The translations under genes were made by a program, and so were the position numbers. Under the pieces are notes generated by a model. The model did not search any database, was not told the DNA's origin, and was given only the letters and a program-made list of their open reading frames with translations. Source: the human T2T-CHM13v2.0 reference genome, Homo sapiens. From it: a DNA stretch of 64,000 nucleotides. The stretch lies in assembly GCF_009914755.1 (NCBI RefSeq), contig NC_060944.1. One strand, given 5' to 3'. This document shows, one piece after another, positions 1-64,000 of the stretch (position 1 is the stretch's first letter; every line of letters begins with the position of its first letter).

Positions 1-510
1 GGACAAAGCACTTAAAACCACACAGTGTAAGGGACTACAGTCCCTTAGGAGCTGCTTTTGCAATAATTTACCTGAAAACTGGTATGAAAATGAGTCATGA
101 ATTGGACACTTGATGTCAGATTTTTTGAATAATTTTAGTTATAAAGCAACCTCACACACCACAAACGCATTTTTATATCTGATTATTTAGATGATTCCCC
201 CAACAACCCTGGGAGGTGGCAAGATAGGATCATGCTTCTCCTTGCAAAGCTGAGACGATGGGGACTTGGCAAGGCTGAGAGACTCTCTGGAGGTTGACAG
301 CTGAGAGGTCAGAGCACCAGACCTGGGGGTCCCACAGCCCAGCTCCCAGTGTGGAGGGTCCTGCTGTGCCCACTGCCACCAAAAACACAGCTTCGCCCAG
401 CATCATGCAGTATCTGCCACACAGCGTCTGTCTGCCACATGGCATCTGCCACCTGAACTATCTCCAGGCACCTCTGCAGTTACAGCAACAGGTAGGTTGA
501 GGGCATTCAA

Positions 511-827
511 TTTGTTTTTTGTTTTTGTTTTCGTTTTTGTTTTTTTGAGACGGAGTCTCACTGTCACCCAGGCTGGAGTACAGTGGCGCAATCTCAGCTC
601 ACTGCAGGCTCCGTCCCCCAGGGTTCATGCCATTCTCCTGCCTCAGCCTCCCAAGTAGCTGGGACTACAGGCGCCCGCCACCTCGCCCGGCTAATTTTTT
701 TGTATTTTTAGTAGAGACAGGGTTTCACCGTGTTAGCCAGGATGGTCTCGATCTCCTGACCTCATGATCCGCCCACCTCGGCCTCCCAAAGTGCTGGGAT
801 TACAGGTGTGAGCCACCGCGCCCGGCC
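511..827 (-). mobile_element. AluY (AluYe-like)
   Basis: Full-length Alu with a T-rich tail on the left. The reverse complement has GGGCGAGGTGGCGGGC, GGAGCCTGCAG and GACAGTGAGAC. Short TSD tcaatt. Confidence 0.95.
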
Positions 828-982
828 TCAATTGGGTTTTTGACAAAAGACTCCCTACCAAGATTTCACGGGCACAAACTCTCCACACTTCTATCCTGAG
901 AGAAAACCTTCCCACTGTAACTTCTGACTCTCGGTTGTTAATGTGTTTGGCTGTCAGTTCCTAAGGAGCCATGTCCATCGAG

Positions 983-1160
983 CAGGTTGGATGGCGCCAC
1001 CTTGGCAGTTCCTTCCAGCACCCTCCAGGGGCAGTGCGTCCTGCTCATCCTGCAGGTGTTTTTTGAGCAATGCTCAGTGCCAGGCACAGTTCCAGGTGCT
1101 AGGGATGCAGCTGGGCCCCAGTCCCTGCCCCATGGACCTGACACTCCTGACACTGCAATC
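983..1160. repeat. Inverted repeat arm 1 (L2 3' end plus unique flank)
   Basis: Its reverse complement matches 2970-3145. Confidence 0.9.
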
Positions 1161-1559
1161 TGGCTGGGGGAAGCAACTCTTCCAAGGGCTTTTATTCCAA
1201 CACAGCCCATGGCCCACCGCCCCTCAGACTAAAAGAGAAAAAAAAGTGAAATGTCAAGGTTTCTCCAGAAGGAGAGCACAGAAGGAAACACGCAGATTGA
1301 AACGCTGTCCTGGCTGGGGATCGGCAAACATCCCCTCCACCCTTGTCTATGTTCAGCGCTCCACCCCAACCACAGGAGTGTGTGAAAGAGGGTCTTTTCC
1401 ATCTCAGTGTCTGTCTGAGGGGCACAGCGCCCTGGTTTGCTGATTTGGGGGTGTCGGCATGAAGTGGACTCAGTGGAGACTGAGCCAAGTCTTGAGCACA
1501 GATGGCTTCACTCTTGCTGGGAGGTCAGAAGTTTCCGTGATGACCTGTGTCACGTGTGT

Positions 1560-1700
1560 TCATTACACCACGAAATCCATGACCTTCCAGCAAGAACTGA
1601 GGCTTAGACAGGCTGAGAAACTTGTTCAAAGTCACAAACCAGGGTCCCTGGTGGGCTTGGGATTTGAACCCAGAGTGACTGGCCTCAGGGCCCTGACACA
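1560..1700 (-). mobile_element. MIR SINE fragment
   Basis: aactgaggcttag...cttgttcaaagtcac...ggatttgaacccag. Confidence 0.7.
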
Positions 1701-1744
1701 TAACCATGACAATAGTCCCCAGAGTCCTTCCTCTTCTTAGAGCC

Positions 1745-2095
1745 TGTATTAGTCCATTTTCACACTGCTGATAAAGACATACCTGAGACTAATTTATAAA
1801 GAAAAGGAGGTTTAATGAACTCACAGTTCCACATGGCTGGGGGGGGGCCTCACAATCATGGCAGAGGATGAAAGGCATGTCTTACATGGTGGCAGACAAG
1901 AGAGAATGAGAGCAGCAAAAGGGGAAAGCCCTTATAAAACCATCAGATCTTGTGATGGTTTTATCTTATTCACTACCACAAGAACCACCCCCATGATTCA
2001 ATTATCTCCCACCTGGTCCCTCCCACAATTTATGGGAATTACGGGAGCTACAATTCAAGATAAGATTTGAGTGGGGACACAGCCAAACCATATCA
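1745..2095 (-). mobile_element. THE1 (ERVL-MaLR) solo LTR
   Basis: tgtattagtccattttcacactgctgataaagacatacc...cagccaaaccatatca, with a perfect 5-bp TSD gagcc (1740-1744 and 2096-2100). Confidence 0.95.
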
Positions 2096-2419
2096 GAGCC
2101 TGTGGTTCATGGACCCAACCCAAGCATCTCTCCCACAGCCCCACGTTACTTAGGATTAAGTGTAAAGGGGAGACAAGCCAGACATTTGCCATCCTCAGTC
2201 CAAGGAAGCAGAGCAAGCCTCAGTTTTTCTGGAATATCATTTATTGTCAGGACAGAACACAGATGTTTCCATGTCTGAGCAGTCATTTCCCTGCTCCTTC
2301 TGAAAAGAAGCCATTTAATCATCAGAGATGCCCTAGAGGTCCAGTGTAATTGTGGGTTGGTTTAAAAGCGGCTGCTCTGACCTCCAAGGACATCTGCTAA
2401 CATGGTGTGCAGTCACTCA

Positions 2420-2620
2420 CACTCCACGCTGCTGTGTGCTTAAACGCTGCATGAGGATTTATTCATTTGTTCCTCACAATAGTTCCATAATCATCCCCAT
2501 TCATAAACGCAGAAACAGGCCCAGAAAGGCTAATTAAGTTAATGTGTCAGTGATAGAGCTGAGATTTCAACCCAGGAAGCCTGGTGCTGATGGGGTCCAC
2601 ACACTTCACTACACCATGTG
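2420..2620 (-). mobile_element. MIR SINE fragment
   Basis: tcatttgttcctcacaa...atccccatt...gaaacaggcccaga...gagctgagatttcaacccagg. Confidence 0.7.
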
Positions 2621-2969
2621 GCCCTTGAAATGTGTCCCAGGTTCCAACTGCAAGGACATCTTTATGGGGGCAGGGCTTGAAGTCAGTTTTTCCTTGGGTC
2701 CTGCAGTGTCCATCAGGAAGGGTGAGGTTGGCTGTGATTCAGATTTCAGCTTAGCTGCTGTCTTTGCTGGAAGTCACCCCCCAAGACCTGTCTCAAGATC
2801 TCCTCCACCTCCTCCTTCAGGACTCAGGTCAAATGTCCTCCCCTCATTTACTGAGTCCCCACCGGTCGTCGCTCCACCACTTCAGCCTGGTTAAGTTTCT
2901 TTCTAGCACATTTCACTGTCCAAAGTCATCTTGAGTGTCGCTTTGACTTCTTGCTTGTTGCGTGTCTTT

Positions 2970-3145
2970 GACTGCGAGTGTCAGGTCCATGGGGGCAGGA
3001 ACTGGGGCACAGCTGCATCTGCATCCCTAGTACCTGGAACCATGCCTGGCACAAGCATTGTTCAACAAACACCTGCAGGATGAGCGGGAGGCGCTGCCCC
3101 TGGAAGATGCTGGAAGAAACCGCCAAGGCGGCCCCATCCAACCTG
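2970..3145. repeat. Inverted repeat arm 2
   Basis: gagtgtcaggtccatggggg...cctgcaggatgagc...ccatccaacctg is the diverged reverse complement of 983-1160. Confidence 0.9.
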
Positions 3146-3239
3146 TGCACTGAACACAGGAAGCCACAGGAGCAGGGGGCATGAGATGGCCCCTGAGGCT
3201 GTGCTCATGACCACCCGGTGGCACTGCCACACAGGCACG

Positions 3240-3350
3240 CCAACCACTTACCTGTTACGTGACCTTGAGCAAGTTTTTTAACCTGTCTAGGCCTGTTTCC
3301 TCATCTGTAGAATGACGATAGTCATCATAGAGTAACTGTAAGGAATACAT
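3240..3350 (+). mobile_element. MIR SINE fragment
   Basis: gtgaccttgagcaagt...gtttcctcatctgtagaatg. Confidence 0.7.
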
Positions 3351-6300
3351 TTCCTGAGTCCATCCATCCACATATTCATGTAACATAGCATCACGTGAAT
3401 GTGAGTCATGATCGTTCAACTTATTGTCATCGCCCAGGACAAGGACGGCCTGAAATTCTTGAGACTGGTAAGATTTGCAGGCAGAACCTCAAAAGTGGTG
3501 GAGGGAGACCCATCCACACTCATCACAGTCATCACTGGGGCCGGGAGATAAACCACTGAGACCTCTTCAGCCTTGATCTGCCAGCCACAGCTAAGAAGGG
3601 AGCCATGCTCCTGTGTTCTGGTCCCAAGGGACTTTGTTGGGATCCTCCCCATCGCTATTTGATTACACAAGTGACAGACCCCAGTAACTGCCACCTTCCA
3701 GGCCTCTAGCCTCGTCCACATTTCCCTTCATTGTGAGCTCCTTTGCTCCTGTCTTGCTGGATTCTTCATTTCAAACATCCCAGTGCAAGGTCCTCTGGAA
3801 ACCTTGAACTGTGTCTGTTGCCTGCATTCCTTAGAAAGCAACCCAGCACCGGCGAGATCTTCACGTTCTCACTGTTCAGAAGCACTTCAGGGGAGGGGTG
3901 CCGCCGGTGACTCCTGTCTCAATTCTTCCCCAAAGGCCTGGAGATGTAGGAGAGCTCTGGAAATTACACAAGGATTCCACAACAGCAGCACAATAGCCCG
4001 TGATTCGACCAAGATGTCAAAATCAGCATGTAGAGGGTGCGATTGAAAGTGTGGTTGGCACCAGAACATCACTTTTAATTGAGCCTGTGCCTACATTTTT
4101 GCATGCAACATGGAAATTAACAGCAGAGTGATAAAACTTCGAGAAAAACTAATCACCCTTGCTGTCTGCTCCTGCCCGTCCCTTGTTTAACCTGTACTCT
4201 CCTGCCCCCGACTCCCCTTCCCAGAAGGGTCCTGGAGGTTTCTATCACAGGCCAGGCTGCTACATTCACAACACATCCCAGCTCAGCCCAGCCCCTCCAG
4301 GGCTCTGAGAGAGTTGTCTCCCAGGCCCATCTGCTCAGACATAACCCCATGAAAAGAGCTCAGTGTGGCAGCCAGGGCTGTGTTGACTGCAGAAAGGACA
4401 GAAGATGATGGGGTGAGGGTCTGGGCAGTCGGGGGTTCGTGCATTGTGTGGGTCTCACACGTGGCTTCCCTCCAACAAGCCCTCTGCATTCCTGGTCAGA
4501 CGTGGGGAGGAAGGGAGGGAGGGGAGAAAGTGAGGCAGCAGAGCTGGGGAGGGGCCCAGGTTGCAGGGACTTGTGTGCAGGGCACGAGATGTCACTGGGG
4601 GCTTCCTACATGAGACACAGTGAGCCGTCAGGATTCAGGGGGCATGTTCTGAGAGAAGAGCCCAGGGGAATACGGGAAAGAGGCAACATGAGAATCCATC
4701 AGCCACCACCCCAGTCCTTCCCTCCTCTGCCCAGGACCAGAGCTGGGGCCTGGGAGACAGGGCGGGCTTTCTGCAGGAGGGACACCCACCCTGAGAGGAA
4801 CTCAGGCTGTCATAGCTGCACAGACATTGCAAGCCAGGAGCAGTGGTCACACCAGTGGGGCAGGGGCATCGGGAGGGGGTGGAAACAGCAGGTCACCCAC
4901 GGGCTGTAAGCATCTATCTTTGAGGTGACCGAGGGGACCCAAAGCAAGTGACAGAGATGCATGCTCCTCAGCAAGCCTGAGAGGTCTCTGGGGACAGTGG
5001 GTCTGGGGGCAGGAAGCAGCAGGGGGCTCTTACAGGTGCCGCATCGAGATCTGGCCACTTCTACCATGAGCAGCAGGCACTCCCTGGGGATTCCATGTCC
5101 TCAGCCTCTGGTTGAAGGGCTTCCCAGCCTCTCCCTTTCTCTGTTTTGGGGGATTTGGGCGGGTACTGGCATCTCCATCTGTGCACTCCTGACCCCTGAG
5201 TGACGTAAAGTAGGCCCTCCCCTTAGACACATTTCAGTCCTGTCCCACATAGCCCGGGCTCAGGGATGTGGCCCTATCCCGGTGTCTCGGGAGGAAATGG
5301 GGCTTGAATTTCTCATGAGACACCAGACACCCGGTGTCTCACGTGCTGTGTAAGAGGATGCTTGGCGCTGCGACCTCCTTGCAATAACCATCATCTAATA
5401 GGGCCAGGAGAAGTGGAGGAGAAGGTGCCATTAACGGGGTAGCCAGTTGTTCAGAAGCAGCCCCTTCCTGCATGGGAGCACCCCTCAGAGGTGTCCAGGC
5501 AGCTCCAACCAGCAGATAATGGGTGTCCGGAATGTGCAGAGCCAGCCCAGATCTCAGCAGGGATAAGTGATTTGCAAGAAAGAACTTGTTGGATTGAGGA
5601 GCTGCCATGAGTCCCAGCGGCCTGGCATTTTCTCCTGGAGGCTGTTTTTAGAGCCAGACTGGGGGCGGGGCTCCCCCTTGGCCTCTGTGGGCCCCTGCAG
5701 TCTGCACCAGGCTTGGAGTCACCAGGCTGATTTCACGGACATTTACGGAGCCTGCAGGAGACCATAGCTTAGCATGTCCCCTGCTAATTAAAGGACAGTG
5801 GCCAGTTGTTCTCGGTCAGAGTTTACAAAGGATGATTGCTTTGTAATCTGGAGTGTCCCAGGGAGCAGATGGGAGAGCGTCAGATGCCAAAACCTGATGC
5901 CTGACACCTGGCATTCTTTGGAAGTGACCCTTCGAGGAGCATCAGCCATTGTGGGAGAGACGGGTATCAGGGGGCCGCCCTCCTGGCTCTCAGGGGCTCA
6001 GCTCCGCCCACACAGGGCAGGAGGATGATGCCTGAAACTATGCCTGTCCTCACACAAGAGAGATTGGGGTCTTTGCATGGTGGGATGTGAATGCCTGGGG
6101 GTCAGGGGACCCATGTAGGGCTGGAAGAGGGGGTCTTGGCCTCAGGACCAGCCCTGCTTCAGCCAGTGTAGCCATGTGTGGAAGTACCGCCCAGCATTGC
6201 TTGACTTCCCTGGCAGCCAGGACAGCCTGGGTCTGAGTCCCTGCTACAGATAAAAAGAACCAAATCCAACCATTTGTCTCCAGCCATTCTCAGCCTCTGC

Positions 6301-7009
6301 CTCTCTCCCCAGCCCCTCCACCCCTGTGTTCAAGGAAGGCAGAGCCCAGAACCTGTTGTGTGAGGCCTTGGGCTTTCCACGGCCTGATGAGTGCCAGTCT
6401 CTGGGGAGCCCTTTGGGGGACACATTCAGATTCTCACAATTATCTCATACCCAGACTGCAATCTGCCATCCACCAGCAATTTCAGGACTGCGGGGGAGGG
6501 TTCATCAAATTTGCAAGTGTGTTTGTTTCTCTTTTTACCCAACATTCTATCTGTGAGATGCTTTATAATTCACCAGATGTAATATACCTTTGGGATTAAT
6601 ATTCCATGTTAAATCCTTTGAAAGCAATCAACAACTGTAATCCAATTACTATTGGCTGTATCTTTCACGCTATTTTGCCCCAAACCTCAAGCCAAGCTCA
6701 CTATACACATACACACAAACACACACACACACACACACCCCACAGCAGATGCCAATTTTGTGCCTCGTTGCCTCACATAACATGGGAGCATTGAGTAGTG
6801 AACAGCTGATCTGCATGAATTAACGTGGGAGGTCGTGTGGGCCCTGAAGCTTTCACACTTACAAACCGGTGTCAGGATGGGTTGTCATAGAGATCAGGTG
6901 GGAGGACACTAGGGTTCCCCCCAAGACTCTGGGCCTCCTCTGATGAGCAGGTCACATGGGGATCTGGGGGGAGGCACAGGCACGAACTGCATATTAAATA
7001 CACCTGACT

Positions 7010-7515
7010 CACTGTGTCTGTGAGTGTGTGGGCGTGTGTGGGTGTGGGAGAGTGCATATAGGAGTGAGCATGTGTGTGAGTGTACATGTAAGTGTCTGTA
7101 TGACTGTGTGTAGTATGTGTGTGCAAGAGTATATGTATGAGGGTGTCTGCGTGTGTCAGTGTGTGTGCAAGAGTGTGTCAGTATAAGAGCATATGTATGT
7201 ATGCAGGGGCATGTGTGTATATGTAAGCGTATATCTGTGTGTGAGCGTGTGTATGCATGAGTGTGTGGGCATGTGTATGAGTGTATGTATGAGTGTGTCT
7301 ATGTGTGTGAGCATGTGTCTATGAGTGTGTCTGTGTATGTATGAGTATGCATATTTGCATGGGCATGTGTACATATGCATGTGCATGTGTGTGAGTGTGT
7401 ACACATATGAGAATGCCTGTGTGAGTGCATGTATGCATGTGTGTGGTGTGCATGGGGGCATGTGTATGTATGTGTGTGCCTATGTGTAAGGATGTTCGTT
7501 TGCATGCACATGTGT
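7010..7515. repeat. Degenerate (TG/TATG)n low-complexity repeat
   Basis: Alternating purine-pyrimidine tract. Its shorter paralog is at 40750-41015. Confidence 0.9.
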
Positions 7516-10059
7516 CCAGGTCCTACATGGGATGAAAACTGAATGGCTCTAAAGATCTGCTGGACACATTTCAGATCCTAACAGAGCTCTTAAGCTCCAA
7601 GGGGTCACTGAATGGACGGACAATGAGGGTTTCTGAGTCTAGGCAGCGCTGACTCAGCAATGCAGGAAGGCAGCTCTTGGAGCTTCACAAATAACCCCCC
7701 CACCCCCTTTCTCTCCCTCACAGTCACAGACCCCTCCCCACGTCCCTTCCTCTCCCTCTCTCTGTTTGCCTTCCATGCGTCTCCCCTTCCTGGTCTCATT
7801 TCTCGCACATTCATCACCTCTTCGTCCTGCGGTGTAATTCCCCTCCACTCCTCAGCGTGGACTGTGGGATGAGACAGCCGCAGCCTTGCAACCTGGCCGC
7901 GGAAAATGCTTGACACTGGTTTGTACCCATTTCTCAGTCTTGGGAGCCCACCCCAACTCAGGGAAAATATTCACGTGCATACATACATTTGGACATAATA
8001 CATGAATCATATACAAGGAATGTTCAAACAGGCCGCAATCAAGCCCTCCATCCAGTGTTTAGTTTTGGTTTCCCCCAAAGCAGACCCTGAGGCAAGCTTT
8101 CAAGTTCAAGTAGTTTATCTGGGAGGTCATCACAAGCAATACCAGTTGGGGTGCGGGGCAGGGAGGTCAGCAAGGTGGAAGCCAATATGGCATTCTGCCT
8201 TCTCTGGGAAATGGCCCAGGCATGGTCTGCAAGCCCATAGAGCCTGGCCTTGCAGTGCCAGCCAGGAGATGGGCCTGGGGCAGGGGCGGCCATGCCTACC
8301 ACAAGCAAGTTACCAATGTGGTAAACAAAGCACAGCCTTTCAGGGCCCTACAGCATAGAACACGTACCTCAGAGGTATCGATCTAAGGGCCACAGGGGCT
8401 GGGGCCCACCCCCAACTCCATCAGGCGCTGCTATGGGATCCCCTGGAAGCATTAATTTCCCAGCACCTCCGTCTCTCCCATGCAGCCCCGACCCTGGCAG
8501 CAGGAGACACAGGTGCTGGCAGCCCAAGTTGGGGGGCAGGAGCACAGCAGGGGAAGGGCCAGGGGACAGGGGGACCTCGACAGGGTCTGCCACATGTCTC
8601 AGCTCAACTGAGGGAGACCCCCTCTCTGGGGAAACCTCGCTGTTGCTCACTTCCTGCCTTGGACCCGTCCCCACCCACCAGCAACTCTGGACTTTCCCAC
8701 AAATGGCTCGGGCTCCATTTCCCAGGGGTAAGTCTGGGTTCCTCAGCCCTTGAGCACAGATCTATGCCAGCACTGTCCTTGCACGAGGGCACATCAGGGA
8801 TCAAGAGAAAAGGCTCCTTCCCTTGGCAAGGCAGACATAACAGTAGGGCAGGCAGGCGAGAGGCAGAGAAATCCAAAATCACGAAGGTAACGTCAGATGG
8901 TGACCAGCTATGAACAGGGTAGAGCAGGCACGTGGGATAAACAGAGTGACAGTGGACGCCAGAGCAGGTTGACCAGGGAGGAAATGAGGGGAGAGGCCCG
9001 GGGAGCTGTCCACGTACCAGTCGTGGTAAAATGTCACCGGACCTCTAATCTGCCATCTTGCTCTCTTCGCCTTTGTTTTTCAGGCTTTACAATCTCATCC
9101 CCAAAATAACAGAGCACAGACCTGCCCGGCCCCCAGGTGATTTTTCTTGGTGTTACCCTAAGGCCGTGAGACAGAGATTCTCTTAACGTTTTTAGTGCGG
9201 CCCCTTGCATGAAACCCGTTGCAAACTGCCACCCAGCACACACACGCACATCCATTTACACAGAAATGCAGCATGTTTCCCCAAACGGCACTCACCCCCG
9301 CTGCACACAATGCGCTGATGTCTCCTGACCTAGTCTGTTCTGGTCTATTGCAGATTTTCAATGCCGGGCTCGACACTCTAAATTGATTTCAAGACCCGCT
9401 AATGCGTCACAGCCTGCGATTTGATAAACTCCACGCTAAGACACATCCCGTTGTGAGGTGTTCGACCCAGAGGCCATTTATCCTGCAGTGAGCCGGGTGG
9501 GGGGGGCAGGATTCACCCTGAGGCGCGTCTCCTCCTTCTCAGTCGGGCTGGGAGGAGGGGGCTCTGTGCCATGGGACCCGCAGAGGTCCCGGTCTCAGAG
9601 TTCGTGCCCTGTAGCTGCTGTGTGTCCAGCAGCTGGCAGGGCGGGTGGGTTGGGGGTGGGGGTGTCACTCCCACAGACACACAGCACAGGGCAGAACCCT
9701 GGCTGGAAGCCGCTCAGCCCTGGGACCTCCCGAGCCCACCTGGGATCAGGCCCTGGGGAACAGCTATGGGGGACAGGGACTCCCAGTGCACAGAACAGGC
9801 CATGAGCTGGACAAGCTGCTCCTTCTCATAATGTCAGACCCTTCTGCTGACCCACCTAGGACCGGGAGCTTGCAGACAATCCTGGGCCCAGAGAAGCAGG
9901 CAGATGTGGCTGTTGGTAGCACTAATATGGGTTGTGAATATCACCTGGTAGTTATTATTACTTTACTTACTTTACCCCAGCCACTTGATCCTGCACACAT
10001 CCCCTCACTTCATGCTCTGGATGAAGTTGGGGACCCCTGGATGAGACCACACCATGGGC

Positions 10060-10430
10060 CTGAAAGTCACGGGAGGAATTATATTAGATGTGGTGGTCTT
10101 GGAGGGCTGCTAGGAGGAGGAGAAATGTGTAGAGAGCTGGATGGACTGAGTGATGAGCAATACACATTTCTAGAGGAAGAGAGTGCAGGCAGAGAAAACA
10201 GCAAGTGCAGAGTCCCTGCGCTGGGAAAGGTCAGTGTGACCACAGTGGAGTGACAGAGAGGGAGGAGAGGAGGTCTGAGAGCTACCTGAGGCCCAGATCA
10301 TGTGGGGCTCTCCAGGCCACAGCCAGGAGTGTGGATCTGCTTCTGAGTGAGGGAAGAAGCCATTGGAAGGTTCAGGGCAGTGAGCCGAGATGTGAGTGAC
10401 ATGATCTGATTTGCATCTGCCTCCGTCATG
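10060..10430 (-). mobile_element. L2 LINE fragment
   Basis: gcaggcagagaaaacagcaagtgcagagtccctg...ggcccagatcatgtggggc...agccattggaagg...gacatgatctgatttgc. Confidence 0.7.
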
Positions 10431-10669
10431 ACTTTCGAAATAGCTGCATCTCATCTATATTCTGATCTAGTCAAAATTTATCTCTAAATCAGTTACATTT
10501 TTAGAATTTTTTAAAGGAACTTTGATATTCCACTACTGCAAATGAAAAATCAGTATCACTTCCATGAATAGAAGAGTATCCATGAAAACACACAACAAAA
10601 ACAGAGCCGTGTTATTACTTTCTAGCCAGAGGCTGCTAAAGACGATGCACCTGAAACCTGTGCTCCCTT

Positions 10670-11345
10670 TGTAACCACCCAAGGGGTTCACCTTGCCCAC
10701 TGCCTAGACTGAGCCGACTTATCAAGACAGGGGAAATTGCAATGGAGAAAGTAACCCATGCAGAGCCGGCTGTGCGGGAGACTGGAGCTTTATTGTTACT
10801 CAAATCAGTCTCCCTGAGCATTCGGGGATCAGAGTTCTTAAAGATAATTTGGTAAGTAGGCGCTCAGAAAGTGGGGAGAGCTGATTGGTCAGGTTGGAGA
10901 TGGAATCATGGGGGTAGAAGTGAGGTTTTCATGCTGTCTTCTGTTCCTGGGTGGGACGGCGGAACTGGTTGAGGCAGATGACCGGTCTGGGTGGTGTCAG
11001 CTGATCCATCAAGTGCAGGGGCTGCAAAATATCTCAAGCGCTGATCTTAGGTTTTACAACAGTGATGTTATTCCCAGGAGCAATTTGGGGAGGTTCAGAC
11101 TCTTGCAGCCAGAGGCTGTAATTTGTTAGTCCTGCAAAGGCAGACGGCTCCCCAGGCAAGAAAAGGCTATAACCAATTTTGTTTGAGTCAAATCATGAAC
11201 TGAATTCTTTCTCAAAGTTAGTTTGGCCTGTGCCCAGCAAGGAACAAGGGCAGTTTAAAGGTTAGAAGCAAGATAGAGTCAGTTAGGTGTGATGTCTTTG
11301 ACTGTCATAATTTCCTCAGTTATAATTTGTGTGAAGGCAGTTTCA
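10670..11345 (-). mobile_element. ERV1 solo LTR (LTR8-like)
   Basis: TG...CA termini (tgtaaccaccc...gaaggcagtttca). The reverse complement starts TGAAACTGCCTT...AATTATAACTGAGGAAATTATGACAGT. 4-bp TSD cctt. Confidence 0.85.
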
Positions 11346-11433
11346 CCTTTGTCTCTCTCAAGCAGTAGAGAGGTATTGAAGTCACATGAGCATTGAACTG
11401 AAACTATCTCCATGACTATCTCAGAGAGACTGA

Positions 11434-11907
<474 letters not shown>

Positions 11908-12179
11908 TGATATTTAAGGTCCTCAAGGGAACAAAATCATAAGATTTTTATCTTTTCCTCCTCAAACACATGGTGGTAAATGCTTCATAGATATTCATCT
12001 CTACCCTTTACCTTCAGAAGCCATGGGGATGTTGCTTTGGTTTTGGTTTTGGGTTTTGCTGGAGCGTTTGGGTGTTTATCTTTTGCATAGTTGTTTAGGA
12101 GATAACCATGGGCTACAGGAGAAGGAGAGACGTTTTTGCACTACTTTTCTTTCCCCTGACCATCCTGATGGGCATAATT

Positions 12180-12800
12180 GCTACTGCACCAGCCTCATCC
12201 TTTCTCCCGGGTCCACTCCTGCCCTTTCCAGCCTGTTGTCCATGTGGCAGCCAGAGAGCTCATTGTGGAGTGTGAAGGTCACAGTGCCCCCTGCTCAGAC
12301 ATCTATGATGCTCATGACATTGCACGAAACCCTCCTTCCTCATCATGGCACTCAAGACTGCTCCCTGCCAGCCTCTCTGTCCTGCTCCAACCTCAGGGCA
12401 CCCCAAACAGACCTTCTCTCTGACCTTTGAACTTGCTGAACCCTTTTCCACCTCAGGGCGTTTGCACTGTCTCTTCCCTCTGCCAGGAACACTGCCCCAG
12501 AGTTTTACACAGCTGTCTTTTTCTGATCCTCCAGGCCTCAAATGCCACCTCTTCAGAGAGATCCTCCTGGTCACTTCATTAATGTGGCCCCCAGCTGAGT
12601 CACTGTCAGCCCCAGGCTCCATTTATCTCCTTTACAGCACCTACCGCTGCAGGTCAGAGTCTAATTCATCTGCGAGTTTGTGTCTTCACTGTCACCCTCC
12701 ACCGGTGCCATGAGATGGGAACACGTCTGTGCCCTGATGAAGCCCAGCACGGGCACCATGCCTGGCACGGAGGAGGCACTTAGGCAGTGCTTCTTACATA
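12180..12800 (+). mobile_element. L2 LINE fragment
   Basis: ggcagccagag...cctcaaatgccacctcttcagagag...atgcctggcacggaggaggcact (L2 3' end). Confidence 0.7.
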
Positions 12801-13319
12801 TGCACCTCAGGGAATGGGGCCAGCGGTGGTCTTTCCAGGTTCTCTACCCTTCCCTCCCCACCCAAATGTGTGACATTCAGAGACAGAGACACTGGAGTCA
12901 TCCTAACTGCTCCCCTCCTGGTCATCAGATCCCAGACCCACAGGACAGGGATGTCTGAGGAGGCCCCTCTGGGAGGTGTTCATGGCTGTGAATCACTGTA
13001 GAAGGGAACGAGCTGGGCAGCTGGTGCCCTTCATCTGGGTCAGAGCCAGGCGGAGATTTGAAGGGAATCCTTTGGCAAAGAGCAAGCAAACCTCCCAGGG
13101 ATGGCGACTTGTCAGATGTCAGCGAGTCTGGAAACCAGCAATCACTCCTAATCCAAGAATCAGCCTGAGGGGGCCTGAAGGGGTCCTGCAGGCCTTCATG
13201 TCACCTTCTGCAGACCCCATGTTGAAACCCCATGTTGAAACCAGCCTCGACGCCAGGAATCTCTCATTAGGTATAAATGTCGTCTTAAAAGATTCCTTCA
13301 CTTCTTCCACCACCCATCC

Positions 13320-13990
13320 TGAAGACAGACAATTAATCTGGCAAATGCTGACTGGTGCCTACTCTGTGCCAGGCTGCACCCTCAGCATAGGGGGGATGTG
13401 GAAACAAAACAAGCTCCTTGCACCCCTGAGCTCAGCAGGTCACTGGGGAAGACTGTTGCTAAGCAAGTGACGACAGAAAGCAGAGAAGTCATTTCCAACA
13501 GCAGCAGAATGAAGCAGACTCATGTGATCCAAAGTGTCATGGGGTTGCATGTGTCAGTGTGAGCAATTGGGAAAGGCTCCTGAGGGTGGGGGTTTGGAGC
13601 AGAGACGTGAAAGATGAGAAGGGGAAAAAGGGAAAGCGACTCAGGCTGGAACTGGTATGACAGTGCCATGTCTGTGGATAAAGAGCAGGCCGTGTGGACA
13701 CTGCAGCAAGCCCAGCAGAAAGCGGGTCATGATGGGGCCCGAGGAGCCAGCAGGACCCCATGACCCTGGGCCACAGTGCCCATGGTCAGGTCTGGGATTT
13801 CATCCAAAGCGTAATGGGAGGATTTGTAGCTTGAGAAATTTTAAACATCCATTTAGCTACGGTACTGAGAATTTACAACAGGGTATGAGAGAGGAATCCA
13901 GAGGCCCCTTGAGGAGGCTGTTGGCATCCACCAGAAGAGAGGCCAGACCAGGTGACCACATGGGAATGGCAGACAGAGAAGGCTGATCTT
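13320..13990 (-). mobile_element. L2 LINE fragment
   Basis: gtgcctactctgtgccaggc...gggattttcatccaaagcgtaatgggag...gaggaggctgttggc. Confidence 0.65.
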
Positions 13991-14010
13991 TGGGGCTTTC
14001 TAGTGACTAA

Positions 14011-14363
<353 letters not shown>

Positions 14364-14743
14364 ACCTAGAGCAGTTTTGAACAATCCATCATCAACCCGA
14401 AGACCATTCTGAAGCCCCCTCCCCTCCACCTCCTCACAGTCTCTGCTGCAGATAAAATCGCACACACCCGTTAACCTTTCTGCTGAGAAGTTATCATCAG
14501 CCCTTTCATCAGTGCAGCAGCTCTCAGCCGGCTCTGAAAGGCTTGAAATTGTACATCCATTTAAATGCCTCGCACTTTCCTAGGATTTGTTAATCACTGT
14601 TTTTCCACCCAAACATGAAAAGAGGTTATAAGAGGTGTTCGATTGAAATTGCCTGTGTGTGACAAATGTCAGAGCATTTCCAAAGCTATTCTCTTTAGTG
14701 GAACCTTTTTATAAGGCCCAGCTCAGTGTCTGGGATTAAGTAG

Positions 14744-15290
14744 GTGTTAAGTTTTCTTACTGCTGCCTCACAGATTACCACAAACTTAGCAGCTTAGAGC
14801 AACACATGTTTATTATTTCACAGTTTCTAGGGGTCAGGAGTCTGGGCATGGCTCAACTGGGTCCTCTACCCCAGGGGGTCTTGCAGGTGATCATCAAGGT
14901 GTTGGCCAAGGGTGGAGGCTCAGCGGACGAAGCCACCAGGGAAGGTTCTGCTCCCAGGCTCACATGGCTCTGGGCAGGAGTCAGGTCCTGGTAGGCCTCA
15001 GAATGGGGGCTTTAGTCCCTTGCAGGCTGTTGGCCAGAGGTCACCCTCAGTTCCTGGCCACAAGCATTTTTCCAATATGACAACTTCTTCATCGAAGCAA
15101 AGGAGTCAGCTAGCAGCAAGACAGAAGTCACGACCTTCTGTGACATAACCACAGGAGTGGCATCCCATTTGATTTTCCATATTCTATTGCTTAGGATCAA
15201 GTCACAGGCCTCATCTACACTCAAGGGGAAGGGGTCACACACAGGCATGAATACCAGGAGAGGGAGACTTTGGGGGGTATCTTAGAGGTT
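14744..15290 (-). mobile_element. MLT1-family (MaLR) LTR
   Basis: actgctgcc..cagattaccacaaacttagcagctt...tttattatttcacagtttc...ggcatgaataccaggag...ggggtatcttaga. Confidence 0.8.
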
Positions 15291-15384
15291 CAAATATAAA
15301 GTAAAACTTGAAGAAAAAATTTTAACATCACCACTGACACAATCAACTAAAGATGAGCAATGTTATTTTGGTGTATGGCTTACC

Positions 15385-15527
15385 TGGATGGATGGATAGA
15401 TGGGTGGATGAATGGATTGATGGATGGCCAAATGGAAGGATGGACGGATGGGTGGATGGATGGATGGTTGGATGGATGGATGGATGGATGGATGGATGGA
15501 TAGGTGGATGGATGGATGGTTAGATAG
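15385..15527. repeat. (TGGA)n tetranucleotide microsatellite
   Basis: Read directly. Confidence 0.95.
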
Positions 15528-15749
15528 AGCAACCTAATAAAAACATATCACACAAGACACACATGTGCTTTTTGTCTTATGAAAATGGAATAGTGGTTTT
15601 AATACATACAGATGTAAACCCGCCTCGTGTACACTCAACAATATTTTATCAACTTGACAATGAGAACTCTGCATATCAACATTATTGTTTTTTAGCACTG
15701 GCATTTATGGATGTACCACAATGTATTCAATGAATTTTGTGTTTTAATC

Positions 15750-16130
15750 AAGTTAGGATGTGAGTCAGCTTCATCTAGCAGAGCTCTAACTTCAACTAAG
15801 ACAAAAGTGTATTTTTCACAGAAACCAAAGCTGGAGCTTGACAGTCTAGTGTGTATACAAAATTTGAGGGACCCTGTTTTTTTTCCAGTGAACTGTTCTG
15901 CACTTCCTAGGATGTGAATCTCACCTTCACAGAACAAATTGATGGGAAGAGCACCAACCATCACATCCATAGGCCAAGGAGGAGAGAGGAAACAAAAAAA
16001 TAAGAAATGAGGCAGAAGATAGATGTAAGGTTTCAAAAAATGCCACACAACACTTTCATTACTTTGCATTGGTCAGAATCTGGTCACATGGTCACAGCTT
16101 GCTGCAAGGGAGGCTGGGAAAACGTAGCAA
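15750..16130 (-). mobile_element. Old MLT1-family LTR (paralog 45780-46870)
   Basis: cattggtcagaatctggtcacatggtcacagc...tgcaagggaggctgggaaa..gtag. Confidence 0.65.
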
Positions 16131-16904
16131 GTGTCCAGCCACTGGGGAGAGAGGAGCACCGGAGGAAGGGCAGGAGGCTACCAGCAAGCATTTAGGCTTC
16201 CTACTTTCTTCTTATAAACATCTTTAGAGATTCATCTTTGCATATTTTTCTGACTATTTCCTAGGGATAAATGCCTATAAATGGAATTCAGGACTAAAAG
16301 ATATGCGGCACTTTCACTGGCCAATTGCCAATTGCCCTCTAGAAAGGTTGTACCAATGAACTCACCCAAGAGGTGGGGTTCTATTTCATGAAATGTTTCT
16401 CCACCCCACATTTCCTTTTAATCCACACCCTTTGGCCTTTATTAGGCTTACACATCTCTTCAGAATCCTTGCTTCCTACATCATAATCTTGGGATTTAAT
16501 ACATGTTTTTCGTTCAGGTTATTATTAATATCAGATTTATCTGGCTGTGTGTGAGCCCAGCCACAGCTTTAGGGAAAGAGATGTATCTTTCAGTGGTGAA
16601 GAGAATAAAAATCAAAAATCCTCAGAGATTTGAAACTGAAGTGGGCAGGGAAGGGTGGAAAGAACAGATCTCATTCTATGAAGAGCATGGAGGGATTTTC
16701 ACAGAGCATGTAGTGCTGAGTACAGCAGACCAAGCACCCGGGGACACCCAGAGAGCAGCCTTTCCTCAACAGAAGAGGAGTGAGCACCACACAGAGTTGC
16801 AGAAAGGGAATCCCAGACAGGGGTAACAGCAGATACAAAGACACTACAGCAGGCACTGACTTGGCCTGCTGGAGGAGCAGAAAGGAAGCCAGTGTGTCTG
16901 GAGT

Positions 16905-17095
16905 AGAGGGGACCAACTTGTCCAGGTTTGCCCAGAACTCTCTTGGTTTTAACACTAGAAATCTTATGTCCCAGGAAACTTCTGAGTTACAGCCAAGCTG
17001 GGATGATTTGTCCAGAACTGCCCCTGTTTTAAAATGGAAAGGTCTGTGTCCCACAAACCCCCTCAGTCCTGAGCAAGCTGAGGCAGTAGGTCACC
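16905..17095. mobile_element. hAT-Blackjack MITE (MER94/MER81-like); paralog ~47590-47780
   Basis: agggggaccaacttgtccaggtttgcccagaact...ggttttaacact...ggtcacctta. Confidence 0.6.
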
Positions 17096-17149
17096 TTATG
17101 CTGGAGAAATGTGTGCAAGGGTGGGCAGAACAAGTGACTCTCTCCCATG

Positions 17150-17570
17150 TCCTCTCTCCCCTTAGCCACAGGAGTGACAAATCTGGGTACCGACATCCAG
17201 GATGAAGACTACATTTCCCAGCATCCCTTGCAGCAAACAGAGGTCATGTGACCAGGCTGTGGTCACTGGGAGGTTAGGCCTGTGCACAGTGGCTGCCTTT
17301 AGAGGAAGGAAGGTTTGTGCCCTCTTGTTCTCTTCTCCCCTCCCTGCTGGCTGGCAGGAGACAGGATGGACACTGGGCGGGGGAAGCCACACTCTAAGGA
17401 AGTCAGACTAACAAGATAGAAGGAGGCTGAGACCCTGAAAACTGCAGAGAAGAATCACTTGATTAGCTTTGACTTTCTTGTGAAACAGGAATGAACCTCC
17501 ACCTTGGCTAAGCCACTGTGATCCAGGGTCCTTGGTCACATTCACTGAGGCCATAATCTAATTGGTAGAA
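17150..17570 (+). mobile_element. Old MLT1-family LTR (paralog ~47850-48240)
   Basis: actacatttcccagcatcccttgcagc...ggtcatgtgacca...cttcccctgctggctgg...taagccactgt. Confidence 0.65.
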
Positions 17571-19052
17571 AGAAAGGAAGGGGAGGGGAGATGGAGTCAG
17601 AGAGGCAGGCAGAGGTCAGATCACATCTGGCCTGTAGGCCAAGGCAGAGGAAGAAACAGGTGACCCAGGACTCAAGGACTGCACCTGCTCCCAGGCAAAG
17701 GGAGTTTGCCCTGGGTGCCCCTCCCTGTCTGCTGGAATAAGCAAATTTTACCCACTTCCCTTAGGACTTTGCAAGATGCACATCAGTCACAGGTGCTTGT
17801 CTCCTAAGGGTCCTTTCAGGTGAGCTGCCCCAACAGTGAGACTGTGACTAGAGCAGGAAAGAACCCTTGTGTGCATCCCCTCTGAGCACTGGGAGGTGTG
17901 GTTGTAGCGGCTGCTGTTACTCATCCTGACTGATACACAGACACCGCTGGTAGCCCTCTCTCCTGGAAACGCCATGTAAGTTAGGTGAGGCATGACCCAG
18001 GAAAGCTCTCAAGCTGACTTCCCTTCTATCCCCAGGGCCGCTGAGCAGGACCCACATTATCTAAGATCAGTTGGACACCTGTACACCTGCATGGCCTGGA
18101 GCAGGTGCCAGGCACTGTGGATGATGAATGCGAGAACGGCATCATCCCTGCCCTCCTGCAGGTAACTGTCTGGTCTGCTCAGACTGTGAGATTCCTCCAC
18201 AACCACCTCCTCACACACAGCTCACTCATGCCAAGCAGGAAGCAGAGCTTGGGATCGCCTGACCCACTTGCCCTCACCTGGGAGCAACTTATGTAACAAC
18301 ACATGTAGTTCACACAGGGCTGACGGTTCCAGCTTCCAAGACACCCCAAGGCTTCCTTGGCTGCTTGGTAATCAGACCAGGTATGTGCAAAGAGGCATGA
18401 CTCTATTTTCACTTAACTGAAAAAACCACACCAGCAAAGAGAGCATCCATGTTCAGTGGCCCTTTCTCCCCCCAATAGTGACCATTAACCTTTAAAAAGA
18501 TGCTTTATGAGTCATTTGCCAAACCTCCTTCTTCATGCCAAGGTGTAATGAGGCTCATAAATAGGCCAGACTTGAGAGGGGACAAACACGAGAAATGCCA
18601 CCAATGAGAGCCCCAGGCAGAGCAGGTCTCAGGGCTGCCCAGCCATGTGTGTGCCAAACATGGATGTGTCAGTGGCCATGCCAGGAGTTAAGCCCTCAGC
18701 CATGGGCCTCTGGGTGGCCAAGGCCAAGTCTTATTCAACAGGTGAGTTCAACTGAGCCAACCGTGGCAGAAATACATAGGGGAGACGATGGCTCCTCTGG
18801 TTAAATCCCCTGCTAATTCCACCTGGCTCAGAGGAGGAACCAAGTCCTCATAATAGCTTGCAAGTCCCACCTGACTCGGCCTCCTCTCAGCTCAGATTCT
18901 CCGTGCCCCTCTACCCTTCTCTGTCTCCTCTCCCACCACAGAGAGGGGATCCTACAGGTTCATCCTGGTGGATTCAAAACCCATCTTTGTTACACAGTCA
19001 CCAAATGAATGTGCATAAACCATAAACAGCCCTCTTGAAAAAGAGAAAGGCA

Positions 19053-19365
19053 GGCCGGGCTCAGTGGCTCATGCCTGTAATCCCAGCACTTTGGGAGGCC
19101 GAGGAGGGTGGATCACCTGAGGTCAGGAGTCTGAGACCAGCCTGGCCGACATGGTAGAACCCCTTCTCTACTAAAACCATGAAAATTAGCTGGGCATTGG
19201 TGGCATGCACCTGTAGTCCCAGCTACTCTGGAGGCTGAGGCAGGAGAATCGCTTGAACACGGAAGGTGGAGGTTGAAGGAGTAGAGATCATGCCACTTCA
19301 CTCCAACCTGGGTGACAGAGCGACACTCTGTCTCAAAAAATAATAATAATTTAAAAAGAAAAAGG
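19053..19365 (+). mobile_element. AluS
   Basis: Full-length Alu with TSD of about aaaaagagaaaggca. Confidence 0.95.
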
Positions 19366-19375
19366 CAAAAATTAT

Positions 19376-19680
19376 GGCCGGGCACGGTGGCTCATGCCTG
19401 TAATCCCAGCACTTTGGGAGGCCGAGGTGGGCGGATCACAAGGTCAGGAGATCGAGACCATCCTGGCTAACACGGTGAAACCCTGTCTCTACTAAAAATA
19501 CAAAAAATTAGCCAGGCAAGGTGGCGGGCGCCTGTAGTCCAAGCTACTCGGGAGGCTGAGGCAGGAGAATGGCATGAACCCGGCGGGGCAGAGCCTGCAG
19601 TAAGCCGAGATGGCACCACTACACTCCAGCCTGGGTGACAGCGAGACTCCATCTCAAAAAAAATAAAAGAAAAAAGAAAA
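19376..19680 (+). mobile_element. AluY (AluYe-like), inserted at the 3' TSD of the preceding Alu
   Basis: GGCAAGGTGGCGGGC, GAGCCTGCAG and GACAGCGAGAC diagnostics. TSD aaaagaaaaaggcaaaaatt. Confidence 0.95.
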
Positions 19681-19689
19681 AGGCAAAAA

Positions 19690-20680
19690 TTCAAACAGCT
19701 AAACAGAAACTGGACAAAAGAGTTGAACCAGCCCTTCACAGAAGGGGAAATGTGAAGGAATGGCCAACAAACACATGAAGAGGGTCTCAGCCTAACAGGA
19801 TGAGGTACCACGTGACACCCACCAGACTGGCAAAAATCCCACAACCCAAGAAATGCAAGGGTTGGGGAGAATGGAGAGCAACAAGAACACTCAGCCACTG
19901 CTAAGAAAGGTTGTGAACTTTTGTTGTTGTTGTTATGCTTCCATATGAAAGGCTGTGTGTTGTGGGTTATGAGGAAAATTACATTTCTTAACTGGGATGA
20001 AATTTTAAAAATTGAAAGCTACTGACCAGAAGAAACTTGCATTTGTGTACAAAAGAAATGCCCAAGAACGTTCTAGCAACACAGTCCTAAGGGCCCAACC
20101 TGCCCAAACCCTCATCCACAGGAAAATGAAGACATTTCCCACGTTCCCCTCATACCACGGGCGATCACGCAGCAATGAAAATGAACCATGTCAGTGTGGA
20201 TGGGTCTCAGGAAGAGAATGCAGGACAAAAATAGACATCGAGCAAATGCAAATGCTCAGACCCAATGCAGCATAGGAGCAGCCACACAGGAGAATTTCTT
20301 CACATCCAAGTTCAAAACTACAGCCGAGGCAACAGAGCAAGACCCTGTCTCAAAAAGACAACAGAAAGTTCAAACACTAAATGGCATATTGTTTAGGGAT
20401 GTACACATACGTGGTGAAAGAAACGTGCTATGAAGAAAAGTACGGGATTAATAAAGACTAAAGTGGAAAGTGATTCCCTCTGCAGAAGGGAAGGGACTGG
20501 GATTCGGGAGGGGCCGCCAGGGAACATCCACAGTTATGTCTCTTCAGATTCTGTTCCCTAAACTTGGTGGAGGTCCTGTGTGTCCAGTGTGTCGATGTTC
20601 TTTATACCTTGCCCATATTGTACAAATGCTTTTTTCTATTTAATATTTAGAAGACAGTTATACACAAGATGCATTAAATA
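19690..20680 (+). mobile_element. Old L1M LINE 3' fragment
   Basis: ggccaacaaacacatgaag...atgaggtaccac...accagactggcaaaaat, followed by degenerate L1M 3'UTR-like sequence. Confidence 0.6.
20322..20366 (+). mobile_element. Severely 5'-truncated Alu
   Basis: ggcaacagagcaagaccctgtctcaaaaa flanked by an aagttcaaa direct repeat. Confidence 0.7.
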
Positions 20681-20685
20681 GCAAG

Positions 20686-20950
20686 ATGGCAGATGAACAT
20701 CAGGAAGGAACATTAGGAACATCCATGGTGTTCCATCCAGGAACCTTCACCATGGAAACCCCTGTGCTCATGGGCCTGGTCTCAAGACACAGTCAGTTGG
20801 GGATCAGAGGCCACACTCATCGTAGCAGAGAGGCAGGAACAGCTGGGCGAGGGTCCTTCTGTGACATCTACTGCATCACTGGGCTCTGTGAAGTGACTCA
20901 GCTGCCAGAACTCACACAATATTCTGCACCAAAACCTCACGGGAAAAATG
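20686..20950 (+). other. Exon-like ATG-to-splice-donor segment, copy A (coding status unsupported)
   Basis: caagATGG start context and an open frame up to AATG/gtaagt. It is retained in copy B. Confidence 0.3.
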
Positions 20951-21389
20951 GTAAGTTTGAAGTTTCTCCATTAGTAGCAACTCTCAGATTAATCTCTGTC
21001 CTCCATCGCTTCTCCATGAAACAACGTTTTATACCTTTGCTTGGGTCTATTTTTCCATTTATTTTTTATTTTACTAACTGATTGAAAGATATATACTGTA
21101 CGTGTGTGATTTTGTCTCTATCAGCCAGGATAATCATGGTTTAATTCCTATTATTATTATTACCAACATCCTTTAGTTTTTTTAAGCTTTTCAATTCCTA
21201 AGGGTAATCAAGTTCTTTCTGCCTCCTGAGACAGAAAACAAATCCAAACTGTGCAAGAGAAAAACGAATGCATTGATCACTAGGACTCACAAGTTCCCAG
21301 GTTTAATCTGCTTGAGAAACAGTTACACCAATGGTTTCAAGTGGCATCCTGTGATTCATTCTCTCTCTCCTCCTCTCTTCTCTCTCTCC

Positions 21390-24300
21390 TTACCCAACAC
21401 CGGCACCATATTTAGCATCACGAACCTCAGACTTAAACAGCACAACAGGCTCCTCCCAGGTCTCCAGCTACACAACCCTCAGACTTAAACAACAGCAGCG
21501 GCACCAGCTCCTCCCTGGGTCTCCAGCTCCACAAACCTCAAATTAGAACAGCAGCACTGGCTACACCCAGTCTCCAGCTCTACACCTCTAACTTGAACTA
21601 CAGCCACCAGCTCCTTCCTGGGTCTCCGGCTCCACAGACCTTAAACGAAAACAGCAGCACTGGCTCCTCCCCAGGTCCCCAGCTACAGACCCTCAAACAA
21701 GAAGAACAGCAGCACCAGCTCCACCTAAAGTCTCCAGCTCCACACCTCAAACTAGAACTTCAGCACCCGCTCCTCCCCGAGTCTCAATATCTGTGACCCT
21801 CAAAATAAAACAGCAGGACCAGCTCCTCCTCTGGTCTTCAGCTTCACGACCTTAACTGTAACAGCACCACCCGCTCCTCCGGGGTCAACAGCTCCGACGC
21901 TAAAACTAGAACAGCAGACCAGCTTCTACCTAAAACACCAGCTCCGAGACTCTCAAACAAGAACAGCAGCACTGACTTCTCTCACCAGGTCTCCAGCTCC
22001 ACGATCCTGAAACTTGAACGGCAGCACCCGCTCCTCCCCGGGTCTCCAGCTCCACGAACCTCAAACTTGAACAGCAGCACCCGCTCCTCCCAGCGTCTCC
22101 AGCTCCATGAACCTCAAACTTGAACAGCAGTACCCGCTCCTCCCCGGGTCTCCAGCTCCACGAACCTCAAACTTGAACAGCAGCACTCGCTCCTCCCAAG
22201 GTCTCCAGCTCTGCGAACCTCAAACTTGAACTGCAGCACCTGCTCCTCCCCGGGTCTCCAGCTCCACGAACCTTAAACTAAAACAGCAGTACTCACTCCT
22301 CCCCAGATCCCCAGCTGCAGACCCTCAAGCTGCAACAGCAGCACCATCTCCTCTCCAGGTCTCCAGCTCCATGGACCTTAAACTAGAACAGCAGCACCAG
22401 CTCCTCCTTGGGACAACAGCTCCAAGACCCTCAAACTACAACAGCAGCCCTGACTCCTGCCCAGGTTTACAGCTCCACAAACGTCAAACTTGAACTTCAG
22501 CACTAGCTGAAGTCTCCAGCTCCCTGACCCTCAAACTAGAACAGCAGCACCATCTCCTCTCTGGGTCTCCAGCTCCACGAACCTCAAACTTGAACTGCAG
22601 CACCTGCTCCTCCCTGGATCTCCAGCTCCACGGACCTTAAACTAAAACAGCAGTACTCGCTCCTCCCCAGGTCCCCAGCTGCAGACCCTCAAACTGCAAC
22701 AGCAGCACCATCTCCTCTCTGGGTCTCCAGCTCCATGGACCTTAAACTAGAACAGCAGCACCAGCTCCTCTCCTGGTCTCCAGCTCCAGGACCCTAAAAC
22801 TAGAACAGCAGCACCAGCTCCTCCTTGGGACAACAGCTTTAAGACCCTCAAACTACAACAGCAGCCCTGACTCCTGCCCAGGTTTACAAACCTCAAACTT
22901 GAACTTCAGCACTGGCTGAAGTCTCCAGCCCCATGACCCTCAAACTAGAACAGCAGCACCATCTCCTCTCTGGGTCTCCAGCTCCATGGACCTTAAACTA
23001 AAACAGCAGCACCAGCTCCTCCCGAGGTCCCCATCTACAGACCCTCAAACTACAGCAGCACCAGCTCCACCCAAAGTCTCCAGCTCCCCACCTCAAACTA
23101 GAACTCCAGCACCCGCTCCTCCCCGAGTCTCAATATCCGCCACTCTCAAACAGCAGCACCGGCTCCTCCCCTGGTCTTCAGCTTCACGACCCTAACTATA
23201 ACAGCACCACCCGCTCTTCCGGGGTCAACAGCTCCAAGACTCTAAAACTAGAACAGCAGACCAGCTTCTACCCAGGTCACCAGCTCCGAGACTCTCAAAC
23301 TAGAACAGCAGCCTTAACTTCTCGCCAAATCTCCAACTCCACGACCCTTAAACTTGAACTGCAGCACTTGCTCCTCCCCAGGTCCCCAGCTACAGACCCT
23401 CAAACTAAACAGGAGCACTGACTTCTGCCCACATATCCAGCTCCACGAACCTCAAAGTTAAACTTCAGTACCAACTCCTTCCCGCGTCTCCAGCTCCACG
23501 ACCCTCAAACTACAATAGCAACACTGGCTCCCCAATCCCAGGTCTCCATCTCCACGACCATCAAACTTGAGTTGCAACACTGGCTCCACCCAAATTCTCC
23601 AGCTCCAGGATGCTAACTGTAATAGCAGCACCAGCTCCTCTGCAGGTCACCAGCTCCAAGACTCTCAAACTAGTACAGCAGCACTGACGCCTGCCCAGGT
23701 TTCCAGCTCCATGAACCTCAAACTTGAACTGCAGCACCACCTCCTCCCTGGTTCTCCAGCTTCACGACCCTCAAACTAGAACAGCAGCACCAGCTCCAAC
23801 CAAAGTCTCCATCTCCACGCCTCCAACTTGAACTCCAGCACCAGCTCCTTCCTGGGTCTCATGATCCATGACCCTGAAAATAAAACAGCAGCACCAGCTC
23901 CTCTCTAGGTCTCCAGCTCCACGAACCTCAAATTTAAAAAGCAGCCCTGGCTCTAACCCAGGTCTCCAGCTCCACCATCGTCAAACTTGAACGGCAGCAC
24001 TAGCTCCTCCCAAAGTCTCCAGCCCCACGACCCTAAAACATGAAGAGCAGCATTGGCTCCTCCCCAGGTCTTCAGCTTCACAACCCTAACTCTTACAGCA
24101 ACACCCGCTCCTCCCCAGGTTGCCAGCTCCAAGACCCTAAAACTAGAACAGCAGACCGGCTCCTACTCAGGACACCAGCTCCAAGACTGTTAAACTAGAA
24201 CAGCAGCACTGATTTCTCACCAGGTCTCCAGCTCCACGACCCTCACACTGGAACTACAGCAACAGCTCCGCCCAGGTCTCCAGCTCCAGGGACCTTAAAC

Positions 24301-26560
24301 TAAAATAGCAGCACCAGCTCCTCTGCAGGTCCCCAGCTACAGACCCTCAAACTAGAATAGCAGCACCATCTCCTCTCCAGTTCTCCAGCTCCACGACCTT
24401 GAAACTAGAAAAGAAACACTGACTCCCCCCCACCACCAATCTCCATCTCCAGGAACATCAAACTTGAACTACAACAGCGGCTCAACCCAAAGTCTCCAGC
24501 TCCCCGACACTAACTACAACAGCAGCACCAGCTCCTCCCTGGCTCACCAGCTCCAAGATCCTCAAACCAGAACAGCAGCACTGACTCCTGCCCAGGTCAC
24601 CAGCTCCAAGACCCTCAAACCAGAACAGCAGCACTGACTCCTGCCCAGGTCACCAGCTCCAAGACTCTCAAACTAGAATAGCCACACTGACTCCTGTCCA
24701 GGTCACCAGCTCCAAGACTTTCAAACTAGAATAGCCACACTGACTCCTGTCCAGGTTTCCAGCTCCATGAAACTCAAACTTGAATTGCAACACTGGCTCC
24801 TCTCCAGGTCTCCAGCCACTCATCCCTCAAACTGTTGCTCCTCCCTGTGTCTCCAGCTTCATGACCCTCAAACTTGAACTGGGGCACCCGTTCCTCCCCG
24901 GGTCTCCAGCTCCACGACACGTGAACTGCAGCACTTGATCCTTCCTGAGTCTCCAGCTCCATGACCCTTATACTTGAACAGCAGCACCAATTCCTGCCCA
25001 GGTCTCCAGCCTCATGACCTTCAAATTTAAAAAGCAGAACTGGCTCCAACCCAGGTCTCCAGCTCCACCATCATCAAACTTGAATGGCAGCACTAGCTCG
25101 CCACAAAGTCTCCAGCTCCCATGACCCTCAAATGTGAACAGCAGCACTGGCTCCTCCCCAGGTGTTCAGTTTCACGACCCTAACTATTACAGCAACACCT
25201 GCTCCTCCCCAGGTCACCAACTCCAAGACCCTAAAACTAGAACAGCAGACCGGCTCCTACCCAGGTCACCAGCTCCAAGACTCTCAAACTAGAACAGCAG
25301 CACTGACTTCTTGCCAGGTCTCCAGCTCCATGACCCTCAAGCTTGAACCGCAGCAACAGCTCCACCCAGGTCTCCAGCTCCACAAACCTTAAACAACAGC
25401 ACCGGCTCCTCCAGAGGTCCCCAGCTACAGACCCTCAAACTAGAACAGGAGCACTGACTCCTGCCCAGATATCCAGCTCCACGAACCTCAAACTTGAACT
25501 GCAGTACCAGCTCCTTCCCGGGTCTTTAGCTCCGTGACCCTGAAAATAAAACAGCAGCACTGGCTTTTCCCCAGATCCCCAGCTCCACGACCCTCAAATT
25601 TAAAAAGCAGCACCAGCTCCTCCCTGGGTCAGCACCTCCATGACCCTCAAACCTGAACTGCAGCACTGGCTCCTCCCCGGGTCACCAGATCCCAGACCCT
25701 CAAACTAGAACAGCAGCACTGACTCCTCCCCATATCTCCAGCTCCATGACCATCAAACTTGAAGACTAGCACCATTTCCTTTCTGGGTCTCCAGCTCCAC
25801 GACCCTCAGACTTGAACAGCAGTGCCAACTCCTTTCTGGGTCTCCAGCTCCACTATCTTCAGACTTGAACAGCAGCACCAGCTTCTCCCCAGGTCTCCAG
25901 CTCCATGACCCTCAAACAGGAACAGCAGCACCGGCTCCTCCCTGGGTCTCCAGCTCCTCAAGTCTGAGGATCATGGAGCTGGAGACCCAGAAAGGCAATG
26001 GTGCTACTCTTCAAGTCTGAGGGTCATGGAACTGGAGACCCGGGGAGGAGCTGGTGCTACCGCTGTTCAAGTTTGAGCATCTTGGAGCTGGAGACCCAGG
26101 GAGCCGCCACTCGAACGGTAGCTCCTCCCCCAGTCTCTAGCTCCATGACCCTCAAACTCGAAGAGTAGCACCATTTCCTTTCTGGGTCTCCAGCTCCATG
26201 ACCCTCAGACTTGAACAGCAGCACCAGCTCCTTTCTGGGTCTCCAGCTCTCCTATCTTCAGACTTGAATGGCAACACCAGCTTCTCCCCACGTCTCCAGC
26301 TCCACGACCCTCAGACTTCGACAGCAATCCGGCTCTTCCCCTGGTCTCCAGCTCCATGACCCTCAAACTAGAACAGCAGCACCGGTTCCTTTCTGGGTCT
26401 CCAGCTCCACGATATTCAGACTTGAATGGCAGCACCAACTTTTCCCTGGGTCTTCAGCTCCATGACCTTCAGACTTGAACGGCAGCACTGGCTCCTCCCC
26501 TCTCCAGCTCCATGACCTTCAGACTTGAACGGCAGCGCCGGCTCCTCCCTGGGTCTCGAA
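21390..26560 (+). repeat. SATR1/SATR2-like satellite array A, degenerate ~53-bp monomer
   Basis: Tandem unit of about gaccctcaaactagaacagcagcaccagctcctccctgggtctccagctccac (53 bp); e.g. gcagcacccg at 22021 and 22074. The family name is from my recall of the SATR consensus. Confidence 0.85.
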
Positions 26561-26697
26561 CCTGCCCAGCCTGCAGATTTTGGACTTGCTAGCCTTCAGG
26601 ATCACATTAGCCAATTCCTTAAACTCAACCTCTTTCTCTGTATGTAGGATATGGACACCTCCTGCTGGCTCTTTTTCCGGAGAGCCCAGTGAACACA
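26560..26697 (+). mobile_element. MLT2-like (ERVL) LTR 3' end contiguous with satellite A
   Basis: ctgcagattttggacttgctagccttcaggatcacattagccaattccttaaa...ctctttctc...cctgctggctctttttccggagagcccagtgaacaca resembles the MLT2 3' terminus as recalled (...ctgcagatcttgggacttctcagcctccataatcacgtgagccaattcc...tctctggagaaccctgactaataca). Confidence 0.75.
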
Positions 26698-28899
26698 CCG
26701 TGCATCAGGCTCCATCATTCACCAGAGCGTCTTTCCAACAGACTTTGCTGTGATATTTCTTAAATAAAGGTCACTCCAAAGACCCTCACCTCTGGATTGT
26801 AACCAACTCAGTGGCAGACTTAATCCATTTCTATCTGCTGACATTTCTCACATGGAATAGGCTGTTTGACAGATTGAAGCTGTCTCCCCCCACTCCCCAG
26901 GCCAGTGCACACTTATCTCCCTTGAATGTTCATTTTGTGCTCATTTTAGAGACTGAGGCACAAAGACAGGCAAATACAAGGTGAAGTCAGTGACAAATAA
27001 ACAATGCTATTTAGGCATTGAGAGTTTGTTTTTGTGTTTGTGTTTTTTTGCTAATTAATTCCACCTGGTAGAGGAGGGCGAGGGGAAAGAGGAAGGGAGA
27101 AGTTTCCTGGCAGGGCTGAGAGGCAGAATGGTGCCTGCACCTCCTGGAGTGCACGGCAATGGTCTGGCTCTGCTGCCTTCTATGGGTAAGGGCCCACCGG
27201 TTTTTTTTCTGGGACTTAAGTCACCTGGGCTTATACTGAGCAGCCCTCAGCAAGCTCTTCTCACTTGCCCCTGCCACCCAGAGCTCCAGGATGCCCTAGT
27301 TCCTGCCCCTCAAAGACCTGGGACTCCTGCTCCTGGGACCTTCTGGTCGGTTCTGCTTTTCCTTGCTTCAGGACCTTACGTGGATTCTGTCACCTGCCAC
27401 CTCAGAACTCTGAGCGACACACCCACTGCATGTCACCCAGGACAGGTTCACCCAAGTCTTTCATCCCAAGAAGGTCCTTCCTGGCACCTTGTGGGCTGAC
27501 AGCATCTCCAGGGAACCACAGGACTTCGAGGGGGCCTGGGAAGCATCAAGAGCTTCAGGAGGGGAGTCTGTCACAGGTGGGGATTACGGAGCCCTGCAGG
27601 GACCCTTAGAACAGGTGGGTCGGGGTGGGGCTGAGGTCTCGACGCCTTGATTCAGGTTCCTGGCTTATGTCGACCTGTCTGAAATCTCCCACCCACAGCC
27701 AAGCCACTGGCCACCCCACTGCTGCCCTGTGTCACCCTGTTTTGATGGAGAGCTCACCAGGCTCTCCCAGCTGCTCTCCTCTTGGAGCAGGGAGTGTTGG
27801 AAGTGGGGGGCTGATCTGCATATGAACGTGGCTCTTAACCAGGTGAGGGGCTTGAAGTCCTCTGGGGCTAATGACTGTTCCATGAATAATGGTCCCTCTT
27901 AAAATGTAATTAAACATTTATCAGATGTATTTCTACAGAAACATCCATCTTAAGGGGGGACCGGATTTCCTACCATTCATATCAGTCTCCTGAAATGAGG
28001 CAGAGGCACTCCCGGCTCCCCCTCCCCTCCCCGGCCTCAGTTCCCTGGGCCGGATGTCCTGCTGGGGCCTGTGGTGCAGTTTCGGCTGGTTCACCCCATG
28101 CAGAGCTTGATGGGGTTGGGTTGGTTTTAATCAGAATGGTAAATTGCAAATGATACAGGGCCTGGGCTCTGTTGGGATACTTGTGTTGACCAAGTCCCTT
28201 GTGAATTAAATCATTTAATACTGGAAATGGAAAAGGCCCCCTCATTTTCCTTCTGAATGAGCTGTGAAATAGGCTCTGAGAACGGCCTCCAGAGTGAAGT
28301 GGTTGTCAGGGCTTGGCACCAAGATCTGATGAGGGGTCAGAAGACAGGGCACCAGCAGGACAGGGTACTTGGGGAGGCCTATCATGATGCGCAGTAGACG
28401 CATCCTGTGTCGGCAGCACCCCAAACTCGGGAGGCTGGCCGGGGTGCAGCTAACATACCTGGGATGTGTGCACTGACTGCATGCCACCTGAGGCACCCTC
28501 GGAGCATCTGAGAACCAAAGAATCACTCCTCAGCTTCCCAACCAGGGGACAAGTTTGGGCTCTGGCATGGGACAGCTCTTGTCTGCACTCCGAATCTCTG
28601 ACCTTTCTCAATGCAGTGCTGGGGTTGACTTGGCAGATGAGGCTGCTGGGACTCAAATCACCTCACTGGCTTGAAGTCGTATTTAATCTGCTCCCAAGAA
28701 GGTGGAGCCAAGGACTAGCTGGTCCCAGCCATGAATTCTCTGAAAATTAGAAGAATAACAAAGCATATCAAATAGGATTAACACAAACACTTTTCAACAC
28801 AGTGCCTGTGAGGCAACAGAAACATGAGCACAGGATGCCCATCAGTGGGGGGCCACCAGGGCCCAATGTCTCCAAAAGCAACTTGCTGGATGTATCAAG

Positions 28900-29380
28900 A
28901 GCTTAAATTTAAAAAGCACTTAATCCCTGATGCAGTTATCACACACATAAGATATTATCTTAAGGAGCTGTTTATAAATGCAAACCAAGATTATGTAGTA
29001 ATATGATCATTGCCACATAAACTGCAACAGCAAAAGTTGGAAGCAGTACAAATGTCCAGCAACATAGGAATGGAGAAGAGTGCACGGGTTTTCCAGACAG
29101 GGAAATATTGAAGGATGATTTGATCATATGCTTGCCTGAAATTTTCAATAGTGTGGAAAGTGCTCGTGATTTCATGTGAAGTGAAAAAAATGGATACAAA
29201 AACGTGGATTTTACACTTTTATCACACACACACCCATATTCAGAGGAAATAGTTAAATAAGAGACAGAGCAAGGTACCAACAGTAGTAACATGTCAGTGG
29301 TAACATTATAGATGGTTTTCATTTTCTTTTTCATAGTTGTTGGTATGTTTCAAAAATGATCAGGTCTTTGAAAATCAGAA
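28900..29380 (+). mobile_element. Old L1M LINE fragment
   Basis: AT-rich; gcaaaagttggaagcagtacaaatgtccagcaacatagga...gtgaagtgaaaaaaatggatacaaaa. Confidence 0.55.
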
Positions 29381-29899
29381 GGAAAATCAGAAGCAAGAGC
29401 ACCAATTGCTACCAGGTGAAAACCACAATATTCTCTAGCAATTTCTGCAAACTATAGGATCCTTCATAAAATATACAGGTCCTTTAATAATTGATATGTT
29501 CAATTTTTCAATAAAAATTCTGATGTAAAATAAGGAAAGAAACATTCAAAGTATTCATTTTGATCTTGTACTCATGTTTGAGAAAGATACAGAGCAGTCA
29601 AATTACTTTGGAAAGTGTAAAAATTGGTGGTTTCATTTTAAATTGCTACCTCTAACACCTTCATGTGACTTCAGTAACCTATCTGCTCCCTGACAACCTT
29701 AAAGTGCTTAATTACCACAAATTTCTGAAATAAATCTATCATTTGAATAACCTTTGTGAAAATCAGTATTGAGTGCTTTTACATGATTTGATCACAGCAA
29801 TAGAAACAGTCCCATTTGTCTCTGCACATGCAAATGACTTATTAACATTCAAGTGATGAGTTCACTTTACTGAGATTCCCAAGATATGCATAATCCCCA

Positions 29900-30520
29900 A
29901 ACATTACTACCCTCCCTAAAGTCCTTTAATATCATCCCTTTGCTCTAGGACGCCCTGATTCCTCACCAGCTTACATTCCCAGCAGCATCTGGCCGTCTTG
30001 CCCTCTCTGCTACCCCTGGCCTTATCACAGTTCCTCAAACTGAACAGGCTCAGCCCAACCCAGCACCTTGGCACTTGCTGTGCTTCGCAGAGCTCCCATC
30101 CAGTTCTTGCCCCACTCAGCTCCACCCTGTGGGATGTTCCTTAGTTCCAAGAAGGCACGGCATCCTCCTCACCCCCAGTCCTTTGCACACGCTGTTCCCT
30201 TTGCTAAAACATTCTTCCCCTCCCACCACCTGCAGTTACCTGGCTAATTCCTGCTTCCCTTTGATAGACTTTCCCTCCATTCTCAAACCCTATGCCCCAA
30301 GCTCCTGTCCCCGACCCAGGATCAAACTCTATAATCCCCCAAATGTTTCCTTTGCAGCATTTTGCACATTCAGTTACTGGATGGTATTTTCATTGAGTCT
30401 TTGAATAGTTGGCTTCCCGTCTGGTCTGGAAACTCCATGAGGGCAGAGAATGAAAGTCATGCACTCACCCCAGCAGGTTGCCTGTTAACAAAGATTAATT
30501 GAATGACTGGTAGATTTGCA
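29900..30520 (+). mobile_element. L2 LINE fragments
   Basis: ctttgcacacgctgttccct...actccatgagggcagaga...ttaattgaatgact. Confidence 0.6.
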
Positions 30521-31025
30521 CAGCATTTAGGCTTTTGTGCCCTGTGCTGGAATCATTCTGTGCTTGTATATTAAGCCACTTTACCTGAGTGGAATTTCCT
30601 TTGTCATACTACCTGCAGGTTTAGTGAAATGACAGTCCCTGTGGAGGACAGAGAAGCCTCCAGCTGCCTCCCTATGCTGGGATGGGAATGGGGGAACAAG
30701 ACTAGATGGATCCATGAAGGAATGAAACACACCACACAAGAGCACCAGTATCTGTTCACCTGCTACACATCAGTCATTAATGGCATCCAAAAGGAAAAGA
30801 CCCTTTCTCCTGTATGACATCCATCCCTGTACCTGTCCCAGCCCTGGAACCACCAGAAGGAACAGCGGAGAAGGGGACCCCAAGCCTTAGTTAGAAGTGA
30901 GTAGGGGGAGAGGAAAAGCTTGGAATTAAATGTGAGATTAAAATTTAGATTTGGACCAGCCTAGGCTTTTACTACCTGGATGAGAGTGAGAATGATTGAT
31001 GAGCTTGTTCTTATAAATAGAAGTG

Positions 31026-31735
<710 letters not shown>

Positions 31736-32058
31736 GCCTCACAGAAGCTACTGGAAGGCAGCTGCTGGAGAAAAGTGAAGCCGTTTCCCACTTGTATTTA
31801 GTTCAGACCTTCCGTAAACCAGCTACAGGAGAGACAGTGATGACCCACCTGTGCCAAACAGGGCTGAAATCTACCATCAGGACCACGATAACCGGGTCTG
31901 TGTTGCCCGTTCCCAGCTGCGCTCAGACACTTTGACTTAAAGCCTCAGGCCAGGGTTGCTTCTCTCATTGACATTGAGAACTTGTTAAGAGAAGTAAGTC
32001 TCAGTTATAGGAAGTCAGATCTTCCCAAGGGATGCAATCAAGGAGTTTATTTATTTAA

Positions 32059-32365
<307 letters not shown>

Positions 32366-34096
32366 AGGAAGGGAAATTATTCTTATTCTTGTTTTCATCT
32401 TGATTCATTTTCTCTGTTGTGTCATCTCTGGCCATGAGCCTGTCACTTCTGTAATAAAAGAGCAGCAGTCAATAGGGTTCTATTTGGAGGGGAAAGTACA
32501 GGCTGCCCATCAACATGCTCAGGTTTCTCCCAGATCAGCCCCAAGGAGCAAGAACGGCCAGCTTACAAGGACAGGTCTGTATTCTGTGGATGGGCCAGAA
32601 AGAGGGTATGCAGCGAGGGAATGGTAATAACGTAGGAGAAAATGGCCAGGGTCACAGCCTGGTTTGTCCCCTTCTCACTGGGGGCCTGCAGAAGGCTGGT
32701 CCAAGCCAGCGACATCCGTGCATAGGGGTCAAAATGGACTGGGACCCTTCATTTGCTTCCTGGTGTCTTGAGATAGCCTCCCACCCACCAGCCCCACTGT
32801 GGGTCCCTGCACTGGCTTCACCAAGAAGAAACTGGGAGGCTGAGGGGCTGACCTGCGGGGAGATCTTTTACTCAGTCCCTGTGGACCTGTTGAATGTTTA
32901 ACTTATCCTTAAAAAACATGCCTGCCTCTTTGCATGTCTAACTGTCATAAGGAACATGTGCTACTTTGCTAAAGAAGGAAAACATCACTCCAGACCACCT
33001 GTGCATTTAGTAAACAACAATTCGCAGCCCAGAGCAGTGGGTTTGCTGCTGCTGCAGAAAACAAAAGCTCAAAACCCAGGTGGAGCCTTCAAAGGCCACC
33101 TGGCTCCAAATTCACCCTCGGAATTCACTAACTGGTGTGTCTGGAGCTGTTTCTTTTTTGGTGTCTGGTGTCAGGAAAGAGAAGACACAGGGACACCAGT
33201 TGGCGGCTTAATCACATCAGACCCAAACCTCAGTTCTGTGTGTCCCATCTAGACGCCACTGGGGCTGAATGAACCACGAGCTGCTGCCCTGAGCAGGGAG
33301 TCGAATCCATCCTTGATCAGATGGCTGAAGTCGCGCACACCCTCTAGGGCCCTGCATGGGGGTGGGGAATCACCCGTTGGTTTTATCTCACAGCAGGGAT
33401 GACCCCTCACTGGGCACCCCAGCTCAGACCTCAAGGGAAACAGGCCTGAGGAAAGATGGGTGGAAGGATGGGGCCCCTGGTGGGAGGACTCACAGGGTAA
33501 GAGACCCCACCCACTTAGGCAATTCACACTCGGGGTCTTTGGGGCCCTCGAAGGAAACCGTTGGTTCACAGTGAACACAGACAGGTCCAGCTATTCAGGA
33601 TCACAATTATCTGCAGCAGGGACAACCACCCACTGCCAAAAGATGAATTCAGTAAGGCAGAAACTTTAGCTCATGATGAATTTCTTACTGAAAATGATTT
33701 CTATAATCATGTTTTATTTACCTGTATTTAAAGATTAAAGTTTCAATATGGCACCTTAATTCCTTAACAAAGAGAAAGAATGCATATCTTGTGGTAACGG
33801 GGACCAGCAGCTCCATGAATCAAAGCTTTCTGTGGCTCGATCTAGTTCAGGGTATGAGTGATACATTTAATGTGCCAGCAAAAGCCTCTGGTAAACAGGG
33901 AGCAGCGTTACAGCCAGCAGAGCCCAAGGGCTTGCCGGAGCTGATGGAGATTTAAGGGAGCAGGTTCGAGCTCCTCCTGAGGCAGAATGAGCGGAAGGCT
34001 CTCTCCGTCTCCTGAGTGTCAGGCTGGACTCAAAAGGGAGAGAAAATTGTTTAAATGAAACAAAACACTGTCATTGCAATGTGACATTCTCTTCCC

Positions 34097-34350
34097 TTTT
34101 TTTTCCTTTTTTTTTTTTTTTTTTGGACACAGGTTCTTGTTCTGTCACCCACCCAGGCTGGATTACAGGGGCATGATCTTGACTCACTGCAGCCTCAACC
34201 TTCCAGGCTCAGATGATCCTCCTGCCTCCTCAGTAGCTGGGACCACAGGCATGTGCCACCACATCTGGCTTTTTTTTTTTTTTAAGACATGAAGTCTCGC
34301 CACATTGCCCAGGCTGGTGGATTACAGGTGTCAGCCACCACACCTGGCTC
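34097..34350 (-). mobile_element. AluJ-like, internally deleted
   Basis: ctcactgcagcctcaacc..ccaggctcagatgatcctcc; the left arm is shortened (ccaggctggt|ggattacagg). Confidence 0.85.
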
Positions 34351-34359
34351 CCTTCCCTA

Positions 34360-34830
34360 TCTCACCTGACAGTGTCTCTACATCCCCATCTCTTACCACT
34401 CTCCCAATTTCTTAGATACTCTGTCCCCATCTCTGATCCTCCTGATCTCTGGCCTTTGCACTTGCTGTTCCTTCCACCTAGTGTGCTGTTCCCTCAAATC
34501 ACCCATGGCAGCCCCTTCTTATCCTTCAGGACTCAGCCCACATGTCACCTCCTCAGAGAGGCCTTCCCAGACCACCCAAAATGAGACAGTAGCTCCACCC
34601 CCATGACTCTTTATCCCATCTCCCAATCTGTGTCCTTTATTGTATCTTTCACAGTCTGAATGATGTTTATGTGTTGACCTGCATGCTGTCCATCCTCATA
34701 GACTGGAACTTCCTGAGAGTGTCATGAGATCAGATGGCTCTTACGGCTCTTACTCACCGCTGTGTCCCAGACACCAGCACAGCAGCCTGTGTTTAAAGAT
34801 GGTCTGTCAATATTTGTTAAGTGACTGGAC
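34360..34830 (+). mobile_element. L2 LINE fragment
   Basis: ggcctttgcacttgctgttccctt...atgtcacctcctcagagaggccttccc...caatatttgttaagtga. Confidence 0.75.
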
Positions 34831-36221
34831 AGATACGGAAGTGGACAGTTACACTGACAGTTTTTACAGGGGGACGTGTTGCTTTGTCTTCGACTTGTTC
34901 CATTGTTCTCGTATATAACGTGGGCCTGACCAGAAGGAGGTGCTGCTTGGACATGACAAAAAACTTTCACACAATCTGTTGGACAATAAACCACATAAGT
35001 ACCCCTTCTCTATCCATTATTCTACACCTTTGTGGATACATCAATAGATTTCATGTGGGCTCAGGAATTTTGAAATATATATTTTAACAAATTGCTCATA
35101 TAGACAGGGATCCTAAAATATAGACAGACATATAGATAGTCACCTGAGCCCTGCACACTCTACGCATGACTTTGCAATCCATCCTTTGAGGAAGTCTGCA
35201 GCAAAGACGGCCCTTCAGAGCTGTGATGAATCGAGTCAAGGGGCTGGACCTTTAGACCCCTGTGTTTACTACTAGTCTTTGGAGATGGAGGGACCCCAGG
35301 AAGGGTGACTGGGCAAAGCAGCTCCTGTCAGCCAGGGGCATTTTCTGGGGAGGGTCTCAGCTGTGAGCTCTCAGCAGGCAACCCCCTGGGCAGTGGGGCA
35401 TGCATGCCTGCTCCTGAAAGGGGATGTGGGGGACACATCCCAGCATCTGCTCCAAGCCATGAATCTTTCTCACCAAGGCCATTGTGCAAAAGCTTCCTGA
35501 CAGGCCTCCCTTCTTCCACTCTTGCTTTCCCTATTTTCCACACAGCAGCCAGAGGAAGCCTGTGAAACCCAGGTCAGGTCCTGTGCTTCCTCTGCTCAGA
35601 ACTCTCCATGGTTTCCACATACTCAGAGTAAAACCCCGAGCTTCATGATAACCATGAGGCCCGCAGCTTCTGCCCCCAAGGCTTCTCTGACCTCACCTCC
35701 CGCTGCTCCTCTCCTCACTCGGCCGCAGCTGTGGCTCCCTCCCTGATTTTCCTGGAACATGCCAGCACACCTGTTGCTGGCTTTGTACTCACTATTCTTT
35801 TGCCTGGAAGGCTCCACCCTTGTCATCCTGGCCCACAGCCTCAGCTCCTCCGGTCTTTGCTCAAATGGTGGCTTCTCAGCGGGGTCTTCCCTGACCATCC
35901 TACTGAAAATCAACAACCACCCCCCATAGGGGGTTGAACAAGGGCCCCCCATACATGTCTACATTCAAACCCCTGGGACCTGTGTATATGTCCATTGCAA
36001 AGAGGTTTTGCTGATGTAATTAAGTAAAGGATCTTGAGATAGAAAGATGACTCTAGATGACCTGGCTGGGCCCAGTGTAATCACAGGGGTCCTTATAAGA
36101 GGGAGGCAGGAGAGTCTGAGTCAGAGGAGCTATAGTGACAGGGCAGAGACTGGAATCATGTGCTTGAATATGGAGGAAGGGGCCGCGAGCCCAGGAATAC
36201 AAGGGGCTTAAAGGAAAACAC

Positions 36222-36495
36222 AGGCCAGACCAGCACTTTGGGAGGCAGAGGCAGGTGGATCACTTGAGGTCAGGAGTTCGAGACCAGCCAGGCCAACATG
36301 GTGAAATACCATCTCTACTAACACAAAAAAAATTAGCCGGACATGGTGCACACACATGTAGTCCCAGCTACTTGGGAAGTTGAGGCAGAAGAATATCTTG
36401 AACCCAGGAGGCAGAGGCTGCAGTGAGCCAAGATTGGACCACTGCACTGCAGCCTGGGCAATAGAGTGAGATTCTGCCTCTAAAAAAAAGAAAGA
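36222..36495 (+). mobile_element. AluS (5' part deleted)
   Basis: ggccaga|ccagcactttgggagg...gcagtgagcc...gagtgagattctgcctc. Confidence 0.92.
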
Positions 36496-36527
36496 GACAA
36501 AGAAAGATGGCAGGGCGGGGTGTTGGG

Positions 36528-36619
36528 GAGAGAGAGAGAGAGAGAGAAAAGAAGGAAGGAAGGAAGGAAGGAAGGACAGGAGGAAGGGAAAGGAAAGGAG
36601 AGGAGAGGAGAAAGAAGGA

Positions 36620-36695
<76 letters not shown>

Positions 36696-36737
36696 GAAAA
36701 AAGAAAGAAAGAAAGAAAGAAATAGAAAGAAAGAAAA
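36528..36737. repeat. (GA)n/(GGAA)n/(GAAA)n compound polypurine microsatellite
   Basis: Read directly. It lies in the tail region of the Alu. Confidence 0.97.
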
Positions 36738-37384
36738 TACAGACACTGAAAACGCAAAGAATCCTGCCCTCAGCGCTTCTAGCAGGAGCCAGCCCTACTG
36801 ACGCCTTGACTTAGCCCAGTAAAACCGACGGCAGACTCCTGACCTCCAGAGCTAGGACAGAGTCCATCTGTGCTGTTTGAAGCTATCAAGTTGGTGGTGA
36901 TTTGTCACAGCAACCACAGGAAGCTAACACACCCTCCCACATACCTGGAGCTTCCTATCCCCAAGCCTGCTGAATGTCTCCCTGTAGCATGGATTAGCAG
37001 CTGACATGTGTACCTTTCACTGATTTGTTTCTCCTTCTCCACTTACTGAATGTCTGCTTCATAAAAGCAGGAATTTTGTTTGTTGCAAGATCCCCTGCAC
37101 CTAGCACAGTGCCTGGCAGATAGCAAGTGCTCAGCAAACATCCTCTGCAATGCTGTACCTGAGTCCTGAGGAGGGAGGAGGAGCAGATACTGGGATGAGC
37201 CAGGGGACAGAGCTCCCGGCAGAGGCAGAAGCAAGGGTAGAGTCTGAGTCACAACCAATCCCATCCTTCTAGATGGCTGCTGTAGGACCCATGGATAAAC
37301 TTCCTCCTAGCCCTGCCTCCACAGAGAAGTCCCTTCAACTGAAGCCATGGAAGCTGGAAACTCACTTAAGAGCCCCTACAGTGA

Positions 37385-37600
37385 GAGATTAAGAGCATAG
37401 GCCCTGAAGCCAGGCTGCCTAGGTTCAAATCTCAGCTCTGCCACTCAGTAGCTGAGTGACTCTGGGCTAGTTAATTAACCTCTCTGTGCTAATTTCCACA
37501 TCTACAGAATAAGGATAATGATAGTGCCCATCTCATAGGGCTATTGTGAGGATTGAAATAGCTAATGCATTTAGCACAGTGCCTGACACACAGTACACAT
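37385..37600 (+). mobile_element. MIR SINE
   Basis: ggttcaaatctcagctctgccact...gtgactctgggc...aacctctctgtgc...ttgtgaggattgaa...ttagcacagtgcctgacacacagta. Confidence 0.85.
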
Positions 37601-40600
37601 GATCTGCTCTTCCTATTTGGGTGGAAAAGTCCAGCAAGTTGCAAAGATTGCTAAAAAGCAATGAGAGTATACCAAGGTGTCTAAACTGACAAGCAAAGGG
37701 TATGATTAAAAGACAAGCCAGGTTGGCAGCAGAACATCAGCTTTCTTTGTGCCTGGGCCATAGACAAGGAATTGAAAGGTAGCCTGGCAACGATTCGAGA
37801 AAAATTAATCACCCCTGCTGCCTTCCTGCCCCTGCCCATCCCATTTAACCTGCACTCTCCCGCCCCCTGCCCTATCCCTAAAGGGATCCTGGAGCCTCCT
37901 GTTGCACAGGCCGGGCTGTGACATTCACAACACACCCCAGCTGGGCCCAGCGAGTTGTTTTCCAGCCCCATCTGCCCAGACACAGCCCCGTGAAGAGAGG
38001 GCCAAATGCACAGCCAGGGCTGTGTTGACTGCAGAAGGGATAGAAGAAAATAGATGGGGTGGGGTCTGCACAGTGAGGGTTGGTGCATCATGTGGGTCTC
38101 ACATGTAGCTTCCCTCCAACAAGCCCCCTGCAATCCCCACCAGATGTAAGGAGGGAGGGGTGAAAGTGGGGTTTCCGCCAGAGGTAGCAGAGCTGGGGAG
38201 GGGCCCAGGCTGCAGGGACCTGTGTACAGGGCATGAGATGTCATTGGGGACTTCCTACATGAGACGCAGTGAGTCATCAGGGTGCAGGGTGGAGGCTCTG
38301 AAGGAAGAGCCCAGGGGAATATGGGAAAGAGGTGACATGAGAATCCATTAGCCACCACCCCAGTCCTTCACATGAGAACTCATCAGCCACCACCCCAATC
38401 CTTCCCTCCTCTGTTCAGGAGCAGGGCCGGGGCCCAGGAGACAGGGTGAGCTTTCTGCAGGAGGGACACCCGCCCTGAGAGGAACCTGGGCTGTCATAGC
38501 CGCACAGACACTGCAAGCCAGGAGCAGTGGCCACACCCGTGGAGCAGAGGAATCAGAAGGGGGCAGAAACAGAGGCTTGTCACCTGAGGGCTGTGAGCAT
38601 GTGTTTGCCGTGACCAAGGGGAGACAAAGCAAGTGACAGAGATGCCTTCTCGTCTGCGGGGATTCCCTCTGCAGGTCTCCAGGGACAGTGGGTCTGAGGG
38701 GCAGGAACGGTGGGGGGGCTATCACAGGTGCCGCATCAGGATGTCCCCTTCTGCCCTGAGCAGCGGGCAGTCCCCTCGAAGATGCCACGTCATCAGCCTC
38801 TGGCCCGAGGGCTTCCCAGAGCCTCCCTTTCTCCGTTTTGGGTGACTTGGGCAGGCACTGGCGTCTACATCTGTGTACTCTTGGCCCCTAGTGGGTGTGA
38901 CCTGGGCCCTCCCATCAGACACACTTCAATCTCATCCCACACAGCCCAGGGCCAGGCCTTGGCACCTCATGCACAGACTCAGACAACGCACCTGCGATCC
39001 GGGCGCTGAGACTCTGCACGTGGCCTCATCCCAGTGTCTCAGAGGGAAATGAGGCTTGAATTTCTCCTGGCACACTGGACACCCCGCATCTCACGGTGCT
39101 GCATAAGAGGATGCTTGGCCCTGCATCCTCCCTACAATAACCATCATTTAATAAGGCCAGAAGTGGAGAAGGCGAGGCTGATGGGGCCGCCATGTGTTCA
39201 AAAGCAGCCCCCACCCACGCACAAGCAGCCCTCAGAGGCGTCCAGGCAGCTCCAACCAGCAGATAACAGGCACCAGAATGTGCAGAGCCAGCCCAGATCA
39301 CAGCCTGGATCTCAATTTGCAAGAAAGAACTTGCCAGGTTGAGCAGCTGCCACGAGTCCGGATGGCTTGGCATTTTCTCCTGGAGGCTGTTCTGAGAGCC
39401 AGACCGGGGGTGGGGGCCCCTTGGCCACTATGGGTCCCTGCAGTCTGCACCGAGCTTGGAGTCACCAGGCTGATTTCATGGATGTTTATGGAGCCTGCAG
39501 GAGACCATAGCTTAGTGTGTCCCCTGCTAATTAAAGGACAGCAGCCAGTTGTTCCCTGTCAGAGATTACAAAGGATGAATGCTTTGGACCCAGGGAGCGG
39601 ATGGGAGCATATCAGATGCCAAAACCTGGTGCCTGCCACCTGGCATTCTTTGGAAGTGACTCTTTGAGGAGCACTGACCATTATCGGGGAGATGGGTATT
39701 GGGGAGCCTCCCTCTCAGCTCTGGGGGCTCAACTCTGCCCACATAGGGCAGGAGGACGATGTCCTGAAGCTGTGCCTGTCCTTGCCCAAGGAGGGTTGGG
39801 GGCTTTGCAGGGGGGTATGTGAATGCCTGCAGGCCTGGGGATCAGGGGACCTGTGCAGGGCTGGAAGAGGGGTTCTCAGCCACAGGACAGCCCTGCTTCA
39901 GCCAGTGAAGCCATGTGTGGAAATACAGCTCAGCATTGCTCAACCTTCCAGCAGCCAGGACACCCTGGGTTTGAGTCCCTGCTACGGATAAAAGAACCGA
40001 ATCCGACCATTTGTCTTCAGCCATTCTCAGCCTCTGCCTCTCTCCCCAGCCCCTCCACCCGCCATGTTCAAGGAAGGCAGAGCCCAGAACCTGTTGTGTG
40101 GGGCCTTGGGCTTTCCACGGCCTGATCAGTGCTAGTCTCTGGGGAGCACTTTGGGGGACACATTCAGATTCTCTCGAATGCCTCATACCCGGACTGCAAT
40201 CCCCCATTCCACCAGTGATTTCAGTACCGTGTGGGAAATTTCATCAAATTTGCAAGTGTGTTGTTTCTCCTTTTACCCCCATTCTATCTGTGAGATGCTC
40301 TAGAATTCACCAGATGTAATATATCTTTGGGATGAATATTCTATGTTAAGTCCTTTGAAAGCAATCAACAACTGTAATCCAATTACTATTGGCTGTATCT
40401 TTCATGCTCTTTTGCCCCAAACCTCATCCTACCTGTGTGCCAAGCTCACCACATACACACACAGACACACACATACTCCACAAGAGATGCCAATTTTGTG
40501 CCTCGCTGCCTCACATAACATGGGAGCATTGAGTAGTGAACAGCTGATCTGCATGAATTAACGTGTGAGGTCATGTGGGCCCTGAAGCTTTCACACTCAC

Positions 40601-40749
40601 AAACCGGCGTCAGGCTGGGCTGTCATAGAGATCAGGTGGAGGGACACTAGGGTTCCCCCCAGGACTCCAGGCCTCCTCTGATGAGCAGGTCACATGGGGA
40701 TTTAGAGGGAGGCACAGGCACGAACTGCGTATTAAATACACCTGACTCA

Positions 40750-41015
40750 CTGTGTCTGTGAGTGTGTGGGCGTGTGTGGGTGTGGGAGAGTGCATGTAGG
40801 AGTGAGCATGTGTGTGAGTGTACATATAAGTGTGTCTATGTGTGTGCATATGAGTGTGTCTGTGTGTGTATGTACGAGTGTACATATGTGCGTGGGCATG
40901 TGTTTGTACACATGTGCATGTGTGTATATGTATGATGAGCAAATGGATGCATGAGTGTGTGTGGGCATGTGTATCTGTGTGTGTATATGTGTAAGCATGT
41001 TAGTTTGCATGCACA
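40750..41015. repeat. Degenerate (TG)n repeat, paralog of 7010-7515
   Basis: Read directly. Confidence 0.9.
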
Positions 41016-42469
41016 GGTGTCCAGGTCCCACATGGGATGAAAATTGAATAGCTCTAAAGATCTACTGGACACATTTCAGATCCTAACAGAGCTCTTAAGC
41101 TTGAAAGGGTCACTGAATGCACAATGAGTGTTTCTGAGTCCAGGTGGCACTGACTCAGCAATGCAGGAAAGCAGCTCCTGGAGTTCCAGGAATGACCCCC
41201 ACTTTCTCTCCCTCCCAGTCACAGACCCCTCCCCACGTCCCTTCCTCTCCCTCTGTTTGCCTTCTGTGCCTCTCCCTTTCCCAGTCTCATTTCTTGCATG
41301 TTCATCACTTCTTCGTCCTGCAGTTCAATTCCCCTCCACCCCTCAGCATGGACTGTGGGATGAGAGAGCCACAGCCTTATCCCTGACGTAACCAAAACTC
41401 TTGGCACCAGCTTAGACCTGTTTCTCAGTCTTATAAACGGTCTCAAATCAGGGAAATGTAAGGTTCTGAGGAAAATGATCACAACTAGGTGATTCCCCTC
41501 TGTGTTACCGTAAGGCGGTGAGACAGAGATTCTCTAATGTTTTTAGTGCAACCCACCGTAAGAAACCCATTGCAAACTGCCACCCAGCACACACACGCAC
41601 ATCCATTTATACAGAAACGCAGCACGTTTCCCCAAACGGCACTCACCCTCGCTGCACACAACGCACTCTGATGCCTCCTGACCTAGTCTATTCTGGTCTA
41701 TTGCAGATTTTCAATGCCGGGCTTGACACTCTAAATTGATTTCAAGACCCACTAATGCATCACAGCCTGTGACTTGATAAACTCCACGCTAAGACACATC
41801 CCGTTGTGAGGTGTTCGACCCAAAGGCCATTTATCCTGCAGTGAGCAGGGGGACAGGATTCACCCTGAGGCGCGCCTCCTCCTTCTCAGTCAGGCAGGGA
41901 GGAGGGGGCTCTGTGCCATGGGACCTGCAGAGGTCCTGGTCTCAGGGTTAGTGCCCTGTGGCTGCTGTGTGTCCAGCAGCTGGCAGGGCAGGAAGATTGG
42001 GGGTGGGGGTGTCACTCCCACAGGCACACAGCACCCGGCAGAACCCTGGCCTGAAGCTGCTTAGGCCTGTGGCCTCTTGAGCCCACCTGGGAGCAGGCCC
42101 TGGGGGACAGCTGTTGGGGGCAGGGACTCCCAATGCACGGAACAGGCCATGAGCTGGGCAAGCTGCTCCTTCCCATAACCTCAGACCCTTCTTCTCACCC
42201 ACCTAGGACCAGCTCCTGGGAGCTTGCGGACAATCCTGGGCCCAGAGAAGCAGGCAGATGCGGCTGTTGGTAGCACTAATATGGGTTGTGAATATCATCC
42301 TGTGGTTATTACTTTACTTAAGTTACACGCCAGTACACTCGATCCTGCACGTGTCCCCTCACTTCACGCTCATGGGGTTTGCACGATGGGAGGAGCGCTC
42401 CCAGCAGGTGATGAGGGTGATAAATGGCACTGGACATTCCTGGAGCACCTGTTGGCACCCAGGGCGGGG

Positions 42470-42760
42470 CTTAGTGCTCCATTTGAGTCTGGAGTCTTTA
42501 CTCTGCCATAGCAGCTGTGTGACCCCCGGTAAGCGGTTTAACCTTTCTGTGCCTCTTCTTTCTCAACTCTAAAGGTGGATAATAAAGTCCCTGCCCTCAA
42601 GCAATCAAAGGTGTGTTAGAAGGGCTTGGCACATGGCAGGCAGACAGTATACATGGTTGGGATTAACCCCACTATACAGATGAGGAAACTGAGGCTCAGA
42701 GGCACTGGCCTGGCAGGCAGTGGGACCTGCACCCAGGCTCGTCTGACACTGAGCTCTTTG
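42470..42760. mobile_element. Two MIR fragments in opposite orientation
   Basis: gctgtgtgacccc..taagcggtttaacctttctgtgcctc, then acagatgaggaaactgaggctcagag. Confidence 0.7.
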
Positions 42761-43849
42761 GCCTCCCTCCTTTACTGCTGCCTTCAGAAGAGACAGAGGA
42801 GAGGGCCACCCCCTCACACGCACACAGGGGCTGACCATCCAAGGACCCCAATCACCTGGCTGCGAGCAGCCCTGCTCCCACGGGGACACTGACCGCTCCG
42901 AGTGCCCGGCATTCAGGCCTCGAGCCACCCACTCTGCACTGCACGGGGCCTCCTTGGAACGCGTCCCTCCCCAGGGGCCGTTTCTCTGTGGGATGGCGCT
43001 GCTCTGTGGGGAGGACCCCACCTCCCTCCTTCATGACGACCTGCCCTTACCTGGCTCGTCTCTTGGCAGACGCTGTCCCACGCATCTCTGTCATTTGCAT
43101 GCCACCGTGGTGACAGTCTTCCTGGCCACGGGTGTGACAGGGCCTTTTAGTTTCTGACTGACACAGTCACAGCCCCATTTCACCTGATTCCACTTACAAA
43201 GGCAGGTTTCCCTTCCCAGCCTCACATGGAGGTGGTCTCCGTGGAGTTCAAGAGGATGTGGGCTGGGAGGAGGGGCAGCAAAGAACCCCAGCCCACCCCA
43301 AGCAGGAGGTGGCAGAGTCCATCCGGCCGTCTGGAGATAGCCGAGACCCTTGGCCACTGCAGTTCCCCCCACTGAGCCTGCCCCCATCCCCACTCCACAC
43401 TGGAACAGATGCTGGAGGGGCAAACCCCAAATACCCTCCCTAACCAGAAACCAAACTACCGAAATCCACCAGATCCCAGCCCACCGTGGCCAGATAGTCT
43501 GACTTTCCAACGAAGTCGAAAATACAGATTTTTAGAATTAAAATGCAAATGTTGGCAACTAGTTCAAATTAATTTTTTTTTTTCATGGAGGCTTTCTGGT
43601 GAAAACCTGACCCCACCTGGGAGCAGGCCCCGGGGGGAAAAGCTGTGGGAGATAGGAACCCCCCCACCAAGTGCAAAGAACAGGCCACGAGCTGGGCACA
43701 GATGCCTCTTCCCCAGCCTACCTGGGAGTGACAACCGGAAAACGTGCTAGACAAATTCTGAAAGAGCTGTAACACCTTACATTATTTTAAAAGTCCCCAG
43801 GTTGAGTTAATCCCAGACCCTTTACAGCTTTTTCCTTCTGATTGGTGAG

Positions 43850-44140
43850 GCCTCAGCTCAAATGTCACCTCCTCAGAGAAGCCCTCCCCCTTGGCCCTAT
43901 TTAAGTAGCCCCCACCAGAGCCTCAGTCAGCGACACGCACCCTTCATTTCCTTCTTGGCGCTGACCCCTACCTGCAAGTGCCTCGTCATTTGCGGTTGGC
44001 ATCTGCACTGTCCGTCTCCACCAGCACTTAGGCTCCGTGAGGACAGACGCACGTCGCCTTGTGCCCTGGTGAATCCCAAATCCCTGCCCTGAGCGCAGTG
44101 CCTGGCACAGAACAGACACAGGCAATGAGTGCTGCTGAAA
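43850..44140 (+). mobile_element. L2 LINE 3' fragment
   Basis: ctcagctcaaatgtcacctcctcagagaagcc...gcagtgcctggcacag. Confidence 0.7.
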
Positions 44141-45345
44141 GTTCCCCATGGAGCCAGTGGTGATCTGTCCAGGCTCTACAGCCCTCCCGCTAAACGTGTT
44201 CAGAGACGGGGACGCTGGGGCCATCCTCCTTGCTCCACTCCTGGTGAAGAGCCCTCAGACCCATAAGATGGGCTTGTCCATATCACCTTCTCAGGTGAGC
44301 CTCATACATAAGCAGGTTCAGTGGGTTAACCAAGCCTACATCTTTAACCCACGTGATAACCACAGTACCAGGTTTCTGCCATCAAATCTTTTCTATCCTC
44401 AGTCCTGCCTTGGGAATTCAGACTCACCCAGAATTCAGAGTTTCACAGACTCAGAAGAGAATGTGATGCTAGATTGTTCTGAAATGTTTGGTTTTAAAGC
44501 AAGATCAAATGATTACATTTGTGATCTGAAATCATTTGATTGTATCAAGCCATATCCCCTTCCAAATTATTTTCTTTAAATTCTCCCCAGAACGGGGAAC
44601 AGTATTAATTGTTTCCAATGAAAAGACTGCCCCTTTCATCAAAGCCATGAGCTTTATCTGCTGTTTTTGAATATAACGCTGACTTAGTAAAAGTGATTGT
44701 AAATAGCAGGTCTTCTTTGTGCATTTTGTGCTTCCAAATGTGCTAGTTGGAATAAAGAAGTGAAAAGTTTAAAAATCCTCTCTTGTAAATGTTTGGAAAT
44801 TGCACTAGAGTTATTTCTTGCTCTTTGAGGGGAGAGGTCACCCTGCAAATGTACAGTCACACCTGTTCGGCTCCCCCGGGTTTTGAATGTCACTAAACCC
44901 CCACTTCCCCCCACCTTGGCAGATCAGACTCTGTGAAGGACGCTCACTGTCTGTGCGACCTCACACCAGGTACAGGGACCAGGGGAAAGAGGCAAGTCTG
45001 GCTTGTGGGACAGTCCTGCAAGGCCACTTTTCTGGTAGGGAGGTGACACCTGCAAAGGAACCTCTCATTTCTCCCAGCTCCAGCCAGTTTCAACAACAGG
45101 TGGGGTTTTCTTTCCTCTCAATTATTATAGATTTCTTTTCTAATAATCAAAGTCATGATTCATTTTGAAAGTTTTTAAAAATAGAAGAAAACAAGATTTT
45201 AAATCACGCGTGATTGATTCCAACACCAAAGATAAGCAGTATTCGCATTTTGCTATGGAGTGCTCCTGTTAGACATACACACACATATGATCACACTTAC
45301 ACACTTATGCATTTTTGCTTCATTAAAATAGAATAAAGCTTTATG

Positions 45346-45645
45346 GGCCAGGTGCAGTGGTTCATGCCTGTAATCACAGCATTTTGGCAGCCAAGACAGG
45401 CGGATCACTGAAGGTCAGGAGTTTGAGACCAGCTTGGACAACATGGTGAAACCCCAGCTCTACTAAAAATACAAAAAATAGCTGGATGTGGTGCATGTGC
45501 CTGTAATCTCAGCTACTCGGAAGGCTGAGGCAGGAGAATTGTTTGAACCCAGGAGGCGGAGGGTGCAGTGAGCCGAGATCTCACCATTGCACTCCAGCCT
45601 GCATAACAGAGTGAGACTCTGTCTCAAAAAAAAAAAAAAAAGAAG
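45346..45645 (+). mobile_element. AluS
   Basis: Full-length Alu with poly-A and TSD of about aagcttt/gagcttt. Confidence 0.95.
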
Positions 45646-45843
45646 AGCTTTGTTTACACTAAACAATATTTTGTGTCCATATTTACACATAGATAACAAC
45701 AGATCACTATCATTTTTGGTATGGGCATATGTAGATATAAGTATTACATGAATTTCCTACTTTTTATCCAGTTATGGTTATATCACCTATCAGTGATTTA
45801 ACTTCAGCCAAGACAGAAGTTTATCTCATAATAACCAAGACTG

Positions 45844-46161
<318 letters not shown>

Positions 46162-46335
46162 TCAGTCTAGGGTGGCGTTAGGGACTTTCATTTCCTTCCA
46201 GAGGACATTCTGCTATCCACAGGGTAGAAGCCTAATCCTCAAGGTTCAAGGTGACAAGAATAGCTCCAACCATCATACGCTTATTCCAGGAAGCAGGTCA
46301 AAGGATGGAACAACTAAGAAATGACATTAAAGATA

Positions 46336-46745
46336 TGTGTCAGTCCATCTGCGTTGCTATAAAGGAATACCTGAGGCTGGTTATTTATAGAAGAGAGGTT
46401 TAATTGGCTCACAGTTCTGCAGGCTGTACAAGCATGGCACCAGCATCTGCTCCTGGGGAGGCCTCAGGAAGCTTCCAATCATGGCAGAAGGTGAAAGGGA
46501 AGCAGGTACATCACATGGTGAGAGAAAGAGCAAGAGAGGGAGGAGGATGTGCCAACCCCTTTAAACAACCAGATCTCCCATAAACTCAGAGCAAGAATTC
46601 AGTCATTGCCATCGGGACGGCACCAAGCCATTGTCAAAGGGATCTGCCCACATCACCAAAACACCTCCCACCAGGCCCCACCTCCAACATCAGGGATCAC
46701 ATTTCAACATGAGATTTGGAGGGGACCAACATCCAAACCATAACA
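46336..46745 (-). mobile_element. MST (MSTA/B-like) MaLR solo LTR, specific to copy B
   Basis: tgtgtcagtccatctgcgttgctataaaggaatacctgaggctgg...catccaaaccataaca, with a 5-bp TSD agata/agaca. Confidence 0.92.
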
Positions 46746-48498
46746 AGACAGAAGTTATAGAAAGGGGTCTCCAAAAATACCACCCAACACTTTTATTGCC
46801 TCCCATTGGCCAGAACCTGGTCACATGGCCACAACTCACTGCAAGGAAGCCTGGGAAAATGTAGCCTGTGCCCACCCACCAGGAGAGGGGAGCACTTTTG
46901 CCAGGGTGCGGGACCACCAGCGGGCATTTATGCTTCCTACTTCTTTCTTCTTATAAAAATCCTTGAGATTCATCTTTGCATGTTTTTCTGACTATTTCCT
47001 AGGGATCAATGCCTATAAATGAAATTTGGGACCAAAAGTTACGCACTTTCATTGGCCAGTTGCAAAATTGCCCTCTAGAAAAGTTGTACCAACGAACTCA
47101 CCCAAGAGGTGGGGTTCTATTTCATGAAATGTTTCTCCACCCCACATTTCCTTTTAATCCACACCCTTTGGCCTTTATTAGGCTTAGACATCTCTTCAGA
47201 ATCCCTGCTTCCTACAACATAATCTTGGGATTTAATACATGTTTTTCATTCAGGTTATTATTAATATCAGATTTATCTAACTATGCGTGAACCCAGCCAC
47301 AGCCTTAGGGAAAGAGATGTATCTTTCAGTGCTGAAGAGAATAAAAATTAATAATCATCAGAGACTTTGAAACTGAAGTGGGCAGGGCAGGGTGGAAAGA
47401 ACAGATCTCATTCTACGAAGTGCATGGAGGGATATTCACAGAGCATGTAGTGCTGAGTACAGCGGCCCAGGCACCTGGGGACACCCAGAGAGCAGCCTTT
47501 CCTCAACAGAAAAGGAGTGAGCACCACAGAGAGCTGCAGAAAGGGAATCCCAGACAGGGGTAACAGTAGATGCAAAGGCCCCATGGCAGGCACCAACTCA
47601 TACAGGTTTGCCCAGAACTTTCCCAGTTTTAACACTAGAAATCCCATGTCCTAGAAAACTTCTGAGTCTCAGCCAAGCTGGGATGATTTGCCTGGAACTG
47701 CCCCTGTTATAAAACTGAGAGGTCTGTGCCCCACGACCCCCCTCAGTCCTGAGCAAGCTGAGACAGTGGATTGCCCTAGACTGGAGCAACGTGCATGACG
47801 GTGGGAAGAGCCAGTGACTCTCTTTCATGTCCTCTCTCCCCTCAACCTCAGGAGTCACCCAGGTGGGCACTGACATCCAGGATGAAAACTTCCCAGCATC
47901 CCTTGCAGCAAGCAGTGGCCACGTGACCAGGCAGTGGCCAATGCACATGAGGCCAGTGCACAGCAACTGCCATTAGAGGAAGGAAGATTTGTGTCCTCTT
48001 GTTCTCTTCTCCCCTCCCTGCTGGCTGGCAGTAGATAGGATGGACACTGTGGGGGAAGCTACACCCTAAGGAAGTCAAAGCAGCAAGATGGAAGTACCCT
48101 AAGACCCTGAAAAATGCACAGAGAAGAATCACCTGACTGGCTTGAACTTTCATGTGAAAGGAATGAACCTCTGTCTTAGTAAAGCCACCGTGATTCAGGG
48201 TCCTTGTCACATTCACTGAGGCTGTAACATAATTGTTAGAAAGAACAGGAGCGGGAGGGGGGATGGAGTCGGAGAGGCAGGCAGAGGTCAGATCACATGG
48301 GGCCTGTAGGCCAAGGCGGAGGAAGAAACAGGCAACATAGGACTCAAGGACCACACCTGCTCCCAGGCAAAGGGAGTTTGCTGTGGGTGCCCCTCCCTGT
48401 CTGTGTGTCCAGTGTGTGGCTATTATTTATACCTTGCCCATATTGTACAAATACTTTTTTCTATTCAATATTTAGAAGACATTACATTAAATAGCAAG

Positions 48499-48769
48499 AT
48501 GGCAGATGAACATCAGGAAGGAACATTAGGAACATCCACAGTGTTCCATCCAGGAACCTTCACCGTGGAAACCCTTGTGCTCATGGGCGTGGTCTCAAGA
48601 CACAGTCAGCTGTTGGGGATCAGAGGCCACACTCATCGTAGCAGAGAGGCAGGACCAACTGGGAGAGGGTCCTTCTGTGACACCTACTGCATCACCGGGC
48701 TGTGTGAAGTGACTCAGCTGCCAGAACTCACACAATATCATTCTACACCAAAACCTCATGGGAAAAATG
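48499..48769 (+). other. Exon-like ATG-to-splice-donor segment, copy B
   Basis: Paralog of 20686-20950 with two 3-bp indels and the same gtaagt donor. Confidence 0.3.
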
Positions 48770-49194
48770 GTAAGTTCTCAGTTTCTCCATTAATAGCAAC
48801 TCTCAGATTAATCTCTCCTCCATCACTTCTCCATGGAACAACTTTTTATAGCTTTCCTTGGGTCTATTTTTCCATTTATTTTTTGTTTTACTAACTGATG
48901 GAAAGATATATATTGTATGTGTGTGATTTTGTCTCTGTCAGCCAGGATAATCATAGTTTAATTCTTATTATTTTTATTACCAACATCCTTTCGTTTTTTT
49001 AAGCTTTTCAATTCCTAAGGGTATTAATCAAGATCTTTCTGTCTCATGAGACACAGAAAACAAATCCAAACTGTGTAAGAGGAAAAAGAATGCACTCATC
49101 ACTAGCATTGAGAAGTTCCCAAGTTTAGCTTGCTTGGGGTACAGCTACATCTACCATTTCCAGGGTCATCCTGTAACTCTCTCTACTTCCCCAA

Positions 49195-52100
49195 CTTTGG
49201 CTCCATGTTTAGCTCCACGACCCTCAGGCTTAAACAGCAGTACTGGCCCCTCCCCAGATCTCCAGCTCCCTGACCCTCAAACTCCAACTGCAGCACCAGC
49301 TCCGCCCCGGGTCTCCAGCTCCACAATCCTCAAACTACAACAGCAGCACCAGCTCCCCTGTGGATCTCCAGCTCAATGACTCTCAGACTTGGGAGGCGGC
49401 ACCGGCTCCCCACCAAGCCTCCAGCTCCACAACCTTCAAACTAGAACAGCAGCACCGGCTACCCCCTGGGTCTCCAGCTCCCTCAAAATTCAACTATAGC
49501 ACTGGCTCTTCCCCGAGCCACCAGCTCCACAACCCTCAACTTACACAGTGGTAGCACCAGCTCCTCCCTAGGTCTCCAGCTACACGACCGTCAAACTTGA
49601 ACTGCAACACCAGCTCCTCTTCGGCCTCCAGCTCCACAATCCTCCAACAACAACAGCAACACCGGCTCCTCCCTGAATCTCCAGCGCAACAACCCTCAGA
49701 CTTGAGAGGTAGCACCGACACCTTCCCCAAGGCTCCAGCTCCATGACCCTCAGATTTGAACAGCGGTAGCACCAGCTCCTGTCCAGGTCTCCAGCTTCAT
49801 GATCCTTAAACTAGAACAGCAGCACTGCCGCCTCCCTGGGTTTCCAGCTCCATGACCCTAAGACATGAATGAAAGAACTGGGTCACCCCAGGGCTCCAAC
49901 TCCAAGACCCACAGATTTGAACGGCAGCACCGGCTCTTCCTGGGATCTGCAGCTCCACAGCCTTCAAACTAGATCAGCAGCACCGGCTCCTCCCTGGGTC
50001 TCCAGCTACACAATCCTCAGACATGAACAATAGCACCGGCTCCTCCCTGGGTCTCCAGCTTCACTACCCTCAGACTAGAACAGCAACACTGGTTCCTCCC
50101 TGGGTCTCCAGCTCTACAATCCTCAGACATAAACAGCAGCACCACCGGCTCCTACCCTTGTCTCCACTTCCACGACCCTCAAACTACAACAGCAGTACCG
50201 GCCTCTCCCCAGGTCTCCACATCCATGACCCTCAAAATAGAATGGCATCATCGGATCCCTCCTGGGTCTCCAGCTCCCAAACCCTCAAACTTCAATTGAC
50301 ACACCGGATCCTCCCCACAGTTAAACAGCAGCACAGGCTGTTCCCAAAAGCTCCAGATCCATGATCCTCTGACTTAAATGGCGGTAGCACCGGCTCCTCC
50401 CCAGGTCTCCAGTTCCACAACCCTCAAACTACACAGCAGCACCGGCTCCTCCCCAGGTCCACAGCTCCACCACCCTCATACTAGACACCAAGACTACCTC
50501 CTCCCTGCTCTCCAGCTACACGACCCTCAGTCTTGAACAGCAGCAGCTCCTCTCTGTACCTCAAGCCCCACGACCCTCAGACTTGAACAAGAACAACACC
50601 ATCTCCCCCCAGGGCTCCAGCTCGGGGACCTACAGATTTAAACAGCAGCACCGGCTCTTCCTGTGATCTCCAGCTCCACTAACCTCAAACTAGAATAGCA
50701 GCACCGGCTCCTCTTTGGGTCTCCAGCTTCACTACTGTCAGGCTGGAACAGCAACACCGGTTCCTCCCTGGGTCTCCAGCTCAACGACTCTCAGATTTGA
50801 AAGGCAGCACCGGCTCCTCACAAAGTTTCTGGCTCCAAGGCCCTCAAACTAGAATAGCAGCAGCTGCTGCATCTTGGGTCTCCAGCTCCACAACCCTCAA
50901 AGTAGAAAAGCAGCCCTGGCTCCTCCCTGCCTCTCCAGCTCCTCAAGTCTGAGTGTTGTAGAGCTGGAGACGCAGGGAGGAGTCAGTGCTGCTGTTCTAG
51001 TTTGAGGGTCGTGGATCTGGAGACCCAGGGTGGAGCCGGTGCTGCTGTTCTAGTTTGAGGGTCATGGAGCTGGAAGACCCCGGGAGGAGCTGCTGCTGCT
51101 GTTCTAGTGTGAGGGTCATGGAGCTGGAGACCCGGGAAGGAGTCATTTGAACAGCAGCACTGGCCCCTCCCCAGGTCTCAGGCTCCACGACCCTCAGACT
51201 TAAAAAGCCGTAGTACGGGCTTCTCCCTGGGTCTCCAGCTCTACAACCCTCAGACATGAACAGCAGCACCGGCTCCTCCCCCTGTCTCCCGTTCCATGAC
51301 CCTCAAACTACAACAGCAGTACCAGCCTCTACCCAGGTCTCCAGATCCACGACCCTCAAAATAGAATGGCATCACCAGCTCCTCCCTGGGTCTCCAGCTC
51401 CCAAACCCTCAAACTTCAACTGACACAGCAGATCCTCCCCACAGTTAAACAGCAGCATGGGCTGTTCCCCAAAACTCCAGATCCCTCTGACTTAAATGGC
51501 GGTAGCACCAGCTCCTCCCCAGGTCTCCAGTTCCATGACCCTCAAACTACAACAGCAACACAGGCTCCTCCCTGAATCTCCAGCTCAACAACTCTCAGAC
51601 TTGAGAGGCAGCACCGGCAACTCCCCAAGGCTCCAGCTCCACCACCCTCAGATTTGAACAACCGTAGCACGACCTCCTGACCAGGTCTCCAGCTTCATGA
51701 TCCTTAAACTAGAACAGCAGCACCGCTGCCTCCCTGGGTTTCCAGCTCCACGACCTTAAGACACGAATGGCAGAACTGGCTCCCCACCAGGGTTCCAGCT
51801 TCGGGACCTATAGATTTAAATGACAGCACCGGCTCTTCCCAGGATCTCCAGCTCCACTCCCCTCAAACTAGAACAGCAGCATCAGCTCCTCCCTGGCTCT
51901 CCAGCTCCCAAACCCTCAAACTTCAACTGACACACAGGATCCTCCCCACAGTTAAACAGCAGCATGGGCTGTTCCCCAAAACTCCAGATCCACAACCTTC
52001 TGACTTAAATGGCGGTAGCACTGGTTCCTCCCTAGATCTCCAGTTCCATGATCCTCAAATTACACAGCAGCACTGGCTCCTCCACAGGTCTCCAGCTCCA

Positions 52101-52530
52101 CCACCATCACACTAGACACCAAGACTACCTCTGCCCCTCTCTCCAGCTACACGACCCTCAGACTTGAACACCAGCAGCAGCTCCTTCCTGTACCTCAAGC
52201 CCCATGACCTCGGATTTGAACAACAACAACACCAGCTCCTGCCTAGGGCTCCAGCTGCAGAACCCACAGATGTAAACGATGGCACCGGCTCTTCCCAGGA
52301 TCTCCAGCGCCACTACCCTCAAACTAAAACAGCAGCACCAGCTCCTTTCTGGTTCTCCAGTTCCATAACACTCAGGCATGAACAGCAGCACCCACTCCTC
52401 CTTCCGGCTCAAGATTCACTACCCTCAGACTAGTACAGCAAAACCGGTTCCTCCCTGGATCTCCAGCTAAATGACTCTCAGACTGGAAAGGCAGCACCAG
52501 CTCCTCCGTGGATCTCCGGCTCCACGACAC
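49195..52530 (+). repeat. SATR-like satellite array B, old degenerate ~53-bp layer
   Basis: Same monomer as array A with many substitutions. It has internal re-duplications, e.g. cctccccacagttaaacagcagca near 50310, 51434 and 51941. Confidence 0.85.
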
Positions 52531-55500
52531 TCAAAACAACACGGCTCCTCCCTGGGTCTGTACCTCCATGACCCTCAAACTACAACAACACTGCTCCTCC
52601 CTGGCTCTGCAGCTCCACCACCCTCAAACTAGAACAAGACTTCTCCTCCCCAGGGTGCCAGCTACCGAACCCTCAAATTACAACAACATTGCTCCTCCCT
52701 GGGTCTGTAGCTCCAGGACCCTCAGACCAGAACAAGACCTCTCCTCCCTGAGTCTCCAGCTTCCGGACCCTTGAATTACAACAACATTGCTCCTGCCTGG
52801 GTCTGCATCTCCACAACCCTCAAATTAAAACAAGATCTCTCCTCCCTGGGTCACCAGCTTCGTGACCCTCGAACTAAAACAACAATGCTCCTGCCTGGGT
52901 CTGCAGCTCCACGACCCTGAAACTAGAACAAGACTTCTCCACCCTGAGTCACCAGCTTCCTAACCCACGAACTACAGCAACATTGCTCCTGCCTGGGTCT
53001 GCAGCTCCATGAACATCAAACTAGAACAAGACTTCTCCTCCCTGGGTCGCCAGCCTTCTGACACTCAAACTAAAACAACAGTGCTCCTGCCTGGGTCTGC
53101 AGCTCCATGACCCTCAAACGAAAACAAGACCTCTCCTCCCTGGGTCGCCAGCTTCCTCACCCTCAAACTACAACCAAATGGCTCCTCCCTGGTTCGGAAG
53201 CTCCACGACCCTGAAATTCGAACAAGACTTCTCTTCCCCCGGTTGCCAGTTACCGGAACCTTGAATTATACCAAAATTGCTCCTCCGTGGGTCTGCAGCT
53301 CCACGACCCTCAGACCAGAACAAGACCTCGCCTCCCCTGGGTCGCCAGCTTCCTGACCCTCGAATTACAACCAAATTGCTCCTCCCTGGGTCGACAGCTC
53401 CACGACCCTCAAACTCGAACAAGACTTCTCCTCCCCGGGTTGCCTGCTACCGGACCCTTGAATTACAACAAAATTGCTCCTCCCTGGTCCGGCAGCTCCA
53501 CGATCTTCAAACTAGAACAAGACCTCTCCTCCCTGGGTCGCCAGTTTCCGGACCCACCAATTACAACCAAATTGCTCCTCCCTGGTTCGGCAGCTCCACA
53601 ACCCTCAAACTAGAACAAGACCTCTCCTCCCTGGGTCTCCAGCTTCCAGACCCTCGAATGACAACCAAATTGCTCCTCCCTGGGTCTGCAGCTCCACCAC
53701 CCTCAAACTAAAACAAGACCTCTCCTCCCTGGGTCACCAGCTTCCTGACCCTCGAACTACAACAAAATTGCTCCTCCCTGATCAGCAGCTCCAACAGCCT
53801 CAAACTCGAACAAGACTTCTCCTTCCCAGGTTGCCAGCTACCAGACCCTCGAATTACAACAACATTGCTCCTCCCTGGGTCTGCAGCTCCACGACCCTCA
53901 GACCAGAAGAAGACCTCTCCTCCCCTGGGTCGCCAGCTTCCTGACCCTCGAATTACAACCAAATTGCTCCTCCCTGGGTCGGCAGCTCCACGACCCTCAA
54001 ACTCCAACAACACTTCTCTTCCCTGGGTTGCCAGCTACCGGACCCTTGAATTACAACAAAATTGCTCCTCCCTGGGTCTGCAGCTCCACGACCCTCACAC
54101 CAGAACAAGACCTCTCCTCCCTGGGTCGCCAGCTTTCGGACCCTCCAATTACAACAACATTGCTCCTCTCTGGTTCGGCAGCTCCACGACCCTCAAACTA
54201 CAACAAGACCTCTCCTCCCTGGGTCTCCAGCTTCCAGACCCTCGAATTACAACAGAATTGCTCCTCCCTGGGTCTGCAGCTCTACGACCCTCAAACTAGA
54301 ACAAGACCTCTCCTCCCTGGGTCACCAGCTTCCGGACCCCAGAATTACAACAACATTGCTCCTGCCTGGGTCTGCAGTTCCACAACCCTCAAACTAAAAC
54401 AAGACCTCTCCTCCCTGGGTCGCCAGATTCCTGACGCACGAATTACAACAAAATTGCTCCTCCCTGGTCGGCACCTCCACGAGCCTCAAACTCGAACAAG
54501 ACTTCTCCTCCCCAGGTTGCCAGCTACCACACCCTCGAATTACAACAACATTGCTCCTCCCTGGGTATGTAGCTCCACGACCCTCAGACCAGAAGAAGAC
54601 ATCTCTTCCCTTGGTCACCAGCTTCCGGACCCCCCAATTACAACCAAATTGCGCCTCCCTGGTTCGGCAGCTCCACGACCCTCAAACTAGAACAAGACCT
54701 CTCCTCCCTGGGTAGCCAGCTTCCGGACCCTCGAATTACAACAGCATTGCTCCTCCCTAGTTCGGCAGCTCCACGACCCTCAAACTAGAACAAGACCTCT
54801 CCTCCCTGGGTCTCCAGCTTCCAGACCCTCGAATTACAACCAAATTGCTCCTCCCTGGGTCTGCAGCTCCACCACCCTCAAACTAAAAGAAGACCTCTCC
54901 TCCCTGGGTCACCAGCTTCCTGACCCTCGAACTACAACAAAATTGCTCCTCCCTGATCAGCAGCTCCACCAGCCTCAAACTCGAACAAGACTTCTCCTTC
55001 CCAGGTTGCCAGCTACCAGACCCTCGAATTACAACAATATTGCTCCTCCCTGGGTCTGCAGCTCCATGACCCTCAGACCAGAAGAAGACCTCTCCTCCCT
55101 GGGTCGCCAGCTTCCTGACCCTCGAATTACAACCAAATTGCTCCTCCCTGGGTCGGCAGCTCCACGACCCTCAAACTCGAACAAGACTTCTCCTACCCGG
55201 GTTGCCAGCTACCGGACCCTTGAATTACAACAAAATTGCTCCTCCCTGGGTCTGCAGCTCCACGACCCTCATACCAGAACAAGACCTCTCCTCCCTGCGT
55301 CGCCAGCTTCCTGACCCTCGAATTACAACCAAATTGCTCCTCCCTGGGTCGGCAGCTCTACGACCCTCAAACTAGAACAAGACCTCTCCTCCCTGGGTCG
55401 CCAGCTTCCGGACCCTTGAATTACAACAACATAGCTCCTGCCTGGGTCTGCAGTTCCGCAACCCTCAAACTAAAACAAGACCTCTCCTCCCTGGGACACC

Positions 55501-58500
55501 AGCTTCCGGACCCTCCAATTACAACCAAATTGCTCCTCCCTGGTTCGGCAGCTCCATGACCCTCAAACCAGAACAAGACCTCTCCTCCCTGGGTCTCCAG
55601 CTTCCAGACCCTCGAATTACAACCAAATTCCTCCTCCCTGGGTCTGCAGCTCCACCACCCTCAAACTAAAACAAGACCTCTCCTCCCTGGGTCACCAGCT
55701 TCCTGACCCTCGAACTACAACAAAATTGCTCCTCCCTGATCAGCAGCTCCACCAGCCTCAAACTCGAACAAGACTTCTCCTTCCCAGGTTGCCAGCTACC
55801 AGACCCTCGAATTACAACAACATTGCTCCTCCCTGGGTCTGCAGCTCCACGACCCTCATACCAGAACAAGACCTCTCCTCCCCTGGGTCGCCAGCTTCCT
55901 GTCCCTCGAATTACAACCAAATTGCTCCTCCCTGATCAGCAGCTCCAGCAGCCTCAAACTCGAACAAGACTTCTCCTCCCGAGGTTGCCAGCTACCAGAC
56001 CCTCGAATTACAACAACATTGCTCCTCAGTGGGTCTGCAGCTCCACGACCCTCAGACCAGAAGAAGACCTCTCCTCCCCTGGGTCGCCAGCTTCCTGACC
56101 CTCGAATTACAACCAAATTGCTCCTCCCTGGGTCGGCAGCTCCACGACCCTCAAACTCCAACAACACTTCTCTTCCCTGGGTTGCCAGCTACTGGACCCT
56201 TGAATTACAACAAAATTGCTCCTCCCTGGGTCTGCAGCTCCACGACCCTCAGACCAGAACAAGACCTCTCCTCCCTGGGTCGCCAGCTTCCTGACCCTCG
56301 AATTACAACCAAATTGCTCCTCCCTGGGTCTGCAGCTCCACGACCCTCAGACCAGAACAAGACCTCTCTCCTCCCTGGGTCTCCAGCTTCCGGACCCTCA
56401 AATTACAACCAAATTGCTCCTCCCTGGGTCGGCAGCTTCACGACCCTCAAACTCGAACAAGACTTCTCCTACCCGGGTTGCCAGCTACCGGACCCTTGAA
56501 TTACAACAAAATTGCTCCTCCCTGGGTCTGCAGCTCCACGACCCTCATACCAGAACAAGACCTCTCCTCCCCTGGGTCGCCAGCTTCCTGACCCTCGAAT
56601 TAGAACCAAATTGCTCCTCCCTGGTTCGGCAGCTCCACGACCCTCAAACTACAACAAGACCTCTCCTCCCTGGGTCTCCAGCTTCCAGACCCTCGAATTA
56701 CAACAGAATTGCTCCTCCCTGGGTCTGCAGCTCTACGACCCTCAAACTAGAACAAGACCTCTCCTCCCGGGGTCTCCAGCTTCCGGACCCTTGAATTACA
56801 ACAACATTGCTCCTGCCTGGGTCTGCAGTTCCACAACCCTCAAACTAAAACAAGACCTCTCCTCCCTGGGTCGCCAGATTCCTGACCCACGAACTACAAC
56901 AAAATTGCTCGTCCCTGGTCGGCAGCTCCACGAGCCTCAAACTCGAAGAAGACTTCTCCTCCCCAGGTTGCCAGCTACCACACCCTCGAATTACAACAAC
57001 ATTGCTCCTCCCTGGGTATGTAGCTCCACGACCCTCAGACCAGAACAAGACCTCTCCTCCCTGGGTCGCCAGCTTCCTGACCCTCGAATTACAACCAAAT
57101 TGCTCCTCCCTGGGTCGGCAGCTCCACGACCCTCAGACGAGAACAAGACCTCTCTCCTCCCTGGGTCTCCAGCTTCCGGACCCTCAAATTACAACCAAAT
57201 TGCTCCTCCCTGGGTCGGCAGCTCCACGACCCTCAAACTCCAACAACACTTCTCTTCCCTGGGTTGCCAGCTACCGGACCCTTGAATTACAACAAAATTG
57301 CTCCTCCCTGGGTCTGCAGCTCCACGACCCTCACACCAGAACAAGACCTCTCCTCCCTGGGTCGCCAGCTTCCGGACCCTCGAATTACAACAGCATTGCT
57401 CCTCCCTGGTTCGGCAGCTCCACGACCCTCAAACTAGAACAAGACCTCTCCTCCCTGGGTCTCCAGCTTCCAGACCCTCGAATTACAACCAAATTGCTCC
57501 TCCCTGGGTCTGCAGCTCCACCACCCTCAAACTAAAACAAGACCTCTCCTTCCTGGGTCACCAGCTTCCTGACCCTCGAACTACAACAAAATTGCTCCTC
57601 CCTGATCAGCAGCTCCACCAGCCTCAAACTCGAACAAGACTTCTCCTCCCCAGGTTGCCAGCTACCAGACCCTCGAATTACAACAACATTGCTCCTCCCT
57701 GGGTCTGCAGCTCCACGACCCTCAGACCAGAAGAAGACCTCTCCTCCCCTTGGTTGCCAGCTTCCTGACCCTCGAATTACAACCAAATTGCTCCTCTCTG
57801 GGTCGGCAGCTCCACGACCCTCAAACTCCAACAACACTTCTCTTCCCTGGGTTGCCAGCTACCGGACCCTTGAATTACAACAAAATTGCTCCTCCCTGGG
57901 TCTGCAGCTCCATGACCCTCACACCAGAACAAGACCTCTCCTCCCTGGGTCGCCAGATTTCGGACCCTCCAATTACAACAACATTGCTCCTCCCTGGTTC
58001 GGCAGCTCCACGACCCTCAAACTACAACAAGACCTCTCCTCCCTGGGTCTCCAGCTTCCAGACCCTCGGATTACAACAGAATTGCTCCTCCCTGGGTCTG
58101 CAGCTCTACGACCCTCAAACTAGAACAAGACCTCTCCTCCCTGTGTCTCCAGCTTCCGGACCTTTGAATTACAACAACATTGCTCCTGCCTGGGTCTGCA
58201 GTTCCACAACCCTCAAACTAAAACAAGACCTCTCCTCCCTGGGTCGCCAGATTCCTGACCCACGAACTACAACAAAATTGCTCCTCCCTGGTCGGCAGCT
58301 CCACGAGCCTCAGACTCGAACAAGACTTCTCCTCCCCAGGTTGCCAGCTACCACACCCTCGAATTACAACAACATTGCTCCTCCCTGGGTATGTAGCTCC
58401 ACGACCATCAGACCAGAAGAAGACATCTCCTCCCTGGGTCACCAGCTTCCGGACCCTCCAATTACAACCAAATTGCGCCTCCCTGGTTCGGCAGCTCCAC

Positions 58501-61500
58501 GACCCTCAAACTCGAACAAGACTTCTCCTACCCGGGTTGCCAGCTACCGGACCCTTGAATTACAACAAAATTGCTCCTCCCTGGGTCTGCAGCTCCACGA
58601 CCCTCATACCAGAACAAGACCTCTCCTCCCTGCGTCGCCAGCTTCCTGACCCTCGAATTACAACCAAATTGCTCCTCCATGGGTCGGCAGCTCTACGACC
58701 CTCAAACTAGAACAAGACCTCTCCTCCCTGGGTCGCCAGCTTCCGGACCCTTGAATTACAACAACATAGCTCCTGCCTGGGTCTGCAGTTCCGCAACCCT
58801 CAAACTAAAACAAGACCTCTCCTCCCTGGGTCACCAGCTTCCGGACCCTCCAATTACAACCAAATTGCTCCTCCCTGGTTCGGCAGCTCCATGACCCTCA
58901 AACCAGAACAAGACCTCTCCTCCCTGGGTCTCCAGCTTCCAGACCCTCGAATTACAACCAAATTGCTCCTCCCTGGGTCTGCAGCTCCACCACCCTCAAA
59001 CTAAAACAAGACCTCTCCTCCCTGGGTCACCAGCTTCCTGACCCTCGAACTACAAAAAAATTGCTCCTCCCTGATCAGCAGCTCCACCAGCCTCAAACTC
59101 GAACAAGACTTCTCCTCCCCAGGTTGCCAGCTACCAGACCCTCGAATTACAACAACATTGCTCCTCCCTGGGTCTGCAGCTCCACGACCCTCAGACCAGA
59201 AGAAGACCTCTCCTCACCTGGGTCGCCAGCTTCCTGACCCTCGAATTACAACCAAATTGCTCCTCCCTGGGTCGGCAGCTCCACGACCCTCAAACTCCAA
59301 CAACACTTCTCTTCCCTGGGTTGCCAGCTACCGGACCCTTGAATTACAACAAAATTGCTCCTCCCTGGGTCTGCAGCTCCACGACCCTCACACCAGAACA
59401 AGACCTCTCCTCCCTGGGTCGCCAGCTTTCGGACCCTCCAATTACAACAACATTGCTCCTCCCTGGTTCGGCAGCTCCACGACCCTCAAACTACAACAAG
59501 ACCTCTCCTCCCTCGGTCTCCAGCTTCCAGACCCTCGAATTACAACAGAATTGCTCCTCCCTGGGTCTGCAGCTCTACGACCCTCAAACTAGAACAAGAC
59601 CTCTCCTCCCTGGGTCTCCAGCTTCCGGACTCTCCAATTACAACCAAATTGCTCCTCCCTGGGTCGGCAGCTCCACGACCCTCAAACTAGAACAAGACCT
59701 CTCCTCCCTGGGTCACCAGCTTCCGGACCCTTGAATTACAACAACATTGCTCCTGCCTGGGTCTGCAGTTCCACAACCCTCAAACTAAAACAAGACCTCT
59801 CCTCCCTGGGTCGCCAGATTCCTGACCCACGAACTACAACAAAATTGCTCCTCCCTGGTCGGCAGCTCCACGAGCCACAAACTCGAACAAGACTTCTCCT
59901 CCCCAGGTTGCCAGCTACCACACCCTCGAATTACAACAACATTGCTCCTCCCTGGATATGTAGCTCCACGACCCTCAGACCAGAACAAGACATCTCCTCC
60001 CTGGGTCACCAGCTTCCGGACCCTCCAATTACAACCAAATTGCGCCTCTCTGGTTCGGCAGCTCCACGACCCTCAAACTAGAACAAGACCTCTCCTCCCT
60101 GGGTCGCCAGCTTCCGGACCCTCCAATTACAACAGCATTGCTCCTCCCTGGTTCGGCAGCTCCACGACCCTCAAACTAGAACAAGACCTCTCCTCCCTGG
60201 GTCTCCAGCTTCCAGACCCTCGAATTACAACAATATTGCTCCTCCCTGGGTCTGCACCTCCAACAACCTCAAACTAAAACAAGACCTCTCCTCCCTGGGT
60301 CACCAGCTTCCTGACCCTCGAACTACAACAAAATTGCTCCTCCCTGATCAGCAGCTCCACCAGCCTAAAACTCGAACAAGACTTCTCCTCCCCAGGTTGC
60401 CAGCTACCAGACCCTCGAATTACAACAACATTGCTCCTCCCTGGGTCTGCAGCTCCACGACCCTCAGACCAGAAGAAGACCTCTCCTCCCCTGGGTCGCC
60501 AGCTTCCTGACCCTCGAATTACAACCAAATTGCTCCTCCCTGGGTCGGCAGCTCCACGACCCTCAAACTCCAACAACACTTCTCTTCCCTGGGTTGCCAG
60601 CTACTGGACCCTTGAATTACAACAAAATTGCTCCTCCCTGGGTCTGCAGCTCCACGACCCTCACACCAGAACAAGACCTCTCCTCCCTGGGTCGCCAGCT
60701 TTCGGACCCTCCAATTACAACAACATTGCTCCTCCCTGGTTCCGCAGCTCTACGACCCTCAAATTAGAACAAGACCTCTCCTCCCGGGGTCTCCAGCTTC
60801 CGGACCCTTGAATTACAACAACATTGCTCCTGCCTGGGTCTGCAGTTCCACAACCCTCAAACTAAAACAAGACCTCTCCTCCCTGGGTCGCCAGATTCCT
60901 GACCCACGAACTACAACAAAATTGCTCGTCCCTGGTCGGCAACTCCACGAGCCTCAAACTCGAAGAAGACTTCTCCTCCCCAGGTTGCCAGCTACCACAC
61001 CCTCGAATTACAACAACATTGCTCCTCCCTGGGTATGTAGCTCCATGACCCTCAGACCAGAACAAGACCTCTCCTCCCTGGGTCGCCAGCTTCCTGACCC
61101 TCGAATTACAACCAAATTGCTCCTCCCTGGGTCTGCAGCTCCACGACCCTCAGACGAGAACAAGACCTCTCTCCTCCCTGGGTCTCCAGCTTCCGGACCC
61201 TCAAATTACAACCAAACTGCTCCTCCCTGGGTCGGCAGATCCACGACCCTCAAACTCGAACAAGACTTCTCCTACCCGGGTTGCCAGCTACCGGACCCTT
61301 GAATTACAACAAAATTGCTCCTCCCTGGGTCTGCAGCTCCACGACCCTCATACCAGAACAAGACCTCTCCTCACCTGGGTCGCCAGCTTCCTGACCCTCG
61401 AATTAGAACCAAATTGCTCCTCCCTGGGTCGGCAGCTCCACGACCCTCAAACTCCAAGAACACTTCTCTTCCCTGGGTTGCCAGCTACCGGACCCTTGAA

Positions 61501-64000
61501 TTACAACAAAATTGCTCCTCCCTGGGTCTGCAGCTCCACGACCCTCACACCAGAACAAGACCTCTCCTCCCTGGGTCGCCAGCTTTCGGACCCTCCAATT
61601 ACAACAACATTGCTCCTCCCTGGTTCGGCAGCTCCACGACCCTCAAACTACAACAAGACCTCTCCTCCCTGGGTCTCCAGCTTCCAGACCCTCGAATTAC
61701 AACAGAATTGCTCCTCCCTGGGTCTTCAGCTCTACGACCCTAAAACTAGAACAAGACCTCTCCTCCCTGGGTCTCCAGCTTCCGGACCCTCCAATTACAA
61801 CCAAATTGCTCCTCCCTGGGTCGGCAGCTCCACGACCCTCAAACTAGAACAAGACCTCTCCTCCCTGGGTCACCAGCTTCCGGACCCTTGAATTACAACA
61901 ACATTGCTCCTGCCTGGGTCTGCAGTTCCACAACCCTCAAACTAAAGCAAGACCTCTCCTCCCTGGGTCGCCAGATTCCTGACCCACAAACTACAACAAA
62001 ATTGCTCCTCCCTGGTCGGCAGCTCCACGAGCCTCAAACTCGAACAAGACTTCTCCTCCCCAGGTTGCCAGCTACCACACCCTCGAATTACAACAACATT
62101 GCTCCTCCCTGGGTATGTAGCTCCACGACACTCAGACCAGAACAAGACATCTCCTCCCTGGGTCACCAGCTTCCGGACCCTCCAATTACAACCAAATTGC
62201 GCCTCCCTGGTTCGGCAGCTCCACGACCCTCAAACTAGAACAAGACCTCTCCTCCCTCGGTCGCCAGCTTCCGGACCCTCGAATTACAACAGCATTGCTC
62301 CTCCCTGGTTCGGCAGCTCCACGACCCTCAAACTAGAACAAGACCTCTCCTCCCTGGGTCTCCAGCTTCCAGACCCTCGAATTACAACCAAATTGCTCCT
62401 CCCTGGGTCTGCAGCTCCACCACCCTCAAACTAAGACAAGACCTCTCCTTCCTGGGTCACCAGCTTCCTGACCCTCGAACTACAACAAAATTGCTCCTCC
62501 CTGATCAGCAGCTCCACCAGCCTCAAACTCGAACAAGACTTCTACTTCCCAGGTTGCCAGCTACCAGACCCTCGAATTACAACAACATTGCTCCTCCCTG
62601 GGTCTGCAGCTCCACGACCCTCAGACCAGAAGAAGACCTCTCCTCCCCTGGGTCGCCAGCTTCCTGACCCTCGAATTACAACCAAATTGCTCCTCCCTGG
62701 GTCGGCAGCTCCATGACCCTCAAACTCCAACAACACTTCTCTTCCCTGGTTTGCCAGCTACCGGACCCTTGAATTACAACAAAATTGCTCCTCCCTGGGT
62801 CTGCAGCTCCACGACCCTCACACCAGAACAAGACCTCTCCTCCCTGGGTCGCCAGCTTTCCGACCCTCCAATTACAACAACATTGCTCCTCCCTGGTTCG
62901 GCAGCTCCACGACCCTCAAACTAGAACAAGACCTCTCCTCCCTCGGTCTCCAGCTTCCAGACCCTCGAATTACAACAATATTGCTCCTCCCTGGGTCTGC
63001 AGCTCCATGACCCTCAGACCAGAAGAAGACCTCTCCTCCCTGGGTCGCCAGCTTCCTGACCCTCGAATTACAACCAAATTGCTCCTCCCTGGGTCGGCAG
63101 CTCCACGACCCTCAAACTAGAACAAGACCTCTCCTCCCTGGGTCGCCAGCTTCCAGACCCTTGAATTACAACAACATAGCTCCTGCCTGGGTCTGCAGTT
63201 CCGCAACCCTCAAACTAAAACAAGACCTCTCCTCCCTGGGTCACCAGCTTCCGGACCCTCCAATTACAACCAAATTGCTCCTCCCTGGTTCGGCAGCTCC
63301 ATGACCCTCAAACCAGAACAAGACCTCTCCTCCCTGGGTCTCCAGCTTCCAGACCCTCGAATTACAACCAAATTGCTCCTCCCTGGGTCTGCAGCTCCAC
63401 CACCCTCAAACTAAAACAAGACCTCTCCTCCCTGGGTCACCAGCTTCCTGACCCTCGAACTACAACAAAATTGCTCCTCCCTGATCAGCAGCTCCAGCAG
63501 CCTCAAACTCGAACAAGACTTCTCCTTCCCAGGTTGCCAGCTACCAGACCCTCGAATTACAACAACATTGCTCCTCCCTGGGTCTGCAGCTCCACGACCC
63601 TCAGACCAGAAGAAGACCTCTCCTCACCTGGGTCGCCAGCTTCCTGACCCTCGAATTACAACCAAATTGCTCCTCCCTGGGTCGGCAGCTCCACGACCCT
63701 CAAACTCCAACAACACTTCTCTTCCCTGGGTTGCCAGCTACCGGACCCTTGAATTACAACAAAATTGCTCCTCCCTGGGTCTGCAGCTCCACGACCCTCA
63801 CACCAGAACAAGGCCTCTCCTCCCTGGGTCGCCAGCTTTCGGACCCTCCAATTAAAACAACATTGCTCCTCCCTGGTTCGGCAGCTCCACGACCCTCAAA
63901 CTACAACAAGACCTCTCCTCCCTCGGTCTCCAGCTTCCAGACCCTCGAATTACAACAGAATTGCTCCTCCCTGGGTCTGCAGCTCTACGACCCTCAAACT
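52530..64000 (+). repeat. SATR-like satellite array B, homogeneous 98-bp dimer (49+49) with higher-order structure; truncated by the window end
   Basis: Alternating 49-bp units gaccctcaaactagaacaagacctctcctccctgggtcgccagcttcct and gaccctcgaattacaaccaaattgctcctccctgggtctgcagctccac. Variant markers recur at multiples of about 98 bp. Confidence 0.93.

What the first reader, a model, noticed from the sequence alone, without database searches (positions are those of the whole stretch)
26380..26697. Satellite A runs directly into an MLT2-like LTR 3' end, suggesting an LTR origin of the repeat unit
Seen: the last units (gaccttcagacttgaacggcagcgccggctcctccctgggtctc) continue with no junction into gaacctgcccagcctgcagattttggacttgctagcc...agccaattcc...ggagagcccagtgaacaca. 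From recall of MLT2 consensuses, the segment just upstream of that 3' end reads about gccttcggact...gaactacaccaccggctttcctgggtctccagct, which resembles the monomer. Inference: the satellite is a runaway tandem amplification of an internal ERVL LTR segment, with the parent LTR end still attached. This may already be noted in repeat databases.
Basis: partly seen in the sequence, partly recalled or inferred. Interest (0 to 1): 0.7.

Follow-up and report, generated by a model that had tools for sequence, protein, structure and literature searches.

The report
Retroviral parent of satellite D20S16
A human repeat (D20S16) reported as highly transcribed in early embryos runs here without a break into the end of an old retroviral LTR whose family carries the same 53-base unit in two copies, so this spot is likely where the whole repeat family was born.

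Summary
The array at 21411-26557 is D20S16, not SATR; its position and unit count match element chr20#4 of Hu et al. 2025. Its last unit runs colinearly into a 140-bp LTR 3' end (26558-26697). That LTR family has 5-bp target duplications, and one copy precedes an Fv1-like (ERVL) gag. A subfamily carries its own internal dimer with the same 53-bp period as the satellite. The terminal unit is the most LTR-like of 381 units scored. Of 20 D20S16 array ends examined across the genome, only this one keeps the LTR tail. Of the other 19, 17 end in one shared flank, and that flank is paralogous to sequence 2.9 kb downstream of this tail. Best reading: the LTR's internal dimer expanded here, a neighbouring duplicate lost the tail by deletion, and that tail-less form spread by segmental duplication. 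The LTR's 5' half is missing, and A/B gene conversion blurs the order of events. The D20S16-MLT2B4 similarity is already published but was read as mis-annotation. My searches found no paper stating an LTR origin or a founder locus. Transposon-derived tandem repeats are a known class.

The parts
21411..25957 (+). Array A, main block of D20S16 53-bp units (about 87 copies)
   Evidence: TRF; monomer map; whole array about 97 units against 96 for chr20#4 in PMC12287470
25958..26105 (-). About 3 inverted units. The left junction is shared with array B, two other chr20 arrays, chr6 and chr7; the chr2/3/5/8 copies examined have different junctions
26121..26557 (+). Eight terminal units, more LTR-like on average (42.0 against 35.8 for the main block)
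26505..26557 (+). Terminal unit, the most LTR-like of 381 units scored (50.9; LTR against LTR 52.7; shuffled 19.9)
26558..26697 (+). 3' end of an MLT2-type ERVL LTR, colinear with the last unit; ends in CA; lacks the AATAAA found in 25 of 44 other copies
26698..29563 (.). Single-copy segment present only here and absent from the other arrays' 3' junction
   Evidence: only self and one 72-bp weak hit
29564..30249 (+). Old paralog (about 63% identity, 26-31% mismatches) of the 3' flank shared by 17 of 19 other D20S16 arrays
20576..21410 (+). 5' flank shared by the D20S16 duplicon family (17 loci). It holds the predicted lncRNA exon 1, the donor site, and the acceptor AG at 21414-21415
   Evidence: annotation of LOC105372645
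4008..21362 (+). Region upstream of array A, colinear in patches with 37671-49184 upstream of array B (old tandem duplication; 5-33% mismatches)
49208..64000 (+). Array B (about 333 units, matching chr20#5). It continues 2.3 kb past the window, ends in the shared flank and has no LTR tail

Best explanation
The D20S16 unit is homologous to a 53-bp segment that an ERVL LTR subfamily carries as an internal dimer, and the array here likely grew from that dimer inside this LTR copy, making this the likely founder locus of the family. SHOWN: unit-LTR homology, the same period, the colinear junction, the tail at 1 of 20 array ends, and the other arrays' 3' flank being paralogous to DNA 2.9 kb downstream of the tail. 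INFERRED order of events: (1) an MLT2B4-like LTR sat in one copy of an old tandem duplication at chr20:50.22-50.29 Mb; (2) its dimer seeded unequal exchange or slippage and grew into an array; (3) a deletion removed the LTR's 5' half; (4) at the paralogous site B, flank plus array became joined to the downstream flank, losing the tail and 2.9 kb; (5) this tail-less unit spread by DNA-level duplication (intron-like flank retained) to chr2, 3, 5, 6, 7, 8, 9 and 20, where 47-50-bp and 98-bp variants arose; (6) A and B went on exchanging sequence by gene conversion. Transcription is likely driven from the shared upstream flank with splicing into the first unit, not from the LTR promoter, which is gone.
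For: Junction and homology. Period: of 18 copies chosen for matching a two-unit LTR query, the best internal period is 53 in 11 and 50-52 in 5, and all 18 lie above the shuffle maximum; L049 has three units. LTR status: at least 4 of 5 target-site matches in 10 of 25 copies against 3.3% of cross pairs; TG start in 20 of 25, CA end in 19 of 25. An ORF behind one copy matches Fv1-like proteins at E 9e-21, and the three-unit copy is followed by the same internal sequence. Terminal unit ranks first of 381. The tail is as diverged from its family as other copies are (0.24 against 0.25). Tail at 1 of 20 ends, shared flank at 17 of 19. The shared flank maps to 29564 onward (score 291-333 against shuffle maximum about 120), with further colinear blocks. 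Other copies' 5' flanks are nested truncations of A's.
Against: The 5' half of the LTR is not detectable in the window, 10 kb upstream or beside any fetched array, so no target-site duplication can tie array and tail to one insertion. In the 5'-flank tree A groups with the B clade (99/98), not at the midpoint root. A also shares an inversion junction with the B group and chr6 but not with the chr2/3/5/8 group. Both need A/B conversion; this fits A-B distances of 5%, 8% and 13% across thirds of the flank but is not proven. The LTR-likeness trend along the whole array is weak (Spearman 0.18, p=0.09). The contrast of the last 13 units (p=0.001) used a boundary chosen after seeing the data, and units are not independent. 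No orthologous genomes were available.
Confidence: 0.75

Rival explanations
1. The unit comes from an MLT2 LTR, but this tail is not the parent. A ready-made array was copied from site B onto site A and joined by homology to a separate resident LTR, deleting that LTR's 5' half.
For: One event explains the missing 5' half. A is nested with the B clade in the flank tree and shares its inversion.
Against: It needs a second MLT2 source for the array whose two halves both vanished, plus a homologous LTR that happens to sit at the paralogous position. The tail-less 3' junction is itself the form lacking 2.9 kb. In the third of the flank nearest the array, A is 13-15% from all groups, no closer to B than to chr8.
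Confidence: 0.15
2. The LTR inserted before the A/B tandem duplication, so both copies inherited it and B later lost the tail. A and B are then co-founders.
For: The A/B background mismatch (25-33%) overlaps the pairwise mismatch among LTR tails (24-29%), so the two events cannot be ordered.
Against: The B-type flanks differ from A by only 9-16%, which points to a later transfer or conversion of flank and array. No LTR remnant is seen at B.
Confidence: 0.08
3. The satellite-LTR similarity is incidental and MLT2B4 calls inside D20S16 are only annotation errors. This is the reading of Hu et al. 2025 extended to the origin of the repeat.
For: MLT2B4 calls inside arrays are indeed not insertions. 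19 of 20 arrays have no LTR sequence beyond the unit.
Against: A 140-bp non-repeated LTR end follows the last unit in register, and the LTR subfamily has the same period. Units of all 14 array segments scored average 30-42 against LTR units, versus 19.9 for shuffles.
Confidence: 0.02

Closest known systems
D20S16 satellite, elements chr20#4 and #5 (Hu, Mizuguchi, Hashimoto 2025, PMC12287470; abstract to methods read, supplement legends seen, Table S1 is a picture and was not seen)
   Same: Same place (five chr20 clusters, 49.571-50.286 Mb), 53-bp type, about 96 units, 20 elements on the same chromosomes; similarity to MLT2B4 positions 272-368 noted.
   Different: The paper treats the similarity as mis-annotation. 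In the text read it does not mention an origin, the retained LTR tail, the LTR's internal dimer, the shared flanks or a founder locus.
MLT2B4 / ERVL-B4 LTR (pairing from the table in Kojima 2018, PMC5753468, passage seen)
   Same: ERVL-type LTR of about 440-570 bp with 5-bp target duplications; the 97-bp D20S16-like stretch reported equals about two units.
   Different: Here only the last units and the 3' 140 bp remain. The subfamily name was not tested against Dfam or Repbase.
Transposon-derived tandem repeats, for example the LTR12 internal repeats (Ahmed and Liang 2012, PMC3389668, passages seen)
   Same: A repeat already present inside an LTR family expands at one insertion.
   Different: That survey kept only arrays with at least 95% unit identity, which excludes this one (about 70%). 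Here the array then spread as part of a duplicon to 20 loci and lost its parent.

Membership tests
D20S16 satellite | 47-53-bp units (98-bp dimer in part), five clusters at chr20 49.571-50.286 Mb | tested here: met
D20S16 satellite | Match to the Dfam/Repbase D20S16 model | not testable with these tools
   No repeat library held; identity rests on coordinates and unit counts
SATR1/SATR2 | Match to SATR models | not testable with these tools
   No library; the locus is already accounted for as D20S16
LTR retroelement (family of the tail) | Interspersed multicopy element with fixed ends TG...CA | tested here: met
   (20 of 25 TG, 19 of 25 CA); the window tail ends in CA at 26697
LTR retroelement (family of the tail) | 5-bp target-site duplication in family members | tested here: met
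   10 of 25 at 4/5 or better against 3.3% null; 22 of 47 loci left out (19 with an end not found, 3 duplicates)
LTR retroelement (this copy) | Both ends and a target-site duplication present at this insertion | tested here: not met
   5' half not found; the copy is a truncated remnant
ERVL (class III ERV) | LTR followed by an ERVL-type gag | tested here: met
   the ORF behind the LTR in L068 matches Fv1-like proteins (47-51% identity). That Fv1 derives from ERVL gag is recalled. Pfam, PDB and Atlas gave nothing useful
ERVL (class III ERV) | pol (RT/integrase) in a linked internal sequence | tested here: inconclusive
   No pol-like ORF was recognised by eye in the two fetched internals, which are interrupted by other repeats; only five gag-side ORFs were searched
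MLT2B4 subfamily | Best match to the MLT2B4 model | not testable with these tools
   Name taken from PMC12287470; the internal dimer fits its 97-bp segment

The most novel reading that the evidence does not exclude
chr20:50.241-50.247 Mb is the single birthplace of all 20 human D20S16 arrays. One ERVL LTR's internal 53-bp dimer ran away, was captured as the spliced exon of a lncRNA unit, and the whole unit (promoter flank, intron, array and a new poly(A) flank) spread as a primate duplicon. The embryo-expressed elements are the founder and its neighbour.
Probability: 0.55. Interest if true: 0.6.

Novelty: new member of a known kind. Interest (0 to 1): 0.45.

Why it matters
It gives a named human satellite a traceable birth: parent element, seed dimer, founder locus and route of spread, all testable in primate assemblies. 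It turns a published 'annotation error' into homology. It also suggests that D20S16 embryo and testis expression should be studied as a lncRNA duplicon driven from the shared flank, rather than as satellite transcription or LTR promoter activity. Transposon-derived tandem repeats are common, so the general mechanism is not a surprise.

Tried and rejected
LTR tail at the far end of array B or at other arrays: absent; one 28-bp hit beside the chr3 0.85-Mb array lies on a CT microsatellite and came from one query. Independent expansion of each array in its own LTR: rejected, because the arrays share 5' and 3' flanks. LTR 5' half near any array: the only hits were Alus inserted in two query copies. 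A summed-score scan with 40 natural 5' halves gave 37-45 on five flanks against shuffles of 38-43 and a positive control of 105-179; the best window tile scored 44. A by-eye resemblance in the flank about 100 bp upstream of the array did not exceed this null. Retrocopy dispersal: rejected, because the intron-like flank is kept. Pfam, PDB and Atlas searches on gag fragments: no informative hit. Exact DUX4 motif (recalled): 0 matches in the window. Bowden 1995 is not held, so it was not read.

Full report
Observation. TRF finds a 53-bp array at 21419-25957 (87 copies), a short inverted block, and 8 more units ending at 26557; a second array starts near 49210 and turns into 49/98-bp units. The stretch 26545-26700 has 352 candidate matches in the genome; 40 were scored, and the 39 other than self are 72-83% identical. 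In 24 of 29 fetched loci the alignment continues at least 37 bp into the last unit, and 23 of 29 have their best unit match abutting the tail. The tail ends in CA at 26697.

Identity of the satellite. Hu et al. 2025 (PMC12287470; abstract to methods read; supplement gave legends only) place five D20S16 elements at chr20 49.571-50.286 Mb, with 96 units in #4 (53-bp type) and 332 in #5, and 20 elements genome-wide. My searches found five chr20 clusters with those limits and 20 array ends in all. Array A (about 97 units) fits #4 and array B (17 kb, about 333 units) fits #5. [quoted passage not shown] It notes that MLT2B4 positions 272-368 resemble D20S16 and calls the MLT2B4 hits mis-annotation.

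Identity of the tail. The dispersed matches share common start and end points. Among 25 copies with both ends found (47 loci examined; 19 lacked an end, 3 duplicates dropped), 20 start with TG, 19 end in CA, the median length is 443 bp, and 10 have at least 4 of 5 matching flank bases against 3.3% of cross pairs. One copy is followed by internal sequence with 927 candidate relatives. A second locus has the same LTR followed by the same internal sequence, and a natural ORF there matches Fv1-like proteins at E 9e-21. Fv1's ERVL gag origin is recalled; Kojima 2018 pairs MLT2B4 with ERVL-B4 (passage). The subfamily name was not tested, as no Dfam library was available.

The seed. Most copies found with the tail have one unit, but the best hit (L002) has an internal dimer of period 53 (27 of 35 matches; null maximum 19), and L011 has one of period 50. 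I searched with L002's dimer plus tail and fetched 18 of the 40 hits, chosen for covering most of the query. The best internal period is 53 in 11 of them and 50-52 in 5, with 65 and 38 in the other two; L049 has three units. This selection shows that the subfamily exists, not how common it is. The satellite's period therefore already exists in the LTR family. Scored against 17 two-unit LTR copies, 381 satellite units from 14 array segments average 30-42 by segment (shuffled 19.9). The unit touching the tail ranks first at 50.9, near the LTR-versus-LTR value of 52.7. The trend along the whole of A is weak (rho 0.18, p=0.09), and the contrast for the last 13 units is post hoc.

The family. Only A has the tail: all 29 LTR 3' queries hit 26564-26643, and no other fetched array end has it. 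Of the 19 other ends, 17 share one 3' flank; chr3 0.85 Mb and chr9 end in other sequence. That flank aligns to window 29564-30249 (about 63% identity; score 291-333 against shuffle maximum about 120) and continues in colinear blocks to 31993. The intervening 26700-29560 is single-copy. So the common form lacks the tail plus 2.9 kb relative to A. Seventeen loci share the 5' flank, and the 10 other flanks compared are nested truncations of A's upstream sequence. Window 4008-21362 is colinear with 37671-49184, with a background of 25-33% mismatches and patches of 5-19%. I read this as an old tandem duplication overlaid by gene conversion (inference). Flank distances of 13-17% between the main groups suggest spread some 40-55 million years ago at a recalled neutral rate; this is rough.

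Results against. The LTR's 5' half is not found. A groups with the B clade in the flank tree and shares an inversion junction with the B group and chr6 but not with the chr2/3/5/8 group. A-B distance rises from 5% to 8% to 13% towards the array, where A is about equally far from all groups; this fits conversion but does not prove it. LTR insertion and the tandem duplication cannot be ordered. A more sensitive family-level search for a degraded 5' half was not run, so a faint remnant is not excluded.

Mechanism. Shown: homology, period, junction, single retention of the tail, shared flanks. Inferred: the dimer seeded unequal exchange in this LTR copy; the 5' half was deleted; a tail-less copy at site B spread by DNA duplication; exchange between A and B continued. 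The predicted lncRNA LOC105372645 splices into the first unit at 21416. The acceptor AG is present in 11 of 14 array starts and a donor-like motif (up to 3 mismatches allowed) in 10 of 14. AATAAA lies within 120 nt of the array end in 12 of 15 flanks, but not at A. Expression is therefore more likely driven from the flank than from the LTR; this is untested. I put the LTR origin of the unit at about 0.93 and this copy as founder at about 0.75.

Novelty. Searches: SATR1+MLT2 gave 0 papers; D20S16 gave 23, 22 listed; MLT2B4 gave 17, 15 listed; four combined searches on satellite origin followed. No listing states an LTR origin for D20S16. Passages of the Telomere-C preprint and of Yandim 2019 have no MLT2 mention; the preprint's supplements are closed. 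Bowden 1995 is not held, and Dfam and Repbase entry texts could not be read, so a database note may exist. Ahmed and Liang 2012 (passages) show that transposon-derived tandem repeats are common (23% of the minisatellites they surveyed). Verdict: a real, well-supported new case of a known kind, with an unusually complete history; interest 0.45.

Noticed in passing
window 4008-21362 against 37671-49184; 29593-31993 against L031 3302-7345: Old tandem duplication with patchy identity (5-33% mismatches), suggesting repeated gene conversion between copies 28-34 kb apart.
   Followed up: partly
window 20950-21416 and 48769-49213: Both predicted lncRNAs splice into the first satellite unit; the acceptor is kept in 11 of 14 array starts and a donor-like motif in 10 of 14.
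   Followed up: partly
window 25958-26105, 50943-51145; L040, L041, L042, L044, L046: Most arrays carry a short internal inversion, with at least two distinct junction types, so inversions may have arisen more than once.
   Followed up: partly
L049 with L067: Three-unit LTR followed by ERVL-like internal sequence, interrupted by other repeats and a GC-rich degenerate tandem repeat.
   Followed up: partly
L054: LTR copy with a private 65-bp tandem duplication (34 of 35 matches) covering the unit and the start of the tail; this region of the LTR seems prone to duplication.
   Followed up: no
window 19034-19693: The 5' limits of homology for the chr3, chr5 and chr6 copies fall inside the Alu pair here, as expected for Alu-mediated duplication.
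   Followed up: partly
window 17732-20575: 2.8-kb segment present upstream of A, partly shared with the chr2/3/5/6/8 copies, and missing from the four B-group copies examined.
   Followed up: yes
window 52500-64000: Switch from diverged 53-bp units to a more homogeneous 49/98-bp higher-order repeat (84% matches at period 98), likely a younger expansion.
   Followed up: no

What the first reader, a model, noticed from the sequence alone, without database searches (positions are those of the whole stretch)
49195..64000. Layered satellite: a degenerate 53-bp repeat switches to a homogeneous 98-bp (49+49) dimer array
Seen: up to about 52.5 kb the units are ~53 bp and heavily diverged. Over 52530-52650 the unit shortens by ~4 bp and splits into two strictly alternating types (...tagaacaagacctctcc... 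and ...ttacaaccaaattgctcc...). Units become more uniform from about 53.2 kb and run for more than 11 kb to the window end. Paralogous array A never makes this transition. Inference: a young expansion nucleated inside an old minisatellite, giving the same monomeric-flank to A/B dimer to higher-order layering known from alpha satellite, but in euchromatic-looking sequence. The unexpanded paralog 28 kb away serves as a built-in control.
Basis: partly seen in the sequence, partly recalled or inferred. Interest (0 to 1): 0.8.

Follow-up and report, generated by a model that had tools for sequence, protein, structure and literature searches.

The report
Known D20S16 satellite, layered array
This stretch is the already described human chromosome-20 satellite D20S16 (a 98-bp repeat made of two 49-bp halves), and its old-edge, young-core layering is real but is the ordinary pattern of tandem-repeat evolution, shared with sister copies elsewhere in the genome.

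Summary
Window 49210-52516 is a degenerate 53-bp array. After two transitional units (52517, 52561), two 49-bp types alternate to the window end and 1.9 kb beyond: 269 of 272 transitions alternate, and all of them do inside the window from 52610.

It is not new. This is the D20S16 satellite, whose 98-bp unit of two 49-bp subunits was reported by Bowden 1995, as cited by Hu et al. 2025 (PMC12287470). Array B matches their transcribed element chr20#5 and array A their chr20#4.

The 49-bp units form one clade against all 53-bp units. The core, 53.48-65.44 kb, is an irregular higher-order repeat of about 11-13 dimers whose copies are 95-97% alike.

The 53-to-98 switch did not arise at this locus. 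The same architecture, with the same junction units and homologous low-copy flanks, is present in chr20#1, #2, #3 and a chr7 copy; a partial chr8 copy keeps only dimers and the tail. Each array then amplified its own dimer variants.

Array A is a poor control: it is an older paralog, its upstream flank is about 85-88% identical and it lacks the downstream flank.

Interest is low.

The parts
44000..49209 (+). Upstream low-copy flank, part of a segmental duplication shared with the other D20S16 loci. It holds exon 1 of lncRNA LOC105372647 (47533-48769, hub annotation).
   Evidence: 96.6% identity over 5218 bp to the chr20#1 flank, 95.2% to #3 and 95.0% to chr7 (the last two cut by the locus ends), and 83.7-88.6% to the flank of array A; the last 310 bp give 12 matches, of which 11 lie next to arrays that searches place; the twelfth (chr3:0.849 Mb) lies about 0.3 kb from a repeat hit.
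49210..50942 (+). Old layer, part 1: degenerate 53-bp units (type O). Exon 2 of LOC105372647 starts at 49213, inside the first unit.
   Evidence: Mean pairwise identity of the exact 53-mers is 0.694 (n=33). The units are collinear one by one with chr20#1. The acceptor tttag|C at 49213 is shown.
50961..51142 (-). Inverted block of about 3.4 53-bp units inside the old layer.
   Evidence: One search gives a reverse-complement consensus with 87% matches. TRF finds inverted blocks in #1, #3 and chr7. The forward/inverted junction is shared with array A.
51148..52516 (+). Old layer, part 2: degenerate 53-bp units up to the switch.
   Evidence: The best internal copy of 318-bp windows is only 0.68 at the median.
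52517..52609 (+). Transitional units: one 44-bp unit and one 49-bp intermediate (X-like 5' half, Y-like 3' half).
   Evidence: The same 44-bp unit sits at the same place in chr20#1, chr20#2 and chr7.
52610..53480 (+). Edge dimers: alternating X and Y 49-bp units that are diverged and not part of the recent amplification.
   Evidence: 2% of 52500-53499 is covered by internal duplicates at or above 95% identity; the first 7 dimers are singletons.
53481..64000 (+). Homogenised core of the 98-bp (X+Y) array. It is an irregular higher-order repeat of about 11-13 dimers and continues to about 65440 beyond the window. Dimers end at 65886 and seven 53-bp units follow to 66260.
   Evidence: blocks of 0.8-1.8 kb recur at 95-97% identity at lags of 10, 13, 15, 22, 35, 39 and 45 dimers; 13 recurrent dimer types with the recurring order CGBAEDC(M)FHBJ(D); the median best-copy identity of 490-bp windows is 0.973.
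21413..26557 (+). Array A, probably chr20#4 of Hu et al. It has 53-bp units only, an inverted block at 25954-26103, and about 8 more forward units at 26133-26557. Exon 2 of LOC105372645 starts at 21416, inside the first unit.
   Evidence: 87 copies, 71% matches; 0 of 93 units typed Y; no collinearity with B, median best identity 81%; the splice donor and acceptor are paralogous to those of LOC105372647; shared inversion junction.

Best explanation
**What it is.** Window 49210 to the window end, continuing to 66260 in window coordinates, is the most distal array of the known human satellite/VNTR family D20S16. It is probably element chr20#5 of Hu et al. 2025. It is non-coding.

**Build.**
- About 55 old 53-bp units that contain a small inverted block.
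- Two transitional units.
- About 135 dimers of two 49-bp unit types (X+Y = 98 bp).
- Seven old 53-bp units.

**Origin (inferred).** This composite build arose once. Shortened units appeared inside a 53-bp array, two neighbouring variants became fixed as a dimer, and the whole locus with its flanks was then copied by segmental duplication to chr20#1, #2, #3, chr7 and, in part, chr8.

**Later history (inferred from pattern, not shown).** Each array afterwards grew and turned over on its own by out-of-register recombination or replication slippage. This homogenises the middle of an array into multi-dimer blocks and leaves the edges diverged and still orthologous between copies.

**Transcription.** RefSeq models and published RNA-seq show that a promoter and first exon in the unique upstream flank splice into the first repeat unit. 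The array is therefore transcribed as the tail of a lncRNA.
For: **Identity**
- Hu et al. (PMC12287470; Results read) place five D20S16 clusters at CHM13 chr20:49.571-50.286 Mb. My first array starts at 49,571,528 and the last ends at 50,286,260.
- Their unit counts are 96 (#4), 332 (#5) and 483 (#2).
  - Mine are 93 forward units plus about 3 inverted for #4, and 337 for #5.
  - For #2 I get 499 anchor intervals, 484 of them typed as repeat units.
- Their motif types are 53-bp CAGCAGCACC-G and 49-bp CAA-A--G. These match my consensus sequences.
- They cite Bowden 1995 for the 98-bp unit of two 49-bp subunits.

**Shared architecture**
- The type strings read O...-(XY)n-O7 in B (135 dimers), #1 (92), #2 (about 210), chr7 (10) and chr8 (5, without the proximal O layer). 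They read O...-(XY)23-O2 in #3, cut by my range.
- The junction units are shared.
- The flanks are homologous.
- The 53-bp units of B are collinear one by one with #1. The first 37 units (indices 0-36) take the same index wherever both units could be scored, and the median best identity is 94%.

**Independent amplification**
- 96 of 100 B dimers have their nearest neighbour in B, and 77 of 82 #1 dimers have theirs in #1. Nearest-neighbour identity is 98.3% and 98.7%.
- 31 of 37 recurrent dimer types are private to one array. The types shared between B and #1 lie mostly at the distal edge.

**Edge versus core:**

**Single origin of the 49-bp units:** one change on the monomer tree.

**Splice sites:**
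Against: - Hu et al. quote '87-90% identity' for the two 49-bp subunits. I find 37/49 (75.5%) between the consensus sequences and 69.3% between units. 87.5% is instead the identity between whole dimers. I could not read Bowden 1995.
- No Dfam or RepeatMasker library was available, so the match to the curated D20S16 consensus rests on coordinates, unit counts and motifs in the paper, not on an alignment.
- The recombination mechanism is inferred from pattern only.
- The 13-mer PRDM9-type hotspot motif is absent from the arrays.
- CpG observed/expected is the same in edge dimers (0.455) and core (0.46), so CpG decay does not separate the two dimer layers.
- The monomer tree rests on 53 columns with weak support: 11 of 298 branches are starred.
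Confidence: 0.88

Rival explanations
1. One reading: a young 98-bp expansion nucleated in place inside an old minisatellite at this locus alone, with array A as the unexpanded paralog.
For: - The dimers are embedded between 53-bp units on both sides.
- Transitional units lie at 52517-52609.
- The core is more uniform than the edges.
- This array's dimer variants are largely private: 96 of 100 nearest neighbours lie within B.
Against: - The proximal 44-bp unit is also present in chr20#1, #2 and chr7. The distal 48-bp Y unit is also present in #1 and #2. The seven-unit tail is also present in #1, #2, chr7 and chr8.
- The flanks are 91-99% identical.
- Core copies differ by about 1-5%, so the expansion is not very young. 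Array chr20#2 has 100% identical 4.7-kb copies and is the young one.
- Array A lacks the downstream flank and diverged earlier: its upstream flank is 85-88% identical.
Confidence: 0.08
2. The repeat is a piece of an ERVL long terminal repeat (MLT2B4) that was amplified in place, so the array is a transposon-derived satellite and its flanks are the rest of the LTR.
For: Hu et al. report that MLT2B4 positions 272-368 resemble D20S16 and that RepeatMasker labels short stretches of the arrays as MLT2B4.
Against: - The 310 bp just upstream and the 340 bp just downstream of the array are low-copy: 12 and 16 matches in the whole genome.
- Most of these matches lie beside arrays placed.
- The matches are not dispersed in hundreds of places as LTR remnants would be.
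- The tool skips very common words, so this is a lower bound.
- An ancient origin of the monomer from such an LTR is not excluded.
Confidence: 0.1
3. An assembly artefact or a coding tandem repeat.
For: Long arrays are hard to assemble. Open frames of up to 299 codons exist on the + strand.
Against: - Copies within the array differ (median best-copy identity 97.3%) and carry an ordered pattern of variants.
- The assembly is telomere-to-telomere.
- The periods 49 and 98 are not multiples of 3, and 30 of the 34 listed frames start at TTG or GTG.
- RefSeq annotates only lncRNAs here.
Confidence: 0.02

Closest known systems
D20S16 satellite / VNTR of human 20q13 (Bowden et al. 1995, Genomics 25:394, seen only as cited; Hu, Mizuguchi and Hashimoto 2025, PMC12287470)
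   Same: - Same chromosome interval.
- Same 98-bp unit made of two 49-bp subunits.
- Same 53-bp and 49-bp motif types.
- Matching unit counts for elements #2, #4 and #5.
- Transcribed elements #4 and #5 fit the two RefSeq lncRNAs that splice into arrays A and B.
   Different: The family membership is not in doubt. Four details are not mentioned in the parts of Hu et al. I read (Results and Discussion in full; a term search gave 0 for 'dimer' and 0 for 'higher-order'):
- chr20#5 is a composite, 53-bp layer to dimers to 53-bp tail.
- X and Y alternate strictly.
- The arrays carry array-specific higher-order blocks.
- The junctions are shared between paralogs.

Hu et al. file #5 whole under the 49-bp group.
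Alpha-satellite layering (diverged monomeric flanks around homogeneous higher-order repeat cores)
   Same: - Diverged units at the edges.
- A/B-type dimer alternation.
- Multi-unit blocks at 95-97% identity in the core.
- Variants specific to each array.
   Different: - The sequence and monomer length are unrelated (49/53 bp, not 171 bp).
- It lies on a chromosome arm, not at a centromere.
- It is only 17 kb long.
- The higher-order period is irregular.
- No centromere function is implied.
- It works like alpha satellite in its evolution but is not a member.
SATR1 / SATR2
   Same: Both are primate satellites annotated by RepeatMasker.
   Different: This could not be aligned because no Dfam library was available. 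The published annotation of these coordinates is D20S16, not SATR.

Membership tests
D20S16 satellite | Tandem 98-bp unit composed of two 49-bp subunits | tested here: met
   - period 98, 116.9 copies, 84% matches.
- two 49-mer clusters of 118 and 117.
- 269 of 272 transitions alternate.
D20S16 satellite | Subunits 87-90% identical (as quoted by Hu et al. from Bowden 1995) | tested here: not met
   - the consensus sequences agree at 37/49 (75.5%) and units of different type are 69.3% alike.
- whole dimers are 87.5% alike, so the quoted figure may refer to dimers.
- The primary paper is not held.
D20S16 satellite | Location in 20q12-q13.1, within the five clusters at CHM13 chr20:49.571-50.286 Mb | tested here: met
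   - The window is chr20:50,220,001-50,284,000 (hub).
- The arrays I mapped start at 49,571,528 and end at 50,286,260.
D20S16 satellite | Match to the curated Dfam/Repbase D20S16 consensus | not testable with these tools
   No repeat library is available. Identity rests on the published coordinates, unit counts and motifs.
D20S16 satellite | Length polymorphism between people (VNTR) | not testable with these tools
   Only one human assembly is held.
Alpha-satellite-type higher-order repeat array | Multi-monomer blocks far more alike than neighbouring monomers, with diverged array edges | tested here: met
   - adjacent dimers are 85.9% alike and nearest neighbours 98.3%.
- 89% of 52500-66300 lies in duplicates at or above 95% identity, and the edges are not covered.
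- a recurring order of 13 dimer types.
Alpha-satellite-type higher-order repeat array | 171-bp alphoid monomer, centromeric position | tested here: not met
   The monomers are 49 and 53 bp. The locus is at 50.2 Mb of a 66.2-Mb chromosome (one search gives the contig length).

The most novel reading that the evidence does not exclude
The D20S16 loci are a small family of segmental duplicates that inherited one and the same composite array (53-bp layer, X/Y dimers, 53-bp tail). Each then built its own higher-order repeat independently:
- an irregular block of about 12 dimers with copies 95-97% alike in this window;
- short triplets and longer blocks in chr20#1;
- a regular 4,689-bp block with 100% identical copies in chr20#2.

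If this has not been described, the family is a compact, fully sequenceable, replicated natural experiment on how higher-order repeats are born on chromosome arms. The orthologous edge units serve as fixed landmarks, and two members are transcribed in oocytes and early embryos.
Probability: 0.3. Interest if true: 0.35.

Novelty: already known. Interest (0 to 1): 0.18.

Why it matters
It matters little for discovery. The satellite, its 98-bp = 49+49 unit, its chromosome-20 clusters and its expression are all in print.

The added description could help people who study D20S16, for three reasons:
- Treating chr20#5 as a uniform '49-bp' element hides the fact that about 3.3 kb at its transcribed 5' end is the 53-bp type, like chr20#4. 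This may bear on why just these two elements are expressed.
- The shared junction units give landmarks for aligning arrays across apes and across people.
- Array chr20#2 has identical 4.7-kb copies and is a likely hotspot of copy-number change.

Tried and rejected
- **PRDM9-type hotspot motif.** I searched CCNCCNTNNCCNC, a motif recalled from memory, as a driver of unequal exchange. It gives 2 matches in the window, none in the arrays, against 5 expected. Rejected. The shorter CCTCCCT is frequent in the dimers (14.4 per kb), but that is simply part of the unit.
- **blastn self-comparison of the dimer array.** It returned nothing usable, so I replaced it with a diagonal scan.
- **Parity labels on the monomer tree.** They need 28 changes against a minimum of 59 in 200 shuffles. 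The count is inflated because the phase flips at the single X-X, so the alternation count is the better test.
- **CpG depletion as a clock.** The 53-bp layer scores 0.28 and the dimers 0.46, but edge and core dimers do not differ.
- **Coding reading.** Rejected.
- **Transposon-flank reading.** Not supported.
- **Bowden 1995.** It could not be read.
- **Table S1 of Hu et al. (element coordinates).** It is an image in the PDF and gave no text. Equating A with #4 and B with #5 therefore rests on order, unit counts and motif type.
- **Literature check.** A full-text search for D20S16 together with 'higher-order repeat' found 0 papers. The search for D20S16 alone found 23 papers, many of them about unrelated markers whose names begin with the same letters.


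Full report

Yes.

*Tandem Repeats Finder:*
- Degenerate 53-bp arrays run from 49211 to 51922 in several pieces with 65-72% matches.
- An inverted block lies at 50961-51142.
- A 106-bp row lies at 52311-52507.
- A single array then runs from 52500/52545 to the window end. It scores as period 49 (69% matches) and far better as period 98 (116.9 copies, 84% matches, no indels, score 16170).

*Other measures:*
- Autocorrelation agrees: lag 98 = 0.725, lag 196 = 0.648, lag 49 = 0.645.
- Both arrays are strongly C-rich on the + strand, with GC skew -0.35 to -0.47.

*Monomers:*
- Cutting the array at a conserved 17-mer gave 337 units between 49210 and 66260 in window coordinates, the last 2.3 kb taken from the next stretch of the chromosome.
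- The 235 units of exactly 49 bp split into two clusters of 118 and 117. Identity is 86.6% and 88.6% within a cluster and 69.3% between them. The two consensus sequences agree at 37 of 49 positions.
- The last 53-bp unit starts at 52464. A 44-bp unit follows at 52517, a 49-bp intermediate at 52561, and the two types alternate from 52610.
- 269 of 272 transitions alternate. The exceptions are the two at the transitional units and one X-X at 64465/64514, just outside the window.
- Array A (21413-26557) has 53-bp units only: 0 of 93 are typed Y.

**2. What is it?**

It is the D20S16 satellite.
- A full-text search for that name led to Hu, Mizuguchi and Hashimoto 2025 (PMC12287470). I read its Results and Discussion in full.
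- Citing Bowden et al. 1995, they describe D20S16 as tandem 98-bp units, each made of two 49-bp subunits, at 20q12-q13.1.
- They map five clusters in T2T-CHM13 between chr20:49.571 and 50.286 Mb.

My mapping agrees with theirs:

|---|---|---|
| First array start / last array end | 49.571 / 50.286 Mb | 49,571,528 / 50,286,260 |
| Units in #4 | 96 | 93 forward plus about 3 inverted |
| Units in #5 | 332 | 337 |
| Units in #2 | 483 | 499 anchor intervals, 484 typed as repeat units |

- Their motif classes (53-bp CAGCAGCACC-G; 49-bp CAA-A--G) are what my consensus sequences show.
- Array A is therefore probably their chr20#4 and array B their chr20#5. These are the only two elements they found transcribed in oocytes and cleavage embryos.
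- Their coordinate table is an image and could not be read, so this equation rests on order, counts and motif type.
- One discrepancy remains. The quoted '87-90% identity' of the two subunits does not fit my 75.5% (consensus) or 69.3% (units). It does fit the identity between whole dimers, 87.5%. Bowden 1995 is not held.

**3. The same layering is found in the sister copies.**

- A search of the window's own assembly with two dimers and with a Y-specific 17-mer found further dimer arrays. They lie at chr20:49.574-49.584 Mb (#1), chr20:49.644-49.664 Mb on the minus strand (#2), chr20:49.893-49.895 Mb (#3), chr7:57.460 Mb and chr8:125.142 Mb.
- I fetched them and typed their units in the same way.
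- All read as a 53-bp layer, then X/Y dimers, then 53-bp units. Dimer counts are 135 (B), 92 (#1), about 210 (#2), 23 (#3), 10 (chr7) and 5 (chr8).
- The tail has seven units in B, #1, #2, chr7 and chr8. In #3 my range cut it after two.
- Junction units are the same. The 44-bp unit stands at the proximal junction in B, #1, #2 and chr7. A 48-bp Y unit followed by the same seven 53-bp units stands at the distal junction in B, #1 and #2.
- The old 53-bp units of B are orthologous one by one with #1. The first 37 units take the same index wherever both could be scored, with a median best identity of 94%. They are largely collinear with chr7 (92%) and partly with #3 (91%).

**4. The flanks are duplicated too.**

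- The 5.2 kb upstream of B is 96.6% identical to the flank of #1, 95.2% to #3 and 95.0% to chr7. The last two alignments are cut by the locus ends.
- The 3.3 kb downstream is 92.7% identical to #1, 91.0% to chr7 and 93.6% to #3.
- The 310 bp and 340 bp that touch the array have only 12 and 16 matches in the genome. Most lie beside arrays that I placed.
- Identity falls in steps (upstream / downstream):

| Copy | Upstream | Downstream |
|---|---|---|
| #1 and #2 | 96% | 99% |
| chr7 | 95% | 95% |
| #3 | 93% | 92% |
| chr6 | 85% | 88% |
| Array A | 85% | no match |
| Copies on chr2, 3, 5, 8 | about 78-84% | about 79-81% |

- The flanks are not a dispersed transposon. This speaks against the array having been born in place inside an MLT2B4 LTR, although Hu et al. 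note a resemblance of MLT2B4 positions 272-368 to the repeat unit.

**5. Order of events (inference).**

- Arrays A and B share the forward/inverted junction. The inversion inside the 53-bp layer is therefore older than their split.
- The chr6 copy keeps both flanks and has 0 of 68 units typed Y. In the zone before its tail it carries about 14 units of 50 bp of the CAACACCGG type. This is a plausible intermediate between the 53-bp and 49-bp units.
- All units of B's dimer zone sit on one side of a single branch against all 53-bp units of A and B (423 units, 53 columns, weak support overall).
- The likely order is:
  1. a 53-bp array with an inversion;
  2. the split of the A and chr6 lineages;
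  3. shortening of units, and fixation of an X+Y dimer between the proximal 53-bp layer and the seven-unit 53-bp tail;
  4. duplication of the whole locus to #3, chr7, #1/#2 and B;
  5. separate growth of each array.
- From my recollection that human and macaque differ by roughly 6-7% at neutral sites, flank identities of 92-95% put step 3 near or before the ape-monkey split. This agrees with the report of Hu et al. that macaque has five shorter syntenic elements. None of this was tested on other species here.

**6. The third layer.**

- Inside B, adjacent dimers are only 85.9% alike, yet each dimer's nearest relative is 98.3% alike and lies in B for 96 of 100 exact-length dimers.
- A diagonal scan shows blocks of 0.8-1.8 kb recurring at 95-97% identity. 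The lags are irregular (10, 13, 15, 22, 35, 39, 45 ... dimers). These blocks cover 89% of 52500-66300, but only 2% of the first kilobase and 32% of the last 0.8 kb.
- Clustering the 135 dimers at 6% distance gives 13 recurrent types. Their order repeats as CGBAEDC(M)FHBJ(D) with variants. The first 7 and last 4 dimers are singletons.
- A joint clustering of 265 dimers from five arrays gives 37 recurrent types, 31 of them private to one array. The types that B shares with #1 lie mostly at the distal edge.
- Array #1 has its own blocks.
- Array #2 has a regular 4,689-bp period (autocorrelation 0.909) with 100% identical copies.
- B's median best-copy identity is 97.3%. It is therefore moderately young, not the youngest, and 'homogeneous' holds only relative to the 53-bp layers, whose best internal copies are about 67% alike.

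**7. How it most likely works.**

- The pattern is what out-of-register exchange or slippage within a tandem array produces. The middle is repeatedly duplicated and deleted in blocks. The ends rarely take part, so they diverge and stay orthologous between paralogs.
- This rests on established models of tandem-repeat evolution, which I recall rather than cite, and on the pattern alone. No exchange event was observed.
- A hotspot-motif explanation was tested and rejected.

*Transcription:*
- The two RefSeq lncRNAs have paralogous splice donors: ...GGGAAAAATG|gtaagtt at 20950 and 48769.
- Their acceptors, tttag|C at 21416 and 49213, lie in the first repeat unit of arrays A and B.
- This fits the published expression of #4 and #5.
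- The annotated exon 2 of LOC105372647 ends at 49441, inside the 53-bp layer. How far transcripts run into the dimers I cannot say.

**8. Verdict.**

It is wrong about the place and time of origin and about array A as a control.
- The object is a named, published satellite.
- The composite build of #5, the strict alternation, the shared junction units and the array-specific higher-order blocks do not appear in the parts of Hu et al. that I read. A term search there gave 0 for 'dimer' and 0 for 'higher-order'.
- No held paper combines D20S16 with 'higher-order repeat'.
- A 2025 preprint on telomere contacts calls D20S16 poorly understood. I saw only its passages.
- This is a modest descriptive increment, not a discovery.

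Noticed in passing
L016-L019 (chr20:49,636,001-49,676,000; array at about 49,643,700-49,664,400, minus strand): The largest D20S16 array (chr20#2, about 210 dimers, 20.8 kb) is an inverted paralog of chr20#1. It carries a regular 4,689-bp higher-order period whose copies are 100% identical in 490-bp windows. That points to very recent amplification and probably to copy-number variation.
   Followed up: partly
window 20950/21416 and 48769/49213: The lncRNAs LOC105372645 and LOC105372647 are paralogs. Both have the same donor (...GGGAAAAATG|gtaagtt) and the same acceptor (tttag|C), and the acceptor lies in the first unit of arrays A and B. The upstream flanks of chr20#1 and #2 are 96% identical, yet those elements are reported silent.
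   Followed up: partly
L020 (chr6:151,250,001-151,257,000), about 4050-4710: The chr6 family member keeps both flanks, has no Y-type unit, and carries a run of about 14 units of 50 bp between its 53-bp layers. This is a possible intermediate on the way from 53 to 49 bp.
   Followed up: partly
window 25920-26103 and 50905-51086: Arrays A and B share the exact junction between forward and inverted 53-bp units (CTCCAGCTCCTCAAGTCTGAG). The small inversion therefore predates their duplication. TRF finds inverted blocks in #1, #3 and chr7 as well.
   Followed up: yes
window 49210-64000 and 21413-25957, minus strand: Each unit carries CCCTCA (TGAGGG on the other strand) at 6-9 per kb, against 0.6 per kb elsewhere in the window. 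TGACCC/CGACCC (GGGTCA/GGGTCG) is also enriched. From memory, these resemble a variant telomere hexamer and a nuclear-receptor half-site. That might relate to the telomere contacts of D20S16 reported in preprint 10.1101/2025.10.09.681516, of which I saw passages only. Speculative.
   Followed up: no
PMC12287470, main text versus supplement: The main text places chr20#5 in 'the 50-bp group (Fig. S6)', while the legend of Fig. S6 lists it in the 49-bp group. My typing supports 49 bp for the dimer zone and 53 bp for about 60 flanking units.
   Followed up: yes
window 15385-15519 and 19053-19691: A (TGGA)n microsatellite with 33.8 copies, and a 321-bp two-copy repeat whose consensus looks like two adjacent Alu elements. 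Both are ordinary.
   Followed up: no
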